Positions 1 through 64,000 of a stretch of DNA of 64,000 bases are shown one piece after another; the first letter of the stretch is position 1; each line of letters begins with the position of its first letter. This stretch comes from an uncultured Myxococcales bacterium (GTDB taxonomy: Bacteria > Myxococcota_A > Bradymonadia > UBA7976 > UBA1532). Position numbers and translations under genes: made by a program. The notes beneath the pieces were generated by a model. The model saw only the letters and a list, made by a program, of their open reading frames with translations. It made no database searches and was not told the DNA's origin. Location: assembly GCA_903847385.1 (NCBI GenBank), contig CAINDO010000561.1, positions 10,328 to 74,327 of the forward strand. Direction: 5' to 3'.

Positions 1-2
1 AC

Positions 3-431
3 GGCGGCAAGGTGCGCGGGCGCCTGCGCCGCGTGCTCCCCGTGCGGTGGGACCTGTGGGCCGAGGAGATGCGGCGCGAGCCCGGCGGCCAGGCCGACTT
101 CGAGACGCAGCGCTGGCCGTCGCTCGAGGCCTTCATCGACGCCGTCGCCCGCGCCGACGCCGTGGCGATGGGCGAGCGCATCCGGGCGGACGAGAAGGTC
201 TTCTTCGTGGACGCCCGTGTCGAGCTGAACCCCTGGTCGGTGCAGGCCAAGACCCTGCCGCCCGAGGTGGGCGGAGGCCAGGGCGCCGGCGCCGCCCCCG
301 AGGCGATGTTCGACGCGTTTTTGCACTGGGCCGAGGACGGCCGACCGGGCAAGGCCGAGCGCGCGTTCTCGACCCGGGGCCACCCGTTCCGCGCGGATCG
401 GTTGCCGACTTTCAAGTCGGCCCCCCGATGA
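3..431 (+). CDS. hypothetical protein, 5'-truncated by window start; C-terminal end only
   Basis: Open frame from window start to TGA at 429-431. Amino-acid composition looks protein-like, not Arg-rich junk. Its stop overlaps the ATG of the downstream kinase (ATGA at 428-431), suggesting translational coupling. Confidence 0.45.
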   Translation, partial: GGKVRGRLRRVLPVRWDLWAEEMRREPGGQADFETQRWPSLEAFIDAVARADAVAMGERIRADEKVFFVDARVELNPWSVQAKTLPPEVGGGQGAGAAPEAMFDAFLHWAEDGRPGKAERAFSTRGHPFRADRLPTFKSAPR

Positions 432-2062
432 AGCTCACGTTCGGGCGCCTCGCCCCGAAGCTGCTGCTGCTCATGCTGCTCATGGCCGGCGTGCCGCTGC
501 TCGTGGCCTGGGGGCTCTCGGCGCGGCTTTTCGACCGCAGCCTGGGCGCAGGGCTCAATCCCGAGATCGGGCGGGCCCTGTCGGACGCCGTCGAGGTGTT
601 CGGCGAGCGCATCCGGGCCGAGAAGGCGCACCACCGCGCGGTCGCCGCCGGGTTGGCCGATGGCGCGCGCCTGCAGTTCGCCCTGCGCACGGGCGACCAC
701 GAGACCGCCGACCGCCTGCTCGACGCCGCGCTGGCGACGCCCGGGGCCCTGGCCGTGCGGCTCCGCCCCGTGGCCGACCGGGTCTTGCCCGAGCACACGC
801 GGGCCGTCGCGGCCCCGGCCCCGGACTGGCTGCGCGAGACCGTCTCACTGGCCCTGCCGGCGGACACGGGCTACGACCGCGTGGAATACACCTTCGGCCT
901 CGACCCCGCGTACCTGCAGCGCTTCCAGCGGATGGAGGCCGAGGTCATCACACCTTTCAATACACTCGAGGCCGACCGCGAGCGCCGAGCCTCGCTCTAC
1001 GCCTGGAGTTTCGTGGGCACGCTCGCCGCCGCCATCCTGGGCGCCGGCGCCATCGCGCTCATCGCCGGCGGCCGCGTCACGCGGCGCATCTATCGCCTGC
1101 AACGTGCCATGACACGGGTCGCCGCCGGTCGCTTCGACACACGCGTCGTCGTCTCCGGGCACGACGAGGTCACCGAGCTGATGACCGGCTTCAACCGGAT
1201 GACCGAGCAGCTGCAGGAGGGCCGCGCGCGCATCGAATACCTCACCCAGATTTCGGCCTGGCAGGGCATCGCGCGGCGGATGGCCCACGAGATCAAGAAC
1301 CCGCTCACGCCGATCCTGCTCTCCGTCCAGCAGGCCGAGAGCGCCTACCGCGGCGACGACGCCCAGCATCGACGCACGCTGGGCACCATGCGCACGATCG
1401 TCGAGCAGGAGGTCCAGACGCTGCGCCGCCTGGTGGACGCGTTCAGCCAGTTCGCCCAGTTGCCCCAGGTGCAGCGGGCGCCGACGGACCTCGCCGCCCT
1501 GTGTCGTGACGTCGTCGCCGCCCACCCCGAGATCGCCGGCCTGCGCGTGGAGGCCCCGAACGCCCCGGTGATGGCCCATGCCGACGCCGGCCTGCTCCGG
1601 CAGGCGTTGACCAACCTGATCAACAACGCCGCCCAGGCCATCGCCGGCGCCAGCGGGCGCGCCACGCCGAGCATCGGCCTCCGGTGCACGCAGACATCGA
1701 CCGGCGTCGAGCTCGCGGTGATCGACAACGGCCCCGGCGTGCCCGAGTCGGCGCGCGAGCGCATCTTCGAGCCCTACGTGACCGGCCGGGTCGACGGCAC
1801 GGGCCTGGGCCTGGCCATCGTGAAGCGCATCGCGCTGGATCACGAGGGGACGGTCGAGGTCGCGGCCCCCCCGGAGGGCGGTTCGGTGTTCCGCCTCTTC
1901 CTCCCGGCGCCCGGTTCGGCGACGATGGCGGACGCCGGTGACGAAGCGCGAGACAGCGACGCCACCGGCGGGGTCACAGCCTCCCGGGGACACGTCACCG
2001 GACAGCTCGATGCAGAGAGAGTCGCAGGTCGCGCCGTTGGACGAGAGCACCGCAGGTCGTGA
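428..2062 (+). CDS. sensor histidine kinase (membrane anchor, HAMP linker, HisKA, HATPase_c)
   Basis: MKLTFGRLAPKLLLLMLLMAGVPLLV N-terminal TM segment; HAMP-like linker; H-box 'MAHEIKNPLTPI'; N/G-box 'NLINNAAQA ... DNGPGVPE ... GTGLGLAIVKRIA'. The ORF-track start at 47 is an Arg-rich alternate-start extension; ATG at 428 is preferred. Confidence 0.85.
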   Translation: MKLTFGRLAPKLLLLMLLMAGVPLLVAWGLSARLFDRSLGAGLNPEIGRALSDAVEVFGERIRAEKAHHRAVAAGLADGARLQFALRTGDHETADRLLDAALATPGALAVRLRPVADRVLPEHTRAVAAPAPDWLRETVSLALPADTGYDRVEYTFGLDPAYLQRFQRMEAEVITPFNTLEADRERRASLYAWSFVGTLAAAILGAGAIALIAGGRVTRRIYRLQRAMTRVAAGRFDTRVVVSGHDEVTELMTGFNRMTEQLQEGRARIEYLTQISAWQGIARRMAHEIKNPLTPILLSVQQAESAYRGDDAQHRRTLGTMRTIVEQEVQTLRRLVDAFSQFAQLPQVQRAPTDLAALCRDVVAAHPEIAGLRVEAPNAPVMAHADAGLLRQALTNLINNAAQAIAGASGRATPSIGLRCTQTSTGVELAVIDNGPGVPESARERIFEPYVTGRVDGTGLGLAIVKRIALDHEGTVEVAAPPEGGSVFRLFLPAPGSATMADAGDEARDSDATGGVTASRGHVTGQLDAERVAGRAVGREHRRS

Positions 2063-2063
2063 C

Positions 2064-4556
2064 ATGTCGGCGACGCGCCCGTCCGAGCGGGCGCTGCGCA
2101 CGTCGACCTGGACACTCGCGGCCGTCGTGGTCGTGGCGCCGCTGCTGATTGGCGGCGCCCGGCCGGACCACCAGCTCTGGCTGTCGTTCGCGGCGGTGGC
2201 CGCGTTCTGCTTCACGGCCTGGACGCGGGTGGGCCACCGGATGCGCTTTCGCTGGCCCCTGTGGCCCTTCGCCGCGCTCTGCGTGCTGGGCGTGCTTCAG
2301 CTCCTGCCGCTGCCCGCGTCCGTGCTCGCCGCCCTCTCGCCCCGGGCGCACGAGCTCTTCGGCTACACGCTCGGCGATCTCGGGCTCTATGGCCCGGAGG
2401 CCGGACACGCCCTCTCCGTCGATCCGCCGTCGACGCTGCTCGCCACGGTCCATCAGCTCGGGTTTCTGGGGGTGGCCTGGGCGGCCGCCGAGGTGCCGCG
2501 GGGCTTCCGCCGCCACCTGGAGAACGCGCTGCTCTACGGCCCCGCGCTCGTCGCCGTGATCGGCTTCGTGCACCTCGCGTTCAGCTTCTCGACGATCTTC
2601 GGCTTCTACGCGCCCCTGAACGGCAGCCCGCTGCACGGGTACTTCTCCACCTTCGTCAACAACAACACGCTGGCGGCTCTCCTGGCCATGGGCACGCTCG
2701 TCGGGCTCGGGCAGGCCGCCGACACGGACGACACGGCCACGCAACGTCGAAGCCTGACCGCGGCGGCGCTCTGCGCGGCGGGCGTGTTCTTCAGCGCGTC
2801 GCGCGGCGGACAGGTCGCACTGCTCGCGGGCCTGGCCTGCTTCGCGGTGTTCGCGCACCTGCCGGGGCCGGACAGCGGGGACGCGCGCCACGAGCGGGCG
2901 CGCTCGCTCTCGCGGGTGGGCATGCTGCTGTCCGTCGTCGGCCTGGCGATGGCGGTGATGCTGCTGCCCGACTGGTCGCGCACCCCCTGGCAGAACCTGG
3001 GCGCGGAGAACAAGTTCGCCGCCTGGCCCGCCGCGGTCGAGTACGCCGGCGACTTCCCTCTCTTCGGCAGCGGGCGCGGCACCTTCGCGGTCACCTATCC
3101 GCTGTTCCAGTCGCTGCGCATGCCCAGCCTCGTGTCGCACCCGGAGAACATCGTCCTTCAGTTCCTCTGTGAGTGGGGCGTCGTGGGCGCGCTGGTGGCG
3201 CTGCTGGGCGGCCTCGCGGCCTGGCTGGCCTCGGCCCGCACCGCGGCCGGCAGCGAGGCGCGCCCCCGGCATTGGGGCCTGCTGGCGGGCCTGGCCGCGG
3301 TCGGTCTGGCGCAGCTCGCGGACTTCGGCCTCGAGGCCGCCGGCCTGGCCCTGCCCACCGCCGCGGCGTTCGGGCTGTGCGTCGCCCGCGTGCGCCGCGT
3401 TCGACGCCCCGCCACATGGTTCCGGGCCCGGCTGCCGCTCATCGCGGGCGTGGCGGGGGTCCTCACCCTGGCGCTGGTCGCGTGGCGGGGTCCCGTCGCG
3501 CTGGCCGCCCTGCCCGACCGGGCCATCGCCGAGCTGGAGGCCGCCCCGGCCGAGCCGGAGGCGATCCTGCGCGTCGCCACGGCGGCCGCCCCCCAGCACC
3601 CGGCGGACGCGTTCTTCGCGCTCAAGACGGCGCAGCGGCTCGTCGCGGCCCACGACGCCGACTTCCAGCGCGTGATGCGCTGGCTGAACCGGGCGCTGTT
3701 CCTGGCGCCCAACGGCGGCGAGGCGCGCCTCCTCGCGGCCCGCGTGCTCGCCCGGCGCGGCCTGTGGGCCCAGTCGGCCGACGAGTACCGCGCAGCGATG
3801 GAGGTCCTGCCCTGGGAGCTGATCCCGTTGATTCGCGAGGTCGCGGCGCGGTTCCCCAAGCCGGAGTTCGTGGTGCGCGCCACGGCGCAGACGCCGGAAC
3901 ATCGACGCGCGCTGGGCAACCGCCTGCTCACCGAGCGGTCGAACGCCTTCGCGCGGGAGGCCATCCGCGTGATGGAGGAGAGCACCCCGAACGACCCGGA
4001 TTTGATCGGGCTGCGGGCGCGCGCGTGCCTCGCGCTGGCCGACCTCGTCTGTGTCCGCGGCGCCGCCGACGCCCTGGAGAGCAACGGGCGCCCTCTCTTC
4101 GCGGCGACGCTGCGCGCACGGGTGGCGCTCCGGGAAGCCCGGCCGGACGACGCCCGGGCGCTCCTCGAAGGCGTCCGCGCGCTCGGCGCACGCGACCGCG
4201 ACTTCCTGCGCTCGGCCGCGACGCTCTATCGCGACATGGGTGACCTGAAGACCGCCCGCGAGTACCTGGACAAACTCTGGCCGATGGTCGCCCTGGAGCC
4301 CCGCCAGGCGGCCTCGGTGCTGGCCCAGCGCGCCTGGGCCGAGATGCGCCTGGGGGACGCCCAGCTCGCGCTCGTCGGGTTCGAGCGCGCCTGGCGCATG
4401 CACCCGGCCAAGGCCTACGCCCAGGGTCTGCGCGCCGCCGCCCGGAAGGCGGGCCATCCCGAATCCGCAGACGCGATCTTGCGGGAGCACCCACAGGGTG
4501 GTCTGGACGACCCCGAAGCCGCCGACCCCGAACCGACCGCCGCCACGACCGATTGA
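2064..4556 (+). CDS. O-antigen ligase/polymerase (Wzy_C) family polytopic membrane protein with C-terminal TPR-like domain
   Basis: Multiple TM segments. Wzy_C-type motifs 'NNNTLAALLAMG', 'SRGGQVALLAGL', 'HPENIVLQFLCEWGVVGAL'. C-terminal ~350 aa are helical-repeat (TPR-like). ATG at 2064 sits directly after the kinase stop at 2060-2062; an alternative start at 1938 would overlap the kinase. Confidence 0.75.
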   Translation: MSATRPSERALRTSTWTLAAVVVVAPLLIGGARPDHQLWLSFAAVAAFCFTAWTRVGHRMRFRWPLWPFAALCVLGVLQLLPLPASVLAALSPRAHELFGYTLGDLGLYGPEAGHALSVDPPSTLLATVHQLGFLGVAWAAAEVPRGFRRHLENALLYGPALVAVIGFVHLAFSFSTIFGFYAPLNGSPLHGYFSTFVNNNTLAALLAMGTLVGLGQAADTDDTATQRRSLTAAALCAAGVFFSASRGGQVALLAGLACFAVFAHLPGPDSGDARHERARSLSRVGMLLSVVGLAMAVMLLPDWSRTPWQNLGAENKFAAWPAAVEYAGDFPLFGSGRGTFAVTYPLFQSLRMPSLVSHPENIVLQFLCEWGVVGALVALLGGLAAWLASARTAAGSEARPRHWGLLAGLAAVGLAQLADFGLEAAGLALPTAAAFGLCVARVRRVRRPATWFRARLPLIAGVAGVLTLALVAWRGPVALAALPDRAIAELEAAPAEPEAILRVATAAAPQHPADAFFALKTAQRLVAAHDADFQRVMRWLNRALFLAPNGGEARLLAARVLARRGLWAQSADEYRAAMEVLPWELIPLIREVAARFPKPEFVVRATAQTPEHRRALGNRLLTERSNAFAREAIRVMEESTPNDPDLIGLRARACLALADLVCVRGAADALESNGRPLFAATLRARVALREARPDDARALLEGVRALGARDRDFLRSAATLYRDMGDLKTAREYLDKLWPMVALEPRQAASVLAQRAWAEMRLGDAQLALVGFERAWRMHPAKAYAQGLRAAARKAGHPESADAILREHPQGGLDDPEAADPEPTAATTD

Positions 4557-4609
4557 TGCCCCGAGCCACGGCGCGTATAAAGCGCCGGCCGCCCCGCCCC
4601 GAGAGTCCG

Positions 4610-5836
4610 ATGCACGTTCTCCTGCTCGCCCTGAACTACTGGCCCGACAAACTCGGCAACGCCCCCCTCATGGTGGGCATGTGCGAGGGTCTGGTCCGCC
4701 TCGGTCATCGCGTGACCGTGGTCTGTGCGTTCCCGCACCACGAGACCGGCCGCATCGAGGCGCCCTACCGGGGTCGCCTCTTCCAGCGCGACCACCACAA
4801 CGGCGTGGACATCCTGCGGACCTATATTTATGCGGGCGAACACGGCACGGCGGCCAAGATGGCCAACTACGCCTCGTTCACCGCCGCCGCGCTCGCCGCC
4901 GCCGCCACCGTGCGGGACGTCGACGTGATCTTCACGCCCTCCCCGCCGCTGACGCTCGGCATCGTCGACCACGCACTCGGGACGGCCCGGCGCATCCCCT
5001 GGGTCTACAATCTTCAAGATCTCTTCCCCGAGGCCGCCGTGCGCCTCGGCGTCTTGAAGAACCCCAAGGTGATCAAGGGCTTCGAACAGCTCGAGGCCTG
5101 GGTCTACCGCAAGGCGACCCGCCTCTGCGTCATCAGCGAGAGCTTCCGCCAGTACCTGCTCTCGAAGGGCGTGCCCGACGACAAGATCTCCATCGTCGAG
5201 AACTACACGGACACGGACCTGATCGTACCGACCCCGACCGCCGGCAACCCCTTCCGGGCCGAGCTCGGCCTGGACGACCGCTTCGTGGTGCAGTTCAGCG
5301 GGCGCATGGGCTACAGCCAGGGCCTCGAGGTCCTGGTCGAGGCCATGCCGCTCCTGGACGACCTGCCGGACCTGCACTGGATGCTCTGTGGAGACGGCCA
5401 GGCCCGCGAGATGCTCGAGACGGCCGTCACCGGCCGGAGCAACGCCACGCTGCTGCCCACCCAGCCCCGCGAGCGCCTGTGCGACCTGCTCAACGCCGCG
5501 GACGTAGGCCTCGCGCCCTTGCGGCACGGCATGGCGGGCACCAGCGTGCCCAGCAAGATCTTCGGCATCCTGGCCTCGGGCCGCCCCGTCGTCGCCGGGG
5601 TGGACGCCGGCAGCGACACGGATGTGATGGTCCGGCGGGCCGACTGTGGCGAGATCGTGCCGCCCGAGGACGCGCAGGCCCTGGCCGCGGCGATCCGCCG
5701 GCTGCACGGCGACCGCGAGCGCGCGCGGCGCCTGGGTGAGAACGGGCGCCGGCACGTCGTGTCGCACCATAGCCAGGCGGCGACGGTCGCGCGGTACGAG
5801 CGGATGCTGCTCGACGTCGTCGCGCGGGGGCGCTGA
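4610..5836 (+). CDS. family 4 glycosyltransferase (WcaI-like)
   Basis: GT-B fold, GT4-like sequence ('MHVLLLALNYWPDKLGNAPL...', C-terminal 'LEAMPLL...GTSVPSKIFGILASGRPVV' E-x7-E region). ATG at 4610 chosen over the track's upstream alternate start. Confidence 0.85.
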   Translation: MHVLLLALNYWPDKLGNAPLMVGMCEGLVRLGHRVTVVCAFPHHETGRIEAPYRGRLFQRDHHNGVDILRTYIYAGEHGTAAKMANYASFTAAALAAAATVRDVDVIFTPSPPLTLGIVDHALGTARRIPWVYNLQDLFPEAAVRLGVLKNPKVIKGFEQLEAWVYRKATRLCVISESFRQYLLSKGVPDDKISIVENYTDTDLIVPTPTAGNPFRAELGLDDRFVVQFSGRMGYSQGLEVLVEAMPLLDDLPDLHWMLCGDGQAREMLETAVTGRSNATLLPTQPRERLCDLLNAADVGLAPLRHGMAGTSVPSKIFGILASGRPVVAGVDAGSDTDVMVRRADCGEIVPPEDAQALAAAIRRLHGDRERARRLGENGRRHVVSHHSQAATVARYERMLLDVVARGR

Positions 5837-5841
5837 CCGAC

Positions 5842-7764
5842 ATGTGTGGCCTGGTCGGATACATCGGGGCGACCCCGCCCGTGGACCGCGCGGGCCTCGA
5901 GGCAATGCGCGACACGCTGGCCCACCGCGGCCCCGATGGCGCCGGCCTGTACACCCACGCGGACGCGGACGTCGCCGTCGGCCTCGGCTTCCGGCGGCTC
6001 TCGATCATCGACACGCGCACCGTCGGCCTGCAGCCCATGCACAATGAGGACGAGCGGCTCACGCTGGTCTTCAACGGCGAGATCTACAACTTCGCGGCGC
6101 TCCGGCAGGAGCTCGAGGCCACGGGGCGGCACACGTTCCGCACGCGAACGGACACCGAGGTCATCCTGCACCTGTACGAGGAGTGCGGGCCCGCCGTCGT
6201 GGAGCGGCTCGAGGGCATGTTCGCCTTCGCTTTGTGGGATGCCCGCGAGCGGCAGTTGCTCCTGGCCCGCGACCGCATGGGCAAGAAGCCCCTGCACTAC
6301 GGCACGGACGCCGCGGGCGCGCTGATTTTCGGCAGTGAGATCAAGGCGTTGATGGCCTCGGGCCGCCTGCCGGACACGCTGGATCTCCAGGCGCATCACG
6401 ACTACCTGGCGCTGAACTACGTGCCCGGCGAGCAGACGATGTTCGCCGCCGTGCGCAAGCTGCCGCCGGCCCACGCGCTGCTCTGGAAGGACGGCCGCGT
6501 ACGCACGTGGCGCTACTGGGACGTCCGCTTCCACAGCGAGGCGAGCCCCCCCGCGCGGGTCCCGAGCGAGGGCGAGGCCGCCCGGCAGACCCTCGATCTG
6601 CTGCGCGCCGCGGTGCGCGACCGCCTCGTGTCGGACGTGCCGCTCGGCATGTTCCTGTCCGGCGGCATCGACTCCAGCGCGGTGCTCCTGTGCATGGCCG
6701 AGGCCTCGCCCCGGCCCGTCGAGGCCTTCACCATCCGGTTCGAGGAGGCCAGCTACGACGAGTCGAAGCAGGCCGCCCGCGTGGCGAAGCAGTTCGGCGC
6801 GCACCACCACGTCGAGACCGTGCGGCCCGAGGCGGGCACGTTCCTGGCGCCCCTGGTGGACGCGCTGGACGAGCCGTACGCCGACAGCTCGGCCATCCCG
6901 CTCTGGTACCTGTCGCGGCTGGCCCGCCGGCACGTGACCGTCGCCCTCGGCGGCGACGGCGGCGACGAGCTCTACGCCGGCTACCGTACGCACAAGGCGC
7001 TGCGCCTCGCCCAGCTCTGGCGTCGGCTGCCCGCCGTGCTGCGGGAGACGCTGGCGCCTGCGCTCATCGCCCGACTGCCCGTGAGCCACCGCAAGGTCAG
7101 CTTCGACCTGAAGGCCCGCCAGTTCGTGCGCTCCGCCGGCCTCCCCCCGCCGGACGCCCACTACGGCTACAAGGAGTTCCTGGACGAGGACGCCCGCCGC
7201 GCGCTCACGCGCCTCGACGCGGACCCGTCCGCGGTCGAGCCCACCGTGCGCCTGTGGCGCGCCGCCTGTGCCGCGCACCCCTTCGGCGATCCGCTCGACG
7301 CGATCCTGTACAGCGACCTGCAGCTCTACCTGCCCGACGACATCCTGGTGAAGGTCGACCGCATCACGATGGCCCACAGCCTCGAGGCGCGCTCGCCGTT
7401 CCTCGACCGGCGCCTCGTCGAACATGCGGCGTCCCTGCCCGGGCGCTACAAGTTGCTCGGCACGCGCACCAAACACCTGCTCAAGCGCGCGCTGTGGGGC
7501 AAGCTGCCCCTCTCCATCCTCGAACGCGGCAAGGCCGGGTTCAACGTGCCCATGGCCACGTGGCTCAATGGCGAGCTGCGCACGCTGCTGCGAGACACGT
7601 TGTCCTCGGCCAGGGTCCAAGCGATGGGGCTCTGGTCTCCGGCCGCCGTCGACCGAATGATCGAGGCCCACGCCCGAAAAGAACGCGACCACAGCCGAAC
7701 GCTCTGGGCCCTGCTATGCTTCGCGGCCTGGAACGATCGGCATCGAGGAGGCCGTTCCCTTTGA
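5842..7764 (+). CDS. asnB: asparagine synthetase (glutamine-hydrolysing) AsnB-family amidotransferase
   Basis: N-terminal 'MCGLVGYIG' Ntn-Cys, 'SGGIDSS' PP-loop, 640 aa. This family is common in EPS loci. Confidence 0.9.
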   Translation: MCGLVGYIGATPPVDRAGLEAMRDTLAHRGPDGAGLYTHADADVAVGLGFRRLSIIDTRTVGLQPMHNEDERLTLVFNGEIYNFAALRQELEATGRHTFRTRTDTEVILHLYEECGPAVVERLEGMFAFALWDARERQLLLARDRMGKKPLHYGTDAAGALIFGSEIKALMASGRLPDTLDLQAHHDYLALNYVPGEQTMFAAVRKLPPAHALLWKDGRVRTWRYWDVRFHSEASPPARVPSEGEAARQTLDLLRAAVRDRLVSDVPLGMFLSGGIDSSAVLLCMAEASPRPVEAFTIRFEEASYDESKQAARVAKQFGAHHHVETVRPEAGTFLAPLVDALDEPYADSSAIPLWYLSRLARRHVTVALGGDGGDELYAGYRTHKALRLAQLWRRLPAVLRETLAPALIARLPVSHRKVSFDLKARQFVRSAGLPPPDAHYGYKEFLDEDARRALTRLDADPSAVEPTVRLWRAACAAHPFGDPLDAILYSDLQLYLPDDILVKVDRITMAHSLEARSPFLDRRLVEHAASLPGRYKLLGTRTKHLLKRALWGKLPLSILERGKAGFNVPMATWLNGELRTLLRDTLSSARVQAMGLWSPAAVDRMIEAHARKERDHSRTLWALLCFAAWNDRHRGGRSL

Positions 7765-7787
7765 GTCGTCGTGCCGTCAGCAGACCG

Positions 7788-9716
7788 ATGCCGACCCTCG
7801 CGCCCGCCCGCCCCAGCGGCGAGCGCGCGGTCCGGGCGTACTTTCCCAGCACGGCCGAGCTGCCTGCCAAACCCGTCTACGAGGCGGTGACGCGGGTCTA
7901 CAACTTCCTCGGCGCGCTCGTGGGCATTCTGCTGCTCTCGCCGCTGCTCATCGGCATCGCCGTCGCCGTCAAGGTGACCTCGCCCGGGCCGGCGCTCTAT
8001 CGCGGCGCGCGGGTCGGTCGCCACGAGCAGCCCTTCCACATCTTCAAGTTCCGCACGATGCACACCGGCGCGGAGCAGAAGATCGGCAAGCGCCTCGTCC
8101 AGCAGACGGAGAACCACTTCACGCCCATCGGCAAGTTCCTGCGCCGCTACCGGCTCGATGAGCTCGCGCAGCTCTTCAACATGCTCAAGGGCGACATGAA
8201 CCTGGTCGGTCCGCGACCCATCCGACCGATCTTCCTCGAGGACCACAAGAAGACCGTCCCCGGCTACGCCAAGCGGTTCTTCGTGCGTCCGGGCATCACG
8301 GGCAAGGCGCAGGTGCGCGGCGGCTACTACACCTCGCCCCGGCACAAGCTGTTCTACGAGGTCATCTACATCCGCAACCGCGGCGTCTGGATGGACCTGA
8401 ACCTGATCGTGCTGACCTTCCTGCGGGTGATGAACCGCATCTTCACGACGGGATTCCTCCTGGCGTGGCTCCTTTTGCTCGCTCTGGTGCTCCCGAGCGA
8501 CATCCAGGCCGAGTTCACGATCCGCGTGGGCACGATGCCCCTGAACCTGATGTACATCCTGCCGCCGCTGATCGCGGCCTGGCACGTCTTCGGTCGCGAG
8601 GTCACGGACCAGCGGCTCTACGCGCTGCGGACGCCCGTCGACACGGCGCTCCTGGGTTTCCTGGCGGTCACGCTGTTCATCGTGCCCTTCAGCCGGGTGC
8701 CGCTCGAGGCCCTCAAGGGCCTGGGGTGGTACGTCTGCAACGGCGTCGTCATCTTCTACATCGTGCTGAACTCCCGGCTGGTGACGGAGCGGCGCACCAC
8801 GCTGATCAACACGCTGGTGTTCGGCGCCGCGCTGGCCGGGCTGCTCTCGGCGGACGTCCTCTGGGGGCACCTGAAGAACGCGAGCCATTCGGACATGCGC
8901 CTGGGGACGGGCGGTGTCGCCGTCGTCTTGTCGGCCCTGGGCATCGTCACCACGCCCCTGGCCCTCGCCCGCTTCGAACAGGCCCAGCGGCCCTGGCGCC
9001 GCGTCGCCTACCTGCTCGCGGCGGTCATCGTCGCCGGCACCACGCTCATGGCCTGGCGCCGCAGCGGTCTGCTCTTCCTGGCGCTGGCGCTGTTCCTGTA
9101 CTTCTGGCGCGAGCGACGCCGCCTCGCAGTCCTGGTCGGCCTCGCCTACACCGGCACGCTCGCGGCGCTCCTGGCCACCGGCACGGCCGGCTACCGCCCC
9201 GAGACCATCGCCGCCGACCTCACCGCCGATGTCGACCGCCAGGTGGTCGTCCTCGGCCACGTGCAGCCGCTCCGCCTCGCCGTGGGCGTGGGGGCGCGCG
9301 CCCTGCCCGCCCACGCGCAGAAGGACCAGAACGTCCGCAGCGCCGCCCGCAAGGACCGCGATCGCAACGAACGCGTGCCGCGGGTGCCCTCGCCCAACAA
9401 CACCTGGCTCACGCTGCTCGCCGAGCACGGCCTGCTCGGGTTCGCCTTCTTCGCGGCCTTCATGCTGCGCGGGCTGGGGCTCATGTGGCGGGCGACGGGG
9501 CGAATCACGGACACGAGCGCCCGCAAGGACCTCTGGGCCACGGTCGCGGGCCTCATCGGCTTCGCCGGGCTCATGTGTACGGCGGATCTCTTCTACCGCC
9601 TGCCGATGCTGCTCATCTTCTGGTGCGCCATGGGCCTCGGCATCGGCACGGCGCTCATGCACCAGCCCGGGCCGCGCACCTACTACCGGCTCGTTCACTA
9701 CCGCCACAAGCTCTGA
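7788..9716 (+). CDS. fusion protein: monotopic phosphoglycosyl transferase (bacterial sugar transferase domain) + C-terminal Wzy_C/O-antigen-ligase-like membrane domain
   Basis: N-terminal single TM followed by the sugar-transferase catalytic core ('HIFKFRTM...', 'NLVGPRP'). C-terminal ~420 aa are polytopic with the ligase/polymerase motif 'NNTWLTLLAEHGLLGF'. The track ORF 6507-9716 is a run-on in this frame across asnB; ATG 7788 (or TTG 7761) is the plausible start. Confidence 0.75.
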   Translation: MPTLAPARPSGERAVRAYFPSTAELPAKPVYEAVTRVYNFLGALVGILLLSPLLIGIAVAVKVTSPGPALYRGARVGRHEQPFHIFKFRTMHTGAEQKIGKRLVQQTENHFTPIGKFLRRYRLDELAQLFNMLKGDMNLVGPRPIRPIFLEDHKKTVPGYAKRFFVRPGITGKAQVRGGYYTSPRHKLFYEVIYIRNRGVWMDLNLIVLTFLRVMNRIFTTGFLLAWLLLLALVLPSDIQAEFTIRVGTMPLNLMYILPPLIAAWHVFGREVTDQRLYALRTPVDTALLGFLAVTLFIVPFSRVPLEALKGLGWYVCNGVVIFYIVLNSRLVTERRTTLINTLVFGAALAGLLSADVLWGHLKNASHSDMRLGTGGVAVVLSALGIVTTPLALARFEQAQRPWRRVAYLLAAVIVAGTTLMAWRRSGLLFLALALFLYFWRERRRLAVLVGLAYTGTLAALLATGTAGYRPETIAADLTADVDRQVVVLGHVQPLRLAVGVGARALPAHAQKDQNVRSAARKDRDRNERVPRVPSPNNTWLTLLAEHGLLGFAFFAAFMLRGLGLMWRATGRITDTSARKDLWATVAGLIGFAGLMCTADLFYRLPMLLIFWCAMGLGIGTALMHQPGPRTYYRLVHYRHKL

Positions 9717-9754
9717 GGCGGCCGCCCGCGGGCCCTTGCCGGCCGGGGCCGCGC

Positions 9755-10378
9755 TCAGCCCCGGCGACCGTGCAGGGCCACGCTGTCGGCGAAACGCGCC
9801 GGGTCCTCGACCGCGTCGAAGGCGGCGAGCCCCGAGTCGCCGAGGCGGGCGGGCCGCACGTCCACGAAGCCCGCCGCGACGAGCTCCCGGGTCAGGCCCG
9901 GCTCGTCCCAAAGCCACAAGTGCGCGCCGTTGCCGAACAGCCGCGAGGCCAGGCCCTTCCAGCCCCGGTCTCCGCCCGCGCGCCCCAAGAGCGACTTCTG
10001 CATGAACTCCGAGCAGGCGTCCGGCGCGCCGCTCTCCAGATAGCGCTGTGCCAGCACCCGCAGGTCGGGCACCACCACGCGGAACACGCCCCCCGGCTGG
10101 AGCAGGCGCAGGCTGTTGCGCAGCGCCACGCGGGCGTCCGCCAGGGCCAGGTGCTCGACCACGTGCGAGGAGTACACCCCTGCGCAGCTCGCGTCCGGCA
10201 CGGGCAGACCGCGCACGATGTCGCCGTAGCGAACGGACGCGGGGAATCGGGCGGCGTTCTTCGTGTACAGCCGACCGACGACGGGCAGGCGTTCGAAGCG
10301 CAGCGTCGGGCTGGCGTCGTAGTTCTCCCAGCCCTCGGGCGCGCTCAGGCCGCAGCCATACTGAACAAAGCGGGACAT
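9755..10378 (-). CDS. class I SAM-dependent methyltransferase (type 11-like)
   Basis: 'MSRFVQYGCGLSAPEGWENYD' start at 10378; 'VVEHLALADARVALRNSLRLLQPGGVFRVVVPDL' methyltransferase-fold motifs. The track's upstream Arg-rich extension is rejected. Confidence 0.75.
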   Translation of the reverse strand: MSRFVQYGCGLSAPEGWENYDASPTLRFERLPVVGRLYTKNAARFPASVRYGDIVRGLPVPDASCAGVYSSHVVEHLALADARVALRNSLRLLQPGGVFRVVVPDLRVLAQRYLESGAPDACSEFMQKSLLGRAGGDRGWKGLASRLFGNGAHLWLWDEPGLTRELVAAGFVDVRPARLGDSGLAAFDAVEDPARFADSVALHGRRG

Positions 10379-10395
10379 GGGGCCTCGGGGGGCGC

Positions 10396-12606
10396 TCAGG
10401 CGGGTTTGGTGGGCTCGGGCGCCCGGGGATCCTCGGCGTAGTAGGTGCCGTGCTTGCGGTAGTACGGGTGGTAGTACTGGCCGTAGGCGCGGCGCGAGAC
10501 GTCCACGTTGTTCAAGAGCGCGCCGAGGACCGTGATCTTCACGTCCTCGAGCAGGCGCTTGGCCTTGCGGACCATCTCGCGGCTCGTCTCGCCGGCGCGC
10601 ACCACGATGATGGCGCCGTCGCACTGATTGCCCAGGATCAGCGCGTCCGTGACGACACACACCGGCGGCGAATCCAGGATGATGCGGTCATAGCGCTCCA
10701 GCAGGCGCTCCATGACCCGATTGAACGAGGGCGAGTGCAGCAGCTCCGCCGGGTTCGGCGGGATCGGGCCGCTGCACAGGATGTCCAGGTTCTCCACGTC
10801 GCTGATCTGGACCACCTGGTCCAGGGGCTTCTCGGGCTCCAGCACCAGGTTGCTCAGGCCGCGATCGTTGGTCATATCGAAGACCTTATGGATGCGCGGG
10901 CGCCGCAGGTCCGTGTCGATCAGCAGCACCTTGGTGCCGGAGGTCGCCATGCTGGCGGCGACGTTCACGGACGTGCTCGTCTTGCCCTCGCGCGGGCCGG
11001 CGCTGGTCACCAGGAGCTTGCGCAGGGGTCGACCGGGGGTCATGAAGAGCAGGTTCGTCCGCACGGTCCGCACGCACTCGGCGGCGGTGCTGTGCGGGTA
11101 CTCGAGCACGTAGCGGTCGGGGTCCACGGGGCCCGAGGCCTCGAAACGATTGGCCTTCTTGCCCCGCTGCTGCTTGATCTTCGGCACCATGCCCAGGAAC
11201 GTCAGGCCCAGCTCCTTCTCGAGCTGGTCCTGGTTCTTGACCGAGCTGTCCAGGCTCTCGACGAGCAGGGCCAGGCCGATGCCGCCGAACAGCGCCAGCA
11301 CCAGGGCCACGGACAGATTCAGCGCCAGGCGGGGCGAAACGGGGCGATCCGGCACCAGCGCGGCGTCCAGGATGCGCACGTTGTTGGCGCGCGCCTCGGC
11401 CTGGAGCTGGGCCTCCTTCAGACGAAGGGCGAGCTGACCGTAGAGGTCCTTCTTGCCCTGAACGGCGGCCTCGAGGCGCTTGTACTCGAGCTCGACCGCG
11501 GTCAGGCCCTGCATCTCGCGCCCGACGGCGGCCGCCTCGGCGGCGAGCTTCTGCTCGGTGCTCACGGCCGACTGGTACTTGCGCTCCAGGCTCTGCTGGA
11601 TGCCCTTCACCTCGAGCTCCAGGTTGTGGCGGATGCGGGCGATCTTCTCGTCCGCCGTCTTCACGTCCGGGTGGGACTCCAGGTAGCGCTGGAGCAGGTC
11701 GCTGCGCTCGTTCTGGAGCGCCACGAGCTGCTCCTTGAGCCGCTGCACCAGACCGTTGGCCAGGACCTCTTCGACGCTCGTCTGCACCTGCATCGGGTCC
11801 AGCTTGCGCACCTGCTCCAGCACCGAGGCCAGCCGGGCCGACTCGACGCGGGCCTCGCGGAGCACCCGGTCGGCGTCCTGCTCGCGTACGCCGAGCTGGT
11901 TCTGCTTGTCGCCGAGCGAGGCCGTCATGATGCTGTTCTGCTGCTTGAACTTCAGCAGGGCGTCCTCGGCGGCCTCGACCTCTTTCTTGCCCTGCTCGAC
12001 CTGGGTGTTGAGCCACTTGGCGGCTTCGCCGGTGAACGAGATCTTGCGGTCCAGGTTGGCGTCCCCGTAGGCGTTGCACACGGCGTCCGCCAGGCGCGCG
12101 GCGCGCTCCGGGTTCTCGTCGCGCACCTTGACCAGGACGATGTTGCTCTCCTCGATGGGCTCGATCACCAGGCGTGAGGTCAGCGCCTGGATGGGGTCGA
12201 CCCGCTCGCGGGCGCGGGCGCGCTCGGCCGGGTCCTCGATCTTGGTGATGCCCAGGAAGTCCAGGTCGTGGCCGAGGTCGAGGCGCTCGACCACCATGGC
12301 GCTGACCATGCGGCTCTTCAGGATGCGGTACTGCGTCTCGAAGTACTCGCGGGTGTTCCAGTTGTTGGCCGTGCCGAGCGCCACGACCTCCTGCCCGGCG
12401 GAGTTGGGCAGGTACTGCGGCGCCGACTGATCGATGACGAGCTGCGTGACCGCCTCGTAGATTCGCGGCTGCTGGCGAGTGAAAATCACCGTGGCCGAGA
12501 TCACCAGGGCCCCGAAAACGAGCACGAGCACTTTGTGCTTCCAGACGATCTGGAGGTAGTGACCCAGCCCGAGCCAGGGCTCCGGATTCGAGGCGTCGTT
12601 CGTCAC
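10396..12606 (-). CDS. wzc: polysaccharide co-polymerase / tyrosine autokinase (Wzc-like PCP-2a)
   Basis: N-terminal TM and GNVR-type periplasmic coiled-coil region, second TM. Walker A 'GPREGKTS', Walker B 'RIILDSPP'. C-terminal tyrosine cluster 'YGQYYHPYYRKHGTYY'. Confidence 0.9.
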   Translation of the reverse strand: MTNDASNPEPWLGLGHYLQIVWKHKVLVLVFGALVISATVIFTRQQPRIYEAVTQLVIDQSAPQYLPNSAGQEVVALGTANNWNTREYFETQYRILKSRMVSAMVVERLDLGHDLDFLGITKIEDPAERARARERVDPIQALTSRLVIEPIEESNIVLVKVRDENPERAARLADAVCNAYGDANLDRKISFTGEAAKWLNTQVEQGKKEVEAAEDALLKFKQQNSIMTASLGDKQNQLGVREQDADRVLREARVESARLASVLEQVRKLDPMQVQTSVEEVLANGLVQRLKEQLVALQNERSDLLQRYLESHPDVKTADEKIARIRHNLELEVKGIQQSLERKYQSAVSTEQKLAAEAAAVGREMQGLTAVELEYKRLEAAVQGKKDLYGQLALRLKEAQLQAEARANNVRILDAALVPDRPVSPRLALNLSVALVLALFGGIGLALLVESLDSSVKNQDQLEKELGLTFLGMVPKIKQQRGKKANRFEASGPVDPDRYVLEYPHSTAAECVRTVRTNLLFMTPGRPLRKLLVTSAGPREGKTSTSVNVAASMATSGTKVLLIDTDLRRPRIHKVFDMTNDRGLSNLVLEPEKPLDQVVQISDVENLDILCSGPIPPNPAELLHSPSFNRVMERLLERYDRIILDSPPVCVVTDALILGNQCDGAIIVVRAGETSREMVRKAKRLLEDVKITVLGALLNNVDVSRRAYGQYYHPYYRKHGTYYAEDPRAPEPTKPA

Positions 12607-13928
12607 AGCTTCACCACCTTGGGGTTGTTCCGGCCCGCGCTCGCCGTCAGGTTGCGCGTGTCGACGATGCGGCGCGCGTGACGGAGGATCTGCTCGGGCT
12701 CGTAGTAGCGGTGATCGGTGACGATGACGACGACGTCGTAGGTCCCCATCTCCGCGTAGCTCAGGGGGCGGCTCTGCATCAGGCGGGCTTCCCCGCCGCC
12801 GTGGGCGAGGTCGATCTCGGGTACGAAGTTGTCCTGGTATTCCACCATCGCTCCCCGCGCGAGCAGGCCGTCGATGACCGGGATCGCCGGGGACTCACGC
12901 CAATCCGTGATGTCCCGCTTGTAGGAGACCCCGAGCACCAGGACCTTGGACCCCCGCAGAGGCCGCGCTTCGCCAACATTGTTGAGGGCGAGCGAAACAC
13001 GGTCGACCACGTAGTCGGGCATGTGGGAGTTGATGTCGTCCGCCAGCTCGATGAAGCGCGTGCGGTAGTTCAGCGTGCGCAGCTTCCAGCTCAGGTAGTG
13101 GGGATCGATGGGGATGCAGTGGCCACCCAGGCCCGGGCCCGGGTAGAACGGCATGAAGCCGAAGGGTTTGGTGGCCGCGGCCTCGATGATCTCCCACACG
13201 TCCAGGCCGAGCTTGTCCGCGATGATGGCGACCTCGTTCACCAGGCCGATGTTCACGGCGCGGAACGTGTTCTCCACCAGCTTGACCATCTCGGCGGCCG
13301 TGGGGCTCGACACCGCCACGACCTTGTCGCAGACCGTGGCGTACAGCGCGTGGGCGATGTCCGTGCAGGTGGGGGTCACGCCGCCGACGATCTTGGGCGT
13401 GTTCTTCACGTTGTAGACCGGGTTGCCCGGATCGATGCGCTCGGGGCTGAAGGCGAGGTGAATGTCCGTGCCGACCTTCAGGCCGGTGGACTCCAGCGCC
13501 GGCGCGACGATCTCGTCCGTCGTGCCCGGGTACGTGGTGCTCTCCAGGATCACGGCCTGACCCGAGCGCAGGTGCTTCACGATCCGCTCCGTGGCGGACA
13601 CGATGTAGCTGATGTCCGGGTCGCGCGTCTTGCGCAGGGGCGTGGGCACGCAGACGCTGATGGCGTCGCAGAGCGCCAGGTCGGCGAAGTCGGCCGTGGC
13701 CTTGAACTTGCCCGAGGCGACGAGGCGGGCGACGTCCTCGGCGGGCACGTCCAGGATGTAGGACTCGCCGGCGTTGAGCGCCTTCACCTTGGCGGGATCG
13801 ATTTCGAAGCCGATCACGGTGAAGCCCGCGTCGGCGAAGCCGGTGGCCAGCGGCAGGCCCACGTAACCGAGGCCGACGACGCCGACGACGGCGGTGCGCT
13901 GGGAGATGCGTTCGAGGATCGTGCTCAT
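12603..13928 (-). CDS. nucleotide-sugar dehydrogenase (UDP-GlcNAc/ManNAc/glucose 6-dehydrogenase family)
   Basis: 'VVGLGYVGLPLA' Rossmann motif, catalytic 'GGHCIPIDP', 441 aa. 4-bp overlap with wzc. Confidence 0.9.
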   Translation of the reverse strand: MSTILERISQRTAVVGVVGLGYVGLPLATGFADAGFTVIGFEIDPAKVKALNAGESYILDVPAEDVARLVASGKFKATADFADLALCDAISVCVPTPLRKTRDPDISYIVSATERIVKHLRSGQAVILESTTYPGTTDEIVAPALESTGLKVGTDIHLAFSPERIDPGNPVYNVKNTPKIVGGVTPTCTDIAHALYATVCDKVVAVSSPTAAEMVKLVENTFRAVNIGLVNEVAIIADKLGLDVWEIIEAAATKPFGFMPFYPGPGLGGHCIPIDPHYLSWKLRTLNYRTRFIELADDINSHMPDYVVDRVSLALNNVGEARPLRGSKVLVLGVSYKRDITDWRESPAIPVIDGLLARGAMVEYQDNFVPEIDLAHGGGEARLMQSRPLSYAEMGTYDVVVIVTDHRYYEPEQILRHARRIVDTRNLTASAGRNNPKVVKL

Positions 13929-13967
13929 GGAGCCCTTTCTGTCGCCGCGCGGGGCGGCGGAATCGGT

Positions 13968-14909
<942 letters not shown>

Positions 14910-14999
14910 TCGACTCCTCAGACCCCGATGCGTGCGGCGCTGTTTCAGCCGGGCACGTCGCGATTGCATCCGCCCGCGGGCCGGCGCCAGGATGCCCCC

Positions 15000-15983
15000 G
15001 TGAACTCCGAGAGCCTGCGCACCTGCCTGAGAGCGTTCGTCGACGGCGACCGCGCGCTGCCCGCCCTCGGAGCCGAGGACGTGGCCATGGCGTCGGCGCA
15101 CCGTCTGGCGGGCACCCTCTACCACATGCGGGTGCCGTTGGGCCACGCCGAGCGACAATCCGTGCAGCGAACCTGGGCGTCGCAGGCGGCGGCGTACCTG
15201 CAGCGCGTGGCGGTGCTGCGGGCGCAGTGGCCGTCGCGCGCGCCGGCCCCGTTGCTCTTCAAGGGCGCCGACCTCGTCGAGAATCTGTACGGCGATCCCG
15301 GCGCGCGGCGCATGTCCGACCTCGACCTGATGCTGCCCCCCGCCGACTTCGACGCGGTCGCGACGTCGCTCGCGGCCCGCGCGGAGGCCAGCAGCACGCC
15401 CCGGGGCGAGGCCTTCGAGGGCGAGGCGGCCTATGAAATGGGCCTGCGCTTCGGCGACGTCACGCTGGAACTCCACCGTGCGCCGCAGCCGCTCCATCGC
15501 GGGGGGCCGAGCGCGGACGCGCTGTACGCGGCGAGCACGCCGGGCACGCTGGACGGCCTCGCCGTGCGTTTCCCCGCGCCCGAGGACCGCTGGCTGCTGT
15601 GGCTGACCAACCAGGCCAAGGGGTCGTTCCAGGGCGACCTGGCCGATCTGCTCGACCTCTGCCTGATTCTGCGCGCCCTGCCCGCCCCCCTGCCCTGGAC
15701 GCGGCTGCTCGCCCGTGCGCGCGCCGCCGGTCTCTCCCGGCCTGCAAGGCTGGCCCTGCGGAGGCTGGCCCGCGCCGGTCTCTGGAGCGGACCGCTCCCT
15801 GCCGTCGGCGAGGTCTCGGATGCGCTTGCCGACCGTCTGCTGCCCCCGCCGGACGCGCCGGCACTGGACATGCCGGCCTGGCGGTTTCAGGGCCTCAAGC
15901 TCTGGCTGGCCGATCCGTCGCGGCGAGCGGGCGTCTTGGCCCGGGCCGGCGCGACGCTCTGGCGGCGGCTGGACGCGCGCTGA
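15000..15983 (+). CDS. putative nucleotidyltransferase-family protein (uncharacterised NTase, PF14907-like)
   Basis: Real-looking 3' third of the artefactual 1101-aa track ORF. 'FKGADLVENLYGDPGARRMSDLDLMLPP' resembles the uncharacterised-nucleotidyltransferase family. The GTG 15000 start is uncertain (ATG 15087 is an alternative). Confidence 0.5.
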   Translation: MNSESLRTCLRAFVDGDRALPALGAEDVAMASAHRLAGTLYHMRVPLGHAERQSVQRTWASQAAAYLQRVAVLRAQWPSRAPAPLLFKGADLVENLYGDPGARRMSDLDLMLPPADFDAVATSLAARAEASSTPRGEAFEGEAAYEMGLRFGDVTLELHRAPQPLHRGGPSADALYAASTPGTLDGLAVRFPAPEDRWLLWLTNQAKGSFQGDLADLLDLCLILRALPAPLPWTRLLARARAAGLSRPARLALRRLARAGLWSGPLPAVGEVSDALADRLLPPPDAPALDMPAWRFQGLKLWLADPSRRAGVLARAGATLWRRLDAR

Positions 15984-16003
15984 CGCCCCGAGCGTTCAGG
16001 CGC

Positions 16004-16690
16004 TCAGAGCCAGGTCTCGGGCACGAAGATGATGTCGCCCGGCTGGAGTTGCACGTTCTGCTCGCGCCCGAGGCCGATGGCCTCCACGGGGGCGACGAAC
16101 TTCTTCTCGCTGCCGTCCACCACGCGCGTGATCACGGTGCGGTTCTTGTCGGCAAGATCCTTGAAGCCGCCGGCCATCGTGATGGCCTGCACCACGGTCA
16201 TGCTGTCCTCGAAGGCGAACGTCCCGGGTTTGTTGACCTCCCCGAGCACGAAGACCTTCTTGGAGTTGGACTCCTTCACGAAGACGGTCACCTGCGGATT
16301 GCGCAGGAAGCCCTCTTTCAGGCGCTCCGTGAGGTACTCGCTCAGGGCGCCGGGCGTCAGCCCGCCGGCCTTCACCTGCCCGACGAGCGGGTACTGGAAA
16401 GTCCCGTCCGTGGCCACGCGGAACAGGCCCGAGAGCCCCTGCTCCTCATAGACCCGCACCTCGACGACGTCCCCCACGCCGAGCAACGCGCCCTGAAGCA
16501 GCGCCGTCCGGTCGGGCGTCGGCGGCAGCGGCCGCTCCGGTGGCGCCTCGCTGCGCGGCGTACTGCCACATCCCACGATGAGCAGAAGCAGCAGCGGCAG
16601 GAGTCCCCGGAGCGCCCGGCGCAGGTCAGTAATTGACTTGCAGCTCGAGCATGACGAGCTGGCGGCTGTAGGCGACGGGGTCAAGACCAT
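16004..16690 (-). CDS. outer-membrane polysaccharide export (OPX, Wza-like) lipoprotein, short form lacking the C-terminal OM helix
   Basis: Lipobox 'LLLLLIVGC'. Poly_export motif 'GDVVEVRVYEE...F.V..DG....P..G.V...G'. One SLBB domain ('VFVLGEVNKPGTFAF...SMTVVQAITMAGG'). Ends 'FVPETWL' with no amphipathic C-terminal helix. The start is uncertain: ATG 16690 overlaps the upstream gene by ~65 nt; a non-ATG start nearer 'LRRALRG' is possible. Confidence 0.75.
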   Translation of the reverse strand: MVLTPSPTAASSSCSSCKSITDLRRALRGLLPLLLLLIVGCGSTPRSEAPPERPLPPTPDRTALLQGALLGVGDVVEVRVYEEQGLSGLFRVATDGTFQYPLVGQVKAGGLTPGALSEYLTERLKEGFLRNPQVTVFVKESNSKKVFVLGEVNKPGTFAFEDSMTVVQAITMAGGFKDLADKNRTVITRVVDGSEKKFVAPVEAIGLGREQNVQLQPGDIIFVPETWL

Positions 16691-17933
16691 CTCCCTCGGC
16701 GTTGATGGCAACACCGGACTCGAACTCGGACATGTTCTGCTGGCTGGCGACGTCGAGCTTGACGGTCATCCAGTCGCGGGGGTTGAAGCCCGCGTACACG
16801 TTGCCGCGCAGGACCGGGTCCGTGCGGCTGTCGCCCTGTCGATCCACGCCGCCTGCGTCGTCCGAGTAGGCGTAGTGGTCGAAACCGACCCGCCCGCCGA
16901 CGCTGAAGCGCCCGAGGAAGTAGAAGTCGACGCTGCCGTAGACCTGGTTCAGCGTGTAGAAGTTCGCGAACGCCGTGTCGCGCCCGTCGCGGTTGTAGCC
17001 GAGCGAAGCGCGCAGCGCCGGCTCGATCGCGTACGTGAGCTCCGCCGTGGCGATCAGGTTCGAGAACGAGGTGCCCTCGGCGTTGAACGTGTTCTTGTAG
17101 CCGGCCTTGAGCGTCGTCGAAATGTGCCGTGTGACGAGGCCCTTCACGCCGGCGAGCACGAAGAACGGCTGCGCGTCGCGGTTGGTCCGCACCGATGATG
17201 TCTGGCCGCCCGCACCGGCCACGGCCACGTCCAGCTGCTTGTCGTACGAGAGCGAGGTCCAGCCGACCTCGGCGAGGAGCGCGGTCTTCGGCAGGAAACG
17301 CCAGCTCGTCAGGAAACGCAGATGGTGCGCGTCCTTCTCACCCACGCTGGTGTTCAACTCCTCGGCGTCGTCCCCGATGAAGTTCACCGACTGCCAGCGG
17401 TAGCCCAGGCGGAGCTCGAACGGCCGCGAGTCGGGGTTGTCACCGGGCCGGAAGCGCAGGTCGACCCCGAGGCTGTTGTCCAGCATCCGGAAGCCGAACT
17501 CCGTGTCGTCGAAGGCCGGGTTGTCGCGGAAGTTGCCGTCCTCGTGGACCTCGACCGTGATCGGCGAGCGCGGCAGGAATCCGACGGTCGCGTTCAGGTT
17601 CGCCCGATCGATGGTGTTGCGCGCGCTGAACTCCTCGCCGGACTCGAAGTAGTGGCGGTAGCTCAGACCCGCCCCCGCCTGGAGGGAGAGTTTGTTCGGC
17701 GAGCGGTTCTCGAGGCCGACCCCGACGCCGGCGCGCATCAGCGACGACGACTCGGGCTCCTCGCCCGTGTCGTCGAAGAAGACGTTGTTGTCGAACGCGC
17801 CCTGCACGAAGGCGTCCGGGTGGATGACGAGATCCCCCGCCCGGATGCCCGGCCCCTCGGCGTGCGCGAGCCCGGTCGCCGAAACGACGAGGAGGGCGGC
17901 CCGAAAGAGGGGTCTCTGCACACGCGTGATCAT
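16626..17933 (-). CDS. outer-membrane beta-barrel protein (candidate OPX partner / GltH-NfsH-like)
   Basis: Signal peptide 'LLVVSATGLAHA'. 435 aa of alternating amphipathic beta-strand pattern rich in G/Y/F/N/D, ending '...LQVNY'. Immediately upstream of and overlapping the OPX gene. Confidence 0.7.
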   Translation of the reverse strand: MITRVQRPLFRAALLVVSATGLAHAEGPGIRAGDLVIHPDAFVQGAFDNNVFFDDTGEEPESSSLMRAGVGVGLENRSPNKLSLQAGAGLSYRHYFESGEEFSARNTIDRANLNATVGFLPRSPITVEVHEDGNFRDNPAFDDTEFGFRMLDNSLGVDLRFRPGDNPDSRPFELRLGYRWQSVNFIGDDAEELNTSVGEKDAHHLRFLTSWRFLPKTALLAEVGWTSLSYDKQLDVAVAGAGGQTSSVRTNRDAQPFFVLAGVKGLVTRHISTTLKAGYKNTFNAEGTSFSNLIATAELTYAIEPALRASLGYNRDGRDTAFANFYTLNQVYGSVDFYFLGRFSVGGRVGFDHYAYSDDAGGVDRQGDSRTDPVLRGNVYAGFNPRDWMTVKLDVASQQNMSEFESGVAINAEGDGLDPVAYSRQLVMLELQVNY

Positions 17934-17961
17934 CCGGACGTCCTCGTCGCCTTCCTACGCT

Positions 17962-18525
17962 TCAATAGGCCAAGGTGGCGGGAAACGGACGATCGATGTC
18001 GATCGGCTCGCCGGCCAGGATGTCGCCCTCGGTCGGGTCGTCCTGCCGGATGTCGGAATCGATGGTGCTCTCGACCTCGGTGCCGCCGGTGTACTGCGAC
18101 TGCTCACCGACGCAGCCCTCGATCTCCACGCGGAACGCCTCGACCCTCGCGCGGGCGAGGTCGATCTTCGTCACGTTGTGGTGGATGAGCTCGGGGCTCT
18201 TCGCGCCGATGGCCTCGCGGAGGGCCTGCCCGGAGAGCTCGCCGATCTGGACCAGGCCGCGGATGGCCTTCACCTTCGCGTTGATGCAGTTGTACCGCAT
18301 CAGGTCCTTCTCGCCGCGGGCCTGCTCCAGCCGATCGATGCCCTGCTTCAGGGTGTCCTGCATCTGGTCGATGGAGGTCGACGACTGCTCGAGGACCTCG
18401 TCGTCCGAGCGCTTCTCCGCGGGGTTGGCCCCGGCGGTGGGCCCCGAGGTCGCTGCCGCGACTGCGCCTGCAGCGCAGAAGCCGACGAGCGTGGCCACGA
18501 GGGCGAAGCGGACTGTACGAATCAC
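17962..18525 (-). CDS. hypothetical secreted protein
   Basis: Signal peptide 'VRFALVATLVGFCAAGAVAAA'. Largely helical, acidic C-terminus. No recognisable domain. Confidence 0.55.
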   Translation of the reverse strand: MIRTVRFALVATLVGFCAAGAVAAATSGPTAGANPAEKRSDDEVLEQSSTSIDQMQDTLKQGIDRLEQARGEKDLMRYNCINAKVKAIRGLVQIGELSGQALREAIGAKSPELIHHNVTKIDLARARVEAFRVEIEGCVGEQSQYTGGTEVESTIDSDIRQDDPTEGDILAGEPIDIDRPFPATLAY

Positions 18526-18632
18526 GGGAGCCTCCTGCCTGCGGCTTACTACTTTATGGACCCCGGTCAGTCAACGATACACTCAAAATCCTCTGAGCAA
18601 GTATCGGCACGACGGCAGGAGATTTCGAGGGG

Positions 18633-20033
18633 TCAATTCGAGGGCGCGAAGATGAAGGGGAACGAGACCGTCACCGTGCCACCTTCGGGGGGCGGGAAGC
18701 GCCAACGGTCCATCTGGCTCTTGATGCACTCGGCCACGGCCGGTTCGCCCATGGAGTCCGACTTCGCGGAGACGTCCATCACGCGGCCGCCTTCGTTGAT
18801 GGTGAACTGCATCACGATCTTGCCCTGGAGCTGCGGGTTGCGCTTGAGCTCCTTCTCGTAGCAGCCCTTCACGCCGCCGATGCGGCCCTTGACCGCCGAA
18901 GCGATCTTGCTGGTCTCCAGGGTGCCGGTGCCGAAGGTCTCCGAGGGCTCGGCGGCCTTCACGGTGCCCTTGACCTGGACCTCCTGGCCCTTGCTGCCGG
19001 ACTCGACGTTGCCCGTCGCGCCCTCGGCGTTGAGGTCGTCGCTCTTGAGCGTGCTGATCTTGCCCGTCCCGGCGGCGCCGGCGCGGCGGTCGCGGGCCTG
19101 GGTGTTGTTGTCGGCCACGGCGACGCCGGTGGCGCCCTCGAACGCGGTGTTGATGGCGACGTCTGCGCGATCGTTCCGCAGCGTGTCCACGATGGACGAA
19201 CCCTCGGCGCCGATGCCGGAGCCGAGCACGCCGATGATGGTCTTGCTGGCGACGGCCTTCTTCACGTCCTCGGCGTGCGCCTTCGCGTCCACCTCGGGCT
19301 TGGGCTTGTCGTCGGCGACGACCTTGGGCTTGTCGTCGACCCGCGGGCGCGGCGGCTCGTCCTTCTTCTTGGCGACCTCTTCCTTCTTCTCGTCCGCCTT
19401 CTCGTCCTTCTTCTCGTCCTTCTTTTCCTCGACCACCTTGGGCGGCTTCGGCTTGGTGATGATCTGGACGATGCGGTCGGGGAGTTGTTCGATGCCGACG
19501 GGCTTCTCGGGCACGTCCATGGTGACGACGTACACGACCAGCGCGATCTGCATCACGAGGCTGCCCGTCAGCGTGGCCGTGAACGGCCAGTCCATGCTGT
19601 GCATCCAGCCGCCCTTGACGTTGGCGGGGAGCTGCAGGCGCGAGGGCGGCGGCGGCGGCATGACGAACTGGAAGAGCAGCGTGACGTCGCCCACGACGAC
19701 CTTGCCGCGGCTCTTCTCGGAGAGCGGCAGGGTCCAGAACTCGCCCTTGCGATCGGCGAGCTTCTTGGCGACCACCCCCTTGAAGTCCAGCACGGCGTCG
19801 TCGATGGAGACGCGGCCGTCCATGCCGTCCTTGAAGACGAGGTGGTACACGCCGCTCTTCAGCTCGAAGAGCACGTGGCTGCGCGCGAAGGGCGCCGTCG
19901 GCAGGACGAAGGTGTTGCGCGGCGACTGGCCGATCGTGACGGGATCGCGCTTCCGGAGCAGCCGCTCCTCGATGATCTTCCCGCTCTGGATGATCCCGAT
20001 GCGCAGGATCTTCCGGTCGTTTCTCTGGGCCAT
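18633..20033 (-). CDS. FHA-domain / TonB_C-domain bitopic inner-membrane protein (GltG/AgmX/NfsG-like)
   Basis: N-terminal FHA-like region ('VTIGQSPRNTFVL...ARSHVLFE...GVYHLVF...GRVSID'). One TM ('LTGSLVMQIALVVYVV'). Pro/Lys/Glu/Asp-rich linker. C-terminal TonB_C-like domain ('GKIVMQFTINEGGRVMDV...AECIKSQMDRWRFPPPEGGTVTVSFPFIF'). Confidence 0.7.
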   Translation of the reverse strand: MAQRNDRKILRIGIIQSGKIIEERLLRKRDPVTIGQSPRNTFVLPTAPFARSHVLFELKSGVYHLVFKDGMDGRVSIDDAVLDFKGVVAKKLADRKGEFWTLPLSEKSRGKVVVGDVTLLFQFVMPPPPPSRLQLPANVKGGWMHSMDWPFTATLTGSLVMQIALVVYVVTMDVPEKPVGIEQLPDRIVQIITKPKPPKVVEEKKDEKKDEKADEKKEEVAKKKDEPPRPRVDDKPKVVADDKPKPEVDAKAHAEDVKKAVASKTIIGVLGSGIGAEGSSIVDTLRNDRADVAINTAFEGATGVAVADNNTQARDRRAGAAGTGKISTLKSDDLNAEGATGNVESGSKGQEVQVKGTVKAAEPSETFGTGTLETSKIASAVKGRIGGVKGCYEKELKRNPQLQGKIVMQFTINEGGRVMDVSAKSDSMGEPAVAECIKSQMDRWRFPPPEGGTVTVSFPFIFAPSN

Positions 20034-20105
20034 CTGCGTTGTCCCTTACCTGTCTGACCTTCTACGCGATTCGACATTCCGCCGGGGGAAAGGTTCCCGT
20101 GCGGT

Positions 20106-20354
20106 TCAGAACGGTTCCTTCTCGACGCTCTGCAGAATCTCGGGCAGGAAACTCTTCTTCGGCTCGAGGCCTTTGAAGTTCACGTCGCCCTTCTGGAGGA
20201 TGTAGAAGGCCTCGGGCTTCTGAATCTGACCCTCGACCTTGAGGGCGTCGATCTGGATGACCTTGCCTTTCCCCTTGTCGCGCTTCTTCTCCTGCGCGGC
20301 GGCGGGGGTGGCGGCGATGATCAGGGCCAGACAGGCCAGGACGAAAGTCTTCAT
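20106..20354 (-). CDS. small secreted protein (GltF/NfsF-like position)
   Basis: 82 aa, signal peptide 'FVLACLALIIAATPAAA'. 4-bp overlap with the upstream TPR lipoprotein gene. Confidence 0.5.
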   Translation of the reverse strand: MKTFVLACLALIIAATPAAAQEKKRDKGKGKVIQIDALKVEGQIQKPEAFYILQKGDVNFKGLEPKKSFLPEILQSVEKEPF

Positions 20355-21616
20355 TTCTCTCCCCCATCGGCGGAAGCGGGCGCCGCTGCGGGCGCGGGCT
20401 TCGGGTCCTTGCGGGCGGCTTCGGCCTTCTTCTGCTCGACCACGATGCGCTTGTTGGCCTCGGCGATGTACTGATCGACGGGGTCGTTGGCGGCGGGTCG
20501 GCCGGGGGCCTGCTTGTAGCGCTGGAAAAAGTCGACGGCCTGCTGCAGGCGCGACAAGGGCTCGACGCCCGGGAGCTGGCCGTCCAGGTAGAGGATGCCC
20601 AGGTTGAACAGGACATCCCCCGAGTTCGGATTGAGCTCGAGCGCGCGCTTCATGGCAGCATCTGCATCGGCGTACTTCTGCTGGCCCTTGAGCGCGTTGC
20701 CCAGGTTCATCTGGGCCGCCAGGAACTGCGGGTGCCGGCTCAGCGACTGGCGGAACATGCCCTCGGCGCCGGCGTAGTCGCCGGCCTCGTGATAGACCAG
20801 CCCGAGATCGTTGTAGACCTCGGCGCTCGCGCCCCCGGGGAGCGCGACGGCTTTCTCCAGCTGCAGGCGGGCCTGGGGCTTCTCGTTGAGCGCGACGTAG
20901 CTGCGCGCCATCTTGGCGTAGGGCTCGGGATCGTTGGGATCGTTGGCCGAAGCGCTGGCGAGCACGGCGATGGCCAGCTCGTGTTTGCCCTGGCGCGCGT
21001 AACCGGCGCCGAGGACCTTCATGGCCTCGACGTTCTTCTCATCCGCCCGAAGGACGCCCGTCGCGTCGGCGATCGCGCCGGCGACGTCGTTGTTCGCCAA
21101 CTTGAGGCGCGCGACCGCGTTGCGCACGCCCGTGCTCTCCGGGGCCTTCTCCAGCCGCTCCTGCGCGAAGGACAACGCCGCGGCGGCGTCCCCCTTGCGG
21201 AGCATGATCTGGGCGATGGCGGTGACGGCGGGGCCGAACTCGGGGCGGGCGTCGAGGGCCTGCTTGTAGAAGCGACGCGCCTCGACGTCGTTGCCCTGCC
21301 GCTCGGCGAGGACACCGAGGTTGTACAGCGGCTCGGGCGCAGAGCTGTCGGTGGAGGCGGCGGACTCGTAGGCGCGGCGCGCGGCGTCCAGATTGCCGGC
21401 GGCGGCCTCGCGCTGACCCTGCTCGAGCTGGCCGGCGATCTCCGGGGAAACCGTCGCCTGGGGCGCGGCCTCGGGGATGTGCGTCGAGCCCGAGGAGTCG
21501 CCGGCGACGGGCGCAGCGCCTCCAGAGGCGGCGGTACCGGACTTGCCCTTGGGGCCACCGCCACAGGCGGACGTCAGGGTGAGCGCGACGAGCGCGATGG
21601 TCAGGTGGGTCTTCAC
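20351..21616 (-). CDS. TPR-repeat lipoprotein (GltE/AglT/NfsE-like)
   Basis: Lipobox 'LTLTSAC', then repeated TPR-like helices (Y/A/L/G/N periodicity). 4-bp overlaps on both sides. Confidence 0.75.
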   Translation of the reverse strand: MKTHLTIALVALTLTSACGGGPKGKSGTAASGGAAPVAGDSSGSTHIPEAAPQATVSPEIAGQLEQGQREAAAGNLDAARRAYESAASTDSSAPEPLYNLGVLAERQGNDVEARRFYKQALDARPEFGPAVTAIAQIMLRKGDAAAALSFAQERLEKAPESTGVRNAVARLKLANNDVAGAIADATGVLRADEKNVEAMKVLGAGYARQGKHELAIAVLASASANDPNDPEPYAKMARSYVALNEKPQARLQLEKAVALPGGASAEVYNDLGLVYHEAGDYAGAEGMFRQSLSRHPQFLAAQMNLGNALKGQQKYADADAAMKRALELNPNSGDVLFNLGILYLDGQLPGVEPLSRLQQAVDFFQRYKQAPGRPAANDPVDQYIAEANKRIVVEQKKAEAARKDPKPAPAAAPASADGGEK

Positions 21617-24600
21617 TTCTCACCCTCCTCGGCTTCGGCCGGCGCCGCGTCCGAGGGCGCGGGGGTGGGCGGCGGCGGAGGCGCGGTGAGGAGCCGGGCC
21701 GGGGTCATGTCCTCGCCGGAGAACACGCGCCGCTCCTCCTTGAAGAGCGGGTAGTCCGCCGGCTTGAACTTGTTCAGCGAGGTCAGGATTCGCTTCGTCC
21801 ACTCGTTCGTGACCTTGAACTCGCGGGCCTTGTCGTAGGCCGTGACGTAACGCTTGACCGCCTCGTCCTCGATCGGCAGCGCGATGTCCTCGAGCTGGGT
21901 CCGGTAGGCGTCCTGCTCCTCCTCGGAGAGCCCCGGGGGAATCGGAGCGTCGTACAGCGCCTGCGCGAAGACCTGGTACATGTGGCCGAGCCGGTAGAAC
22001 GCCGCGAGCGTCCACTCGAACGCCTTGTAGTCGATGACCTCGGCGTACTGGCGCTGCAGGTCCTTGATGCGGCCCTGCATGTCCTTGATGGTCTTGCCCT
22101 GGTTCTGGAGCGAGCCGGTGAGCTTGAGGGCCTCGTACTTCTGGAACTCGAGCTCGACGATCTTGAAGCGCGCCTTGGCCGGGTGGACCGCGATGGGCGT
22201 GCCGCCCTGGAGGCCACGGGCGTTGAACTCGTTGATGATGCGGTCCCAGGTCTGGCGCGCCGAGCGGCCGTTGCCCTGCTCCTCGTAGATGTCCGCCGAC
22301 CGCGAGAGGCCGGTGATGACCTTCTCGGCGTTCGCCCGATCCACGCCGTACTTCTTGATGAAGGTGTCGTAGATGCGCAGGGCGTTGCGGGTGTCCTTGA
22401 GCTTCTCGTAGTTCCGAGCCGCGCGGAAATAGGTCTCCGCAGCGTCGGGCTGGCCCGGGAACATGTCCGCGTACTTCTCGAAGTTCGCCGCGGCGCGCTG
22501 GTACTGCTGGGTCTCCTCCTGCAGTTCCGCCGCCTGGAGCAGCGACTCGGAGCGGTGCTCCGACGCCGGGTACTTCTCCATCAAGAGCAGGTGGCTGCTG
22601 ATGGCGCGGTCGTAGTCGAAGAACCGCTCGGAGTTCACCGCCACGCGGAAGAGCGCCTCGCTGGCGAACTCGCTCTGCGGGTACTCCTGGTAGATGCGCT
22701 GATAGGTGTTCGTCGCCGACTCGAAGCGCCGGACCTGCTCGAACGCCACGGCGGCGTTGTTCAAGGCCTTGTCGGCGAACTTGTTCTTGGCGTCCTTATC
22801 CACGAGCTCGACGTACTTGAGCGCGGCGGCCTCGTACTTCTTGTCGTTGAACAGGGCCTCGGCCTGCTTGAAAGCCGCGCCGGTCTCGAGCTTGCGGATC
22901 TGCTCCGCCAGGACACCCTGCTCCTCTTTGGAGCCGATGTTCGCGGCGCTGAGCTTCCCGGCCCAGAGCTTCATGTTGTCCCAGTCGTTCGCGGCGCGGT
23001 ACGTCTGAATGATGTTGTTCGCGGCGAAGTAGGCGACCTTCTCCTGCGGGTACTTCTCGACGACGAAGGAGAACCACTTCCGGGCCTCGTCGTAGTGTTT
23101 GTACTCGTAGAAGACCTCGCCGGCCTTGTAGGCCACGCGGGGCAGCTTGCCGGCGTCGGCCGGGTCCTTGAGGCCCTTCTCGACGTAGGCGACGCGAGCG
23201 TTCACGAGCTTCATGACCACCGGCGGGATCGGCTCCGGCTCGATGACCCGGATCGACTCGGTGCCATCGCCGACGGGTTTGTCCCCCGTGGCCTTGGCCG
23301 CCGTGCTCTCGATGGGCTGGTTGAGCAGCGACGGGCGTGACTCGATCTTGCCGCTGTCGATGTCCTGCTTGACCGTCGACTCGTTCGACAGGATCGCGCT
23401 GAAGCCGGCGAGTTCCTGGTACTTCGTGCCCAGGCTCGAGTCGCGCACGGCCTCGTACTGGGTGGCGGCCTCGCCGAACCGGAACGAGTAGAAAAGGCAC
23501 TCGGCGTAGAAGAAGCCGAGCTCGTAGGCGTTCTCGGAGGTCGGGTACTTGCGCAGGTAGTTGTCGTAGGCGACGGCGGCGAGTTTGTACTCCTTGATCG
23601 CCTCGTCCTCGGCCTCGACCTTGCCCGCCTTCGCTTCTTCTTTGAGGGCCTGCGCGCGCGTGTGGTGGTACTGGGCGGCGGTGATCAGCGCCCCCTCGAC
23701 CAGCTTCTCCGCGTTCCGGATGACCTCGGTGTTCGAGCGGTTCGCCTCGTGCCAGGCGGAGCCCTCGCCATAGCTGCGGGCCAGCGTGTCGCGCTCGGCG
23801 AAGGCGTCGTCGAAGCGACGCAGGCGCTCGTAGGCGACGATCACGTTCTGGCTGAGCGCCGGGTTCTCCGGGTTGTTCGGGAACTTCTTGATGAGGAACC
23901 GCGTGGCCTCGATGCTCTCCTCGTACTTCGAGTTGTCGAAGTAGATCTGAGCGATGCCCTTGAGGACCTCGACCTCGTAGGGCTTGTCGCCCGACAGGTA
24001 GCGCAACGCCCGGTTGAAGCCCGCGTCGTCGTCCGGCCGACCGTCGCCGTCCCAGTCCTCTTCCTGGAGCGAGATCGCCAGGTACTGGATGGCCTCGGCG
24101 CGGAGGTCCGAGCCCTTCGCCCCGGACTTGGCCGCCTGCTCGTCGCTGTACTCGACCAGCGACTTGAAGCGCTTGATGGCGTCGTCGTACTGGTCGTTGC
24201 GGTAGTAGGTCCAGGCGAGCTTGTACAAGGCCTTGTCGTAGAAGGGCGTGTCCTTGTACGCGAGGACCTTGGAGTAGGCGTCGATCGCCTTGGGCAGGTC
24301 GTTGTAGTCGAAGAAGTACTCACCGATGCGCAGCCACGCCTCGGGAACAAACTTGCTGTCCGGGTACTTCTCCACCAGCGTCGTGAACTGGTCCAGCGCC
24401 GGCTTGTCCTCGCCCATCTCCTTGAGGCAGTAGCCCTTCAGGTACATGGCGCCGTCGGCGTTGCGGTTGTCCGGCCAGCGCCCGAGGAGGCGGTCGAAGA
24501 GCGAGATCGTCGAGCGGTAGTCCTGGCGCGGCTCCGAGGGCGGCTCGGGCATCTCGCCGGCGTCGAACTTCTTCAGGTCGCCCTCGTACTGCTCGAGGGC

Positions 24601-25128
24601 CTCGAGGTAGCCGTCGTAGGCCTTCTCGAAGTGCAGCTCGGCGAGCCGGAACAAGGCGTCCGGCGTGTACTGCGGGTGGTCCGGGTAGCGGTTGAGGAAC
24701 TCCTCGAAGCGCAGGATGGCCTCTTCGCGGCGCTTGCGCTCCTCCTCGACGTACTTGGAGACCGCGGCGTCGTACTTCTGCTGCACCTCGACCTTCTTCA
24801 GGGCGAACTGCTGCTCGACGAGCTTGGCGACGTCCTTGCGGAAGTCGACGATCTCCTTCTCGAAGCTGGCCATCTCCTCGGCCAGTTCGATCATCTCGGG
24901 GGACACGCCCCCCTGCTCCGTTGCGGGGGCCGGGGCTGCCGCCACGGGGGCCGCAGAGGCGGGCGCGGAGGCTTCGGAGGCGGGTGCGGGGGCTTCCGAG
25001 GCCGGGGCCGCGGGGGCGGCATCCTGACCGTGGGCGTCCACGAGGGGCGTGGAGGTCAAGGCCGCCGCGAGCAGGAGCTGCTGGCGTCCGCGATGCCATG
25101 CGCGCCGTTTGAGGGTCCGCTCAGTCAC
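21613..25128 (-). CDS. large secreted TPR-repeat protein, 1171 aa (GltD/AgmU/NfsD-like)
   Basis: Signal peptide, Ala/Pro-rich linker, then >20 TPR-like repeats ('YPDHPQYTPDALFRLAE', 'YPDSKFVPEAWLRIGEYFF', ...). Size and architecture match the AgmU family. Confidence 0.8.
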   Translation of the reverse strand: MTERTLKRRAWHRGRQQLLLAAALTSTPLVDAHGQDAAPAAPASEAPAPASEASAPASAAPVAAAPAPATEQGGVSPEMIELAEEMASFEKEIVDFRKDVAKLVEQQFALKKVEVQQKYDAAVSKYVEEERKRREEAILRFEEFLNRYPDHPQYTPDALFRLAELHFEKAYDGYLEALEQYEGDLKKFDAGEMPEPPSEPRQDYRSTISLFDRLLGRWPDNRNADGAMYLKGYCLKEMGEDKPALDQFTTLVEKYPDSKFVPEAWLRIGEYFFDYNDLPKAIDAYSKVLAYKDTPFYDKALYKLAWTYYRNDQYDDAIKRFKSLVEYSDEQAAKSGAKGSDLRAEAIQYLAISLQEEDWDGDGRPDDDAGFNRALRYLSGDKPYEVEVLKGIAQIYFDNSKYEESIEATRFLIKKFPNNPENPALSQNVIVAYERLRRFDDAFAERDTLARSYGEGSAWHEANRSNTEVIRNAEKLVEGALITAAQYHHTRAQALKEEAKAGKVEAEDEAIKEYKLAAVAYDNYLRKYPTSENAYELGFFYAECLFYSFRFGEAATQYEAVRDSSLGTKYQELAGFSAILSNESTVKQDIDSGKIESRPSLLNQPIESTAAKATGDKPVGDGTESIRVIEPEPIPPVVMKLVNARVAYVEKGLKDPADAGKLPRVAYKAGEVFYEYKHYDEARKWFSFVVEKYPQEKVAYFAANNIIQTYRAANDWDNMKLWAGKLSAANIGSKEEQGVLAEQIRKLETGAAFKQAEALFNDKKYEAAALKYVELVDKDAKNKFADKALNNAAVAFEQVRRFESATNTYQRIYQEYPQSEFASEALFRVAVNSERFFDYDRAISSHLLLMEKYPASEHRSESLLQAAELQEETQQYQRAAANFEKYADMFPGQPDAAETYFRAARNYEKLKDTRNALRIYDTFIKKYGVDRANAEKVITGLSRSADIYEEQGNGRSARQTWDRIINEFNARGLQGGTPIAVHPAKARFKIVELEFQKYEALKLTGSLQNQGKTIKDMQGRIKDLQRQYAEVIDYKAFEWTLAAFYRLGHMYQVFAQALYDAPIPPGLSEEEQDAYRTQLEDIALPIEDEAVKRYVTAYDKAREFKVTNEWTKRILTSLNKFKPADYPLFKEERRVFSGEDMTPARLLTAPPPPPTPAPSDAAPAEAEEGEK

Positions 25129-27391
25129 CGGTGGCCTCTTTCAACTCGCGCTCCATGACCTCGAGCTCTTCGCGCTCCTTGGCCCGGGTGTCGGCAATCA
25201 GCTTCGACTGGTCCTGTTTCTGCTTCCAGGCGATGTCCACGTTGCCGACGTCCGCCTCGAGCACGACGGAGGCGATGCGGTCGAGCACCGCGCGGAAGCT
25301 GCGGGCCGCGATCGTGCCGCCGAGCGACTCGGTCTGCCCCTGATAGGTCACGAGTTCACCGCCGTAAGTCCCGATGTTCTGCCGCTCGCGGTCCACCTGA
25401 TGCTTGAGCTCGGCGACCTTCTCATCGACCACCGTCGCGGTCTTCTGAAGGAAGGCGACCGCCCGCGCGTCGAGCTGCGAGATCCGGCTGCGTTCGGAGG
25501 CGGCGACCGGCGCGCCGTGCCCGGCCAGATAGGCCTCCTCGGCGTCCAGGGCCGCGGCGAGCGACTGGCGGATCTTCTCGTCCTCGTTCGAGGCCGAATC
25601 GTTCACGCCGACGCTGAGGCGCTGCATCTCGATGCCACGCGCCATCTTCTCGTACTCGCCCCGGAGGGCGACGGTCTCGGCGAGCTCCCGGGCGACCTGG
25701 TCGTAGACGGCCTTCTCTCGGCCCGTCGCCCCCTTGCTGGCGACCGTGTCCTCGACGTACTTGGAGATCGCGGCCAGCTGGGCCTCGAGTCCACGAATCT
25801 GCACGTTGAGCGCGAAGCCGGTCTTGTCGAGCTCGCGGATCTGGGCGTCGACCTTCTTGTCGCGCTGCTGGAGCGCCTGGGCCGTGCGGGGGATCTCGGC
25901 GTAGCGGGACTCCCAGCCGCGGCGGGCCTCGCGCAGGCGGGCGTACTCCGGATCGCTGCGGAGCGCCGGCGTCGCCGTCTTCTCGTTGAGCTGGACGCGC
26001 GCGGCGGCGAGCGTCGCGCGCGCCTCGAGCCCCTGCAGGACGCCCTCGAGCAGGTTCGGGAACACCTCGACGCGGTTGGGCGCGTTGAGGAGCGCGTCCA
26101 GCCGCTCGATGGTGCGCTGCGCCTCGTCGACGTCCCGCTTCTCCTGGGCGAGGTCTCCGACGAGCACGACGGCCCGGTCGGCCTCCATGTCCGGGCCGGC
26201 GAACTCGGCGGCCTTGGCCGGCAGGAACGTGGTGAGATCGAAGTTGGCCAGGTTGCGGCCGATGACCCGGTTGAAGTGCCCCTCGAGATCACCCTTCGCG
26301 CCGTCGACGACCTTCTGCATGTCGTCGCGGATGGGGTTGAACTCGTAGAGGACCTGATTGAAGGAGCTCTGGGCTTCTTCGTAGCGGCCGAGCATCAGGA
26401 GGAGCCGGCCCTGCAAGAGTCGCGAGTCCGCGCCGTGGAGAACGTCGGGCTGCGCGATCAGGAGGATCTCGAGCTTCCGGACGGAGGCCTCGTAGTCCTT
26501 CTCTTTGATGGAGATCCAGACGCTCTCGTAGACGCCCTTGTCGTAGTGCTTCGAGGCCTTGTCGATGGACTCGTAAGCCTCGACCGCCTTCACCAGCTCG
26601 CCGCGCTCGTACAGAATGCGCGCGACGGCCAGGCGGGCGAGGTCGCCGATCTCGGCCTCCTCGGCCTCGTCCGCCTGCCCCGCGGGGTCGGCGGCGACGG
26701 AGATCGCGTGTTCGAAGGCGCTCGTGGCCTCCGCGAGTTTGTTCTGCCGAATGAACGCGACACCGGCGAAGTACAGCGAGCGCCGGTGGAGCGCGTGGCT
26801 CTCCGGGATGCGCTGGAACCAGGCCGTCGCCTCGGCGAAGTTCGACTGCCGATAGTGGAACTTGCCGATCGCGTAGTAGAGCGTCGGCTCCTCGCCCTGG
26901 TTGGCCAGCTCACCGGCGCGGGCCAGGTAGGTCTGCGCAGCGGCGGCGTCGTGCGTCGCCAGCGCGATCTCGAGCAACCGCGCCACGGACTGCTGCCGCT
27001 GGTTCGGCGTCCCGATGCTCGTCACCTCGGCGTAGTACTGCGAGGCCGGGCGATAGTTCCGCAGGGCGAAGAGGGACTCGGCGAGATAGAAAAGCGCGTC
27101 CCGATAGGCCGGGTGCGAGCGGTTCTTCGAGTCGTCGACCACGTCGAGCAGGGCCATGGCCGCCCGGTCGTAGTCCTTCATGATGAAGAGAAGCTGACCG
27201 TCGTTCAGCCGCGCGGTGAGCCGATTGCTCCGCTCCATCATCTCGGGCACGAGGTATCGCCGCTCGAGGTTCGAGAGCGACTCGTCCACCTGCTGCAGGT
27301 CCACCCGAGCCCCGCCGAGGTCGGCAGCGAACGCGGGAACACCGATCAAGAACGCGCACGCCTGGAGCGCGCGCCTGCTCCCGCGCTTCAT
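25121..27391 (-). CDS. secreted TPR + coiled-coil protein, 756 aa (possible GltC/NfsC-like)
   Basis: Signal peptide 'ACAFLIGVPAFAA'. N-terminal TPR-like repeats, C-terminal coiled coil. 8-bp overlap with the downstream gene. Confidence 0.7.
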   Translation of the reverse strand: MKRGSRRALQACAFLIGVPAFAADLGGARVDLQQVDESLSNLERRYLVPEMMERSNRLTARLNDGQLLFIMKDYDRAAMALLDVVDDSKNRSHPAYRDALFYLAESLFALRNYRPASQYYAEVTSIGTPNQRQQSVARLLEIALATHDAAAAQTYLARAGELANQGEEPTLYYAIGKFHYRQSNFAEATAWFQRIPESHALHRRSLYFAGVAFIRQNKLAEATSAFEHAISVAADPAGQADEAEEAEIGDLARLAVARILYERGELVKAVEAYESIDKASKHYDKGVYESVWISIKEKDYEASVRKLEILLIAQPDVLHGADSRLLQGRLLLMLGRYEEAQSSFNQVLYEFNPIRDDMQKVVDGAKGDLEGHFNRVIGRNLANFDLTTFLPAKAAEFAGPDMEADRAVVLVGDLAQEKRDVDEAQRTIERLDALLNAPNRVEVFPNLLEGVLQGLEARATLAAARVQLNEKTATPALRSDPEYARLREARRGWESRYAEIPRTAQALQQRDKKVDAQIRELDKTGFALNVQIRGLEAQLAAISKYVEDTVASKGATGREKAVYDQVARELAETVALRGEYEKMARGIEMQRLSVGVNDSASNEDEKIRQSLAAALDAEEAYLAGHGAPVAASERSRISQLDARAVAFLQKTATVVDEKVAELKHQVDRERQNIGTYGGELVTYQGQTESLGGTIAARSFRAVLDRIASVVLEADVGNVDIAWKQKQDQSKLIADTRAKEREELEVMERELKEATGD

Positions 27392-27394
27392 GCC

Positions 27395-28207
27395 TTACCT
27401 GTCTTCCTCGGCCTTGCCGTCCGCTGCGGCAGTGGGCGCGCCGCGCTTGACGTCCAGAAGTTCGGTGTCGAAGCGGATGGCCGGGCGGTCCTTGAGGTCC
27501 GTCGTCATGCCACCCTTTTCGTAGCCAACGACCTTCAGGCGCGCCAGCTTGCCCTCCTCGGCGCGGAAGGTATAGGAGCTGCGAAGCGTGAACACGTAGC
27601 CGTTCAGGTACGAGAAGATGCCGTAGCCGTTGCCACGGTAGACCATCACGACGGAGACGAGGTGGTTGCCGGGCACGATCGGACCGTTGAAGATCTCGAT
27701 CTCCTCCTGGTCGTCCAGCTTGCCCTCGCCCTCGGCGCGGCTGAAGATTTGCGAGCCGTCGAGGCTGTAGCTGACCTTCTCGAGCCGGAAGCTGGACCCC
27801 ATCTCGTTGCGGTGGACGATCTGGGCCTCGGAGCCGGCGATGCTGCTCGCCAGGACGGTCTCCTTGAGGATGGCCAGCCTGGACTTGGAGCGGAAGATCT
27901 TCTCTTTGAGCTCGTTGACGTGGGTCTCGAGCTCCTGAACCTTGAGCTTGTAAGCGTCGTCGCCGTTGCCGGCTGCCTGCGCCGGGGCCTCGGTGGGCTT
28001 GGCCACCTCGACCTCGGCGGGCGCGCCGGGCGGCGCAGGTGTCGCCGCTGCGGCGGGCGCTGCGCTCGCCGGGGCCGGGGCGGCTGACGGCGCGAGGCTC
28101 GCCGGCGCCGTGGCCGGGGAGGGCGCACTCGCAGGCGCCCCCTGACCGACGGCCCAGCCCGGTGCCGCAAGGAGGATCGTCGCGAAAAGGAGAATGAGGC
28201 TTCGCAT
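27395..28207 (-). CDS. secreted hypothetical protein (first gene of the operon)
   Basis: ATG 28207 preceded by GGGAG at -7. Signal peptide 'MRSLILLFATILLAAPGWAVGQ', Ala/Pro-rich linker, short coiled coil, beta-rich C-terminal domain. The track's upstream alternate start is rejected. Confidence 0.6.
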   Translation of the reverse strand: MRSLILLFATILLAAPGWAVGQGAPASAPSPATAPASLAPSAAPAPASAAPAAAATPAPPGAPAEVEVAKPTEAPAQAAGNGDDAYKLKVQELETHVNELKEKIFRSKSRLAILKETVLASSIAGSEAQIVHRNEMGSSFRLEKVSYSLDGSQIFSRAEGEGKLDDQEEIEIFNGPIVPGNHLVSVVMVYRGNGYGIFSYLNGYVFTLRSSYTFRAEEGKLARLKVVGYEKGGMTTDLKDRPAIRFDTELLDVKRGAPTAAADGKAEEDR

Positions 28208-28249
28208 TCGAGGACTCCCTACGGCGCAGACACCCGGGGTGGTTCGTCG

Positions 28250-28278
28250 ACCTAACACAGCCCCTTTCGGTATGTCAA
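28250..28278 (-). promoter_or_regulatory. candidate sigma70-type promoter for the glt-like/OPX operon
   Basis: Minus-strand TTGACA (28278-28273), 17-nt spacer, TTAGGT (28255-28250). ~40 nt upstream of the GGGAG SD and ATG 28207. Confidence 0.3.
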
Positions 28279-28324
28279 CCAGGAGAGTTTACTGCGACGA
28301 CCTGCGCTGCTTGAAAAAGTTCAA

Positions 28325-29353
28325 TCATTCCGAAGGGTTGGACGGTCGCTTTCGCGACCAGCGGCCGCCCGCGGCCAACGCGTCGGCCACGGCCTTTCGC
28401 AGAGCGTCCATCCCCTGCCCCGTGACGGCGGAGATGGCCAGCACCGGTCCGACCTCGGCTTCGAAGGCGGGGAGGAGCTCCGCGACGTCCGGCCGATCCA
28501 TCTGAGTGAGCACGACGAAGGCGGGCCGCGTCAAGAGTCCCGGGTCGTGCCGGCCGAGTTCCGCGCGCAGCGTGCGCAGATCGGACACGGGATCGCGGCC
28601 GGGGCCGTAGTCCAGCGTGACCAGGTAGAGGAAGAGGCCGGTCCGCTCGATGTGCCGCAGGAACCGGAGCCCGAGGCCCGCGCCCTCGGCGGCGCCCTCG
28701 ATGATCCCCGGAATGTCGGCCATCACGTAGCTGCGCTCGTCGTCCACCGACACCACCCCGAGGTTGGGGACGAGTGTGGTGAACGGGTAGTCGGCGATCT
28801 TGGGCTTCGCGCGGCTCAGCACGCTGATGAGCGTGGACTTGCCGGCGTTGGGGAACCCGACGAGCCCGACGTCCGCGAGCAGCTTGAGCACCAGGACGAT
28901 CTCGCGCTCCTGGGCATCTTCGCCCGGTTGCGCGTAGTCCGGCGCCTGGCGCCAGGGCGTCGCAAAGTTCTGGTTGCCGAGCCCGCCGCGGCCACCCTTC
29001 AGCAGGATGAGCTCCTGGTCGTCCTCGGTGAGGTCGCCAATCAGCTCGCCGGTGGCCGCGTCGTGGAGCTCGGTCCCGACGGGCACGCGCAGGACGAGGT
29101 CTTGCCCGTCTGCGCCGTGGCAGTTGTTGCCCTCGCCGGCCCGACCGTTCTGCGCGGCGTACTGACGCCGGTAGCGGTAGTCCTGCAAGGTGGCGAGCGT
29201 CGAGTCGGCGCGGAGGATGACATCTCCTCCGCGACCGCCGTCACCGCCATCGGGGCCTCCGCGCGGGACGAATTTCTCCCGCCGGAATGATACGCACCCC
29301 TGCCCGCCTTTTCCGGAGCGGACGAGGAGCTTGGCCTCGTCGATGAACTTAAT
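28325..29353 (-). CDS. obg: GTPase Obg/CgtA
   Basis: In-frame N-terminal Obg fold '[46 protein letters not shown]', G-domain '[10 protein letters not shown]', 'DIPGIIEGA'. No ATG/GTG/TTG upstream of KFIDE in frame, so start is probably ATT at 29353-29351, overlapping the rpmA stop. Confidence 0.85.
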
Positions 29354-29603
29354 TGGGGTAGACCGCGACGCGAGTGCGCCCAGCGGGCGTGGTCTCGAAC
29401 TTGACCTTGCCGTCCACGAGGGAGAACAGGGTGAAGTCCCGGCCGATGCCGACGTTCTTGCCGGGGTGGTAGCGCGTGCCGCACTGGCGAACCAGGATGT
29501 TGCCGGCGACGACGACCTGGCCCTCGAACCGCTTCACGCCGCGGTACTTCGGCTGAGAGTCGCGGCCGTTCCGAGTGCTACCCTGACCTTTTTTGTGTGC
29601 CAT
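29349..29603 (-). CDS. rpmA: 50S ribosomal protein L27
   Basis: '[16 protein letters not shown]...' canonical L27. Confidence 0.95.
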
Positions 29604-29619
29604 CTCAGTGACTCGACTT

Positions 29620-29931
29620 TCAGGCCGAAATGCCGGTGATCTTCAACTCGGTGAAGTACTGGCGGTGACCGATCTTCTTGTGGAAGCCCTTGCGGCGCTT
29701 CTTCTTGAAGACGAGGATCTTCTTGGCTCGGGCGTGGCGGGTGATGCTGGCCGTGACCGATGCACCCTCGACGAGGGGGCGGCCGATCTTGGCGTCGCCG
29801 TTGCCACCGACCAGGAGAACCTGGTCGAGGGTGACCGTGCTGCCGATCTCGCCCGCGAGCATTTCAACGCGGAGCGCCTGGCCTTCGGTCACGCGGTACT
29901 GCTTACCGCCGGTCTTCACGATTGCGTACAT
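29620..29931 (-). CDS. rplU: 50S ribosomal protein L21
   Basis: '[14 protein letters not shown]...' canonical L21. rplU-rpmA-obg order is conserved. Confidence 0.95.
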
Positions 29932-29976
29932 GATTCGATTCCCGGTGAGAGGGGTCTCAAGAACTACGGGCCGCGG

Positions 29977-30005
29977 AGGCTACTCGCCTCGCGCGGGGAA
30001 GTCAA
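29977..30005 (-). promoter_or_regulatory. candidate sigma70-type promoter for rplU-rpmA-obg
   Basis: Minus-strand TTGACT (30005-30000), 17-nt spacer, TAGCCT (29982-29977). ~45 nt upstream of the rplU ATG, embedded in the 3' end of mtnA. Confidence 0.25.
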
Positions 30006-31063
30006 CTGCGGACAGAGAGTTTATCGAGGCCTGGGCCGAAGGGAGGCGAGACGACCCCACGCTCGGTGATGAGCGCGGTGATCAACGCCGCGGGCGTGAC
30101 ATCGAAGGCGGGATTGTGCACGGGCACGCCCTCCGGCACCAGTCGCTTCTCACCGACGTGTGTCACTTCTCGCGTCGGCCGCTCCTCGATGGGGATCGAA
30201 GCGCCGGTCGGGAGCGTCAGATCGAGCGTGCTCGTCGGGAAAACGACGTAGAACGGGATGCCGTGCGCGCGGGCGGCGAGCGCCAGCCCGTAGGTGCCGA
30301 TCTTGTTCGCGGCGTCCCCGTTGGCGGCGACGCGATCCGCACCGACGAGCACGGCGTCCACCTTGCCCTGGTGCATGAGCCACGCGGCCATGTTGTCCGT
30401 GATGACGGTGACGGGGATGGCGTCCTTGTGGAGTTCCCAGGCCGTCAGGCGGGCGCCCTGCAGGAACGGGCGCGTCTCGTCCGCCAGCACGGAGTGGAGT
30501 TTGCCCTGGCGCCACGCGCTGCGGATGACGCCGAGCGCCGTCCCGTAACCGGCCGTCGCGAGGCCGCCGGCGTTGCAGTGGGTCAGGACACGACAGCCGT
30601 CGGGCAGGAGCGCCGCGCCGTGATCCCCCATCGCCCGGCACATGGCCAGGTCCTCGCGCCAGATTTCGAGCGCCTCGGCCTCGAGGTGCTCGACCAGCGT
30701 CGCGGCGGGTCCGGTCGCGGTGCCCAGCACGCGTCGCATGCGGTCGAGCGCCCAGAAGAGGTTCACCGCGGTAGGCCGCGTGCCCGCGAGCAGATCGACG
30801 GCCGGAGCCAGCGCTGCAGCGAGGGCCGTCGCCTGGCCGAGCGTGCCGGCGAGTCGCCGCGCCTCGACGACGACGCCGAACGCCGCCGTGATGCCGATGG
30901 CCGGGGCGCCGCGCACGACCATGTCGCGGATGGCCGTCGCGGTGGCCTCGGCCGTGGCGCAGGTCACGTAGACCTCTTCGTCCGGCAGGCGGCGCTGGTC
31001 GATCAGGCGGACGCCGTCCCGCTCGAGCGTGACGGTGTCGAAGGCGGCGTGGGGGCGTTCCAT
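30002..31063 (-). CDS. mtnA: S-methyl-5-thioribose-1-phosphate isomerase (eIF-2B alpha/beta/delta family)
   Basis: 353 aa; '[12 protein letters not shown]', '[20 protein letters not shown]', '[17 protein letters not shown]'. Confidence 0.85.
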
Positions 31064-31064
31064 C

Positions 31065-32510
31065 TCAGGTTTCCTGGTCCGTGGCCTGGGCGAGCAGGCG
31101 GTCGAGGATCTCGTTCACGAGGGCCGGGTTCAACTTGCCGCCGCTCTGGCGCATGATCTGCCCGATGAAGAAGCCGCGCACGGTCGTCTTCCCGGCCCGG
31201 AACTGGGCGACCTGGGCCGGGTTCGCGGCGACGACGGCCCGAACGGTCGCTTCGATGGCGCCGGTGTCCGTGACCTGCCGGAGCCCCTCGGCGTCGATGA
31301 TGGCGTCCGGCGTCTCGCCGCTGAGGAGCATCTTCTCGAAGATCGTCTTGGCGATCTTGCCGCTGATGGTCTGGTCGTCGATGAGCGCGACCAGGCGGGC
31401 GAGGCGCTCCGGCGTGACTGGACAGGCGGCCAGCGCCGACACGGGGACACGGCCGAGCAACTCCGTCGTCAGCCAGTTGCAGAGGGCCTTGGCGTTCGGG
31501 TGCGCGGCGACCGCGGCGTCGAACCAACGGACGAGCGCCGGCTCGCCCGTGAGGACGGCGGCGTCGTAGGTGCTCAGGCCGTGGTCTTCCACGAGGCGCC
31601 GGCGAATCGCACGCGGCAGCTCGGGCAGGGCCGCACGGACGGCCTCGACGCGGTCCGGCGCGACGACGAGCGGCGGCAGATCCGGCTCGGGGAAGTACCG
31701 ATAGTCGTGGGCGTCCTCTTTGCCGCGCATTGCCCGACTGCGCCCGGCGTTCTCGTCCCAGAGACGCGTCTCCTGGTCGATCCGGCCGCCGTCCTCGAGC
31801 ACCTGGATGTGCCGGGCGATCTCGTACTCCACCGCCCGCTGCACGCCCCGAAACGTGTTCATGTTCTTCAGCTCGGTGCGGGTGCCGAGCGTGCGCTGGC
31901 CGACGGGACGCACGGAGACGTTGGCGTCACAGCGGAAGCTCCCCTCCTCCATGTTGCCATCGCAGACCCCCGTGAACCGGACGATCTCGTGGAGCGCTTT
32001 GAGGTACGCCACGGCCTCGTCCGCGCTGCGCAGGTCCGGGTCGCTCACGATCTCGATGAGCGGCACGCCGGCGCGGTTCAAGTCGACCAGCGTCGCGCCG
32101 GAGTCGGCGTGGATCGACTTGCCGGCGTCCTCCTCCATGTGGATGCGGCGGATGCCGATGTCCCGCGAGGCGCCGTCGACCTCGATGGCCAGGTGGCCGA
32201 ACTCGAGGATGGGCGCCTCGTACTGGGTGACCTGATAGCCCTTGGGCAGGTCCGGGTAGAAGTAGTGCTTGCGCGCGAAGACGCTGGGGCTGCGGACGCG
32301 GCAGTCGAGCGCCAGCCCGGCGGTCAGGGCGAGCGCGACGGCCTCGCCGTTGAGCACGGGCATCACGCCTGGAAAACCGAGGCAGATCGGGCACGTGTGG
32401 TCGTTCACGGCCCCGCCGAAGGTCGTCGGACAGCCGCAGAAGAGCTTCTCTCGCGTCAGGAGCTGGCAGTGGACCTCGAGGCCGATGACGGCCTCCCAGC
32501 GAATGCTCAT
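31065..32510 (-). CDS. gatB: Asp/Glu-tRNA(Asn/Gln) amidotransferase subunit B
   Basis: '[17 protein letters not shown]' start at 32510 (ATGA overlap with gatA stop); '[11 protein letters not shown]' and C-terminal GatB/YqeY domain. The track's 5' extension is rejected. Confidence 0.95.
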
Positions 32511-34006
32511 CGGGGGACCTCCTGAGCGACGAAGGGCTCCCGAGGCCGGTGCCCGGCGGTGCCGGAGGCGTCCTCGTACGCGGCGGCGATCCGGAACAGG
32601 CCAGCCTCGTCGAAGGGACGACCGAGGAGCTGCAGGCCGATGGGGAGGCCCGCCGCGTCGAAGCCGCACGGCATCGACAAACCCGGCAGCCCGGCGAGGT
32701 TGCAGGCGATGGTGAAGATGTCCGCGAGGTACATCTGGAGCGGGTCCGCGAGGCGCTCACCGAGCGGAAACGCCGTGGTGGGCGACGTCGGCGTCACGAG
32801 GGCGTCCACCTGAGCGAACGCCGCCTCGAAGTCGCGGCGAATGAGCGTCCGCACCTGCGCCGCCTTGCCATAGTAGGCGTCCTGGTAACCCGCGGAGAGC
32901 GCGAAGGTGCCCAGCATGATGCGGCGCGCGACCTCGAGGCCGAACGCCTCGCCCCGCGACCGCGCGTAGAGGGTCTGCAGGTCGGCGGGCGCGGCCGTGC
33001 GGTGGCCGTAGCGGACGCCGTCGAAGCGGGCCAGGTTGCTCGAGGCCTCGGCCGTGGCGATCAGGTAGTAGGTCGAGATGGCATATTGTGTGTGCGGTAG
33101 TGACACCGAGACGATCTCGGCGCCGAGGCCGCGCAGGACCTCGACGGCGGACTCGACGGCGGCGCGGACGTCGGGCGCCAGGCCTTCATCGGGGAAGTAC
33201 TCCCGGGGCAGGCCGATGCGCAGCCCGGAGAGGTCGCCGTCGGCACGCAGGGCCGACCCGAGCGCGGGCATGGGCGCCTCCGTCGAGGTCGAATCGGCCG
33301 GGTCGAAGCCGCCGATGGCCTCGAAGAGGGTCGCCGTGTCGCGCACGTCCCGCGCCATCGGGCCGACCTGGTCCAGGCTGCTGGCGAAGGCGATGAGGCC
33401 GAAGCGGCTGACCCGCCCATAGGTGGGCTTCAGGCCGACGACGCCGCAGAACGACGCGGGCTGTCGGATCGAGCCGCCCGTGTCCGACCCCAACGCGCCG
33501 GCGCAGAGGCCCGCCGCGACCGCCGCCGCGCTGCCACCGCTGCTGCCCCCGGGCGCGCGGCGCAGGTCCCACGGGTTGCGCGTGACCTGAAAGGCGCTGT
33601 TCTCCGTCGAGGAGCCCATGGCGAACTCGTCCATGTTCAGCTTGCCGAGAACGACCGCGTCGGCCTCTCGCAGGCGCCGCACCACGGTCGCGTCGCAGGG
33701 GGGCACGAAGCGATCGAGCATGCGGCTCGCGCACGTCGTGCGGAGGCCCTGGGTCAGCAGGTTGTCCTTCAGGCCGAGGGGTACCCCGGCCAGGGCGCCG
33801 AGCGCCTCGCCGGCCCGGCGCCGCGCGTCGATCGCGTGGGCCTGCGCCAGGGCGCCTTCGGCGTCGACCGTGAGGTACGCACCCACGGCGGCGTCGAGCC
33901 GCTCGATCCGGTCGAGGTGATGGCGCGTGGCCTCCACGGCGGAGACCTGCCCCGCGACGAGCGCGTCGCGCAGGGCGCGGAGTCCTTCGGGCATCGCGTG
34001 CTGCAT
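32507..34006 (-). CDS. gatA: Asp/Glu-tRNA(Asn/Gln) amidotransferase subunit A (amidase signature)
   Basis: Amidase signature '[15 protein letters not shown]', '[15 protein letters not shown]'; 499 aa. Confidence 0.95.
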
Positions 34007-34015
34007 CGGCGACCC

Positions 34016-34327
34016 TCAGAGCACGCGAGGCACGCGGAACGCCGCGTCCTCGTGATCGGGGGCGTTCGCCACGTGCTCGCCGGGCGCCAGCGCGACGCGC
34101 AGACCCTCGGGACGCAAACGGGTCGCTTCGCCCGAGAGCGTCGTGGGGGGCACCCCGGTCGTGTCGAGCCCGGTCAGCTGCTCGATGTGCCCGAGGATCG
34201 CGCCGAGATCGCGCCGCAGGCGCTCGGCGGCCTCGGGTGCGATCTCCAGACGGGCGAGCCGGGCGATGTGCGCGACCGTGGCGGGTTCGAGGTCGTGTTC
34301 GGGCGAGGTGCTCACCGGTCTCTCCAC
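34016..34327 (-). CDS. gatC: Asp/Glu-tRNA(Asn/Gln) amidotransferase subunit C
   Basis: 'VAHIARLARLEI...' GatC motif. GTG start (34327, or 34315). Confidence 0.85.
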   Translation of the reverse strand: MERPVSTSPEHDLEPATVAHIARLARLEIAPEAAERLRRDLGAILGHIEQLTGLDTTGVPPTTLSGEATRLRPEGLRVALAPGEHVANAPDHEDAAFRVPRVL

Positions 34328-34363
34328 GGGGGACGGTGCGCGGTTTATAGGAGCCCGACGGCC

Positions 34364-36559
34364 TTACTGCAACCGCTCCAGCCGCCGGCGCGCCATGTCG
34401 GCCCGGCGACCGTTGGGGTGTGCCTCGAGGAAGGTCTTGTAGGCCCCCACGGCGTCGCTCGTCTTGCCGGCCTTCTCGTAGGCCTCGGCGACGCCGTAGA
34501 GCGCATCGGAGTAGCGCGGGCTGCGGTCGAGGGCCTGCTGAAACTGCGCCAGCGCCTCGGCGTACCGGTGCTGGTCGACGTAACACCAGCCGAGGTTGGC
34601 GAAGGGCTCCGGGCTGCGCGGCTTCGCCTGGCTGGCCTTCTCGAAGAAGCGCGCGGCGACCTCCGGCTTGCCGGCCTCGAGGTTCCGGGCGCCCCGGAGC
34701 ATCAGGCCGTCGAAGTCGTCCCCGGCGTGGATGGGCGTGGGCTCCTCTGCGACTCGCACGGCGCCGGGCGCCGCGGTCGGCGCTGCGGACACCGGCGCCC
34801 GGACGGCGGCAGCGGTGACCGGCGCAGGGGCCGCGGTGACCGGCGCAGGGGCCGCGGTGACCGGCGCAGGGGCCGCGGTCACGGGCGCGGAAGGTGCCAG
34901 GCTCGCCGCCACGGGCGGGGCCGTGCCGCTCGTCAGGCGTGTCTTCAGGTCGATGCCCTGCACATGGCTGGGCGTGGCTCGAAGGAGCTCCATCGCGACC
35001 TGCAGCGCTTCGTCCCGGCGCCCGGACTTCTCGAGCGCGAGGCCGCGGATCAGCAGGACCCGCGGCACCGACCGCGCCTCGGGCGGGAGCGCGGCCAGGC
35101 GGTCCGAGACGGCGCCGGGGTCGTCCGAGCCCTCGATCATCGCCCGGAGAAAGACATACTCCGGCCGAGACGAGGCCTTGGGCGCCGCCGCATCCAGGAA
35201 GTTGCGAACGCTCACGCGCTCGTCGCGCAGGCGGAGGCTGTCCGCCCAGGCGAGCTCGATGTCCGGCAGGTCCGGGGCGTGCACGCGGGCGGTGCCCAAC
35301 AGGTCGTTGACCTTGGCCAGCATCGCGCCCGGGGCATCTCCGCCGAGCATCCGGTGCTCGGCCCGGGCCAGCAGCACCCGGGCCTTGCCCACGAGCGCCC
35401 GCGCCGCGAGGACGCGGTCCGAGGGCGGCTCGCCGAGGGCGGCCAGGATGGCGTCGTACTCGGGGATGGCCAGGTCGAGCTCGGAGTCGGCGTCCGTCCG
35501 GACCCGTGCGTCGGCGGCGTCGAGCCGCGTCGGCAGGTCGAGCACGGCCGTGGTCGCCGGGGCCGGCGCGCGGTCGGGGCCGGCGGAGAGCGGCGCGGGC
35601 CTGGACAGGGCGGAGCGGCCCTTGTCGGTGTTCAGGTGCTCGAACGCGCCGTAGGCGACGGCGAAGAGCGCGCCCGTGACGCCGACGCCGATCACGAACC
35701 CGCGAGCCGTGTTGCCCCGCGTCGCCGGTGCGGCGCCGCCGCCGAGGTCGAAGCCCGGCACCGAGGGCTCCTGCCGCAGGGGGGGGCGCGGCGCGGGCGT
35801 GCGCATCACCGTGACCTGGGGTCCCGGCTCGGAGACCGGGATCTGCACGCGGCGCATCGCGGCCGTCTCGGTGATGACCGGCGCGGGGGTCGGCGCCTGC
35901 GGCGCGACCTGGATCTGGGCCATCGATTGGGTCCCCATCAGCGGCGCGCTGACGGGCGTGGGCGCCTCGCCGGGCCCTTCCAGCCGGAACTGGCCGGTGT
36001 CCAGCAGGTCGTCCCGGCCGCGGGGTGGCGCGGGCGGGGCGGGCGGCGCGAGGTTCGGTCGGACCGGCGCCATCTGGCTCGAGGTCTGGGTCGGCGGCGC
36101 GGGCGGCTCCGGCGTGGAGGCGGGCGGGTTGTTTCGCAGCGCCTCGCCCTCGACCACGAGGAAGAAGCTGGAGAGCTCCACGATGGAGCCGAGGGGCTTC
36201 CAGCTCTCACCGGTCTTCGAGATCTCGTCGTCCCGGGAGACCTTGCGCTCGAGGATCCACTTCTGGAGCGTGGAGAGGTCCTTGAACTCGAGGACGTCCG
36301 TGCTGCGCTCCTTGCGGATCATCCAGCCGCGGGTGCGGGCCGGCGCACCCGCCCGAGGCAGTTGCGCCATCTCGGTCGTCGTCGTCGGTCGGGAGGGACG
36401 CGCCTCGGCGATCACGGGCCGCTCGTCCACGGTCACGCTGTGACGCGTCACGCGGAAGAGGAACCCGCAATGGGTGCACTTCACGGCGATGCCCGCGTCC
36501 GTGACCTTGGCGTCATCGAATTCGTATTCGGTGCCGCACTGCTCGCATCTGACGTCCAT
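34364..36559 (-). CDS. zinc-ribbon + GYF(DUF4339-like) domain bitopic membrane protein with periplasmic linker repeats and C-terminal TPR domain
   Basis: 'MDVRCEQCGTEYEF...VKCTHCGFLF' MJ0042-type CxxC...CxxC zinc ribbon. GYF-like 'GWMIRKERSTDVLEFKDLSTLQKWILERKVSRDDEISKTGESWKPLGSIVEL'. Pro/Ala-rich linker, TM 'GFVIGVGVTGALFAVAYGAF', (APAPVTA)x4 repeat, C-terminal TPRs ('NLGWCYVDQHRYAEALAQFQQAL...'). Confidence 0.7.
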   Translation of the reverse strand: MDVRCEQCGTEYEFDDAKVTDAGIAVKCTHCGFLFRVTRHSVTVDERPVIAEARPSRPTTTTEMAQLPRAGAPARTRGWMIRKERSTDVLEFKDLSTLQKWILERKVSRDDEISKTGESWKPLGSIVELSSFFLVVEGEALRNNPPASTPEPPAPPTQTSSQMAPVRPNLAPPAPPAPPRGRDDLLDTGQFRLEGPGEAPTPVSAPLMGTQSMAQIQVAPQAPTPAPVITETAAMRRVQIPVSEPGPQVTVMRTPAPRPPLRQEPSVPGFDLGGGAAPATRGNTARGFVIGVGVTGALFAVAYGAFEHLNTDKGRSALSRPAPLSAGPDRAPAPATTAVLDLPTRLDAADARVRTDADSELDLAIPEYDAILAALGEPPSDRVLAARALVGKARVLLARAEHRMLGGDAPGAMLAKVNDLLGTARVHAPDLPDIELAWADSLRLRDERVSVRNFLDAAAPKASSRPEYVFLRAMIEGSDDPGAVSDRLAALPPEARSVPRVLLIRGLALEKSGRRDEALQVAMELLRATPSHVQGIDLKTRLTSGTAPPVAASLAPSAPVTAAPAPVTAAPAPVTAAPAPVTAAAVRAPVSAAPTAAPGAVRVAEEPTPIHAGDDFDGLMLRGARNLEAGKPEVAARFFEKASQAKPRSPEPFANLGWCYVDQHRYAEALAQFQQALDRSPRYSDALYGVAEAYEKAGKTSDAVGAYKTFLEAHPNGRRADMARRRLERLQ
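34814..34876. repeat. perfect 21-bp tandem repeat x3 (plus a degenerate 4th unit) inside the CDS; encodes (APAPVTA)n
   Basis: gtgaccggcgcaggggccgcg repeated at 34814, 34835 and 34856, followed by a diverged copy. Confidence 0.8.
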
Positions 36560-37825
36560 TCACTCCCCGCCTGACCGCGCTCTCGTTCGCCGGTACTCCG
36601 CCAAGGCGGTCCGCGCCTCGCGATCCCGCCCGCCCAGTTTCGAAAGCGTCAACGCAAGATAACGAAAGACGCGCGGGTCGTCTTTTTCGCTGCGTGCGGC
36701 TTGTTGAAGGAGTTGTTCGGCGGCCGTGTAACGTTCGGCCTCGAAGGCCTGCAGAGCGGCCTGCAGCGCGGGTCCGGGGGGGGTCGCATCGATCGGGACC
36801 GCGGCCGCGGCCACGACGGGTGCGGGGGTCGACGGCGTGACCGCGGTCAGCACCTGCGCGACGACGAGTGCGACGCCGACCGTCCCGCCGGCGAGCACGA
36901 GCGCGAAGCCCGTGCCGAAGGTGCGCCCTGCGGGGGCCGGGCGAGCCGCCGTGCGTGCCCCGGGGGCGCCCGGAGAGGCCGCAGCGACGGGACTTCGCGC
37001 GGCCGGCGCGCGGGACTCGGGCCGTTGAGCCGCCGGGGCCCGCGAGCCTTGCGGCTTGCGACCGGCCAGTTCCAGCTCGAGCTTGGGCGCGGCGCCCTCG
37101 TTCGACGAGAATCCGCCGGCCGCAGGGCGCATCCCGAGGCGGGTCATCACCTCGGGGTAGTCCTCGACCGTCCGGAAGGCGCCACCGCCGCGGGCGATGC
37201 GGATGCCGTCGAAGGAGTCCTTGTTCTGCAGCCACTGGATCACGGACTCGATGGAGACCATGTCGTAGACGGTGCCGGCGGCGTTGCGCACGCGCCAGCC
37301 CTCGCCCGCGTTCCCACCGGACTCCTTGGCCCGACCGCCGGCCATCGATCCGCCGGCCATCGACCCGCCGACCGCCTCGAGCGAGAGCTCGTCCGGTGTG
37401 GCTTCGTCGAGGTTGCCGAGATCGGCGGCGGGGCCGGCGTCTGCGCCAGGGAACGTGAACGCCGGGACGAAACCGCCGCGACCGGCCGTCGTGACGGGGG
37501 CCGGGGGCGCCGAAGGGATCCCGCCGCCGTCGAGGATGGCCGAGAGGTCGAAGGCGTCGGCGTCGTTCCCCGCCGGCATGTCGCCCAGGCTGGAGTTGTG
37601 TCCCCCGGGCGAGGCGTCGCCGCGCGCCGGTGGCGGGCCGAGGTCGCCGAGCTCGATGGACCCCGCGGCCCGGGGCTCCAGCAGGCCTCGACCGGCGCGA
37701 GGGGCCGGCCGTTCGGGACCGACGGCGTGACCGCACGCCCGGCAGACGGCATCGCCGGCGCCGAGCAACCCACCACACTCAGGACAACGACGACTCATGT
37801 GAAGGCCGACGTTGCCACAGGACAC
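36560..37825 (-). CDS. zinc-ribbon + GYF(DUF4339-like) domain bitopic membrane protein (paralogue of the downstream gene)
   Basis: 'RRCPECGGLLGAGDAVCRACGH' zinc ribbon. GYF-like 'GWRVRNAAGTVYDMVSIESVIQWLQNKDSFDGIRIARGGGAFRTVEDYPEV'. TM 'FGTGFALVLAGGTVGVALVVAQVL'. Short C-terminal helical domain. Stop abuts the start of the next gene; alternative start at 37798. Confidence 0.65.
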   Translation of the reverse strand: MSCGNVGLHMSRRCPECGGLLGAGDAVCRACGHAVGPERPAPRAGRGLLEPRAAGSIELGDLGPPPARGDASPGGHNSSLGDMPAGNDADAFDLSAILDGGGIPSAPPAPVTTAGRGGFVPAFTFPGADAGPAADLGNLDEATPDELSLEAVGGSMAGGSMAGGRAKESGGNAGEGWRVRNAAGTVYDMVSIESVIQWLQNKDSFDGIRIARGGGAFRTVEDYPEVMTRLGMRPAAGGFSSNEGAAPKLELELAGRKPQGSRAPAAQRPESRAPAARSPVAAASPGAPGARTAARPAPAGRTFGTGFALVLAGGTVGVALVVAQVLTAVTPSTPAPVVAAAAVPIDATPPGPALQAALQAFEAERYTAAEQLLQQAARSEKDDPRVFRYLALTLSKLGGRDREARTALAEYRRTRARSGGE

Positions 37826-37851
37826 CCCCGGAGGCCAATGCCAATCACGGG

Positions 37852-40089
37852 TCAGGTGTCCCAGTGGTCACCCGGGTCTTCGTAGACGGAGAGGAACCGC
37901 GCCACGATGGTGCGGCGCCCGACCCCCGGAAACTCCACGACGGCCGTCGCGCCGTGCCCGCGCCCCACGGACACGACCTTGCCGCGGCCGAGCTCGCCGT
38001 GCCAGACGGAGACGCCGGCCCGCAGGCCCCCGGCGTCGCCGTCGCCGTCGGCATCGTCCCAGGTGGCGTCCCGGTAGAGGTCGTCGTCGGGACGGGGGAG
38101 CTGCTTTCCGAAGCGCGGCCGGAGCGTCTGCGCGGGCGCGGGCGTGTGGTCGACGTGCGGCTCGACGTCGGCGGACGGAATCTCGGCCAGGAACCGGCTC
38201 GGGGGGTTGCGACGCGTCTCGGCGAAGGTCCGCCGCTCCCGGCACCAGGTCAGGGCGAGTCGGCGCCGCGCTCTTGTGAGGGCGACGTAGCAGAGGCGGC
38301 GCTCCTCCTCGATGGCGTCGGGATCGTCCTCGCCGCGACGGTGCGGGAAGACGCCGTCCTCCAGCCCGACCACGAAACAGACCGGAAACTCCAGCCCCTT
38401 GGCGGCGTGGATCGTCAGCAGCGCGATGGCGCCGCGGCTCGGATCGTGGTCGTCCGCGTCGGAGACGAGCTTGACGGACTCGAGCCAGTCGCCCAGCCCG
38501 CCGGCGGGGTTCTCCTGCCGCCAGGACTGCAGCGCCACGAGCAGGCGCTCCACGTTCTCGGCGCGGGCGCGGGCATCCTCGTTGCGGGCGCCCTCGTGGC
38601 GGAGGCGCTCGCGGAGCGGTTCCAGCAGCGTCGCGGCGATGCGCTCGGCGGGTGCGCCCACCCCGACCGCTGCCCTGGCCTGGGCCAGCTCGGTCAAGAA
38701 CCCGCGCAGGCCCTCGACGGCCGCCCCCCGAAGCGCAACGAGCCCGCGGCCGGAGGCGGTGTGCAACGACACGCCTGCGGCCTGGGCGGCGGCGGCGAGC
38801 TTGTCCACGCTCGTTTCCCCGACGCCGCGCGGCGGGGCGCCCAGGGCGCGCCGGAAGGCGACGTCGTCGTCCGGGTTGACCACGAGGCGCAGCCAGGCCA
38901 CGGCGTCGCGGACCTCGGCGCGCTCGTAGAACGACCGGCCCCTCAGCGTGACGCTCGGCAGGCGCGCGCCCCGAAGCGCCTCCTCGAGGTCGAGCGAGAG
39001 GGCGTTGGTGCGCAGCAGAATCGCGAAGTCCGCCGGCGTGTGGCCCTCGTCCCGGCAGAGCGTCTGGATGCGCTGCGCCACCCAGCGCGCCTCGTCCCGG
39101 GGCGTGGCGAAGGAGCGGACCTCGAGCCGGTCCCCCGCCCCGTCCTCCGTGAAGAGGGTCTTGCCGAGTCGGCCCCGGTTCTGGGCGATCACGCCGTTGG
39201 CCGCGCCCAGGATGTGACCCGTGCTGCGGTAGTTGCGCTCCAGGCGCACCGTCGTCGCGCCGGGCCAAGTCTGCGCGAAGTTCAGGATGTTGCCCACGTC
39301 CGCGCCGCGCCAGCCGTAGATCGACTGGTCGTCGTCCCCGACGACGCAGAGATTCGATGTGGCTTCGGCGGGCGCGAGCTGCTGCAACCACGAGAGCTGC
39401 GCCGCGTTGGTGTCCTGGAACTCGTCCACGAGCACCCACGGCCAGCGCGCCCGGACGGACGCGGCGAGCGCGGGGTCCGCGGCCAGCAGCTCCGCCGGTC
39501 GGATGATCAGGTCGCCGAAGTCGAAGGCGTTGGCCCGGGCGAGCATCTCCTCGTAGCGCGCGCCGATGTCCGCCCCGCCGGCCGAGAGGATCTCCGGCGG
39601 CAGATCCGCGGCCGCAAGGGGCCGTCCGGCGTTCTTGGCCCGGTCGAGCGCATCCCGCACCTCGCGGGCCTCGCTCGCGCGCTGTCCCAGGCCGCTCGCC
39701 TCGAACACGCGCTTGAGCAGCGCCACCTGATCGTCGTCATCGTAGAGCGTGAAGTCCGGCGTTCGCCCGAGCCGCGCGGCGTGGCGACGCAGAAAACGGG
39801 CGCCGAAGCTGTGGAACGTCGACACCGTCAGGTCGCCGATGTTCGCGACGCCGGGCATCAAGTCCGCGCACCGCGACCGCATCTCGGCGGCCGCCTTGTT
39901 CGTGAAGGTCAGCGCCAGGATGTGGCCGGGGGGCACGCCGTCGCGAACGAGCCGCGCGATGCGGAACGTGACGACGCGCGTCTTCCCGCTCCCCGCGCCG
40001 GCGAGCACCAGCAGCGGGCCGGCGCCGTGCGACACGGCCGCGCGCTGCGCGGGGTTCAGGGCGGCGATCTGGCGGTCGAGGTCGCTCAA
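37852..40089 (-). CDS. ATP-dependent DNA helicase, UvrD/PcrA/Rep superfamily 1
   Basis: Walker A 'GAGSGKTRV', 'LTFTNKAAAEM', 'VDEFQDTN', 'YRST'; C-terminal tudor-like region. 745 aa. Confidence 0.9.
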   Translation of the reverse strand: MSDLDRQIAALNPAQRAAVSHGAGPLLVLAGAGSGKTRVVTFRIARLVRDGVPPGHILALTFTNKAAAEMRSRCADLMPGVANIGDLTVSTFHSFGARFLRRHAARLGRTPDFTLYDDDDQVALLKRVFEASGLGQRASEAREVRDALDRAKNAGRPLAAADLPPEILSAGGADIGARYEEMLARANAFDFGDLIIRPAELLAADPALAASVRARWPWVLVDEFQDTNAAQLSWLQQLAPAEATSNLCVVGDDDQSIYGWRGADVGNILNFAQTWPGATTVRLERNYRSTGHILGAANGVIAQNRGRLGKTLFTEDGAGDRLEVRSFATPRDEARWVAQRIQTLCRDEGHTPADFAILLRTNALSLDLEEALRGARLPSVTLRGRSFYERAEVRDAVAWLRLVVNPDDDVAFRRALGAPPRGVGETSVDKLAAAAQAAGVSLHTASGRGLVALRGAAVEGLRGFLTELAQARAAVGVGAPAERIAATLLEPLRERLRHEGARNEDARARAENVERLLVALQSWRQENPAGGLGDWLESVKLVSDADDHDPSRGAIALLTIHAAKGLEFPVCFVVGLEDGVFPHRRGEDDPDAIEEERRLCYVALTRARRRLALTWCRERRTFAETRRNPPSRFLAEIPSADVEPHVDHTPAPAQTLRPRFGKQLPRPDDDLYRDATWDDADGDGDAGGLRAGVSVWHGELGRGKVVSVGRGHGATAVVEFPGVGRRTIVARFLSVYEDPGDHWDT

Positions 40090-40096
40090 GGGCGCG

Positions 40097-41926
<1,830 letters not shown>

Positions 41927-41948
41927 GGGCGTCTCCTTCGGTGTCGTG

Positions 41949-43382
41949 CTACTCGGTCTTCGACTTCTGCGCGGCCTCGCGGGCCTGCCGCTTGCGCTCG
42001 ACCCACCCCTCGATGGTGCGCCGGGGCGCGCGCGTCATCGCCAGGGCGCCGTCGGGCACGTCCGCCGTGAGGGTCGTGCCGGCGCCCACGTAGGCGCCAT
42101 CGCCGACCCGCACGGGCGCGACGAGCTGCGTATCCGAACCGATGAACGCGCCCGCGCCGACGTGGGTCTGGAACTTGTTCACGCCGTCGTAGTTGCAGGT
42201 GATGGTGCCGGCGCCGATGTTGGCCTTGGCGCCGATCGTCGCGTCCCCCAGGTAGCTCAGGTGGTTGGCCTTGGCGCCCTCGCCCATCGTCGTCTTCTTG
42301 GTCTCGACGAAGTTGCCGACGCGGACCTTCGCGCCGAGGATCGTGCCTTCACGAAGTCGCGCGAAGGGGCCGATGTGCGCTGCGGCGCCGATCTGCGCCT
42401 TCTCCGAGAGCGTGTAGGCGTGCACGATCACGTCGTCGGCCACGGTCGTGTCCACGAGTCGGACGCCCTGCTCCAGCACGCAGTTCGCGCCGACGCGGGT
42501 CGCGCCGAGCAAGGCGACGTCCGGCTCGAGGACCGTGTCGGCGCCGATCTCGACGCCGTCGTGCAGGTAGCTGCGCGCGGGGTCGATGAAGCTCACGCCG
42601 GCCCGCATGTGGATGCGGCGGAGATGGGCCTGCATGCGCTGCTCGGCCTCGGCCAGCTCGACGCGGTCGTTCACGCCCAGGAGGTCCGCCGCGGCGTCGC
42701 CGACGAGCACGTGGGCCGACGCGCCCAGGCCCGCCTGGTGGGCGTGCTGGACGAGATCCGTGAGGTAGTACTCACCCTGCGCGTTGTTGCGGCCCAGGCG
42801 CCCGAGCGTGTCGAAGAGGAACGCCGAATTCACGGCGTAGATGCCCGCGTTGACCTCGCCGATCGCGCGTTGGGCCGGCGTGCAATCCTTGAACTCCACG
42901 ATGCGCGCCAGGGCGTCGCCCTCGCGCACCAGGCGCCCGTACTGCGCCGGATCCCGAGGCGCCATGCCGATGAGGCGCAAAGCGCCGGGCAGATCCGCCA
43001 GGGGGGCGAGGGCCTCGGCGCGGAGGTTCGGCACGTCCCCGGAGAGGATGTAGACGTCCCCCTCGAAGCCGGCGAGGTGCGGCACTGCACAGGAGACCGC
43101 GTGGGCCGTCCCCAGGGGCTCGGGCTGCTCGGCGAAGAACAGCGGCTCCCCCGCGAAGGCGCCCCGCAGGTAGGCCTCGACGCGCTCGCGCTGATGACCG
43201 AGCACGACGACCACCCGCTCGGCGCCGAGCTGCAGGCCGAGGCGGACCGAGTAGTGGATCATCGGACGGCCGGCGACCGGATGGAGAACCTTGATGAGCT
43301 GAGACTTCATCCGGGTGCCCAGGCCGGCGGCCATGATGACCACGGCCTTGCGGCGGCTCGTTCCGAGGGCACTCGTCCCCAT
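41949..43382 (-). CDS. glmU: bifunctional UDP-GlcNAc pyrophosphorylase / GlcN-1-P acetyltransferase
   Basis: 'AVVIMAAGLGTRMKS' NTP-transferase motif. C-terminal left-handed beta-helix hexapeptide repeats. ATG at 43382 preferred over the track's upstream alternate start. Confidence 0.9.
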   Translation of the reverse strand: MGTSALGTSRRKAVVIMAAGLGTRMKSQLIKVLHPVAGRPMIHYSVRLGLQLGAERVVVVLGHQRERVEAYLRGAFAGEPLFFAEQPEPLGTAHAVSCAVPHLAGFEGDVYILSGDVPNLRAEALAPLADLPGALRLIGMAPRDPAQYGRLVREGDALARIVEFKDCTPAQRAIGEVNAGIYAVNSAFLFDTLGRLGRNNAQGEYYLTDLVQHAHQAGLGASAHVLVGDAAADLLGVNDRVELAEAEQRMQAHLRRIHMRAGVSFIDPARSYLHDGVEIGADTVLEPDVALLGATRVGANCVLEQGVRLVDTTVADDVIVHAYTLSEKAQIGAAAHIGPFARLREGTILGAKVRVGNFVETKKTTMGEGAKANHLSYLGDATIGAKANIGAGTITCNYDGVNKFQTHVGAGAFIGSDTQLVAPVRVGDGAYVGAGTTLTADVPDGALAMTRAPRRTIEGWVERKRQAREAAQKSKTE

Positions 43383-43552
43383 GCGCACACTCCTCTTTGC
43401 TGATGGACGGGCCGGGCTCGTTGCGTCGAGAGACCCCGGCGGGAGTGCATCGGTATTCGGTTGAACCCGGCGTGTCAATCGGCAGCGAGGCGTCCGGCGG
43501 CGGACATCGGGTATCATCGGCGCTCCCCCCCTTGCGAACGGCGGAGCGACCG

Positions 43553-44491
43553 ATGGCCATGGAATTGAAGTCCGACAAGATCTGGCTCGACGGCGAGCTG
43601 GTCGACTACGAGCGCGCCCAGGTGCACGTGCTCACCCACACGCTGCACTACGGCTATGGCGTGTTCGAGGGCATCCGGGCCTACCGGCGGGCGGACGGCA
43701 GCAGCCACGTCTTCCGGCTCGCCGAACACATCGCGCGCCTCTTCGACAGCGCCCACATCCTCGCGCTCGACATCCCCTACACGCGCGACGCGCTCGTGGC
43801 GGCCTGCGTCGAGACGCTTCAGGCGAACCGCTACGCCGAGGGCTACATCCGGCCGCTCGTCTTCCTGGGGAGCGAGGCCCTCGGGCTCGGCGCGCTGAAC
43901 AACCGGGTGCGCGTCGCGATCGCCTCGTTCCATTGGGGCGCCTACCTCGGTGAGGACGGCCTGCGCAACGGCATCCGCGCCAAGGTCAGCTCCTTCAACC
44001 GGTCACACGTGAATGTGAACATGGTGAAGGGCAAGATTTGCGGACAGTATGTCAACAGCGTCATAGCGAAGCGCGAGGCCCTCAAGGCCGGCTACGACGA
44101 GGCGATCATGCTCGACACGCAGGGCTACGTGTCCGAGTGCACGGGCGAGAACCTGTTCATGGTCCGCCATGGAACGATCTACACCGCGCCTTACGGGAGC
44201 GCCATTCTGGGCGGCATCACGCGCGATACGGTGCTGACGCTCGCCCACGACCGGGGCGTGCCCGTGGTCGAGCGGCTCTTCACACGCGACGAACTGTACT
44301 GCGCGGACGAGATCTTCCTGTGCGGCACCGCGGCCGAGATCACGCCGGTGCGCGAGGTCGACGACCGCAAGATCGGATCCGGCAGCCCCGGCCCGATCGG
44401 CACCCTGATCTCAAAGACATTCTTCGACGTGGTGGCCGGCGGCAGCGAAATGCACCCGGAGTGGCGCCACGCCTACGTTTCCGCTCGCTGA
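43553..44491 (+). CDS. ilvE: branched-chain amino acid aminotransferase
   Basis: 'KIWLDGELVDYERAQVHVLTHTLHYGYGVFEGIRAY', 'GTAAEITPV' (class IV PLP-dependent). ATG at 43553. Confidence 0.9.
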   Translation: MAMELKSDKIWLDGELVDYERAQVHVLTHTLHYGYGVFEGIRAYRRADGSSHVFRLAEHIARLFDSAHILALDIPYTRDALVAACVETLQANRYAEGYIRPLVFLGSEALGLGALNNRVRVAIASFHWGAYLGEDGLRNGIRAKVSSFNRSHVNVNMVKGKICGQYVNSVIAKREALKAGYDEAIMLDTQGYVSECTGENLFMVRHGTIYTAPYGSAILGGITRDTVLTLAHDRGVPVVERLFTRDELYCADEIFLCGTAAEITPVREVDDRKIGSGSPGPIGTLISKTFFDVVAGGSEMHPEWRHAYVSAR

Positions 44492-44592
44492 GGCATCACG
44501 GCACGATTCTCGCATGTCGTTCCTCCTGAGTTTCTGCTGAACCCCGCCGACCGGCGACTACAGGAATCCAGGAATCAAAGGAGCGCATCGCG

Positions 44593-45345
44593 ATGGGAAC
44601 CGAGTTCATTCGTGCCCTGGAACACCACCGCGCCCAGGCCCAGTCGGGCCCGCCTGCGGTCACGCCGCCCGCCCGCCTGCTGATGTCGTGGATCCACCAC
44701 GACAACATGCTCGAGGGCGAGATGTTCACGCCGCAGGAGATTCAGCAGGCGCTCATCGGCGCCGACGACGATCTCGACCGGTACCTGCACCCCCTCATGG
44801 ATCGGATCCGGCGCTACGCCGAGACCATCATGACCGTGTGGTCGCACGCCGACGGCGGCGCCCGGGCCGTGAACCTGGACAACCTGAAGCTCATCAACCG
44901 GATGCTGAACCCGGACCCGACGGATCGCGGTGGTCTGTATCGGCAGACGTCCCCTGTGCATCGGGACTACTACCAGCGCATCTGCCCGCCGGACAAGGTC
45001 ACCTACCACCTGCGCAAGCTCTTCGAGCAGGTGGAGACCGAGTGCGACTCCGCCTGTGATCCCGTCGCGTTCGCCGCCGAGATCCATCACAAGCTGATGG
45101 GCATCTACCCGTTCCGGAAGCAGCCCGGCACGACGGCGCGGCTCTTCACCAACCTCCTGCTCATGTCCCGCGGTTACCCGCCGGCCATCATCCCGGGCAA
45201 CCTGCGCAGCGAGTACTACGAAGCGCTCTGTAGCAATGAACCGGCCGACCTCGCCCGGATCTTCCGCATCAGCGTGCAGGGTTTCATGCGCGACCAGGGC
45301 GGGCGTGTCCTTCGCCCCGTGTCGGTTCAGGTCGGCCTGACCTGA
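44593..45345 (+). CDS. Fic/DOC (Fido)-family protein with non-canonical active-site motif
   Basis: Fido-fold helices. Motif region 'IHHKLMGIYPFRKQPGTTARLFTNLL' aligns to HPFx[DE]GNGRxxR but reads YPFRKQPGTTAR. Confidence 0.7.
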   Translation: MGTEFIRALEHHRAQAQSGPPAVTPPARLLMSWIHHDNMLEGEMFTPQEIQQALIGADDDLDRYLHPLMDRIRRYAETIMTVWSHADGGARAVNLDNLKLINRMLNPDPTDRGGLYRQTSPVHRDYYQRICPPDKVTYHLRKLFEQVETECDSACDPVAFAAEIHHKLMGIYPFRKQPGTTARLFTNLLLMSRGYPPAIIPGNLRSEYYEALCSNEPADLARIFRISVQGFMRDQGGRVLRPVSVQVGLT

Positions 45346-45359
45346 CTTCGCCCGAGCGG

Positions 45360-45899
45360 TCAGTTCGTCCAGATCGCGTCGACGAGCGTTCGCCCGTTCG
45401 AGAGGCAGGTCTCGGGGCCGAGCAACCGGTCCACCACGACGGGGTCGAGCGCCTCGCCCTTCTCGCGGCCGATGCGGATGCGCGCCACCGGGTTCGCGCT
45501 GCGCGACTGCACGTAACCCTGCTGCGCGTCGACGGCGAGGCGCGTCTCGAGCGAATAGAACACGAGCGAAACGGACTGGACGTCCGGGAGCGCCCGGAAG
45601 AGCGCGCCGATTCCATCCGCCCCCGCCAGGCGGCCCACGAGCAGCCAGCGGATCCCCTGGCACACGGCCGCATCGCGCCGTGCCGGGGGCAGCGTGCGCA
45701 GGAATCGGATCTCCAGCTCACCGTGGTCGTCGAGCGACAGACCCTCGCCGCTCTCCCGCCGCTCCGGCAGCGTGAGGAAGATGTGCAGGTGTTTGCGGAC
45801 CGCGGCCTCCAGCGCCGCGGGCTCGGGCGCGCCCGACGCCGGGCCCGCCGCCATCAGCCCGACGAGCGCGAGCGCCCGCCCCGCGGCGCGCTTTCGCAT
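45360..45899 (-). CDS. hypothetical secreted protein
   Basis: Real-looking 3' part of a junk 458-aa track ORF. Starts 'MRKRAAGRALALVGLMAAGPASGAPE' (signal peptide) at 45899. Confidence 0.5.
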   Translation of the reverse strand: MRKRAAGRALALVGLMAAGPASGAPEPAALEAAVRKHLHIFLTLPERRESGEGLSLDDHGELEIRFLRTLPPARRDAAVCQGIRWLLVGRLAGADGIGALFRALPDVQSVSLVFYSLETRLAVDAQQGYVQSRSANPVARIRIGREKGEALDPVVVDRLLGPETCLSNGRTLVDAIWTN

Positions 45900-45926
45900 C
45901 CGGACCGCATGGGCTAGGCTCGCCGC

Positions 45927-46742
45927 ATGCGCGAGCGCGATGGAGACAGGGTTTCGACGGGCCGGGTCCGGCATGGCACGCTCCGCCGGGTCGGGCTCGC
46001 CGGCTGTCTCGCATTGTGCCCGGGCGCGGTCTTCGCGGAAAGCGGCACGGAGACGGGCGTCACGCTGATCGCCGGGGCCGGGGTGTCGCACGCGTCGCTG
46101 GCGTTCACCGCCCCGAACGCGCTGGTCTCGACGCGCATCGACGCGCTGCCCGTCCTGCGGCTGGGCGTCGAGGCCTGGCCGGAGCGCGCGCTCGGTCTCC
46201 ACGCGGAGCTGGACCTCGGGACGGGCGCACAGCTCGGCGTGCCGGGCACGAACGCCCGCCTGGCCTACAACGCGCACCAGCTCCGCGCGGGTGGCTGGTA
46301 CCGGTGGCAGCCGGCGCCCGGCGGCGACGGCTGGGACGTTCGTCTCGGCCTGGGCCTCCAGGCGGTGTCGCAGCATGTGCAGGCGCAGAATCCAGCGCTC
46401 CTGGTCGAGAGTCAGGTGGCCGGGCCGGCGCTCGAGTCGCGCGTGGACAAGTTCTTCCTCTCCCGCCGCCTCCACCTCGGGCTCGGCGTCGGCGCCGCGC
46501 TGCCGTTCTTCGTCCGCGAGACGCCGCGCGACTCCGGTGACGCCGGCCGTTTCTACGCCTGGGGCGTCGGATTCGACGCCGGGTTCGCCCTCGGGCCCGC
46601 GCTCGCCCTCGCCCTGGACGTCCGGCACATCGACCAGACAGTGGTCTTCCGCGGCGAGGGCACGCGCGCGACGGGGACGAGCCGCGGCCGCACGCACGAC
46701 GCCTTCACGACCGGCGTGCTCTCGACCCGCTGGCACCTGTAG
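45927..46742 (+). CDS. hypothetical secreted protein, possibly outer-membrane beta-barrel
   Basis: Signal-peptide-like 'LRRVGLAGCLALCPGAVFA' and alternating hydrophobic/polar beta-strand pattern. Start uncertain. Confidence 0.45.
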   Translation: MRERDGDRVSTGRVRHGTLRRVGLAGCLALCPGAVFAESGTETGVTLIAGAGVSHASLAFTAPNALVSTRIDALPVLRLGVEAWPERALGLHAELDLGTGAQLGVPGTNARLAYNAHQLRAGGWYRWQPAPGGDGWDVRLGLGLQAVSQHVQAQNPALLVESQVAGPALESRVDKFFLSRRLHLGLGVGAALPFFVRETPRDSGDAGRFYAWGVGFDAGFALGPALALALDVRHIDQTVVFRGEGTRATGTSRGRTHDAFTTGVLSTRWHL

Positions 46743-46745
46743 CGC

Positions 46746-47276
46746 TCAGCGACGGAAGCAGCAGACGTCCAGCACGGTAGGGTCGTCGCACGCCGAATCG
46801 CCGGGCGTCTCGACGTCGCAGTCGATGTCCTGCGGGCGCGGATCCTCGGCGGCGTCCCAGGAGATCCAGGCCAGAAGCTTCCGGTACGCGCAGCTCTCCC
46901 TGGACTTCCAGCACACGGTGACGTGCGTCGCCCCGGGCGCCACGCTCTTCGGCAAGAGGTCGGCGATCAGCGGGCTCCCTTCGGCGACGTTCAGGTCGAG
47001 CTTCGCCTTCGTCGCGAGGTAGTTGTCGTCCAGCGCGGCGGCGCCCGGAGACACGACGAGCTTCAGGTCGCCCTGGGGGCCGCTGTGGCAGAGCGTGCCC
47101 GCGCTGCACCCAAGCCGCTCGAAGATCGGCTGAATCTCGGCGGCGAAGTCGTCTTTCCGCGGGCGCACGACGAGATGGGCGCGTTCAATCTCGCCGCAGG
47201 CGGTGACTGCGCCCACGAGCGTCAGCCAGGTTGTGAGATGGCGCGCCCGGGCTGCGCCCGCGGACCCGCGGCTCAC
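46746..47276 (-). CDS. hypothetical lipoprotein, Cys-rich
   Basis: Lipobox 'LVGAVTAC'. 9 further Cys. 4-bp overlap with the upstream gene. Confidence 0.5.
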   Translation of the reverse strand: MSRGSAGAARARHLTTWLTLVGAVTACGEIERAHLVVRPRKDDFAAEIQPIFERLGCSAGTLCHSGPQGDLKLVVSPGAAALDDNYLATKAKLDLNVAEGSPLIADLLPKSVAPGATHVTVCWKSRESCAYRKLLAWISWDAAEDPRPQDIDCDVETPGDSACDDPTVLDVCCFRR

Positions 47277-48316
47277 GCCACTTCGCGCGGGGCCACCTGG
47301 TTGAGCACCACGCCCAGGACCCGCTCCCGCCCCAGGCGGCCGACCGCCTTGTTCATCTCCGCGACGGAGGTCGACTCGGCGCGGAAGACCATGAACATGC
47401 CGTCGACCTTCTGCTTGATCACCAGCGCGTCGTCCTGCCCGAGGACCGCAGGGGCGTCCATGATGACCAGGTCGAACGCCTCATACAGCCGGTTCAGGAA
47501 GACGTCGAACTGGGGCGAGTTCAGGATCGTCATGCTCGAGTCGTACTGACCGCCGGTGTGGAGCAGGTACAGGTTGCGACCCTCGACCTTCTTCAGCGCG
47601 GCGTCCAGGCTGGCCCGCCCGCTGAGCACGTGCAGGAGCCCCGGATCACCATCCGGCACGCGCATGAGCCGGCCGAGGTCGGGCTTGCGGAAGTTCAGAT
47701 CGAGCAGCGCGATCTTCAGCCAGGGGTTCTCGCTCATCACGATGGCGAGGTTGAGCGCGGTCGTCGTGCGACCCTCGCCCGCGCGGGTGCTGGTGATGGC
47801 GATGGAACGGTAGCGAAGCTGGTCGATGATGCCCTCGACCTTGATCTTCAAGAGCCGGAACTGGCTGACGGCGGCGTGGGTCGGCGCCGTGAACGCCAGC
47901 ACGCCGGGCGCGAAGGCGGCGACGGGGAGTTCGGCCGTCAGGTCGTCGGGCGCGGGCACCTGCAGACCCGTGCGCGACGTGCGGCCGAGCAGCAGCGCCC
48001 GCCCACCGTCGACCTGGGTCGCCGCGCCGTCGACCACACCATCGAAGCCGCGCTCGGCGCTGGCCGAAGGCGCGCTCGTCGCGATGGCGTAGTTGCTGCC
48101 GCTCGGGCGCGCCGGAGCCTGATCCACGGCGGCGCTGATGTCGAAGAGCTCGATGACCTCTTCGCTGTCCGCGACCATCGCCTCCATGCTGTCGTAGATG
48201 AGATCGCGCTCTTCCGCACCGGCCTCGATGGTCCGGGCGTCGTCCGTGACCTCGTGGCCATCCAGCGTGAAGATGGAGGGCTTGCCGAGCGGCCCGCGTC
48301 GGTCGTCTTGGGACAT
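47273..48316 (-). CDS. BY-kinase/CpsD-like P-loop ATPase domain protein with degenerate Walker A (GEGRTT) and no C-terminal Tyr cluster
   Basis: Acidic, disordered N-terminal ~130 aa. Then 'ITSTRAGEGRTTTALNLAIV' (Lys->Arg in the P-loop), 'LLDLNFRKP', 'LVIMDAPAV'. C-terminus '...LNQVAPREVA' has no tyrosines. Confidence 0.7.
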   Translation of the reverse strand: MSQDDRRGPLGKPSIFTLDGHEVTDDARTIEAGAEERDLIYDSMEAMVADSEEVIELFDISAAVDQAPARPSGSNYAIATSAPSASAERGFDGVVDGAATQVDGGRALLLGRTSRTGLQVPAPDDLTAELPVAAFAPGVLAFTAPTHAAVSQFRLLKIKVEGIIDQLRYRSIAITSTRAGEGRTTTALNLAIVMSENPWLKIALLDLNFRKPDLGRLMRVPDGDPGLLHVLSGRASLDAALKKVEGRNLYLLHTGGQYDSSMTILNSPQFDVFLNRLYEAFDLVIMDAPAVLGQDDALVIKQKVDGMFMVFRAESTSVAEMNKAVGRLGRERVLGVVLNQVAPREVA

Positions 48317-48397
48317 GGGGAGCGGTTTCTACTCCGACACCGGGATTCCGGTCACGAGACTAGGTCAACGGGGGGTCGACCACAAGGCACTTCGGGT

Positions 48398-49525
48398 TTA
48401 CCCCCGGGCCGCCCAGGCGCCCATCAGGGACGCGCGGCACTCGGCGAGATCGCTGGGGCTCTTGATGGGCACGAACCTTGTTTCGGCGCCGACCCGCGGA
48501 ACCCTGAGCCAACACGTCGATTCGAAGGCCGTGAGCTCCCCGACGAGCCGCTCGAACTGCACCACGGGCCGCCCCTCGACCTCCTTGCGGACGACGAACC
48601 AGGTCAGCGCGTGCGCACGCGTCAGGGCCTCGGTCTGGAACCAGAGCGTGTTGGTGTTGAAGACCGGGATCGACGCCTGGTCGAAGTCGGCGGGAAACCG
48701 GAACGACTCGACGATCTGGAGCCGCCCGCCCACCCGTGCGGGCGCGCCACCGGCGTCACCGACCCACTTGTCCACCAACTCCACGGAGATGTTCTGCCCC
48801 GACGCCAGGTGCCGGCCGAGGAGCGTGGGATCGAGCGTCGCGACGACGTTGTCGACGTTGCTCATCAGCAGCGTTCGCCCGCCGGTGGCCTCGAAGCGTC
48901 CGAGCAGGCCGCTCGCGCGCAGGCATGGCCCCAAGTCTCCGTGGCCCGGACCGTAGAACGAAGGTTCGCCGTCCGCCTCGATGAAGACGTCACCCGCGGC
49001 GTCGAGCCGGGCGGTCCACTGCTGCTCGAAGGACCAGACGCGCTCCCTCGGATAGCCGAAGAAGTCGTTCTCCTCGAGATGGGCCTGCGTCGCCGCCTGG
49101 GTGGCGCGGCTGTTCATCAGGATCACGATGGGCGGCGGTGCGCCGTGCGCCCGGGCAACCCGCGCGGCGTCCAACAACTTGAGCGCGAGGAAGGAGTGAG
49201 CGCCGTCGACGGGCACGACGCCCTTGACCACCCCGCCGAACCGCGTCGCCATGCCGCCGTTGAGGACGACGAGGCCGACGTGTCCGGCGCGCAGCGAGGC
49301 CTCGCCCAGCGCCCGCGCTTCGGTGGCGGCCGGCAGGTCGGCACGGGACGCATCGATGATGTCCCCCGGCGTGGGCGGCAGGACCTCGCCCGTGACGCGG
49401 TTGCGCTCGCCGCCGAGTTCACCGGCGAGCCACGCGGCCCGGAGGCCGGCCAGCGTCGAGGCCCCGGGCGGGTGAGCGTCCAGTCGAGCGCGGAGCGCGG
49501 GGTCATCGGGCCAGGGGGCGGTCAT
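48398..49525 (-). CDS. UDP-sugar pyrophosphorylase family protein (UDPGP/UGPase-UAP-type nucleotidyltransferase)
   Basis: ATG at 49525 with AGGAGA SD; 'GLVVLNGGMATRFGG' pyrophosphorylase glycine-rich motif. The track's 5' Arg-rich extension is rejected. ATGA overlap with the rlmE stop. Confidence 0.75.
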   Translation of the reverse strand: MTAPWPDDPALRARLDAHPPGASTLAGLRAAWLAGELGGERNRVTGEVLPPTPGDIIDASRADLPAATEARALGEASLRAGHVGLVVLNGGMATRFGGVVKGVVPVDGAHSFLALKLLDAARVARAHGAPPPIVILMNSRATQAATQAHLEENDFFGYPRERVWSFEQQWTARLDAAGDVFIEADGEPSFYGPGHGDLGPCLRASGLLGRFEATGGRTLLMSNVDNVVATLDPTLLGRHLASGQNISVELVDKWVGDAGGAPARVGGRLQIVESFRFPADFDQASIPVFNTNTLWFQTEALTRAHALTWFVVRKEVEGRPVVQFERLVGELTAFESTCWLRVPRVGAETRFVPIKSPSDLAECRASLMGAWAARG

Positions 49526-50181
49526 CCGTTCTCTCCTGTATCGGACGTGGGCTCCGGGGCGCTCGGCTCTCCGGCGACGACGGGCGCCCCGGTGAAGCCG
49601 ATGCCCACGAAGAAGACCTCGACGCTCTCGGTGCGCGTGCCCTTCGGCTTGAGGCGCCGGAACTCGCTGAACCGCTCGCGGAAGGCGGCGGCGAGCACGG
49701 GGATGTCCTCGCCCTCGAAGGCCTTGCACACCACGGTGCCTCCCCGGCGCAGGGAGCGGTCGGCGACCGCGAGCACCCTGTGGCAGAGCTCCATCGAGCG
49801 GACGTGATCCGTGAATCGATTGCCGATGGTCGAGGGCGCCATGTCCGACACGACCACGTCGAACAGCTGGCCCGCCTCGAGGAGCGCCTCGACGGGGGTC
49901 TCGAAGGCGTCCGCCTGGAGCGTCCGGACGTGCGGCGGCAGCGGCACCTTGACCGGCTTGAGATCCAGCCCGACGACCCGGCCGTTCGGTCCGACCACCT
50001 TGCCGATGTACTGCAGCCAGGACCCCGGAGCGCACCCCAGGTCGAGCACCTTCTGGCCCGAGCGCAGAATCCGGTGCTTCTGGTCGATCTCCTCGAGCTT
50101 GTAAATGCTGCGCGCGGCGAACCCGTCCTTCTTCGCCTTGTGGAAGAAGTGGTCCTGTCGATGGTCGGTTCGGTTCTTCAC
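49522..50181 (-). CDS. rlmE: 23S rRNA (uridine-2'-O)-methyltransferase RlmE (FtsJ)
   Basis: 'VKNRTDHRQDHFFHKAKKDGFAARSIYKLEEIDQKHRILRSGQKVLDLGCAPGSWLQY' aligns with the E. coli RlmE N-terminus from the GTG at 50181. 'DVVVSDMAP' K-D-K-E family motifs. The track's longer N-terminus (to 50622) is Arg-rich and overlaps the upstream gene. Confidence 0.8.
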   Translation of the reverse strand: MKNRTDHRQDHFFHKAKKDGFAARSIYKLEEIDQKHRILRSGQKVLDLGCAPGSWLQYIGKVVGPNGRVVGLDLKPVKVPLPPHVRTLQADAFETPVEALLEAGQLFDVVVSDMAPSTIGNRFTDHVRSMELCHRVLAVADRSLRRGGTVVCKAFEGEDIPVLAAAFRERFSEFRRLKPKGTRTESVEVFFVGIGFTGAPVVAGEPSAPEPTSDTGENG

Positions 50182-50438
50182 GGGCGAACCCTGCCGCAGC
50201 GGTTCGCGCCGCGCAAGGGCCAGCAGGCGGGCCCGCCGCGCGGCCACGCTCGCGGCGCGCCGTGCGGCCGAGCGCACGACCGGCCCGTGGAGGTCGGTCA
50301 GCGCGTCCCCGGGCATCAGCTCCACCGGGAGTTCGGCCCGGGCGACATCGGCGACCCGGCCGTCCTCACTCGTGAAGACGCCGACGTCGCCCTCCCAACG
50401 GTCGAGCACCCAAAGGAGCCAGAACGCCACCAGCGCGC

Positions 50439-51206
50439 TCACGACGGTCGCCCCGCGCCGCCCTCGTCGTCCACGCCGGCCACGGGCCATGCCCGGGTGC
50501 CACCGGCGATCACGACCCCGGCGAACGGCAGATCGACCAGGCGCGCGGCGGCCAGAATCCGCTCGGCGGCCTCGATCTCGCGTTTCTGCGGCGCGCCGCC
50601 GGGCCGGACGCCGACCAACCACCAGGCACCTTCACCGGGGACCGCGAGCAGGCGGGCCAGCACGGCCCCCGCCCGGGTGTCGCTGCCCAGCGCGGAGCCC
50701 AGGGCGAGCGTCACCGGGCTCTCGGGCCGCTCCAGCCGGAACGCCAGCAGCGCGCGCTCTCCGATGGCCACCTGACCGCGCATCGCCTCGGCCACCTGAC
50801 GCCAGAGCGGCTGCGGCGCCTCGGTCGGCGTCGACGTGGGTGGCGGCGGCGTCTCGGCCGTCGCCCCGGTCGCCGCCCTCTGCCCCCCGCCCCGCCGTCC
50901 GAGCTCGAAGGCCGCGGCGATGCGCGTGGCTTTGACCGGCCCGACGCCATCCAGCCCCACCAACGCGGGCAGGTCGGCCCGGGCCAGGTGGGCCAGTCCA
51001 CCGTTCTCCCGCAAGAGCCGCTGGGCCAGCCCCAGGGCGTCCTCCCCGCTCCCGCGCCCGGTGCCCAGCACGACGGCCAGCAGCTCGGCGTCCTGCACGG
51101 CCGCGGTCCCCAGCGTCAACATGCGCTCCCGCGGTCGCTCGGACACGGGCATCTCCATCAGTCTCATCGTGACCTCCATCGTCGGTTGTGCGACGGAGAA
51201 CTTCAC
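50439..51206 (-). CDS. RadC-like (UPF0758) protein with HhH N-domain and degenerate JAB/MPN domain
   Basis: 'MPVSERPRERMLTLGTAAVQDAELLAVVLGTGRGSGEDALGLAQRLL...LVGLDGVGPVKATRIAAAFELGRR' RadC N-terminal domain. C-terminal region aligns to the JAMM core but 'HNHPSG' is replaced by 'GVRPGG'. Start codon uncertain (several Met near the N-terminus). Confidence 0.65.
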   Translation of the reverse strand: MKFSVAQPTMEVTMRLMEMPVSERPRERMLTLGTAAVQDAELLAVVLGTGRGSGEDALGLAQRLLRENGGLAHLARADLPALVGLDGVGPVKATRIAAAFELGRRGGGQRAATGATAETPPPPTSTPTEAPQPLWRQVAEAMRGQVAIGERALLAFRLERPESPVTLALGSALGSDTRAGAVLARLLAVPGEGAWWLVGVRPGGAPQKREIEAAERILAAARLVDLPFAGVVIAGGTRAWPVAGVDDEGGAGRPS

Positions 51207-51326
51207 GACTCATGCCGCGGAGATTCATCAACAGATTCGAGCACTTGGCTCGGCGAACCGGTGCGCGGGCGTCCAGAATCGCACCAACGGGTGTCCAGAT
51301 TCGCACCACCGCGCACCAGCACCCGG

Positions 51327-51757
51327 TCACCCGAGCAGGTACTCCGCGGCGGGCAAGAGCGCCGTGCGCGCCCAGTAGCGGGCGAACTGCTCGACGGCGG
51401 CGGGGGCCACGTCCGGCGGCAGCGCGACGACGTTGGCCACGCCGAGGCCATGGCAGATGGTGACGGCGTCCGGATCGTCCGGATGCCCGACCACCACCCG
51501 CGGCACGCAGCGCCACACCGGCGCCCGTTCGAGGAGACGGAGCAGCGCCCAGTCGTCGGCGCGCGCCGCCTCGACGGGCACCACCAGCAACTGCGGCAGG
51601 CCCCGAACCTCGGGCATCGCGCCCGTTCGGCGCCAGGTGTCCGCCTGCGCCTCGGCGACGAGCTCGACCGCCATGCCGTGCGAGGCGAGCTGGGCGGTCA
51701 GCGGGGCGCGCCAGGGCGCGGCCTCGGCCGCGATCAACCAGGTCGTTCGACCCGCGC

Positions 51758-51761
<4 letters not shown>
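51327..51761 (-). CDS. hypothetical protein, possible degenerate receiver-like (pseudo-REC) domain
   Basis: 144 aa. ATGA overlap with the pilin gene stop. Alternating beta/alpha hydrophobic pattern ('TWLIAAEAA', '[19 protein letters not shown]', '[10 protein letters not shown]') reminiscent of the CheY fold, without the canonical DD...D...T...K residues. Confidence 0.4.
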
Positions 51762-52342
<581 letters not shown>

Positions 52343-52400
52343 TGCGTCACTCCTTGCCGCCCCCGTTCAGCGGCACCGATTTCATTGCACGACCGGAGAC

Positions 52401-52420
52401 TCAGCAAACCGCATGCCAAC
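52401..52420 (-). promoter_or_regulatory. sigma54 (-24/-12) promoter upstream of pilA
   Basis: Minus-strand 5'-TTGGCATGCGGTTTGCTG-3' = TGGCAtG-N4-TTGCt, with exact consensus spacing. ~60 nt upstream of the pilA ATG. A sigma54 enhancer-binding protein (pilR) is encoded in the window. Confidence 0.6.
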
Positions 52421-52543
52421 CGCAGCCTCCAGCGTCCTCCCCCTCGACTCGATTTCAAATGCGGGGAACGCTTGAGGTTTTTCCACAGTGGGCCGTTCGC
52501 GTCTCCCGTTTCTCACGTCGGAAAGTAACAAGTTTTGCGAGGG

Positions 52544-52560
52544 GTGACAATTCTTGTCAC
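52544..52560. promoter_or_regulatory. perfect 7-3-7 palindrome GTGACAA-ttc-TTGTCAC, ~140 bp upstream of the sigma54 -12 element (candidate enhancer/UAS)
   Basis: Exact inverted repeat. The distance is typical for bEBP upstream activator sites. Contains TGTC half-sites. Confidence 0.3.
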
Positions 52561-52591
52561 ATCAAAAAAAAACATCACCACTGCAACGGGC

Positions 52592-52619
52592 AAAAAAAAG
52601 GCCGACCCGAAGGCCGGCC
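52592..52619 (-). terminator. Rho-independent terminator downstream of the OM beta-barrel gene
   Basis: Minus-strand RNA GGCCGGCC-UUCG-GGUCGGCC (8-bp stem with one G-U, UUCG tetraloop) followed by U8. Lies 35 nt after the stop at 52655. Confidence 0.65.
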
Positions 52620-52654
52620 CCCTGCGCGCGCGCCCCGTCAGGGCGCGCCGTGGC

Positions 52655-53293
52655 TCACCACCAGAACGTCGCGCCGATCCCGGCAAACTGATCGAAGACG
52701 CCGAACTGCGAGGTCTTCTTCGGGAGGCCCCCGGCGACGGGCCCGCTGTCGGTGCCGGCGGCGGCGATGGCCTCGGCGCTGACCTCGGGCTGCGGGGTGG
52801 GCTGCTTGCCCGCAAAGACGTTGCCGTCGTCACTGGCGAGCGCGAAGCGGATGCCGGACTCGAAGTGGAAGGAGAAGTGCTCGTCGGCGAACCAGTAGAG
52901 GCGGATCGGCAGGTCGAACGCGATGGAGGTCGCGTTCTTGGTCTGCGGGTTGCCGCTGGAGTCCGGCTTGTCCTGGACCGTGGTCAGGCCGAAGTTGAAG
53001 CGACCGCCGGCCGACAGCGCGGCCTTCTCGGCCCGAAGCGCGAAGAAGTGCGCGCCGAGGCCGAGGTCGAAGTTCGTGAAGGCGTCGCCCTTGTCCGGGT
53101 TGGTCACGCTGAAGCCGAGACCGCCCTCGATGACCAGGTTGCCGACGCCGTAGCCGAAGGCCGCGTTGGCGTTGCCGCCCGCGATGGGCGCCGAGATGGA
53201 GATCCCCTTCTTGCCGTCCACCAGATCGCTGGCCTGGGCCGCGCCGGCCGCGAGCGCCGTGACCACGCCGGCCACCACACCGAGATGCTTCAT
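52655..53293 (-). CDS. small outer-membrane beta-barrel protein (OmpA-like TM / OMP_b-brl family)
   Basis: ATG 53293 with GAGGAG SD. Signal peptide 'MKHLGVVAGVVTALAAGAAQA'. Alternating aromatic/Gly beta-strands, C-terminal '...GIGATFWW'. Confidence 0.7.
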   Translation of the reverse strand: MKHLGVVAGVVTALAAGAAQASDLVDGKKGISISAPIAGGNANAAFGYGVGNLVIEGGLGFSVTNPDKGDAFTNFDLGLGAHFFALRAEKAALSAGGRFNFGLTTVQDKPDSSGNPQTKNATSIAFDLPIRLYWFADEHFSFHFESGIRFALASDDGNVFAGKQPTPQPEVSAEAIAAAGTDSGPVAGGLPKKTSQFGVFDQFAGIGATFWW

Positions 53294-53553
53294 CGTCCTG
53301 TTCTCCTCTTCGAGGGGCACACCCGTCGGGCGGGCGCCGCCGGTTCAGGGCAAAGGCCCGAAACATGACGCACAGCAGCCGACATCGACTGCAATGCACT
53401 ACATACCACCACAATGTAAGCGCAGCGGACGGACCGCGCAAATCTCCGCCCTTCTTTTTTTTTCGAACCGGCCGCCCCATCGACGCGCATCCATGGGAAA
53501 ATCGCCGCGACGCTCCCTCCCCGCCCGCAGACAGAAGAACACGCCCCCCCGAG

Positions 53554-54531
53554 ATGGAGATCCTTCGACACTTTCGCGATCTCGCGCCCGCCCAGGCCGG
53601 CACGGCGCTCACGATCGGCAACTTCGACGGCGTCCACCGCGGCCATCGCGCCCTGGTCGCCCGCGTCAAGGCCGCCGCCGAGGCGCGCGGTCTCTCGGCC
53701 GGCGTGCTGACGTTCGAGCCGCACCCGGCCCGATTCCTGGGCGGCCGCGCGCCGCCGCCCCTGCTCTCGACGCGCGCGGACAAGCGGCGCCTCCTCGCCG
53801 GCCTCGGCGTCGACTTCCTGATCGAGCAACCGTTCGACGCCGACTGGGCGAGCCTGACCCCGGAGCGGTTCGTGTCCGAGGTCCTGCTCGAGGGCCTCCG
53901 CTGTCGTCACCTCGTGGTCGGCTACGACTTCGTATTCGGCGCGCGGCGTGCGGGCACCGTGGACACGCTGCGCATCGCCGCCGACGCCCACGGCTTCACC
54001 GTCGAGGTCGTCTCCGCGCTGGCGCCCGAGGGACAGGCCGTGGCCTCGAGTTCGCGCATTCGCGCCGCGGTGCAGGCGGGCGAGTTCCCCGTGGCGACGA
54101 CGCTGCTGGGGCGTCCGTATCATTTACATGGCCGCGTGGTCGCCGGAGCGCAACGCGGGCGCCAGATCGGGTTCCCCACCGCGAACCTGCAGGGTGACAA
54201 CGAGCTGCTGCCCCCGCCCGGGGTCTACGCGGGCTGGCTGGACTGGGGCGAGGGCCAGCGCGCCGCCGCGATCAGCGTGGGTGACAATCCCACCTTCGGC
54301 GACACCGGCTTCACCGTCGAGGCCCACGTGCTGGCCGAGGCCATCGCGCCCGGCGCGGACCTCTACGGCCGGGAGTGCCACCTCTCGTTCGCCGCGCGGC
54401 TGCGCGGAATGATCCGGTTCTCGGGCCCGAACGCCCTGGCGGACCTCATCGCGGCCATCGGCGCCGACGTGGAGGCCACTCGGGCCCTGCTCGCCACGCT
54501 CTCCCCACCCCCGTCGCTGCTCGGTCCGTGA
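53554..54531 (+). CDS. ribF: bifunctional riboflavin kinase / FAD synthetase
   Basis: 'GNFDGVHRGHRAL' (H/G-x-G-H), 'GRPY...G.V..G...GR..GFPTAN' riboflavin kinase motifs. ATG 53554 preferred over the track's upstream start. Confidence 0.9.
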   Translation: MEILRHFRDLAPAQAGTALTIGNFDGVHRGHRALVARVKAAAEARGLSAGVLTFEPHPARFLGGRAPPPLLSTRADKRRLLAGLGVDFLIEQPFDADWASLTPERFVSEVLLEGLRCRHLVVGYDFVFGARRAGTVDTLRIAADAHGFTVEVVSALAPEGQAVASSSRIRAAVQAGEFPVATTLLGRPYHLHGRVVAGAQRGRQIGFPTANLQGDNELLPPPGVYAGWLDWGEGQRAAAISVGDNPTFGDTGFTVEAHVLAEAIAPGADLYGRECHLSFAARLRGMIRFSGPNALADLIAAIGADVEATRALLATLSPPPSLLGP

Positions 54532-55385
54532 CCCCCGGCCCGCCGCGCTGGCGCTTCGCGCTCGTGGGCTCCCCCGTGGCCCACAGCCGATCGCCGGACC
54601 TCTTCGCCGCGCTCGCGGCCGGCGCGGGGACGACCTGCGACTACACCCTCGCGGACATCTCCGGCCCGGCCCTCGACGCCTGGTGGTCCGGCCCGGCCCG
54701 GGAGCTGCACGGGTTCAATGTCACGGTTCCCCACAAGACGACGGCCGCGGCCCGCTGCACCGCGCTCAGCGGGCCGGCCGCGCGGATCGGCGCCGTCAAC
54801 GCCGTGCGCCTGGAGCCCGACCGGGGCACGACCGGCACGAACACGGACGCGGCCGGTTTCGATCTGACCCTCGGCGACGCCGCGTTCGAGCGCGCGGTCG
54901 TCCTCGGCGCGGGCGGCGCCGCGAGGGCCGTCGTGGACGTGCTGCTCGGCCGGGGTGTGGCTCGGGTCCGCCTGGTGAACCGGTCCCCCGCGCGCGCCGC
55001 CGAGCTCGTCGCGTCCCGGTCGGCTTCCGAGCGTGCGCGCGTCTCGACGACGCCCTGGTCACACCTCGCCGACGCGCTCGATGGTGCGGATCTCGTCGTC
55101 CAGACCACTTCGGCGGCGCTGTCGGCGCCCGAGGCCCTCGCCACGCTCCCCTGGGAAAGCACGACCGCCAGCGCCCTCGCCGTGGATCTCGTCTACCGCC
55201 CGCGGCGCACCGCCTTCCTGCTCGGCGCCGCGCGGGGCGGTCGCCGGACCGCGGACGGTCTGACCATGCTGGCCGGTCAGGCCGCCGCCGCGTTCGACTT
55301 CTTCCGGGGCGTCGAATCGGACCCGCAGGTGTTCTCCGGGGTCGCCCGCGGGCTGGCCGACAGTCTCCGCGCGGGCGTCGATTGA
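54528..55385 (+). CDS. aroE: shikimate dehydrogenase
   Basis: 'FALVGSPVAHSRSPDLF', 'GFNVTVPHK', 'GAGGAARAV'. GTG 54528 overlaps the ribF stop. Confidence 0.85.
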   Translation: MTPGPPRWRFALVGSPVAHSRSPDLFAALAAGAGTTCDYTLADISGPALDAWWSGPARELHGFNVTVPHKTTAAARCTALSGPAARIGAVNAVRLEPDRGTTGTNTDAAGFDLTLGDAAFERAVVLGAGGAARAVVDVLLGRGVARVRLVNRSPARAAELVASRSASERARVSTTPWSHLADALDGADLVVQTTSAALSAPEALATLPWESTTASALAVDLVYRPRRTAFLLGAARGGRRTADGLTMLAGQAAAAFDFFRGVESDPQVFSGVARGLADSLRAGVD

Positions 55386-55460
55386 CACCCGGCGCAGCGC
55401 CTCCTTATATAGCGGCTACGCCGCAAAGCGCTCCCCCGCTCCGTCAGCACAGAGAGGCCC

Positions 55461-57158
55461 ATGTCCGACCATCGTCTCGGCGAGCTCCTGATTCGAGAGA
55501 ACCTGATCACCCTCGTCCAGCTCAAGGACGCGGATGAGACGCGACGCAAGACGGGCGAGAAGCTCGGCTACACGCTGACCAAGCTGGGATTCATCGGCGA
55601 GCGCGAGCTCACGAGCTTCCTGAGCAAGCAGTACGGCGTCCCCTCGATCAACCTGAACGAGTTCGAGATCGACGCGGAGGTCATCAAGCTGATCCCGCGC
55701 GAGATGGCGCAGCAACATCAGGTCATCCCGGTGCAGCGCGCCGGCAACGCCCTGATCGTCGCCATGGCCGATCCGTCGAACCTCCACGCCATCGACGACG
55801 TGAAGTTCCTCACGGGCTACAACATCGAGCCCGTCGTCGCGAGCGAGGAGGCCATCCGCAACGCCATCGAGCGGTACTACTCGCAGAAGTCCAACATCGC
55901 CGCGTTGATGGAGGAGTTCAGCGAAGAGGACGTCGAGGTCGCCGAGCAGGAGCAGGACGAGGACGTCCTCGACCTCGAGCGCTCCAGCGAGGAGGCCCCC
56001 GTCGTCCGCCTCGTGAACATGGTCCTCGTCGAGGCCATCAAGCGCGGCGCCTCCGACATCCACATCGAGCCCTACGAGAAGTCGTTCCGCGTCCGCTACC
56101 GCATCGACGGCGTGCTCTACGAGATCCTCAACCCGCCGATGAAGCTGCGCAACGCGATCATCAGCCGCGTGAAGATCATGTCCAACATGGACATCGCCGA
56201 GCGCCGCCTCCCGCAGGACGGCCGCATCAAGATCAAGCTCGGCGGCGGCCGCGAGATGGACTTCCGCGTCAGCGTGATGCCCACGCTGTTCGGCGAGAAG
56301 ATCGTGTTGCGTCTGCTCGACAAGGGCAACCTGCAGCTCGACATGACGAAGCTCGGCTTCGAGGAGCACACCCTCAGCCGCTTCAAAGAGGCCATTCACA
56401 AGCCCTACGGCATGGTGCTCGTCACCGGCCCCACGGGCTCCGGCAAGACGACGACGCTGTACTCGGCCCTCTCCGAGCTCAACAAGACGAGCGAGAACAT
56501 CTCGACCGCCGAGGATCCCGTGGAGTTCAACCTCCCCGGCATCAACCAGTGTCAGATGAACGACTCGATCGGCCTGAACTTCGCCGCCGCGCTCCGCTGC
56601 TTCCTGCGGCAGGACCCCGACATCATCATGGTGGGCGAGATCCGCGACTTCGAGACGGCGGAAATCGGCGTCAAGGCCGCCTTGACGGGCCACTTGGTGC
56701 TCTCGACGCTCCACACGAACGACGCGCCGTCCACGGTGCATCGTCTCCTGAACATGGGCGTCGAGCCCTTTCTCGTCACGGCCTCGGTGAACGCCATCGT
56801 CGCCCAGCGTCTGGCCCGCAAGATCTGCAACGAGTGCAAAGAGGTCCTGAAGCTGCCCCCCCAGGCGCTCATCGATCTCGGGGTGCCGCCGGACCGGGCC
56901 GCCAAGGCCACCGTGTACAAGGGCAACGGCTGCCGCAACTGCAACGACACCGGCTACAAGGGCCGCGTGGCGCTTTACGAGGTCATGGTGCTCGACGACG
57001 AGCTCAAGGACTTCATCCTCCAGGGTGTCTCGAGCGTCGAGCTCAAGCGCGAGGCCGTGCGCCTCGGCATGAAGACGCTGCGTCAGGCCGCTTTGACCAA
57101 GCTGCTCGATGGCGTCACCACCACCGCCGAGGTCGTCCGAAACTCCGCCGCCGACTGA
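55461..57158 (+). CDS. pilB: type IV pilus assembly ATPase PilB (GspE family, N-terminal MshEN/T2SSE_N domain)
   Basis: Walker A 'GPTGSGKTTT', Asp box, His box. Tetracysteine 'CNECKE...CRNCNDTGYKGR'. Confidence 0.95.
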   Translation: MSDHRLGELLIRENLITLVQLKDADETRRKTGEKLGYTLTKLGFIGERELTSFLSKQYGVPSINLNEFEIDAEVIKLIPREMAQQHQVIPVQRAGNALIVAMADPSNLHAIDDVKFLTGYNIEPVVASEEAIRNAIERYYSQKSNIAALMEEFSEEDVEVAEQEQDEDVLDLERSSEEAPVVRLVNMVLVEAIKRGASDIHIEPYEKSFRVRYRIDGVLYEILNPPMKLRNAIISRVKIMSNMDIAERRLPQDGRIKIKLGGGREMDFRVSVMPTLFGEKIVLRLLDKGNLQLDMTKLGFEEHTLSRFKEAIHKPYGMVLVTGPTGSGKTTTLYSALSELNKTSENISTAEDPVEFNLPGINQCQMNDSIGLNFAAALRCFLRQDPDIIMVGEIRDFETAEIGVKAALTGHLVLSTLHTNDAPSTVHRLLNMGVEPFLVTASVNAIVAQRLARKICNECKEVLKLPPQALIDLGVPPDRAAKATVYKGNGCRNCNDTGYKGRVALYEVMVLDDELKDFILQGVSSVELKREAVRLGMKTLRQAALTKLLDGVTTTAEVVRNSAAD

Positions 57159-57165
57159 GTCCTCC

Positions 57166-58248
57166 ATGGCCAATCTGCACCAGCTCCTGAAGGTCATGGT
57201 CGAGAAGGGGGCGAGCGACCTGCACATCACGTGCGGCTCCCCGCCCCAGCTCCGGATCGATGGCCACCTCATCCCCCTCAAGACGCCGCCCCTGAGCCGC
57301 GAGGACACGCAGCAGCTCTGCTACTCGTTCCTCACGGAGTCGCAGAAGCACAAGTTCGAGGAGACCAACGAGCTCGACCTCAGCTTCGGCGTGAAGGGCA
57401 TGAGCCGATTCCGCGCGAACCTGTTCATGCAGCGCGGCGCCGTGTCGGCCACGTTCCGAGTCATCCCGATGAAGATCCACACGTTCGAGGAGCTCGGACT
57501 CCCGAACACCATCGGCGACATGACCAACAAGACCAAGGGTCTCATCCTGGTCACGGGCCCCACGGGCTCCGGCAAGTCCACCACGCTCGCCGCGATGGTG
57601 GACAAGATCAACGCCGAGAAGCACTACCACATCCTCACCATCGAGGACCCGATCGAGTACCTGCATCCCCACAAGAGCTCGATCGTGAACCAGCGCGAGA
57701 TCGGCAGCGACACGGTCGATTTCAAGACCGCGCTGAAGTACGTGCTACGCCAGGATCCGGACGTGGTGCTGGTGGGCGAGATGCGCGACCTCGAGACGGT
57801 CGAGGCCGCCCTGACCATCAGCGAGACGGGCCACTTGTGCATGGCCACGCTGCACACGAACGGCGCCGTGCAGGCGATCAACCGCATCATCGACCTCTTC
57901 CCGCCCCACCAGCAGGGACAGATCCGGTCGCAGTTGAGCTTCACGCTCGAGGCCGTCGTCGCGCAGCAGCTCATCATGCGCTCCTCCGGTGTGGGCCGGG
58001 TGCTGGCCTGCGAGGTCATGATCCCCACGCCGGCCATTCGCAATCTCATCCGCGAGGACAAGATCCACCAGATCTACAGCCAGATGCAGGTCGGCCAGAC
58101 CCGCTTCGGCATGCAGACCATGAATCAGTCCCTCCTGGGCCTGTACCAGCGGGGCGAGATCACGCTCGAGGACGCGCTGGCTCACTCCAACGACGTCGAC
58201 GAGATGCGCACCATGATCGCCGGCGGAAACACGGCCAGCGCGCGCTGA
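57166..58248 (+). CDS. pilT: type IV pilus retraction ATPase PilT
   Basis: 'MANLHQLLKVMVEKGASDLHI', Walker A 'GPTGSGKSTT', 'AIRNLIRE' PilT motif. 361 aa. Confidence 0.95.
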   Translation: MANLHQLLKVMVEKGASDLHITCGSPPQLRIDGHLIPLKTPPLSREDTQQLCYSFLTESQKHKFEETNELDLSFGVKGMSRFRANLFMQRGAVSATFRVIPMKIHTFEELGLPNTIGDMTNKTKGLILVTGPTGSGKSTTLAAMVDKINAEKHYHILTIEDPIEYLHPHKSSIVNQREIGSDTVDFKTALKYVLRQDPDVVLVGEMRDLETVEAALTISETGHLCMATLHTNGAVQAINRIIDLFPPHQQGQIRSQLSFTLEAVVAQQLIMRSSGVGRVLACEVMIPTPAIRNLIREDKIHQIYSQMQVGQTRFGMQTMNQSLLGLYQRGEITLEDALAHSNDVDEMRTMIAGGNTASAR

Positions 58249-58264
58249 GCGAGATCCCCGACCG

Positions 58265-59923
58265 ATGATCAAGGCATTCAACGCGTGGCCCGAGTGGGCC
58301 CGGTACGGGTTCGTCTTCGCTTTCGCGCTGCTGTTCTGGAGCCCCAGCCTCTTCAACGAGTTCGCCTGGGACGACACGAACAACCTCGTCGACTCGGACC
58401 GACTGCGCGGCTGGGCCGCGTTCGCCGAGTGTTTCCGGCACGACGCGATGTGGTCCGCCCGAATGAACGCCGCGGCCATCGGCACCTACCGGCCGATCTC
58501 CCTGGCGTCGTTCGTCGTGGACTACCAGCTCTTCGGCGGCTCGGCGATCTCGTACCACTTCACCAGCCTGTTCTGGCACGCCCTGGCCTGCGTGGTGGTC
58601 TTCGCCGTGCTACGCCGCTTCATGGGGCTCGTCGAGTCGCTCGTTGCGACGTGCCTCTTCTGCGTCGTCCCCGTGAACGCCGAGGCCGTGGCCTGGGTGA
58701 ACGGCCGCTCCGAGATCTTCGCCCTGCTCTTCGGAGGTCTGGGCGTCGTCGTCGCCACGAGCCCGCGGCTGCCCTGGTTCGTGCGCCTCGCCGGCACCGC
58801 GCCCCTGCTGCTTCTGGGCATGCTCGGCAAGGAGACCGGGGTGATCTTCTGTGCCGTCGCCGTGCTGCTCGGCACCGAGGCGCGCCATCGCCGCGTCGAG
58901 GCGCCCCGTCTGTGGTTGCGCAGCCTGGACCTGACGGCGCTGCTCTCCGGCGTGCTCGCGCTGGCCGGTTACCTGTGGATCCGCCACCTGGTCTTCGGCG
59001 GCAATCCCCTCCCCGGCGCCACGGAGAAGCTCTCCAGCAGCGCCGACCTGATGGGCATCCTGGCGCAGGCCGCCTCGATCGTGTGGAAGTGTTTCGCCAC
59101 GGTGGTCATCCCCGATCGCATCTCCGTCGGCTACTTGTACAACTGGGCCCAGGCCCTGACGCGAACGGATCTGATCGTCGCCTGGAGCGCCCTCGCCGTC
59201 GTGGCGGCGGGGCTCGTGTTCGCCTGGCTGCGCGGTCATCGCCTCGCGATCCTGATGCTGGCGTGGTGGGGCTTCTCCATCGCGCCGGTGCTCATCCTGG
59301 TCGGGCGCGACTGGCCGGGGCTCGCGCGCTGGCTCTACATGGGCGGCCCGGGGCTCGTCGCCGCCGGCGCGCTGCTGCTGCGCCTCGTCCCGTGGCGCAC
59401 GGTCACGACCTTCGTCGGCGCGGCCTACGGCCTCGTCTGGTCCGTGCAGGCGCAGCGCAGCATCGAGGTCTGGCACGACTCGGGGACACTCTTCGAGCGC
59501 ATGATCATCGAGGAGCCGGGCGAGCGGTTCGGGTACCTGAGCCTCTCCTGGTATTACCTGCGCATCGCCGACTACCCCAACTCCGAGAAGATGGCGCGCA
59601 AGGTGCTCGAGCTCGGCCCGCGGGGCCACGATCCGCTGCCCTTCCTGGCGGCGGCGTTGGCCGCCCAGGACAAGTGCGACGAGGCCCGCAAGACCGTCTA
59701 TGAGCCGACGCCGATGCCGACACGCGCCGCCTGGATGATGTTCTCGGTGGGCGCCTGTTACGAGCGCGCCGGCCGACCGGCGGACGCCCTGCCGCTCTAC
59801 AAGGACTGCGTCGCTGGCGACAAGGCCTGCGAGTCGAAGGCCGCGACGCTGAGCGCGAGCCTGGCCAGCGCTGCCCCCGAGAGCGCCGAGCCGAGCGCGC
59901 CGGCGACGGTCGCACCTCGCTGA
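58265..59923 (+). CDS. GT-C fold membrane glycosyltransferase, PMT/TMTC(DUF1736)-like, with C-terminal TPR domain
   Basis: ~11 TM helices. N-terminal loop 'FNEFAWDDTNNLVDSD' (DD/DE-type motif of PMT/ArnT-like GT-C enzymes). C-terminal soluble TPR-like repeats ('YLSLSWYYLRIADYPNSEKMARKVLELGP...'). Confidence 0.7.
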   Translation: MIKAFNAWPEWARYGFVFAFALLFWSPSLFNEFAWDDTNNLVDSDRLRGWAAFAECFRHDAMWSARMNAAAIGTYRPISLASFVVDYQLFGGSAISYHFTSLFWHALACVVVFAVLRRFMGLVESLVATCLFCVVPVNAEAVAWVNGRSEIFALLFGGLGVVVATSPRLPWFVRLAGTAPLLLLGMLGKETGVIFCAVAVLLGTEARHRRVEAPRLWLRSLDLTALLSGVLALAGYLWIRHLVFGGNPLPGATEKLSSSADLMGILAQAASIVWKCFATVVIPDRISVGYLYNWAQALTRTDLIVAWSALAVVAAGLVFAWLRGHRLAILMLAWWGFSIAPVLILVGRDWPGLARWLYMGGPGLVAAGALLLRLVPWRTVTTFVGAAYGLVWSVQAQRSIEVWHDSGTLFERMIIEEPGERFGYLSLSWYYLRIADYPNSEKMARKVLELGPRGHDPLPFLAAALAAQDKCDEARKTVYEPTPMPTRAAWMMFSVGACYERAGRPADALPLYKDCVAGDKACESKAATLSASLASAAPESAEPSAPATVAPR

Positions 59924-60026
59924 ACGGCCGAATTCCGTCCCCCCCCAGGCCGCAGGTTGCGGTCCCCGATGCATGGGCATAACATCCCACGGGTTCGGTC
60001 GGGATCGGTCGGTGGAGGAGGAGCGC

Positions 60027-61235
<1,209 letters not shown>

Positions 61236-61247
61236 CGGCCGCCCAGC

Positions 61248-62978
61248 GTGTTCCGCCGCTCCTCCGACGCCCCGCCCGACCCCGCCCCTCCGGCCGTCCC
61301 CGAGATCGTCAGCAAGATCCAGTGGCTGATGTTCTTCCGGGTGATCATGGTCACCGTCCTGCTCGGGTCGACCCTGATCGTCAACGTCAAGGACGCCGAC
61401 CTGCTGTCGGATCCCGGGACCCTGACCGTCCTCGGGCTCATCGTCGGCACCTACCTGCTGACGATCGCCTACGCGCTGTTGCTCCCGCGGCTGAAGCAGC
61501 ACCGGCCGTTCGCGTACGTGCAGCTCGTCGGCGACCTGCTGACGTCGTTCGTGCTGATCCTCCTCACGGGGGGCGTGGAGAGCGTCTTCACGTTCATGTT
61601 CGCGCTCACCGTGATGAACGGCGCGATCCTGCTGTTCCGGCGCGGCGCGATCACGATGGCGCTGCTCTCCGCGGTGCTCATCGGCCTGATCGTCGTCCGC
61701 GACTGGGCGCACATGCCGGGGGCCGGCGCGTCGCCGAGCGCCAGCCGCGGCCTCGTGTTGTGGGCGATGACCAACGTGAGCGCGGTGCTCCTCGTGGCGC
61801 TGCTGGCCGGGTATCTCAGCGACCAGCTCAGCTTCGCCGGGCAGCGCATCCAATCGCAGAGCGAGGACCTGGAGCAGCTGCGAACGCTCAACCAGCACAT
61901 CATCACGAGCCTGCAGTCGGGGCTCGTCAGCCACACGCTCGACGGCCGGGTCATCTTCTTCAACCAGGCGGCGGAGCGCATCACCGGCCTCCGGGCGGAC
62001 GACGTCCTCTACCAGGACGTGCGCACGATCTTTCCGCGTCTCGAGCCCGACGCCCCGCCCGGCGGGGCGGCGGCCACGGGGCTGAACCGCTGGGAGGAGA
62101 CCTTCGAGACCCCCGACGGACAGGTGCGCATCCTGGGCATGAGCCGCTCTCCCCTGCTGGACTCGGGCGGCGCGAGCCGTGGCGCCGTCGTCGTGTTCCA
62201 GGACCTCACCCCGATGCGGACGCTGGAGCAGCAGATTCGACGCAGCGAGAAGTTCGCCGCCATCGGCAAGATGGCCGCGGGCATCGCCCACGAGATCCGC
62301 AACCCGCTCGCCAGCATCAGCGGCAGCATCCAGATGCTCAAGCGGGGCGCCAACCTGGAGAAGACCGACAGCCGACTGATGGAGATCGTCCTGCGTGAGG
62401 TCGAGCGCCTCAACGCGTTGATCACGGACTTCCTCCGATTCGCCCGGCCGGCGCCGCCACAGCTCGAACGCACGCACCTCGGCGCCCTGCTGAACGAGGT
62501 GATCGAGGTCTTCCGCTACATGCAGAGTCAGGGTGAGGGCGGTCCGCGCTACGACGTCGACCTGATGGTCGGAGACTCGGTCATCGTTCAGGCCGATCCC
62601 CGGCAGCTCAAACAGGTCGTCTGGAACCTCTTGAACAACGCCGTGGACGCCATGCCGAGCGGCGGCCTGATCCAGATGCAGGCCGTCGTGACCGGGACGT
62701 CCGGCGCCGACGACGACGGCGTCGAGCTGCGGCTGTCGGACACGGGGATCGGCATCACCGCCGAGAACCTGTCGCGCGTGTTCGACCCGTTCTTCAGCAC
62801 CAAACCACGCGGGAGCGGCCTCGGCCTCGCGCTCGTCCACCGGATCGTGGAGGAGCACGGCGGCACAATCCACGTGGAGAGCGAGCCGGGCAAGGGCACC
62901 ACCATGATCATCCGTTTCCCGGCCCCGGCGAACGCTCCGGTCATCCGGCAGCCGTCGCCCTCGGAGATGCTCACATGA
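61248..62978 (+). CDS. pilS: sensor histidine kinase PilS-like (polytopic membrane domain, PAS, HisKA, HATPase_c)
   Basis: Six N-terminal TM helices, PAS-like region, H-box 'AAGIAHEIRNPLASI', N/G boxes 'NLLNNAVDAM...DTGIGI...GSGLGLALVHRIV'. GTG 61248. Confidence 0.85.
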   Translation: MFRRSSDAPPDPAPPAVPEIVSKIQWLMFFRVIMVTVLLGSTLIVNVKDADLLSDPGTLTVLGLIVGTYLLTIAYALLLPRLKQHRPFAYVQLVGDLLTSFVLILLTGGVESVFTFMFALTVMNGAILLFRRGAITMALLSAVLIGLIVVRDWAHMPGAGASPSASRGLVLWAMTNVSAVLLVALLAGYLSDQLSFAGQRIQSQSEDLEQLRTLNQHIITSLQSGLVSHTLDGRVIFFNQAAERITGLRADDVLYQDVRTIFPRLEPDAPPGGAAATGLNRWEETFETPDGQVRILGMSRSPLLDSGGASRGAVVVFQDLTPMRTLEQQIRRSEKFAAIGKMAAGIAHEIRNPLASISGSIQMLKRGANLEKTDSRLMEIVLREVERLNALITDFLRFARPAPPQLERTHLGALLNEVIEVFRYMQSQGEGGPRYDVDLMVGDSVIVQADPRQLKQVVWNLLNNAVDAMPSGGLIQMQAVVTGTSGADDDGVELRLSDTGIGITAENLSRVFDPFFSTKPRGSGLGLALVHRIVEEHGGTIHVESEPGKGTTMIIRFPAPANAPVIRQPSPSEMLT

Positions 62979-64000
62979 GTCGAATCCTCGTCGTCGACGA
63001 CGAACTCTCGCTGCGGGAGATGCTCGAAATCTTCCTGAGCCAGGAGGGCCACGAGGTCCTCACGGCGGCCGACGGCGCCAAGGCCATCGCGATCCTGACG
63101 GAGGAGGACAACATCGACCTCGTCATCACGGATCTGCGCATGCCCGGCGCCCACGGGATGGTGGTGCTGGACCGCTGCCGCGAGCTGCACCCCAACACGC
63201 CCGTGGTGGTCATGACCGCCTTCGCATCCCATCAGACCGCCACCGAGGCGATGAAGATGGGGGCGTACGACTACTTCTCCAAACCGTTCGAGCTCGACGA
63301 GATCAACCAGACGGTGGAGCGAGCGCTGGAGCGGCGGCGCCTCGTCGTCGAGAGCCGGCGCCTGAAGGAGACGCTCCAGTCGGAGAGCGCGCTGCGGGCC
63401 ATCGTGGGCAACAGCCGCGCGATCCAGCAGGTGTTCGACATCGTGCGTCGCGTGGCCAAGACGCGCACCAACGTCCTCGTGCTCGGCGAAAGTGGCACCG
63501 GCAAGGAGCTCATCGCCCGGGCGCTCCACGACCAGAGCGAGCGACGCGGCGGGCCCTTCGTGGTCATCAACTGCGGCGCCGTGCCCGAGAACCTGCTCGA
63601 GTCGGAGTTCTTCGGCCACAAGCGCGGCTCGTTCACCGGCGCCAACACGGACAAAGAGGGCCTCTTCAAGGCGGCCAACGGCGGCACGCTGTTCCTCGAC
63701 GAGGTCGGCGAGCTCCCTCTGAGCATGCAGGTCAAGCTGTTGCGGGTGCTGCAAGAGCGTCGGGTGAAGCCCGTCGGCGACCTCCGCGAGATCCCCATCG
63801 ACGTCCGCGTCATCTCCGCCACGAACCGGAACCTCGAGGCCGAGGTCAAGGCCGGGCGATTCCGCGAGGACCTCTACTACCGGCTGAACGTGATCAGCGT
63901 GCAGTTGCCCGCGCTCCGCGACCGACCGGGGGACATCCCGCTGCTCGCCTACCACTTCCTGCGGCAATACGCGGAAGAGCAGGGCAAACACATCGCGGAC
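62975..64000 (+). CDS. pilR: sigma54-dependent response regulator PilR (NtrC family), 3'-truncated by window end
   Basis: REC 'ILVVDDE...DLVITDLRMPG'. AAA+ sigma54-interaction domain 'VLVLGESGTGKELIARALH', 'GAFTGA'-type 'GSFTGA', 'ESELFGH'-like 'ESEFFGH'. ATGA overlap with the pilS stop. Not in the ORF track because no stop codon falls before the window end. Confidence 0.9.
   Translation, partial: MSRILVVDDELSLREMLEIFLSQEGHEVLTAADGAKAIAILTEEDNIDLVITDLRMPGAHGMVVLDRCRELHPNTPVVVMTAFASHQTATEAMKMGAYDYFSKPFELDEINQTVERALERRRLVVESRRLKETLQSESALRAIVGNSRAIQQVFDIVRRVAKTRTNVLVLGESGTGKELIARALHDQSERRGGPFVVINCGAVPENLLESEFFGHKRGSFTGANTDKEGLFKAANGGTLFLDEVGELPLSMQVKLLRVLQERRVKPVGDLREIPIDVRVISATNRNLEAEVKAGRFREDLYYRLNVISVQLPALRDRPGDIPLLAYHFLRQYAEEQGKHIAD

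Follow-up and report, generated by a model that had tools for sequence, protein, structure and literature searches.

The genes around a BY-kinase-like (BYK-like) gene in the window (the whole 64-kb stretch of DNA that was analyzed) are best explained as two transcription units, and the BYK-like product as a stand-alone BY pseudokinase-like scaffold or adaptor, a combined reading to which we assign a probability of roughly 0.55. The first unit would comprise three translationally coupled genes, for a RadC N-terminal domain (RadC-N), DUF3006::RlmE and a UDPGP-family enzyme, and would serve housekeeping functions and UDP-sugar supply; the second would comprise the BYK-like gene and a coupled lipoprotein gene, probably expressed from a promoter of its own, located within the 81-bp gap that separates the units. 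Loss of kinase activity and a scaffold role are both the most likely interpretation of the motifs described below. The BYK-like family would consist of stand-alone cytoplasmic proteins that kept the P-loop fold and gave up tyrosine autophosphorylation, acting via protein-protein contacts and at most by binding nucleotide; candidate contact sites are MSENPWLK, an invariant surface specific to the family, and the conserved short motifs of a disordered, acidic N-terminus.

The BYK-like protein (47273-48316, minus strand; 347 aa) has the BY-kinase fold. At its N-terminus the protein is extended by an acidic stretch (residues 1-125; 47942..48316, minus strand) for which disorder is predicted (pLDDT <50) and in which orthologue alignments show that the short motifs [VI]YDSME, V[IV]EL[FY]DI and FDGVxDG..T..DGGRAL are kept; residues 126-347 (47273..47941, minus strand) form the P-loop domain, which stops right after its last strand. 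Profile comparison with the PDB matches VpsO (6.7e-29) and Wzc (1.3e-19), as well as BceF, CapB and Etk, and Foldseek places the Wzc kinase domain first (1.4e-16), followed by VpsO, CapAB, BceF and Etk, all with probability 1.00. The top NCBIfam matches are also BY-kinase models (TIGR03018, 8.9e-26; TIGR01007, 2.2e-25; EpsG; Wzc), with scores that miss the curated cut-offs (89.4 vs 108.05 bits for TIGR01007 (eps_fam), 90.5 vs 230.65 for TIGR03018 and 78.6 vs 313.8 for TIGR03029). Assignment as a MinD/ParA positioning ATPase was considered and rejected: the P-loop reads RAGEGRTT and not KGGxGK[ST], and MinD structures match more weakly than VpsO (1.5e-10 or worse in the same profile comparison). 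Matches of the protein to Pfam ParA, CbiA and AAA_31 were all under cut-off.

Judged by its motifs, tyrosine autokinase activity is very improbable for the BYK-like protein: its family shows no constraint at the Walker-A Lys position, has lost the second Walker-A' Asp and has no Tyr cluster. Mutation of the Walker-A Lys abolishes activity in BY-kinases, and the second Walker-A' Asp has been proposed to recognize the substrate tyrosine and to drive the chemistry (review PMC9800525). The P-loop, STRAGEGRTT, departs from the Walker-A pattern GX5GK[ST] at the catalytic Lys, where a reading of the codon and comparison with orthologues give Arg183 (GEG-R-TT; codon CGC, 47768..47770, minus strand). 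Across 20 orthologue clusters this position is Arg in 12, Lys in 5, Thr in 2 and Val in 1, and the P-loop Gly that precedes it is Arg, Glu or Gln in orthologues. A sequencing error at Arg183 is excluded, because Arg is also encoded in an independent, 99.9%-identical assembly (L019) and in the closest orthologues (CGC, CGA or CGG), and CGC lies two nucleotide changes from a Lys codon; the case foreseen in the initial annotation, that a sequencing correction might restore Lys, therefore falls away, CGC being present in L019 as well. In Walker A' (D206-L-N208-F-R210; 47687..47701, minus strand), compared through orthologue motifs and alignment to the genome's own Wzc, the second Asp of canonical DxDxR is replaced by Asn; the protein reads LLDLNFR, all 20 orthologue clusters read DL[NH][FL]R, so that this residue is always Asn or His, and the window Wzc reads DTDLR at the aligned site. 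Walker-B Asp287 (LVIMDAPA; 47456..47458, minus strand) is retained, with D287 and P289 invariant in orthologue alignments, and the P-loop Thr, first Walker-A' Asp and Walker-B Asp are invariant in the family alignment. In the oligomerization motif ExxRxxR the Glu is Ser, with R154 and K157 kept.

The C-terminus (...VVLNQVAPREVA) contains 0 Tyr in its last 25 residues, and over the same span no Tyr cluster, nor any Tyr, is present in 20/20 orthologue clusters. Outside the family, among the 131 of the 144 nearest representatives that have a recognizable P-loop, at least two Tyr occur in the tail of 65 of 79 relatives with Asp at the second Walker-A' site vs 2 of 26 with Asn or His. These results uphold the earlier description of the protein as BY-kinase-like but degenerate, with GEGRTT in place of GEGKS/T and no C-terminal tyrosine cluster.

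The single four-gene rlmE operon proposed in the initial annotation (rlmE, UDPGP, BYK-like gene, lipoprotein) is, by contrast, not sustained. The 81-bp gap between the UDPGP and BYK-like genes, correctly noted there (48317-48397), contains a promoter-like motif, TTGTGG-N17-TAGTCT (48357..48385, minus strand), some 40-69 nt before the start of the BYK-like gene. A pattern TTGnnn-N15-20-nTAnn[CT]T, with a motif form like TTGTnn-N17/18-TAGnCT, recurs at equal distance in L008, L009, L001, L012 and L007; a scan of the gap for the strict sigma-70 consensus gave no match. The motif is probably a promoter. The UDPGP and BYK-like genes are not adjacent in four relatives (L004/L013, L005, L010 and the P0008 contig), where two genes on the opposite strand come between them. 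The conserved unit is the BYK-like gene with the lipoprotein gene, not a four-gene operon, and given this pairing and the probable promoter, the BYK-like gene should not be regarded simply as one member of an rlmE operon. Both units lie within an extended block of synteny, conserved in a single lineage, that also includes GlmU and GlmS.

In the upstream unit the UDPGP-family gene (48398..49525, minus strand) encodes a eukaryote-type UDP-sugar pyrophosphorylase of 375 aa (PF01704, 1.4e-39; 136.4 bits vs a gathering score of 22); an NCBIfam search with the protein gave no match, and its 2566 homologues are labelled mostly Myxococcota, Polyangiales or Bradymonadia. The overlap of its start with the rlmE stop, part of the original description, is confirmed as ATGA at 49525-49522 together with the Pfam assignments of both genes. 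The usual order in Proteobacteria is rlmE then ftsH; the conserved pairing in this lineage is rlmE-UDPGP, and one FtsJ::UDPGP fusion was found. For rlmE itself, the gene and its place are borne out, but probably not the annotated start at 50181. The short form (49522-50181, minus strand) matches PF01728 (FtsJ; 1.8e-47), the reading frame is open to 50622, and a GTG at 50442 adds a DUF3006-like N-terminus (PF11213, 1.6e-4), giving an FtsJ-family 23S rRNA 2'-O-methyltransferase-like protein of 306 aa as the probable full length (49522..50442, minus strand; PF01728, 4.5e-47). Orthologous calls of 304-323 aa retain DUF3006 and FtsJ, and in tblastn searches the long form aligns over 278-313 aa in L005 and L008-L012. 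The start is probably at 50442, and the right-hand boundary originally given is therefore probably 261 bp short. The short form scores 155.7 bits vs a cut-off of 300.15 for the RlmE equivalog model TIGR00438, and 128.8 vs 269 for NF008390; YKL, SDMAP, CKAFEG and TESVEVF in the protein presumably correspond to the K-D-K-E tetrad of E. coli RlmE. The RadC-like gene (50439..51206, minus strand) encodes the UPF0758 N-terminal domain only (PF20582, 3.2e-21), with no match to the JAB/RadC C-domain. Its stop overlaps the probable rlmE start as GTGA, the same order and 4-bp overlap are present in relatives, and the rlmE transcription unit probably begins with RadC-N.

The lipoprotein gene (46746..47276, minus strand; 176 aa, 9 Cys) begins at a GTG, and this start and the stop of the BYK-like gene overlap as GTGA. 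By the standard of a signal peptide plus [LVI][ASTVI][GAS]C, its product bears the bacterial lipoprotein signature (lipobox ...LVGAVTA-C27; L(A/P/V)(G/A/S)-C-GE in 8 orthologues) and is predicted to be lipidated, in agreement with its first description as a translationally coupled, Cys-rich lipoprotein. It is a novel cysteine-rich lipoprotein whose conserved features are a G-C-x5-C-H motif, Cys122, Cys129 and Cys153. A c-type cytochrome or PSCyt1-like domain was considered for it and rejected, as a CXXCH heme motif combined with a cytochrome family or fold match was not found. The coupled gene lies 3' of the BYK-like gene in 8 of 10 related genomes, with the coupling conserved; it is absent from L001 and L004/L013, and the lipoprotein is therefore not an obligate partner of the BYK-like protein.

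Catalytically degenerate copies of BY-kinases have been described before in myxobacteria, and BY pseudokinases acting as scaffolds are documented in EcpK and HfsB (PMC12004946). Myxococcus xanthus, which belongs to the same phylum-level group, encodes EcpK (MXAN_7447), a protein that likewise stands alone in the cytoplasm and has a BY-kinase-like Rossmann/P-loop fold, an unstructured N-terminus and no Tyr cluster. Its catalytic motifs are not conserved, whereas those of the window protein are conserved in part; its proposed role is as a scaffold and not in phosphorylation (PMC12004946). However, its published architecture sets the window protein apart: none of the three Walker motifs is present in EcpK, several secondary-structure elements are missing, its C-terminus is a basic helix, its gene belongs to eps gene clusters and it binds EpsV, a kinase-less PCP-2 (PMC12004946). 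The window protein, by contrast, retains Walker B, the greater part of Walker A and A' and a full core that aligns with Wzc 493-700, ends after its last strand, has an acidic N-terminus of 125 residues and is not encoded near any kinase-less PCP-2. HfsB of Caulobacter crescentus, as summarized in the same paper, is also stand-alone and BYK-like without a Tyr tail, and lacks catalytic residues; it differs in being encoded with its PCP-2 partner HfsA, which it stabilizes, in the holdfast locus (PMC12004946). No polysaccharide locus or HfsA-like PCP-2 was found around the window BYK-like gene. The canonical BY-kinases (Wzc, Etk, VpsO, BceF, CapB/CpsD) have the same fold, provide the top sequence and structure matches and share Walker B and the FR..K part of the N-terminal helix; unlike them, the window protein has Arg for the Walker-A Lys (a position variable in its family), Asn for the second Walker-A' Asp and no Tyr cluster, and neither is fused to nor adjoins a PCP or a CapA-like membrane adaptor. 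The profile search ranks tail-less BYK-like proteins with an FHA (Yop-YscD_cpl) domain (P0177, P0187, P0257) with the closest relatives outside the family, where they alternate with canonical Tyr-tailed kinases. They share the [DE]xN[FL]R variant of Walker A' and the lack of a Tyr tail and PCP domain, but differ in length (470-690 aa), in retaining the Walker-A Lys and in having a folded N-terminal FHA domain instead of an acidic disordered N-terminus; we know of no published function for them.

Other roles for the BYK-like protein were weighed against that of a scaffold. It might be a non-catalytic regulator of the window Wzc that enters or caps the octameric kinase ring or competes for Tyr tails. 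A canonical Wzc is indeed present in the same genome, the two kinase-fold domains are 33% identical over 176 residues, the ring-forming helix motif is kept in part, and eukaryotic pseudokinases often act on active paralogues (PMC12004946). This role is nonetheless unlikely. The Wzc at 10.4-12.6 kb is a complete, self-sufficient PCP-2a (Wzz, GNVR, kinase and Tyr tail, with the kinase domain intact) and the only PCP in the window; the BYK-like gene lies 35 kb from it and its EPS cluster, among housekeeping and pilus genes; the Glu of the helix motif is replaced by Ser; and neither within ±8-10 kb of the BYK-like gene in 10 related genomes nor beside a paralogue was a kinase-less PCP-2 found, or any PCP co-localized. 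In M. xanthus, moreover, EcpK function appeared independent of active BY-kinases (PMC12004946).

About equally doubtful is an active P-loop NTPase or nucleotide switch, MinD/ParA-like, in which Arg would replace Lys and the output would not be autophosphorylation. The detectable relationship to MinD and the three invariant nucleotide-site residues are consistent with it, and several close tail-less DxNxR proteins that keep Lys and carry FHA suggest a clade of cytoplasmic ATPases; but a conserved catalytic requirement is hard to square with orthologues in which the Lys is replaced by Thr or Val and the preceding Gly by Arg, Glu or Gln, and the protein has neither the MinD-type signature Lys nor a C-terminal amphipathic helix. 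For the scaffold that we favor, binding of nucleotide and perhaps slow hydrolysis may still be of importance: neither Walker B nor the P-loop Thr nor the first Walker-A' Asp varies in the family, and Lys is found in 5/20 clusters.

Less probable again is that the protein regulates UDP-sugar supply, or serves it as an adaptor, by binding UDPGP or the GlmU or GlmS further along. UDPGP lies <3 kb upstream of the BYK-like gene in 10/10 genomes, GlmU and GlmS are within the same conserved block, and UDP-sugar dehydrogenases are phosphorylation targets of BY-kinases. However, conserved gene order says little when it comes from one narrow lineage, the opposite-strand genes intervene in 4 genomes, the BYK-like paralogue has no UDPGP, GlmU or GlmS neighbors, and in other Myxococcota the UDPGP homologues are not accompanied by a BYK-like gene.

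That the gene is a decaying, functionless kinase relic, as its degenerate catalytic motifs might suggest, is effectively refuted by a domain dN/dS of about 0.1 (0.09-0.12 for residues 126-347), by 65 invariant columns across 17 sequences with identity down to 40%, by a reading frame unbroken in all assemblies and by the conserved coupling to the downstream gene. The BYK-like gene is functional and under purifying selection; its N-terminal region (residues 1-125) is also translated and constrained, because dN/dS there is 0.26-0.31 vs close relatives. The family is small, isolated and taxonomically restricted: the 20 orthologue clusters come from uncultured freshwater Myxococcota/Bradymonadia MAGs, a profile search of 1.84 billion representatives gave 6 representative clusters >440 bits with the next match at 171 bits, and a collection of species-representative genomes yielded 7 matching loci, spread over 6 MAGs that carry the labels Bradymonadia, Myxococcota or Myxococcales.

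Two further genes are conserved with the BYK-like/lipoprotein pair. The convergent neighbor (45927..46742, plus strand) encodes a putative small outer-membrane beta-barrel protein (a weak PF13505 match, 0.023) and follows the lipoprotein gene in L004-L013; beyond it, a gene on the minus strand (45360..45890) encodes a secreted protein of ~176 aa without known function, its signal peptide read from the translation, with orthologues in 9 loci by tblastn.

Coding frames in the 46.7-51.2 kb stretch (window GC ~70%) were assigned from the GC3 pattern, and the genes described for it all lie on the minus strand. The most upstream is RadC-like (50439-51206; 255 aa); the N-terminal UPF0758 (HhH) domain is the sole match in its product (PF20582, 3.2e-21), and the JAB/RadC C-terminal domain that is usual in RadC was not detected in it. 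It is followed by rlmE, encoding an FtsJ/RlmE-family methyltransferase (49522-50442 at its probable full length; PF01728, 1.8e-47 for the form starting at 50181) that RlmE equivalog models match with scores below their cut-offs, and by a UDPGP-family gene (48398-49525; PF01704, 1.4e-39) whose ATG shares an ATGA overlap with the rlmE stop. A gap of 81 bp (48317-48397) then separates UDPGP from the BYK-like gene (47273-48316), which encodes a 347-aa protein whose top curated matches are models of BY-kinases, the bacterial tyrosine autokinases (TIGR03018, 8.9e-26; TIGR01007, 2.2e-25; EpsG; Wzc), every score being below cut-off. The BYK-like stop shares a GTGA overlap with the GTG start of a 176-aa lipoprotein ORF (46746-47276) that has a signal peptide, a VTA-C27 lipobox and nine cysteines. 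The initial annotation described the genes from rlmE to the lipoprotein, their overlaps, the P-loop and the tyrosine-less end accurately, apart from the rlmE boundary: the rlmE frame stays open further upstream and includes a GTG at 50442 in overlap with the stop codon of RadC-N, and the extended protein gains a DUF3006-like N-terminus of ~87 residues that is kept in orthologous RlmE gene calls of 304-323 aa and was aligned by tblastn in six loci. The boundary needs correcting, with GTG 50442 as the probable start. The DUF3006-like N-terminal extension is a non-standard RlmE architecture.

BY-kinases are characterized by the motifs GX5GK[ST], phi4-DXDXR and phi4-DX2P; their activity is lost in Walker-A Lys mutants, and the second Walker-A' Asp is proposed to serve tyrosine substrate recognition and to drive the chemistry (PMC9800525). 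In the BYK-like protein the P-loop is GEGRTT and the C-terminus (...VVLNQVAPREVA) is without tyrosine. The Arg codon at the Walker-A Lys position is CGC, two substitutions from either Lys codon. The same CGC occurs in L019, a locus assembled independently from a metagenome and 99.9% identical over 3.2 kb, and close orthologues use CGC, CGA or CGG; a sequencing error was rejected on these grounds, and the arginine stands where the initial annotation had allowed for a correction back to Lys. Among 20 orthologue clusters of 40-98% identity, obtained from a search of 5.8 billion protein clusters, the residue at this position is R (12), K (5), T (2) or V (1), and in some of them the preceding P-loop Gly is R, E or Q; the Walker-A lysine position is unconstrained in the family. 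All 20 have DL[NH][FL]R at the site of the BY-kinase DxDxR and all 20 are Tyr-free over the last 25 residues. In the ring-forming ExxRxxR motif the Glu is replaced by Ser (SQFRLLK), with the Arg and a Lys kept. No variation is seen in Walker-B Asp287, in the P-loop Thr or in the first Walker-A' Asp, nor in MSENPWLK, a segment specific to the family that lies between the helix of the P-loop and the strand of Walker-A'. The BYK-like protein is very probably not a tyrosine autokinase (we put the probability at roughly 0.85). That it would act as an active ATPase switch is unlikely, this proposal being weakened by the Thr and Val orthologues.

The fold itself is well preserved. In an AlphaFold2 model built with the family alignment, residues 126-347 form a confidently predicted domain and residues 1-125 have pLDDT <50; Foldseek against PDB places the Wzc kinase domain first (1.4e-16), then VpsO, CapAB chimeras, BceF and Etk. 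The order is the same when PDB chains are searched with a sequence profile; MinD comes far below the BY-kinases, and a MinD/ParA assignment was rejected for this reason. Against orthologues at loci L008, L009 and L001, the Nei-Gojobori dN/dS ratio of the domain is 0.09-0.12. For the long, acidic N-terminal extension, predicted to be disordered, it is 0.26-0.31; the extension carries the conserved motifs [VI]YDSME, V[IV]EL[FY]DI and FDGVxDG..T..DGGRAL. The gene is functional and its domain under strong purifying selection; a decaying pseudogene or relic is rejected by a dN/dS of about 0.1 in the domain. The Wzc of the same genome (10396-12606), with which the domain shares 33% identity over 176 residues, is canonical throughout (REGKTS, DTDLRRP, LDSPP, tail YGQYYHPYYRKHGTYY). 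It had been suggested that the BYK-like protein regulates this Wzc, encoded ~35 kb away; nothing was found in support, and we consider such a role improbable. The observation made in the initial annotation was confirmed, and its interpretation is supported in part.

The family is narrowly distributed. An exhaustive profile search of 1.84 billion representatives returned six clusters above 440 bits, the next being at 171 bits, and in a species-representative genome collection seven loci in six MAGs matched; these MAGs are labelled Bradymonadia, Myxococcota or Myxococcales, with isolate names pointing to Lake Mendota and Lake Baikal, and one of them holds two paralogues. A paralogous subgroup (P0018-P0020, 400-520 aa) has DLHLR and an N-terminus that is longer and different; its gene at L002/L014 (MAG GCA_046290225.1; L002 8001-9206) adjoins a histidine kinase, a Ser/Thr kinase with AAA_16/TPR domains and an AAA_35 protein, and no rlmE/UDPGP block lies near it. 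Many of the nearest non-family proteins are likewise tail-less, with [DE]xN[FL]R. A sizeable set of database proteins (470-690 aa; P0177, P0187 and P0257) combines an N-terminal FHA/Yop-YscD_cpl region with a C-terminal tail-less BY-kinase-like domain in which the Walker-A Lys is intact and Walker-A' is [DE]xN[FL]R. No PCP (polysaccharide co-polymerase) domain was found in several such FHA/Yop-YscD_cpl-bearing tail-less relatives, these three among them, and to our knowledge no member with this FHA and tail-less arrangement has been characterized. Among the 131 of 144 nearest non-family representatives that have a recognisable P-loop, a Tyr-rich tail is present in 65 of the 79 with Asp at the second Walker-A' position and in 2 of the 26 with Asn or His, which makes loss of this Asp a good marker of lost autokinase function. 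The joint loss of the second Walker-A' Asp and the Tyr tail could serve as an annotation rule to tell kinase from pseudokinase; at present the label of all these proteins is 'CpsD/CapB family tyrosine-protein kinase'.

Gene order was compared by tblastn of window proteins against 13 relatives' loci and from the genes called on five ortholog contigs. The conserved block runs from pilin, a 146-aa protein, RadC-N, DUF3006::RlmE and UDPGP through an optional insert to BYK-like and lipoprotein, and on to a small beta-barrel-like protein (opposite strand), a secreted protein, Fic, IlvE, [GlnE], GlmU, GlmS and UvrD. In four relatives (L004/L013, L005, L010 and the P0008 contig), two genes of the opposite strand, one for a beta-propeller protein of ~690 aa and one for a protein of ~250 aa, come between UDPGP and BYK-like (L004 4841-7614; L005 4941-7764; L010 about 7100-9900), so that there the BYK-like gene must have a promoter of its own. 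The insert is absent from the window and its closest relatives. Adjacent UDPGP and BYK-like genes are 80-110 bp apart, and in this gap a TTGnnn-N15-20-nTAnn[CT]T motif is conserved at 40-70 nt from the start codon (window, L008, L009, L001 and L012); the motif, also found upstream of the gene in L007, marks a candidate promoter. Strict sigma-70 and terminator scans were uninformative in 70% GC DNA, and neither the gap nor the rest of the window yielded a regulatory RNA or tRNA. In 8 of 10 genomes the BYK-like gene is followed by the lipoprotein gene, which begins anywhere from an overlap with the BYK-like stop to 14 nt past it; L001 and L004/L013 lack the lipoprotein gene. The rlmE-UDPGP coupling is conserved within the lineage. 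From the intervening opposite-strand genes, the gap motif, the lipoprotein adjacency and the rlmE-UDPGP coupling we conclude that there are two transcription units, RadC-N/RlmE/UDPGP and BYK-like/lipoprotein. Of the single four-gene rlmE operon proposed initially, both couplings survive, and the single unit is not supported in view of the gap motif and the inserts in relatives. A functional link between rlmE and UDPGP is suggested by P0143, a 584-aa protein from a metagenome contig (L018 5001-6755) in which FtsJ/RlmE and UDPGP are fused in one polypeptide. As a general myxobacterial operon the pair is unsupported, since three distant Myxococcota/Polyangiales UDPGP homologues have other neighbours. 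A link of the BYK-like protein to UDP-sugar supply, with synteny as its sole basis, is very doubtful.

Homologues of the lipoprotein form 18 clusters only, all from the same lineage and none annotated, in which the lipobox Cys followed by GE, RPRxDD, IQP..E..GC-x5-CH, Cys122, Cys129 and Cys153 are conserved; a reading as cytochrome c or as a PSCyt1-like domain found no support. The BYK-like/lipoprotein pair is always accompanied, except in L001, by two conserved proteins that are secreted or outer-membrane-like (45360-46742): a small beta-barrel-like protein of 271 aa with a weak OMP_b-brl match, and a protein of about 176-180 aa with a signal peptide. PADLOC gave no matches for the BYK-like protein, the lipoprotein, UDPGP and neighbours except weak ones to the adjacent Fic-domain gene (44593-45345, plus strand; PDC-S04 2.2e-7, SoFic 1e-5), and membership of an anti-phage defence system was rejected. 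In every relative the Fic gene is found at this same place, and this conservation points to housekeeping and not to mobile defence.

BY-kinase-like proteins without catalytic residues and Tyr tail have been documented: EcpK of M. xanthus (2025) and HfsB of Caulobacter are stand-alone BY pseudokinases, recognised only recently, proposed as scaffolds and defined so far by partnership with a kinase-less PCP-2 protein, EpsV being bound by EcpK and HfsA by HfsB (PMC12004946). None of the Walker motifs remains in EcpK, which is also missing several structural elements, whereas the BYK-like protein keeps the whole BYK core and Walker B. Unlike both, it has its long acidic disordered N-terminus, its gene lies among housekeeping and type IV pilus genes (GlmS, GlmU, UvrD and IlvE on one side; RibF, AroE and PilB/T/C/S on the other), and the only PCP within 64 kb is the self-sufficient Wzc. 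No kinase-less PCP-2 partner was found in the available sequence, and for this reason we would file the protein, compared with EcpK and HfsB by description, as a variant of the BY-pseudokinase kind outside their subfamily. It is a conserved, lineage-restricted variant of a recently described kind of protein, paired with an uncharacterised lipoprotein.

With moderate confidence, the BYK-like protein may be regarded as a nucleotide-independent or nucleotide-sensing scaffold; confidence in any particular partner is low. A more speculative reading, to which we give little credence, is that it and the C-x5-C-H lipoprotein are two ends of an undescribed, lineage-confined envelope module, a kinase-dead fold being re-used outside Wzx/Wzy PCP systems. 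The small beta-barrel protein and the secreted neighbour may belong to such a module, in which a putative redox- or metal-sensing periplasmic lipoprotein might connect to the supply of UDP-sugars in the cytoplasm or to the neighbouring type IV pilus machinery; the protein would then be the first BY pseudokinase to work without a PCP-2 partner. The family stands at an intermediate stage of degeneration: it has retained the fold, the Walker B motif and some of the P-loop, has lost the tyrosine-specific features and varies at the catalytic Lys. It offers a clean natural example of stepwise passage from kinase to pseudokinase, with a PCP-independent role possible. Strong purifying selection despite the degeneration, with no visible PCP partner, makes it a test case for which parts of the BY-kinase fold serve non-catalytic function and for whether BY pseudokinases act outside polysaccharide co-polymerase complexes, with practical impact limited for now because the hosts are uncultured.

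Elsewhere in the window, a type IV pilin-like gene and its coupled 146-aa gene (51327-52342, minus strand) lie just upstream of the RadC-N/rlmE unit, and a PilB-PilT-TPR-PilC-PilS cluster (55413-62978, plus strand) lies 3 kb beyond this pair. A complete Wzx/Wzy-type polysaccharide cluster at 1824-18000 includes a Wzy_C protein, a GT4 glycosyltransferase, AsnB, the canonical Wzc, UDP-glucose dehydrogenase, an epimerase and a short Wza (Poly_export+SLBB) with an adjoining 442-aa protein without Pfam match; an ORF at ~7.8-9.7 kb looks like a fusion of a sugar-phosphate transferase with a polytopic Wzy/ligase-like region.

Follow-up and report, generated by a model that had tools for sequence, protein, structure and literature searches.

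A candidate PilR box and a sigma-54 promoter element upstream of a type IV pilin gene in an uncultured Myxococcota bacterium

How might a type IV pilin gene be controlled when it is unlinked from the gene for its presumptive activator, PilR? This question is raised by pilA (52342..51758, minus strand) in a 64-kb stretch of DNA from an uncultured member of the Myxococcota, which we refer to as the window. The gene encodes a type IVa major-pilin-like protein of 194 aa that carries the motif KTRG and matches Pfam N_methyl at 1.5e-9. Among solved structures, its top match is 8tj2_C, 'Type IV major pilin protein PilA' (E = 1.5e-12), in an alignment spanning 168 residues (10-177) of PilA. A scan of the 64-kb window for the prepilin N-terminus motif identified pilA as the sole pilin gene. 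The protein belongs to a large orthologue family of uncultured Myxococcota; with a score of 67.8 against a cut-off of 400 bits, it falls outside the narrow NCBIfam equivalog typeIV_PilA_Myxo. By direct reading, a ribosome-binding site, AAGGAG (52355..52350, minus strand), lies 7 nt before the ATG. Directly upstream of pilA, here and throughout the clade in the syntenic loci compared, is an OMP-like gene (52655-53320, minus strand) that encodes a signal peptide and a C-terminal FWW and has no Pfam match. Beyond it on the plus strand are ribF (53365-54531) and aroE (54375-55385), followed on the same strand by pilB, pilT, a TPR gene, pilC, pilS and pilR.

The sensor histidine kinase gene pilS (61248..62978, plus strand) and the response regulator gene pilR (62975..64000, plus strand) are 8.9 kb and 10.6 kb from pilA, respectively, on the other strand. 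PilS contains a PilS-type 6-TM domain (Pfam PF25323 6TM_PilS, 45.3 bits with a cut-off of 27), followed by PAS, HisKA and HATPase_c domains. PilR is cut at residue 341 by the window edge; the part encoded here has the Pfam domains Response_reg and Sigma54_activat, the latter matching at 2.6e-74, with a loop of the GAFTGA type that reads GSFTGA. The same GSFTGA variant is found in the pilin-adjacent pilR genes of loci L003, L031 and L032. A preliminary description of this DNA had placed pilA on the opposite strand, with an OMP gene, ribF and aroE between it and pilB-pilR, and had put PilS/PilR 9-11 kb away with pilR at 62975 on the plus strand; the gene layout and the domain content of both proteins (6TM_PilS in PilS, receiver and AAA+ domains in PilR) agree with it.

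The 312-bp spacer upstream of pilA (52343-52654), in which the GC content falls to 0.52-0.61, as fits non-coding DNA, contains two sequence elements that bear on the question. The first is a sigma-54 (-24/-12) element, TGGCATGCGGTTTGCT (52418..52403, minus strand), which has one mismatch to TGGCACGNNNNTTGCW, an exact GG-N10-GC spacing and flanks near TGGCAC-N5-TTGCW. No other site in the 64-kb window comes within one mismatch of the sigma-54 consensus; 0.39 such matches are expected over 128 kb (both strands), and 35 of 100 shuffled sequences also yielded one. The C of its GC is at 52404, 62 nt before the pilA ATG, and transcription is predicted to start at about 52392, giving a 5' UTR of about 50 nt. 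No rpoN gene was seen within the 64-kb window; its presence in this genome is assumed from what is known of the Myxococcota.

The second element, GTGACAAGAATTGTCAC (52560..52544), is a 17-bp perfect dyad of the GTGAC-N7-GTCAC type, which we regard as a candidate PilR box, that is, an upstream activating sequence. Its arms are arranged 7-3-7 without imperfection; it starts 142 bp upstream of the start of the sigma-54 element, and the distance from its dyad centre down to the -24 GG is 135 bp, within the 80-200 bp that characterise NtrC-type enhancers. The 64-kb window has no other exact GTGAC-N7-GTCAC (0.05 expected), and in a position-weight-matrix (PWM) scan of the 64 kb the dyad scored 26.3 bits, compared with 10.3 for the runner-up site. 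Either motif by itself has no significance at the scale of the whole window; the chance that both would occur in the correct order in one 312-bp spacer before a pilin gene is, by arithmetic, roughly 2e-7. It had previously been noted from the letters of the sequence that a near-consensus -24/-12 element with exact spacing occurs about 60 nt before the ATG and an exact palindrome about 140 bp above it. Both observations hold, in that the promoter element has a single mismatch and is kept in orthologous loci, and the palindrome is unique in the window.

NtrC-type activators usually occupy two or more sites, and one full box is present here. A second conserved block, TCGCAAAACTTGTTAC (52525..52540, minus strand; alignments A1 and A2), consisting of an A-tract and TTGTTAC, begins 12 nt after the box, with TTGTTAC always starting 19 bp beyond TTGTCAC, the right half-site. 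The block occurs at the identical offset in L001, L160, L162, L165 and L175, and locus L007 has three full boxes that are 19-20 bp apart. The block could serve as an additional, weak half-site for PilR, or it could bend the DNA. The idea that the spacer has another complete PilR site was rejected: the PWM scan gave nothing else above 2 bits, and the A-tract/TTGTTAC block, scoring below 2, is not a full box. An IHF site between enhancer and promoter is found in many but not all NtrC-type enhancers and is optional. Between 52544 and 52418, no match to the E. coli-type IHF consensus WATCAANNNNTTR was found at two or fewer mismatches; the lone match at this threshold is downstream of the promoter, at 52386..52374.

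The distal part of the spacer contains an intrinsic-terminator-like hairpin, GGGGGCCGGCC-TTCG-GGTCGGCCTTT, followed by a T-run (52592..52622, minus strand). A simple terminator scan missed this hairpin, which was revealed by a fold calculation together with reading of the sequence; an equivalent hairpin and T-run are present in L160, L161, L162, L165, L170, L175 and L176. The structure should terminate transcription of the upstream OMP-like gene and would insulate pilA from read-through. The palindrome itself was rejected as a terminator: its 7-bp arms are rich in A and T, it has no T-run behind it, and the actual terminator hairpin is 32 nt upstream. A search of the pilA spacer and leader against Rfam gave no family at threshold, the sub-threshold matches all falling on terminator hairpins of the upstream gene, and the fold of the pilA leader is unremarkable (z = -1.2).

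Are these two elements maintained in related genomes? Eleven lineages share a syntenic arrangement of aroE-ribF / OMP-like gene, pilA, an ORF of about 145 aa and a radC-like gene; two orthologue look-ups gave gene maps only, without DNA. Both elements are kept with equal placement in six of these lineages (the window, L001, L162, L168, L174 and L175). L001 and L162 share the box letter for letter, and L168, L174 and L175 deviate from it by no more than one base; the GG-N10-GC element is located at -72..-80 from the ATG in all six. In alignment A2, invariant columns concentrate on the dyad, the A-tract and the -24/-12 element, and across the six lineages the remaining spacer diverges while both motifs hold fixed positions. 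In the other five lineages (L160, L161, L165, L170/172 and L176/177), the box and the sigma-54 element have both decayed, and the pilin tree implies at least three independent joint losses of box and promoter. Among close relatives, then, enhancer and promoter come and go together, a clean small example of regulatory turnover. In our view, these conservation data make a chance origin of both elements untenable.

The association of the box with pilin promoters extends well beyond this clade. Most of the first metagenome matches stood in second or third place in a pilin array and lacked their own promoter, which limited their use. An unbiased enumeration of 5-mer palindromes was carried out on 91 pilin genes with a sigma-54-like promoter, drawn from 159 loci of many phyla. 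The top four palindromes, GACAA-N3-TTGTC, GTGAC-N7-GTCAC, TGACG-N5-CGTCA and TGACA-N5-TGTCA, are registers of a single motif and are 25- to 53-fold enriched upstream of these promoters. Of the 13 exact copies of GTGAC-N7-GTCAC in 1.47 Mb, 11 are within 260 nt upstream of a sigma-54-type pilin promoter, where 0.21 would be expected. A site with at most one mismatch occurs in 41 of the 91 promoters, 56-214 bp upstream; the 142 bp found in the window falls inside this range, in keeping with the earlier suggestion that the position and symmetry of the palindrome fit an enhancer site. Pilin genes preceded by the box range from Myxococcota to Beta- and Gammaproteobacteria, and in seven loci (L002, L003, L008, L010, L019, L086 and L090) the box occupies the spacer that separates pilR from the first pilin gene. 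A search of the accessible literature found no explicit statement of GTGAC-N7-GTCAC as the PilR box. More speculatively, GTGAC-N7-GTCAC may represent an ancestral PilR operator, shared from Myxococcota to Beta- and Gammaproteobacteria, simpler in form than the published Pseudomonas descriptions. It provides a searchable PilR box, with the inner bases R-W5-Y, before pilin genes of several phyla.

Taken together, these observations suggest that the spacer 52343-52654 is very likely the control region of pilA, where phosphorylated PilR would bind to the dyad and switch on sigma-54 RNA polymerase. The polymerase would first form a closed complex on the -24/-12 element (52418..52403). The membrane kinase PilS would phosphorylate PilR, a dimer of which would bind the 17-bp dyad at 52560..52544 and probably nucleate a hexamer there, perhaps aided by the A-tract/TTGTTAC block. 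The DNA would then loop, the AAA+ domain would touch sigma-54 through its GSFTGA loop, and ATP hydrolysis would open the pilA promoter. Transcription from about 52392 would yield an mRNA with a 50-nt leader for pilA, most likely covering the 144-aa receiver-like ORF that follows it. In this scheme, pilS and pilR would act in trans from a distance of 9-11 kb.

Could the dyad, at a genuine sigma-54 promoter, be bound instead by another NtrC-family protein or by an unrelated dimeric regulator, rather than by the PilR encoded at 62975? Dozens of NtrC-like regulators exist in myxobacteria (PMC6211767), and M. xanthus NmpR feeds into pilA expression, though it does so at the promoter of pilR and through another box, GCGCA-N5-TGCGC (PMC11841059). 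The window also ends before the DNA-binding domain of PilR, so that the recognition helix lies beyond its edge; HTH_8 was read only in P0131, a protein of 467 aa with the JGI name PilR that is 100% identical over the 341 PilR residues in the window. The C-terminus of P0131, GGLKKEAARLLGITFRSLRYRLAKL, resembles those of PilRs adjoining box-bearing promoters; FRSLRYRL-type HTH_8 helices need not be specific to PilR. On the other hand, the box recurs in pilR-pilin spacers of the seven unrelated loci listed above, PilS/PilR is the shared neighbour of the box-preceded pilin genes from Myxococcota to Beta- and Gammaproteobacteria, and no gene for another enhancer-binding protein was seen near pilA in the window. 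We consider a different regulator improbable, and gene neighbourhood leads us to assign the box to PilR rather than to one of the many NtrC-like paralogues that Myxococcota carry.

It is more improbable still that both motifs are non-functional, being chance occurrences or relics, and that pilA is transcribed from an unrecognised promoter, for example of the sigma-70 or ECF type. The frequency of sigma-54 matches in shuffled sequence shows that single motifs are not significant window-wide, and the pilin gene is retained in five orthologous lineages that have neither motif, which means that pilA can be expressed by other means. Nevertheless, the fixed positions of both motifs in a diverging spacer in six lineages, and their joint loss on at least three occasions, argue against this explanation, as do the exactness of the dyad and its rank as the leading motif among pilin promoters generally. 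In addition, a consensus scan of 51500-53500 found no sigma-70 site, and a sigma-70 promoter for pilA was rejected on this basis. The least probable explanation is that the dyad is mainly a negative operator, bound by unphosphorylated PilR or a repressor and tuning an otherwise constitutive promoter, for sigma-54 promoters are silent without an activator, a position 135 bp upstream of -24 suits looping activation rather than occlusion, and the spread of distances, 56-214 bp, is typical of enhancers. Its precedents are Lysobacter PilR, which represses lchD through direct binding (PMC8035640), and a report that unphosphorylated PilR regulates Geobacter pilA (Hernandez-Eligio 2017, as cited in PMC7962754).

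Activation by PilR may extend to a second gene. The 144-aa ORF downstream of pilA (51327..51761, minus strand) has a GTG start that overlaps the pilA TGA stop (GTGA), and the ORF is therefore probably co-transcribed with pilA. Its AlphaFold2 model (pLDDT 81) has a (beta-alpha)5 fold, and Foldseek matched it to CheY-like receivers, including the FrzS receiver 2i6f; the conserved phospho-acceptor Asp is absent at the end of beta3, as in a pseudo-receiver. This ORF comes after pilA in most of the syntenic loci. A 396-aa ORF (50632..51822) was rejected as the gene after pilA, being a wrong-frame artefact rich in Arg, Ala and Gly; the gene that does come next is the 144-aa ORF, read in a different frame. 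We speculate, with considerable doubt, that pilA and a translationally coupled, clade-restricted pseudo-receiver form a two-gene sigma-54/PilR unit, in which the second product feeds back on PilS/PilR or acts on the pilus motor. If so, the pseudo-receiver might, for example, engage the PilS kinase as a decoy, or it might act on the motor like the FrzS pseudo-receiver in M. xanthus motility, and pilin-level autoregulation would gain a second, protein-based arm.

Sigma-54/PilR control of a pilin gene is an ordinary, already known kind of regulation, and our result leaves the understanding of type IV pilin regulation unchanged. What it provides is a regulatory annotation, namely PilS/PilR and sigma-54 control of the pilin although pilA is unlinked from pilR, together with exact positions for enhancer and promoter and for the start site predicted from them.

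How does this arrangement compare with known systems? NtrC-type regulators recognise dyads of the form 5-N5-5 (PMC11841059), and the site described here resembles NtrC-type enhancers in its half-sites of 5-6 bp, 5-7 bp apart and 17 bp overall, about 100-150 bp upstream of a -24/-12 element. It differs from NmpR/NtrC enhancers, which have at least two sites 10-15 bp apart, in having one perfect site and a conserved half-site-like block. In commensal Neisseria, pilE is controlled by RpoN, Npa/Nps and IHF (PMC6528607). There, too, a pilin gene is preceded by a sigma-54 promoter and, further upstream, by an activating sequence that serves a PilR-like response regulator, but a defined IHF site is located between the activating sequence and the promoter, where none is recognisable here.

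In P. aeruginosa, pilA is sigma-54- and PilR-dependent (PMC6058289), and PilR, paired with PilS, attaches to DNA ahead of that promoter (Jin, Ishimoto & Lory 1994, as cited in PMC6058289 and PMC8035640). TGTCAC/GTGACA half-sites are likewise found upstream of pilA in the Pseudomonas metagenome-assembled genome L057. In contrast, the P. aeruginosa site is quoted in these sources as TGT-N11-ACA, or as NifA-like TGT-N11-AGA with GTCT elements, and L057 has a GTGAC-N11-GTCAC spacing in tandem, whereas the window has a single dyad with N7; moreover, pilA of Pseudomonas is divergent from pilB. G. sulfurreducens pilA depends on RpoN and PilR, its start having been mapped by 5'-RACE (PMC2725144). It resembles the present case in its activation by PilR at an RpoN-type promoter and in that ribF adjoins pilB (PMC6060248). 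It differs in that pilA is directly downstream of pilR, that the pilin is short (geopilin), and that PilA production reportedly requires IHF (PMC7962754), for which no consensus match was found between box and promoter in the window.

In the literature searched, we found no published PilR binding site for M. xanthus, whose pilA is sigma-54- and PilR-dependent (Wu & Kaiser 1997, as cited in PMC6211767). Its pilA is directly downstream of pilR, whereas in the window 10.6 kb separate the two genes, which are on opposite strands with aroE, ribF and the OMP-like gene between them, and pilA is followed by a pseudo-receiver ORF. In other respects the two systems are alike: both belong to the same phylum, both have a type IVa major pilin expressed from a -24/-12 pilA promoter, at least as predicted here, and both encode an NtrC-type PilR in a pilB-pilT-pilC-pilS-pilR cluster with ribF adjoining pilB (PMC6060248).

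How is the pilin gene of this region controlled? A motif scan of the 64-kb window revealed no second pilin gene besides pilA, a 194-aa ORF on the minus strand (52342..51758; Pfam N_methyl, 1.5e-9), whose product begins with MRGNLKTRG, a type IV prepilin leader, and continues into the N-terminal helix; its top solved-structure match is 8tj2_C, 'Type IV major pilin protein PilA' (168 residues aligned). The sequence AAGGAG is located 7 nt before the ATG. Upstream on the same strand are a sigma-54 element, TGGCATGCGGTTTGCT (52418..52403), which corresponds to TGGCAC-N5-TTGCW with one C-to-T change and has the exact GG-N10-GC spacing, and a perfect 7-3-7 dyad, GTGACAAGAATTGTCAC (52560..52544), which lies 142 bp upstream of it (start to start). 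A sigma-54-type start is predicted near 52392, giving a 50-nt leader. The preceding gene ends in a GC-rich hairpin and eight T's, 32 nt further upstream of the dyad, and the GC content of the spacer falls to 0.52-0.61 from about 0.70. The preliminary description had proposed a sigma-54/PilR-controlled pilin promoter here, and both elements, re-read on the minus strand, have the coordinates and sequences it gave.

Might these elements have arisen by chance? TGGCATGCGGTTTGCT is the only sigma-54 match with at most one mismatch in the 64 kb (0.39 expected), the dyad is the window's only exact copy of GTGAC-N7-GTCAC (0.05 expected), and a position-weight-matrix scan of the window scored the dyad at 26.3 bits and the runner-up at 10.3. 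Taken alone, the window merely hints that the elements are not chance matches; the decisive evidence for their being real is comparative. The pilin is one of a large family found in uncultured Myxococcota, and we compared the DNA of ten lineages besides the window with a common local gene order (aroE-ribF; then an OMP-like gene, pilA, an ORF of about 145 aa where present, a radC-like gene, ftsJ and UDPGP). First, both elements are kept in six lineages (the window and the loci L001, L162, L168, L174 and L175, whose pilins are 60-79% identical to that of the window); in all six the dyad has at most one mismatch to GTGAC-N7-GTCAC (L001 and L162 share the window's exact dyad sequence), and GG-N10-GC lies 72-80 nt before the start codon. 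Second, both are gone in five lineages (L160, L161, L165, L170/172 and L176/177), in which the homologous stretch can still be recognised but holds a degraded dyad and lacks a -24/-12 element of the right spacing (L160 has GG-N9-GC). None of the lineages, the window included, has one element without the other. Because the five non-retaining lineages occupy three separate places in a neighbour-joining tree of the pilins, both elements must have been lost jointly at least three times. Third, in an alignment of the six retaining lineages, invariant positions are concentrated in three places, namely the dyad, an A-tract that closely follows it and the -24/-12 element; outside these, the spacer sequences can hardly be aligned. 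Joint retention and loss, together with this clustered conservation, is the pattern expected if the two elements form one functional unit. The spacers upstream of pilA are shorter in L160, L161, L165, L170-173 and L176-179.

Which protein would bind the dyad? Two collections, one of genomes and one of metagenomes, supplied 159 loci with pilin genes; from these we extracted all 91 pilin genes with a sigma-54-like element upstream and counted all 5-mer palindromes with 1-11 bp spacers over their promoters. The top four, each enriched 25- to 53-fold, are registers of one motif (GACAA-N3-TTGTC, GTGAC-N7-GTCAC, TGACG-N5-CGTCA and TGACA-N5-TGTCA). Exact GTGAC-N7-GTCAC occurs 13 times in 1.47 Mb, 11 of these within 260 nt upstream of a sigma-54-like pilin promoter (0.21 expected). 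A box with at most one mismatch precedes 41 of the 91 sigma-54-like pilin promoters, at distances of 56-214 bp (median about 125 bp), and the box-promoter distance in the window is typical of these; its owners include Myxococcota, Bdellovibrio-like bacteria, Burkholderiales, Marinobacter and Acinetobacter. In seven loci (L002, L003, L008, L010, L019, L086 and L090), the short spacer between pilR and the first pilin gene contains the box. The window's own pilR (plus strand, from 62975) encodes a receiver and a sigma-54 AAA+ domain before the window ends at residue 341. Its database twin P0131 (467 aa, labelled PilR by JGI), identical across those 341 residues, ends in an HTH_8 domain whose helix-turn-helix (…GGLKKEAARLLGITFRSLRYRLAKL) closely resembles those of PilRs from loci with the box in the pilR-pilin spacer. 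The sigma-54-contact loop of the window PilR is GSFTGA, a variant found also in other pilR genes adjoining pilin genes. The P. aeruginosa PilR site has been given as TGT-N11-ACA (PMC8035640) and, in a passage of PMC6058289 citing Jin et al. 1994, as NifA-like TGT-N11-AGA with GTCT elements. Because these descriptions differ, and we found no literature statement of the GTGAC-N7-GTCAC box as such, it is from comparison that we infer, strongly, that PilR binds the dyad. In L057, a Pseudomonas sp. MAG, two tandem dyads GTGAC-N11-GTCAC/T lie at about 9680-9770 upstream of pilA; the same half-sites with a wider spacer suggest that PilR half-site specificity is conserved and dimer spacing is lineage-dependent.

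The evidence best supports the standard model of sigma-54/enhancer-binding-protein promoters. PilS would phosphorylate PilR, a PilR dimer would bind the dyad and assemble into an active oligomer, a DNA loop would bring this oligomer to sigma-54 RNA polymerase in a closed complex at the -24/-12 element, and ATP hydrolysis would open the pilA promoter. There are two departures from the textbook picture: a single full site, and no match to the E. coli-type IHF consensus (up to two mismatches) between box and promoter. IHF is optional in this promoter class. In the window, L001, L160, L162, L165 and L175, a second conserved block comprising the A-tract and TTGTTAC (52540..52525, minus strand; TTGTTA(C/G)) stands at a constant offset of 19 bp relative to the right half of the dyad. 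Considering this offset and the pilin locus L007, where three full boxes lie 19-20 bp apart, the block may be a weak half-site aiding oligomer assembly or an intrinsic bend; because it is retained in L160 and L165 despite their decayed box, it may also have a function of its own.

Two further genes accompany pilA. A 144-aa ORF (51761..51327, minus strand), whose GTG start overlaps the pilA stop codon (GTGA), is probably co-transcribed with it; the ORF follows pilA in most syntenic loci and is absent from L161, L170-173 and L176-179. It has no match in Pfam or NCBIfam and just ten relatives among 5.8 billion proteins. Its AlphaFold2 model is a (beta-alpha)5 fold (pLDDT 81), and the top structural matches are CheY-like receivers, including that of FrzS, a motility protein of M. 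xanthus. Since the phospho-acceptor Asp position is Pro/Ser, with variable residues after it, and the predicted fold is CheY-like, the product is a FrzS-like pseudo-receiver. The OMP-like gene (52655-53320, minus strand; signal peptide, C-terminal FWW), also without a Pfam or NCBIfam match, lies directly upstream of pilA throughout the clade (L001 9191-9778, L160-L179) and may be linked to the pilus. Such a gene also precedes a pilin gene in L088 (2298-2711), a distant low-GC metagenome contig.

As the preliminary description had stated, pilS and pilR are encoded at a distance from pilA, which lies on the opposite strand, parted from the pil cluster by the OMP-like gene, ribF and aroE. By Pfam, the plus strand carries ribF (53365-54531), aroE (54375-55385), pilB (55461-57158), pilT (57109-58248), a TPR-protein gene (58265-59923), pilC (59973-61235) and pilS (61248-62978; PilS-type 6-TM domain, PAS, HisKA and HATPase_c). 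At the aroE stop, 50 nt before pilB, TTGACA and TTATATA separated by 17-18 nt (55382-55411, plus strand) look like a candidate sigma-70-type promoter for pilB through pilR, though the site failed the -10 filter of the promoter scan. In the window the TPR-protein gene follows pilT and precedes pilC; in L001 (5940-7340) it is found between aroE and pilB, a local rearrangement within an otherwise syntenic pil cluster. The remaining genes are those of an ordinary chromosome (obg, gatA/B, glmS, glmU-like, uvrD and a polysaccharide cluster), and rpoN was not found among the genes of the 64 kb. The polysaccharide-type cluster at the left end (1824-16000) encodes a Wzy_C O-antigen-ligase-like protein, asparagine synthase, a Wzz/GNVR tyrosine-kinase-type co-polymerase, UDP-glucose dehydrogenase and an epimerase, and is followed by three large TPR proteins at 20.3-27.4 kb.

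The call of a sigma-54/PilR pilin promoter is well supported, and its kind is already known; of some further note are the clean disappearance of enhancer and promoter as a pair in related lineages, a simple cross-phylum PilR box and the attached pseudo-receiver. In a published survey, pilB and ribF were unlinked in Nannocystineae and Sorangiineae (Sharma et al., PMC6060248). In contrast, ribF and aroE directly precede pilB in the window and in L001, a Nannocystaceae MAG, and the window's layout is Cystobacterineae/Geobacter-like. Architecturally, the window corresponds to the control of the major pilin by sigma-54 and PilR that is known in M. xanthus, P. aeruginosa, G. sulfurreducens, Kingella and commensal Neisseria (PMC6211767, PMC6058289, PMC2725144, PMC6528607). 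The differences from these systems are matters of arrangement: pilA lies 10.6 kb from pilR, on the other strand and beyond the OMP-like gene, ribF and aroE, its control region has one perfect dyad, and a pseudo-receiver gene is attached to it.

Follow-up and report, generated by a model that had tools for sequence, protein, structure and literature searches.

Several described systems resemble the locus analysed here. TfpW of Pseudomonas aeruginosa group IV strains is a pilin D-arabinofuranosyltransferase (bioRxiv 10.1101/2020.04.19.049825; Kus et al. 2008, cited in PMC11841053). Its gene belongs to the pilus locus, and the enzyme transfers a polyprenyl-phosphate-linked sugar to Ser/Thr of the pilin, and is best modelled on ArnT (bioRxiv 10.1101/2020.04.19.049825). 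PglL/TfpO (Neisseria, P. aeruginosa group I) also O-glycosylate pilins in the periplasm and are sometimes encoded beside pilA, but these are unrelated Wzy_C-type enzymes using preassembled undecaprenyl-diphosphate oligosaccharides, and TfpO and TfpW have been termed unrelated (PMC11841053). For the TMTC proteins, seven motifs (M1-M7) around the donor/metal site have been defined, among which M4 supplies the ligands for phosphate and metal in models of TMTC (PMC7801869). In three-component systems, a monosaccharide is first linked to undecaprenyl phosphate by a GT2 enzyme; a flippase then carries it across, and the sugar is transferred outside the cytoplasm by a GT-C enzyme (PMC11127046, PMC12041528). 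GtrA/GtrB/GtrC, ArnC/ArnE-F/ArnT, the GT136 pentofuranose systems (PMC11127046) and PgfS/PgfE/PgfM1-M2 (PMC12041528) follow the logic proposed for the genes described below, the sugar being determined by an epimerase or SDR, and streptococcal Pgf modifies Ser/Thr of surface proteins (PMC12041528).

The window, which is the whole stretch of 64,000 nucleotides analysed, contains a pil cluster on the + strand. It comprises pilB (extension ATPase; 55461-57158; T2SSE 1.5e-144, MshEN 4.5e-30), pilT (retraction ATPase, 360 aa; 57166-58248; T2SSE 3.5e-50), pilC (platform protein; 60027-61235; T2SSF 1e-66), the sensor kinase gene pilS (61248-62978; 6TM_PilS, PAS, HisKA and HATPase_c) and a partial pilR that continues past the window end (62975-64000; 84% to L001 PilR by tblastn). 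The pilT start at MANLHQ agrees with 360-aa orthologues, and a ribosome-binding site, GGAGGAGGAG, read from the sequence, precedes pilC. Between pilT and pilC lies a gene for a GT-C glycosyltransferase with a C-terminal TPR domain (58265-59923, + strand; 552 aa, ATG to TGA), separated from pilT by 16 bp (58249-58264) and from pilC by 103 bp (59924-60026). The initial annotation had given this position and both gaps exactly, and had correctly described pilB-pilT-pilC-pilS-pilR as otherwise contiguous and co-directional. When both gaps were scanned for promoters and terminators, no sites were found, the counts not exceeding those of shuffles. Since the gene sits between pilT and pilC and both gaps are devoid of a terminator, its co-transcription with the pilus motor genes is suggested.

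The 58265-59923 ORF is a genuine gene under constraint. GC3 was 0.94 in its frame, while the two remaining frames gave 0.65 and 0.51, and comparison with a 93%-identical copy (L032) gave a dN/dS of 0.073; taken separately, the membrane core had 0.078 and the TPR domain 0.044. The DNA, at about 70% GC, is rich in long ORFs, among them overlapping ones of 472, 530 and 1122 aa, but the frame given here is the real one. The GC content of the gene is 0.70-0.71 versus 0.64-0.65 for pilB, pilT and pilC, and the rest of the window is similar to the GT-C gene. A recent horizontal insertion was considered but seems unlikely; the GC content is typical of the window, and the gene is vertically conserved within its own clade.

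The 552-aa query reached none of the GT-C models in Pfam/NCBIfam, its Pfam matches being sub-threshold TPR matches only. PDB sequence searches, whether with the protein or with the profile at full length, returned only TPR proteins, and the membrane-core profile gave no match at E<=10, so that the fold had to be shown structurally. The AlphaFold2 model (pLDDT 91.9) has PglB, ArnT and AglB as its best Foldseek matches, and this predicted structure shows a GT-C fold, the polytopic core being structurally like solved GT-C enzymes. The membrane core (residues 1-405; 58265-59479, + strand) has 11 predicted TM helices and a cytoplasmic N terminus, based on the helices of the model, hydropathy and loop charges; Arg and Lys are found in the short loops predicted to be cytoplasmic from the model and hydropathy. 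As the number of TM helices is odd, the C terminus with the TPR domain is placed outside, and the conservation of two of its cysteines, C471 and C498, in 36 of the 37 family sequences supports this periplasmic location. The predicted periplasmic TPR-like domain (residues 406-536; 59480-59872, + strand) consists of eight helices in the model. TPR_12 matched the protein at E 2.4e-6, which is under the Pfam cut-off, and consensus-TPR PDB chains matched the tail at E 1.5e-6, so the C-terminal TPR repeats proposed earlier were recovered.

We then compared the conserved residues with the TMTC motifs, counting over 37 sequences down to 28% identity. First, F33-A-W-D36-D37 in periplasmic loop 1 (58361-58375, + strand) corresponds to M1, the GT-C catalytic DD, and is located directly after TM1 (residues 10-30). 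F33 and D36 are present in 37/37 and D37 in 36/37 sequences. The protein therefore carries, in its first loop outside the cytoplasm, the acidic DxD/DD/DE motif that GT-C enzymes have after TM1, and this is the PMT/ArnT-type N-terminal loop motif that the initial annotation had recognised. Second, T74-Y75-R76-P77 (58484-58495, + strand) includes the YRP part of M2 (SHKSYRP), with R76 and P77 in all 37 sequences and T74 and Y75 in 36. Third, N146-G-R148-S-E150 (58700-58714, + strand) follows HP-x-N-x-E and corresponds to M3 (RxD, here RxE); G147 and P136 are found in 37/37, and R148, S149, E150 and E140 in 36/37. Fourth, K189-E190-T191 (58829-58837, + strand) corresponds to M4 (KET), in which K189 and E190 are invariant over the 37 sequences and residue 191 is T or S in every one. 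Finally, W350-P-G-x-x-R355-W-L-Y358-x-G-x-P-G between TM9 and TM10 (59312-59353, + strand) contains the RxxY of M7, with W350, P351, G352, R355, W356, G360, P362 and G363 in 37/37 and Y358 in 36/37. M5 (DW), M6 (PxxP) and the H/K of M2 were not evident in the 37 sequences, only W294 of M5 and P341 of M6 being conserved. The earlier claim of a PMT_2-like TM core plus TPR tail as in TMTC finds partial support in the residues of M1-M4 and M7.

Pfam PMT_2 (PF13231) did not match the query, although it matched 9 of the 37 family members at E<=0.01, and its cut-off of 26.1 was passed by the orthologues P0009 (syntenic; 27.4) and P0018 (34.0). TMTC_DUF1736 matched neither the query at E<=0.1 nor any of the 37 family members at E<=0.01; a remote homologue, P0077, which was matched by the membrane-core profile at E 6e-24, passes TMTC_DUF1736, scoring 31.5 bits where the cut-off is 27. 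Wzy_C, the model of PglL/TfpO, gave no match in the query at E<=0.1.

TPR proteins, for example pilotins, take part in pilus assembly, and the query stays below the Pfam GT-C thresholds, as would suit a catalytically inactive membrane TPR scaffold that aids assembly. Such a role is hardly credible, since all expected catalytic and donor-binding residues of GT-C enzymes are invariant or nearly so over the 37 sequences, and since the gene is accompanied by genes for a GT2 of donor synthesis and for a flippase-like protein.

By prediction, the protein shares with the eukaryotic protein O-mannosyltransferases TMTC1-4 (GT-C/PMT clan; PMC7801869) the 11 TM helices and the extracytoplasmic C-terminal TPR domain, and M1 (DD), M2 (YRP), M3 (RxD/E), M4 (KET) and M7 (RxxY) lie in the same loops. 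However, the TPR domain is much shorter here, with about four repeats from the eight modelled helices, and the TMTC1-4 donor and acceptor are dolichyl-phosphate-mannose and cadherin, while an undecaprenyl-phosphate sugar and pilin are proposed here. With yeast Pmt4 and Pmt1/Pmt2, the sequence identity is about 11%; the query has no Pfam PMT match, and the MIR domain of the PMT luminal loop is absent here, a C-terminal TPR domain being present instead. TfpW, compared by description, carries DDX in its first periplasmic loop, spans the membrane with about 11 helices and ends in a periplasmic TPR domain, features that are also present or predicted in our protein. Among the differences, TfpW has 646 aa and is encoded immediately downstream of pilA, whereas the present protein has 552 aa and is encoded between pilT and pilC. 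Its donor is supplied by a PRPP-derived D-Araf pathway of the mycobacterial type, whereas the partners here, as seen in relatives, are a GtrB/ArnC-type GT2, an MprF-like flippase-like protein and an SDR, and no DprE-type or PRPP-transferase genes were found among the neighbours of the family loci. The proline-rich chain-length motif of TfpW, YX6PFX7P, is absent from the 552-aa protein, which makes single-sugar transfer likelier than polymerisation. TfpW did not occur by name among 105 profile matches. By analogy, TfpW is an existing functional precedent in which a GT-C enzyme with a TPR domain glycosylates pilin, one that the initial annotation had left out. Most likely, the pil-operon protein is TfpW-like in function and human TMTC-like in its active-site motifs.

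The searches yielded 36 full-length homologues (28-93% identity) with 23 invariant residues. The subfamily was confined to Myxococcota/Bradymonadia MAGs, all of its carriers being uncultured. When the membrane core was searched alone, 35 cluster representatives were obtained at E<=1e-30, a number that rose to 21,657 with the limit set to E<=1e-3, and TPR tails were present in 10/10 of the scanned relatives found by the core only. Thirteen of the 22 genome loci of the subfamily lie in pil clusters, mainly in three arrangements, where X is the GT-C gene: pilT-X-pilC, X-GT2-flippase convergent on pilA-pilA-TPR296-SDR, and X upstream of pilB. TPR296 is a conserved membrane-anchored TPR-like protein of 296 aa. 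L024 shows a fourth, divergent layout. In an NJ tree, the proteins encoded in pilT-X-pilC form one clade, in agreement with the insertion proposed earlier, and in the sister clade pilT and pilC are mostly contiguous, the GT-C gene being at the pilin end of the cluster, in a convergent operon about 3.5-4.5 kb from the pilin genes. The GT-C gene moved between pilT and pilC while the GT2 and flippase-like genes remained next to the pilins. This relocation into pilB-pilT-pilC, with the donor genes left by the pilins, shows selection for co-expression, and the pil linkage was kept across at least two relocations. Part of the conserved gene order in related MAGs may be owed to common descent and not to function. 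In a MAG of the Longimicrobiales, a distant homologue is found in the order pilS-pilR-GT2-(GT-C/TPR)x2-pilin-pilin. The other 9 of the 22 genome loci, and 3 of the 4 remote relatives looked up, have no pil genes nearby, indicating that the wider GT-C/TPR family has other acceptors.

The candidate donor genes lie beyond the window, and we infer them from syntenic relatives whose PilB is 82-96% identical. In four loci (L001, L003, L008 and L009), pilR is followed by two pilin genes, by the genes for the TPR-like protein and an SDR, and by the flippase-like/GT2 pair. By synteny with L008 and L009, this set is expected within about 7 kb past the window end, with the flippase-like and GT2 genes on the opposite strand. 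The SDR gene is immediately downstream of pilA-pilA-TPR296 and co-directional with it. The GT2, the flippase-like protein and the SDR co-occur with the GT-C subfamily, the GT2 and flippase-like genes accompanying it in at least 11 loci. The partner GT2 (244 aa) matches ArnC (1e-14), DPMS (5e-9) and GtrB (3e-7), and the MprF-type flippase-like protein matches TIGR00374 above the cut-off. The best match of the SDR is PDB 8vr2 at 1e-107, followed by UDP-glucuronate decarboxylase at 4e-47; the 8vr2 entry has no functional name, and a literature search on it found no paper mentioning 8vr2. Unlike GtrC, ArnT, GT136 and YfhO, the GT-C enzymes of known three-component systems, which have no TPR tails, the present protein has one, and the flippase-like protein is of the MprF type rather than GtrA, SMR or MATE. 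The known acceptors, namely O antigen, lipid A, streptococcal adhesins and intrinsically disordered regions, also differ from the pilin proposed here.

These partners recall the Arn and Gtr pathways (ArnC-like GT2, flippase-like protein, ArnA/UXS-like SDR), ArnT is among the structural neighbours, and three-component GT-C systems decorating O antigen are widespread. The enzyme might accordingly modify a non-protein periplasmic acceptor (lipid A/LPS, exopolysaccharide or some other glycan, for example), in the manner of ArnT or GtrABC, the pil link being inherited gene order or a looser tie, for instance to a pilus-interacting polysaccharide. We regard this as distinctly improbable. The TPR tail is a protein-binding module and is more constrained than the core (dN/dS 0.044, as above), the motifs are closer to those of the protein O-mannosyltransferase-type TMTC than to ArnT, the pil linkage survived relocation, and the genes neighbouring the family loci included neither an ArnB aminotransferase nor an ArnD deformylase nor a formyltransferase domain of the ArnA type.

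Concerning the donor, acceptor, sugar and catalysis, we infer that the GT-C/TPR protein is an inverting periplasmic pilin Ser/Thr O-glycosyltransferase that uses an undecaprenyl-phosphate single-sugar donor before pilus assembly, with a probability of roughly 0.55. The SDR, a putative sugar-nucleotide enzyme, would make the specific sugar, the 244-aa ArnC/DPMS/GtrB-like GT2 would load it onto undecaprenyl phosphate, and the MprF-type protein would carry the undecaprenyl-phosphate sugar to the periplasmic leaflet. The GT-C/TPR enzyme would then transfer the single sugar, with inversion, to pilin Ser/Thr prior to assembly. D36/D37 in loop 1 may act on the acceptor, K189/E190, R148/E150, Y75-R76-P77 and R355/Y358 may bind metal, phosphate and sugar, and the TPR domain would dock the protein acceptor. 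The earlier suggestion of pilin O-glycosylation, which was drawn from the sequence, gains strength as a candidate from the lipid-linked sugar donor genes beside pilins in relatives and from the second phylum. More tentatively, at somewhat short of even odds, a bacterial TMTC-like GT-C/TPR lineage across Myxococcota and the Longimicrobiales MAG may be dedicated to type IV pilins, with a four-gene module of SDR, GT2, MprF-like flippase and GT-C/TPR.

As to the pilin acceptor, the window contains a pilin-like gene of 194 aa upstream of the pil cluster (51758-52342, - strand; N_methyl 1.5e-9), which is kept at the same position in L001-L003 and L008 and shares about 53% identity with the second of the two pilin genes that follow pilR. 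It is one of three candidate acceptors, the major pilins being more likely the two genes downstream of pilR, outside the window. The Ser/Thr-rich C-terminal segment that the initial annotation had quoted from a PilA-like protein is indeed present in this N_methyl protein, but its Ser/Thr are not conserved: no strictly conserved Ser/Thr was found in the segment across the orthologues compared. We therefore rejected this variable segment as evidence for glycosylation. The FP-x(3-10)-TP stretch in the pilin alpha-beta loop is more conserved, yet it also occurs in pilins away from the module.

That a conserved acceptor residue was not found in the pilins would also agree with a periplasmic protein O-glycosyltransferase whose acceptors are minor pilins, PilQ, alignment proteins, TPR296 or many envelope proteins. 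The fold, motifs and TPR domain fit such acceptors equally, the wider GT-C/TPR family is very large and mostly unlinked to pil, and the streptococcal GT-A/GT-C systems modify many membrane-associated proteins. We nevertheless consider it rather unlikely, since the module adjoins the pilin genes, with the SDR gene directly following pilA-pilA-TPR296, since in Longimicrobiales pilR is separated from the pilin genes by the GT2 gene and two GT-C/TPR genes, and since TfpW, with the same architecture, targets pilins.

Glycosylation of pilins alters the surface chemistry of the pilus. For Pseudomonas, this modification gives protection from phages that are specific for pili (PMC11841053). Our literature searches found no report of pilin glycosylation in Myxococcota and no paper tying Bradymonadales type IV pili to glycosyltransferases, and none is reported for the pilins in the paper on the M. 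xanthus pilus structure. The pil link gives a testable function to a large, essentially uncharacterised bacterial GT-C/TPR family (more than 21,000 cluster representatives). If the pilin-dedicated lineage and its four-gene module hold true, this would be, per the searches made, the first TMTC-type enzyme from bacteria for which a natural protein substrate is defined, and a tractable model for the choice of folded acceptors by the TPR domain of TMTC-type O-glycosyltransferases. As substrate recognition by the human TMTC enzymes is poorly understood, the pil-linked enzyme would also offer a bacterial model for them.

The GT-C/TPR gene studied here (X) is an open reading frame at 58265-59923 (+) that runs from ATG to TGA and encodes 552 aa. 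It lies between pilT (57166-58248, +; T2SSE, 360 aa) and pilC (60027-61235, +; T2SSF), with pilB (55461-57158, +; T2SSE and MshEN) upstream, and pilS (61248-62978, +; 6TM_PilS/PAS/HisKA) and pilR (62975 onward, +, leaving the window) downstream. The spacers of 16 bp and 103 bp reported in the initial annotation are exact, and neither gap contains a terminator-like site. While pilC has a strong ribosome-binding site (GGAGGAGGAG), an obvious one was not found for X. The DNA is ~70% GC and long open reading frames are common there, several of them overlapping X. The GC3 value of the X frame was 0.94, and those of the other two frames were 0.65 and 0.51. Our search gave 36 homologues over the full length, 28-93% identical, and 23 residues are invariant among them. 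When X was compared with the 93%-identical copy of locus L032, which likewise lies between pilT and pilC, dN/dS was 0.073 overall, with values of 0.078 in the membrane core and 0.044 in the TPR domain. The AlphaFold2 model calculated from the alignment showed a mean pLDDT of 91.9 and a pTM of 0.89. Based on these observations, the X frame is the real one and X is a real gene under constraint; the polytopic 552-aa TPR protein described from the sequence is thereby confirmed. The GC content was 0.64-0.65 in pilB, pilT and pilC (window 55500-58500 and 60000-61500), compared with 0.70-0.71 in X (58500-60000) and 0.70-0.78 in the remaining region, and the strongly negative AT skew of X fits a hydrophobic membrane protein.

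The Pfam scan of X gave TPR matches only, all sub-threshold, the NCBIfam scan gave nothing useful, and PDB sequence searches gave TPR proteins only, with nothing for the membrane core. When the model was searched with Foldseek, PglB, ArnT and AglB were top-ranked. Model helices, hydropathy and loop charges agree on a predicted topology of 11 TM helices with a cytoplasmic N terminus, a long periplasmic loop 1 (residues 31-93) and a second long periplasmic loop between TM7 and TM8 (residues 244-299). The TPR-like domain of eight helices (residues 406-536) comes after TM11 and is therefore placed in the periplasm. Two of its cysteines, C471 and C498, are kept in 36/37 sequences and may form a disulfide, as an oxidising compartment would allow. 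When the membrane core was searched by itself as a profile (A2), it matched ~50 close relatives at E<1e-87 and, beyond a gap, proteins of 500-700 aa at E 1e-30 to 1e-10, mostly with TPR Pfam matches. P0077, among the more distant matches, passes Pfam TMTC_DUF1736, and P0009 and P0018, syntenic orthologues of X, pass PMT_2. When the membrane core was run through phmmer exhaustively, the number of cluster representatives rose from 35 at E<=1e-30 to 1,886 at E<=1e-10 and to 21,657 at E<=1e-3. Ten of the more distant ones were scanned: every one has a TPR tail, and three of the ten pass PMT_2. Based on these profile, Pfam and phmmer links, X belongs to a small, discrete subfamily, itself part of a very large group of bacterial GT-C + TPR proteins of the TMTC/PMT_2 type.

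In human TMTC1-4, the donor and metal site is surrounded by seven motifs, M1-M7 (Eisenhaber et al., PMC7801869), and we counted their conservation over 37 sequences of the X subfamily. M1 (DD) corresponds to D36-D37 in F-x-W-D-D (37/37 and 36/37), M2 (SHKSYRP) to T74-Y75-R76-P77 (R and P 37/37), M3 (RxD) to R148-S-E150, preceded by HP-x-N-x-E (36/37), M4 (KE(T/Q)xxT) to K189-E190-T/S191 (K and E 37/37), and M7 (ERxxY) to R355-W-L-Y358 within W-P-G-x-x-R-W-L-Y-x-G-x-P-G (R 37/37, Y 36/37). M5 (DW) and M6 (PxxP) are not evident, with W294 and P341, respectively, alone conserved. Loop by loop, the positions of the five recognisable motifs agree with the TMTC topology model, and X looks as if it works like a TMTC. 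Since X does not match the DUF1736 model and lacks two of the seven motifs, we did not file it as a TMTC member. A non-catalytic role of X seems very improbable.

Close relatives of X all come from uncultured Myxococcota, mostly MAGs labelled Bradymonadia or Myxococcales. Our survey by tblastn and gene calls on fetched loci revealed pil linkage in 13 of the 22 genome loci, in three main arrangements and a fourth, divergent one (L024). Arrangement A (the window, L001/L008, L002, L003/L004/L012, L009, L010, L011 and L032) has the order pilB-pilT-X-pilC-pilS-pilR-pilA1-pilA2-TPR296-SDR, followed by the flippase-like and GT2 genes, which are transcribed in the opposite direction. In arrangement B (L013, L014, L016, L018 and L021; truncated in L007 and L015), pilT and pilC are contiguous and an X-GT2-flippase operon is convergent on that end of the cluster which carries pilA-pilA-TPR296-SDR. 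In arrangement C, found in a Nannocystaceae MAG (L020), X is directly upstream of pilB. The arrangement-A proteins form one clade in the NJ tree, and its sister clade is mainly arrangement B. Most simply, X would have left the convergent donor operon once and entered the pilT-pilC spacer, while the GT2 and flippase-like genes stayed beside the pilins; the survey and the clade thus bear out the insertion initially proposed. Several pil loci carry the GT-C/TPR gene twice, including L010 (3263-6372, two tandem copies between pilT and pilC), L016 (10001-13814, copies flanking GT2) and L031 (4215-7938, the Longimicrobiales locus, in tandem); this may point to multiple acceptor sites or sugar linkages.

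The rest of the 22 loci, at 28-37% identity, show no pil linkage; L022, not counted as pil-linked, contains two pilin-like genes ~7 kb from X. Four remote family members were looked up, and three are in unrelated contexts. The fourth, in a Longimicrobiales MAG, lies in the order pilS-pilR-GT2-(GT-C/TPR)-(GT-C/TPR)-pilin-pilin, the two transferase genes being in tandem and both products having the loop-1 motif G-F-A-[YF]-D-D; the pil association therefore appears to recur outside Myxococcota. We favour X as a pilin glycosyltransferase, with a probability of roughly 0.55; action of X on a protein other than pilin is a less probable reading.

The partner genes sit beyond the window and were analysed in L008 and L009. 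The GT2 protein (244 aa) has catalytic-domain matches to ArnC (1e-14), the undecaprenyl-phosphate Ara4FN transferase, to archaeal dolichyl-phosphate-mannose synthase (5e-9) and to GtrB (3e-7), and its NCBIfam matches agree. The flippase-like membrane protein (306 aa) matches LPG_synthase_TM and scores above the cut-off of TIGR00374 'flippase-like domain'. The SDR (318 aa; L009 12093-13049, +) matches PDB 8vr2 at 1e-107 and human UDP-glucuronate decarboxylase at 4e-47; 8vr2, an 'NAD-dependent epimerase/dehydratase' without a specific name, is a far better match than any named enzyme. A literature search for 8vr2 found no mention of it, and its function, if learned, would predict the sugar of the module. 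TPR296 (296 aa; L008 17714-18604, +; L009 11206-12096, +), with orthologues in 12 loci, has a single N-terminal hydrophobic helix and weak TPR-like matches. In most loci its gene is flanked by the second pilin gene and the SDR gene, L016 having a different order; the protein may serve the glycosylation module as adaptor or acceptor.

Judged from these matches, GT2, the flippase-like protein and the SDR are, with X, probably parts of a three-component extracytoplasmic glycosylation route, as known from Gtr, Arn, the GT136 pentofuranose system (PMC11127046) and the streptococcal Pgf system (PMC12041528). The analysis establishes the gene and its constraint, the fold, the motifs, the TPR domain and the gene associations; for donor, sugar, acceptor and activity, we infer the following steps. 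An SDR-modified nucleotide sugar would be made in the cytoplasm and loaded onto undecaprenyl phosphate by GT2, the flippase-like protein would carry the lipid-linked sugar to the periplasmic leaflet, and X would transfer it to Ser/Thr of a TPR-held pilin before PilB/PilC-driven assembly. Transfer to a non-protein acceptor is unlikely in our estimate; pil-linked loci and partner genes support and extend the pilin glycosylation suggested in the initial annotation.

A precedent for a GT-C pilin glycosyltransferase already exists. TfpW of P. aeruginosa, whose gene is a neighbour of pilA, attaches D-arabinofuranose to Ser/Thr of the pilin; the enzyme is predicted to span the membrane 11 times, requires a DDX motif in its first periplasmic loop, and has a C-terminal TPR domain on the periplasmic side (bioRxiv 10.1101/2020.04.19.049825). 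Pilin glycosylation by TfpW/TfpO guards against pilus-specific phages (PMC11841053). TfpW is the closest functional precedent for X. X differs from TfpW in its TMTC-like motif set, its position between pilT and pilC, the lack of the YX6PFX7P motif, and a putative GtrB/ArnC-type donor route instead of mycobacterial-type D-Araf. The searchable literature contained no description of the X module in Myxococcota or Bradymonadales, and the M. xanthus pilus structure paper does not report pilin glycosylation. Our results support X as a putative TMTC-like GT-C pilin glycosyltransferase fed by a three-component lipid-sugar pathway, and its main value is a testable substrate for a very large, uncharacterised bacterial enzyme family.

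The acceptor is the weakest step of the proposed mechanism. In the Ser/Thr-rich pilin segment pointed out initially, the Ser/Thr residues differ from one orthologue to another. Better conserved is an FP-x(3-10)-TP stretch in the predicted alpha-beta loop, common to module-adjoining pilins (e.g. FPSTVAATPASAP). We regard it as a candidate O-glycosylation site, although pilins away from the module have it too and it is thus not specific to module-linked ones. Pilins with this stretch are encoded at L008 16386-17585 and window 51758-52342 (-). A 144-aa ORF (window 51327-51761, -) has a 4-bp overlap with the stop of the upstream pilin gene, is kept behind it in L001, L002 and L003 (132-151 aa), has no Pfam match, and may encode a pilin accessory protein. 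A 221-aa protein (window 52655-53320, -) without a Pfam match begins like a signal peptide, and its C terminus reads ...GATFWW; counterparts of about 180 aa adjoin the upstream pilin in L001-L004, and a small outer-membrane beta-barrel is a possible identity. A ribF-like gene (FAD synthetase/riboflavin kinase) and an aroE-like gene (shikimate dehydrogenase) (window 53365-55385, +) separate the upstream pilin from pilB and are kept at the same place in L001-L004, and housekeeping genes therefore interrupt the pil cluster.
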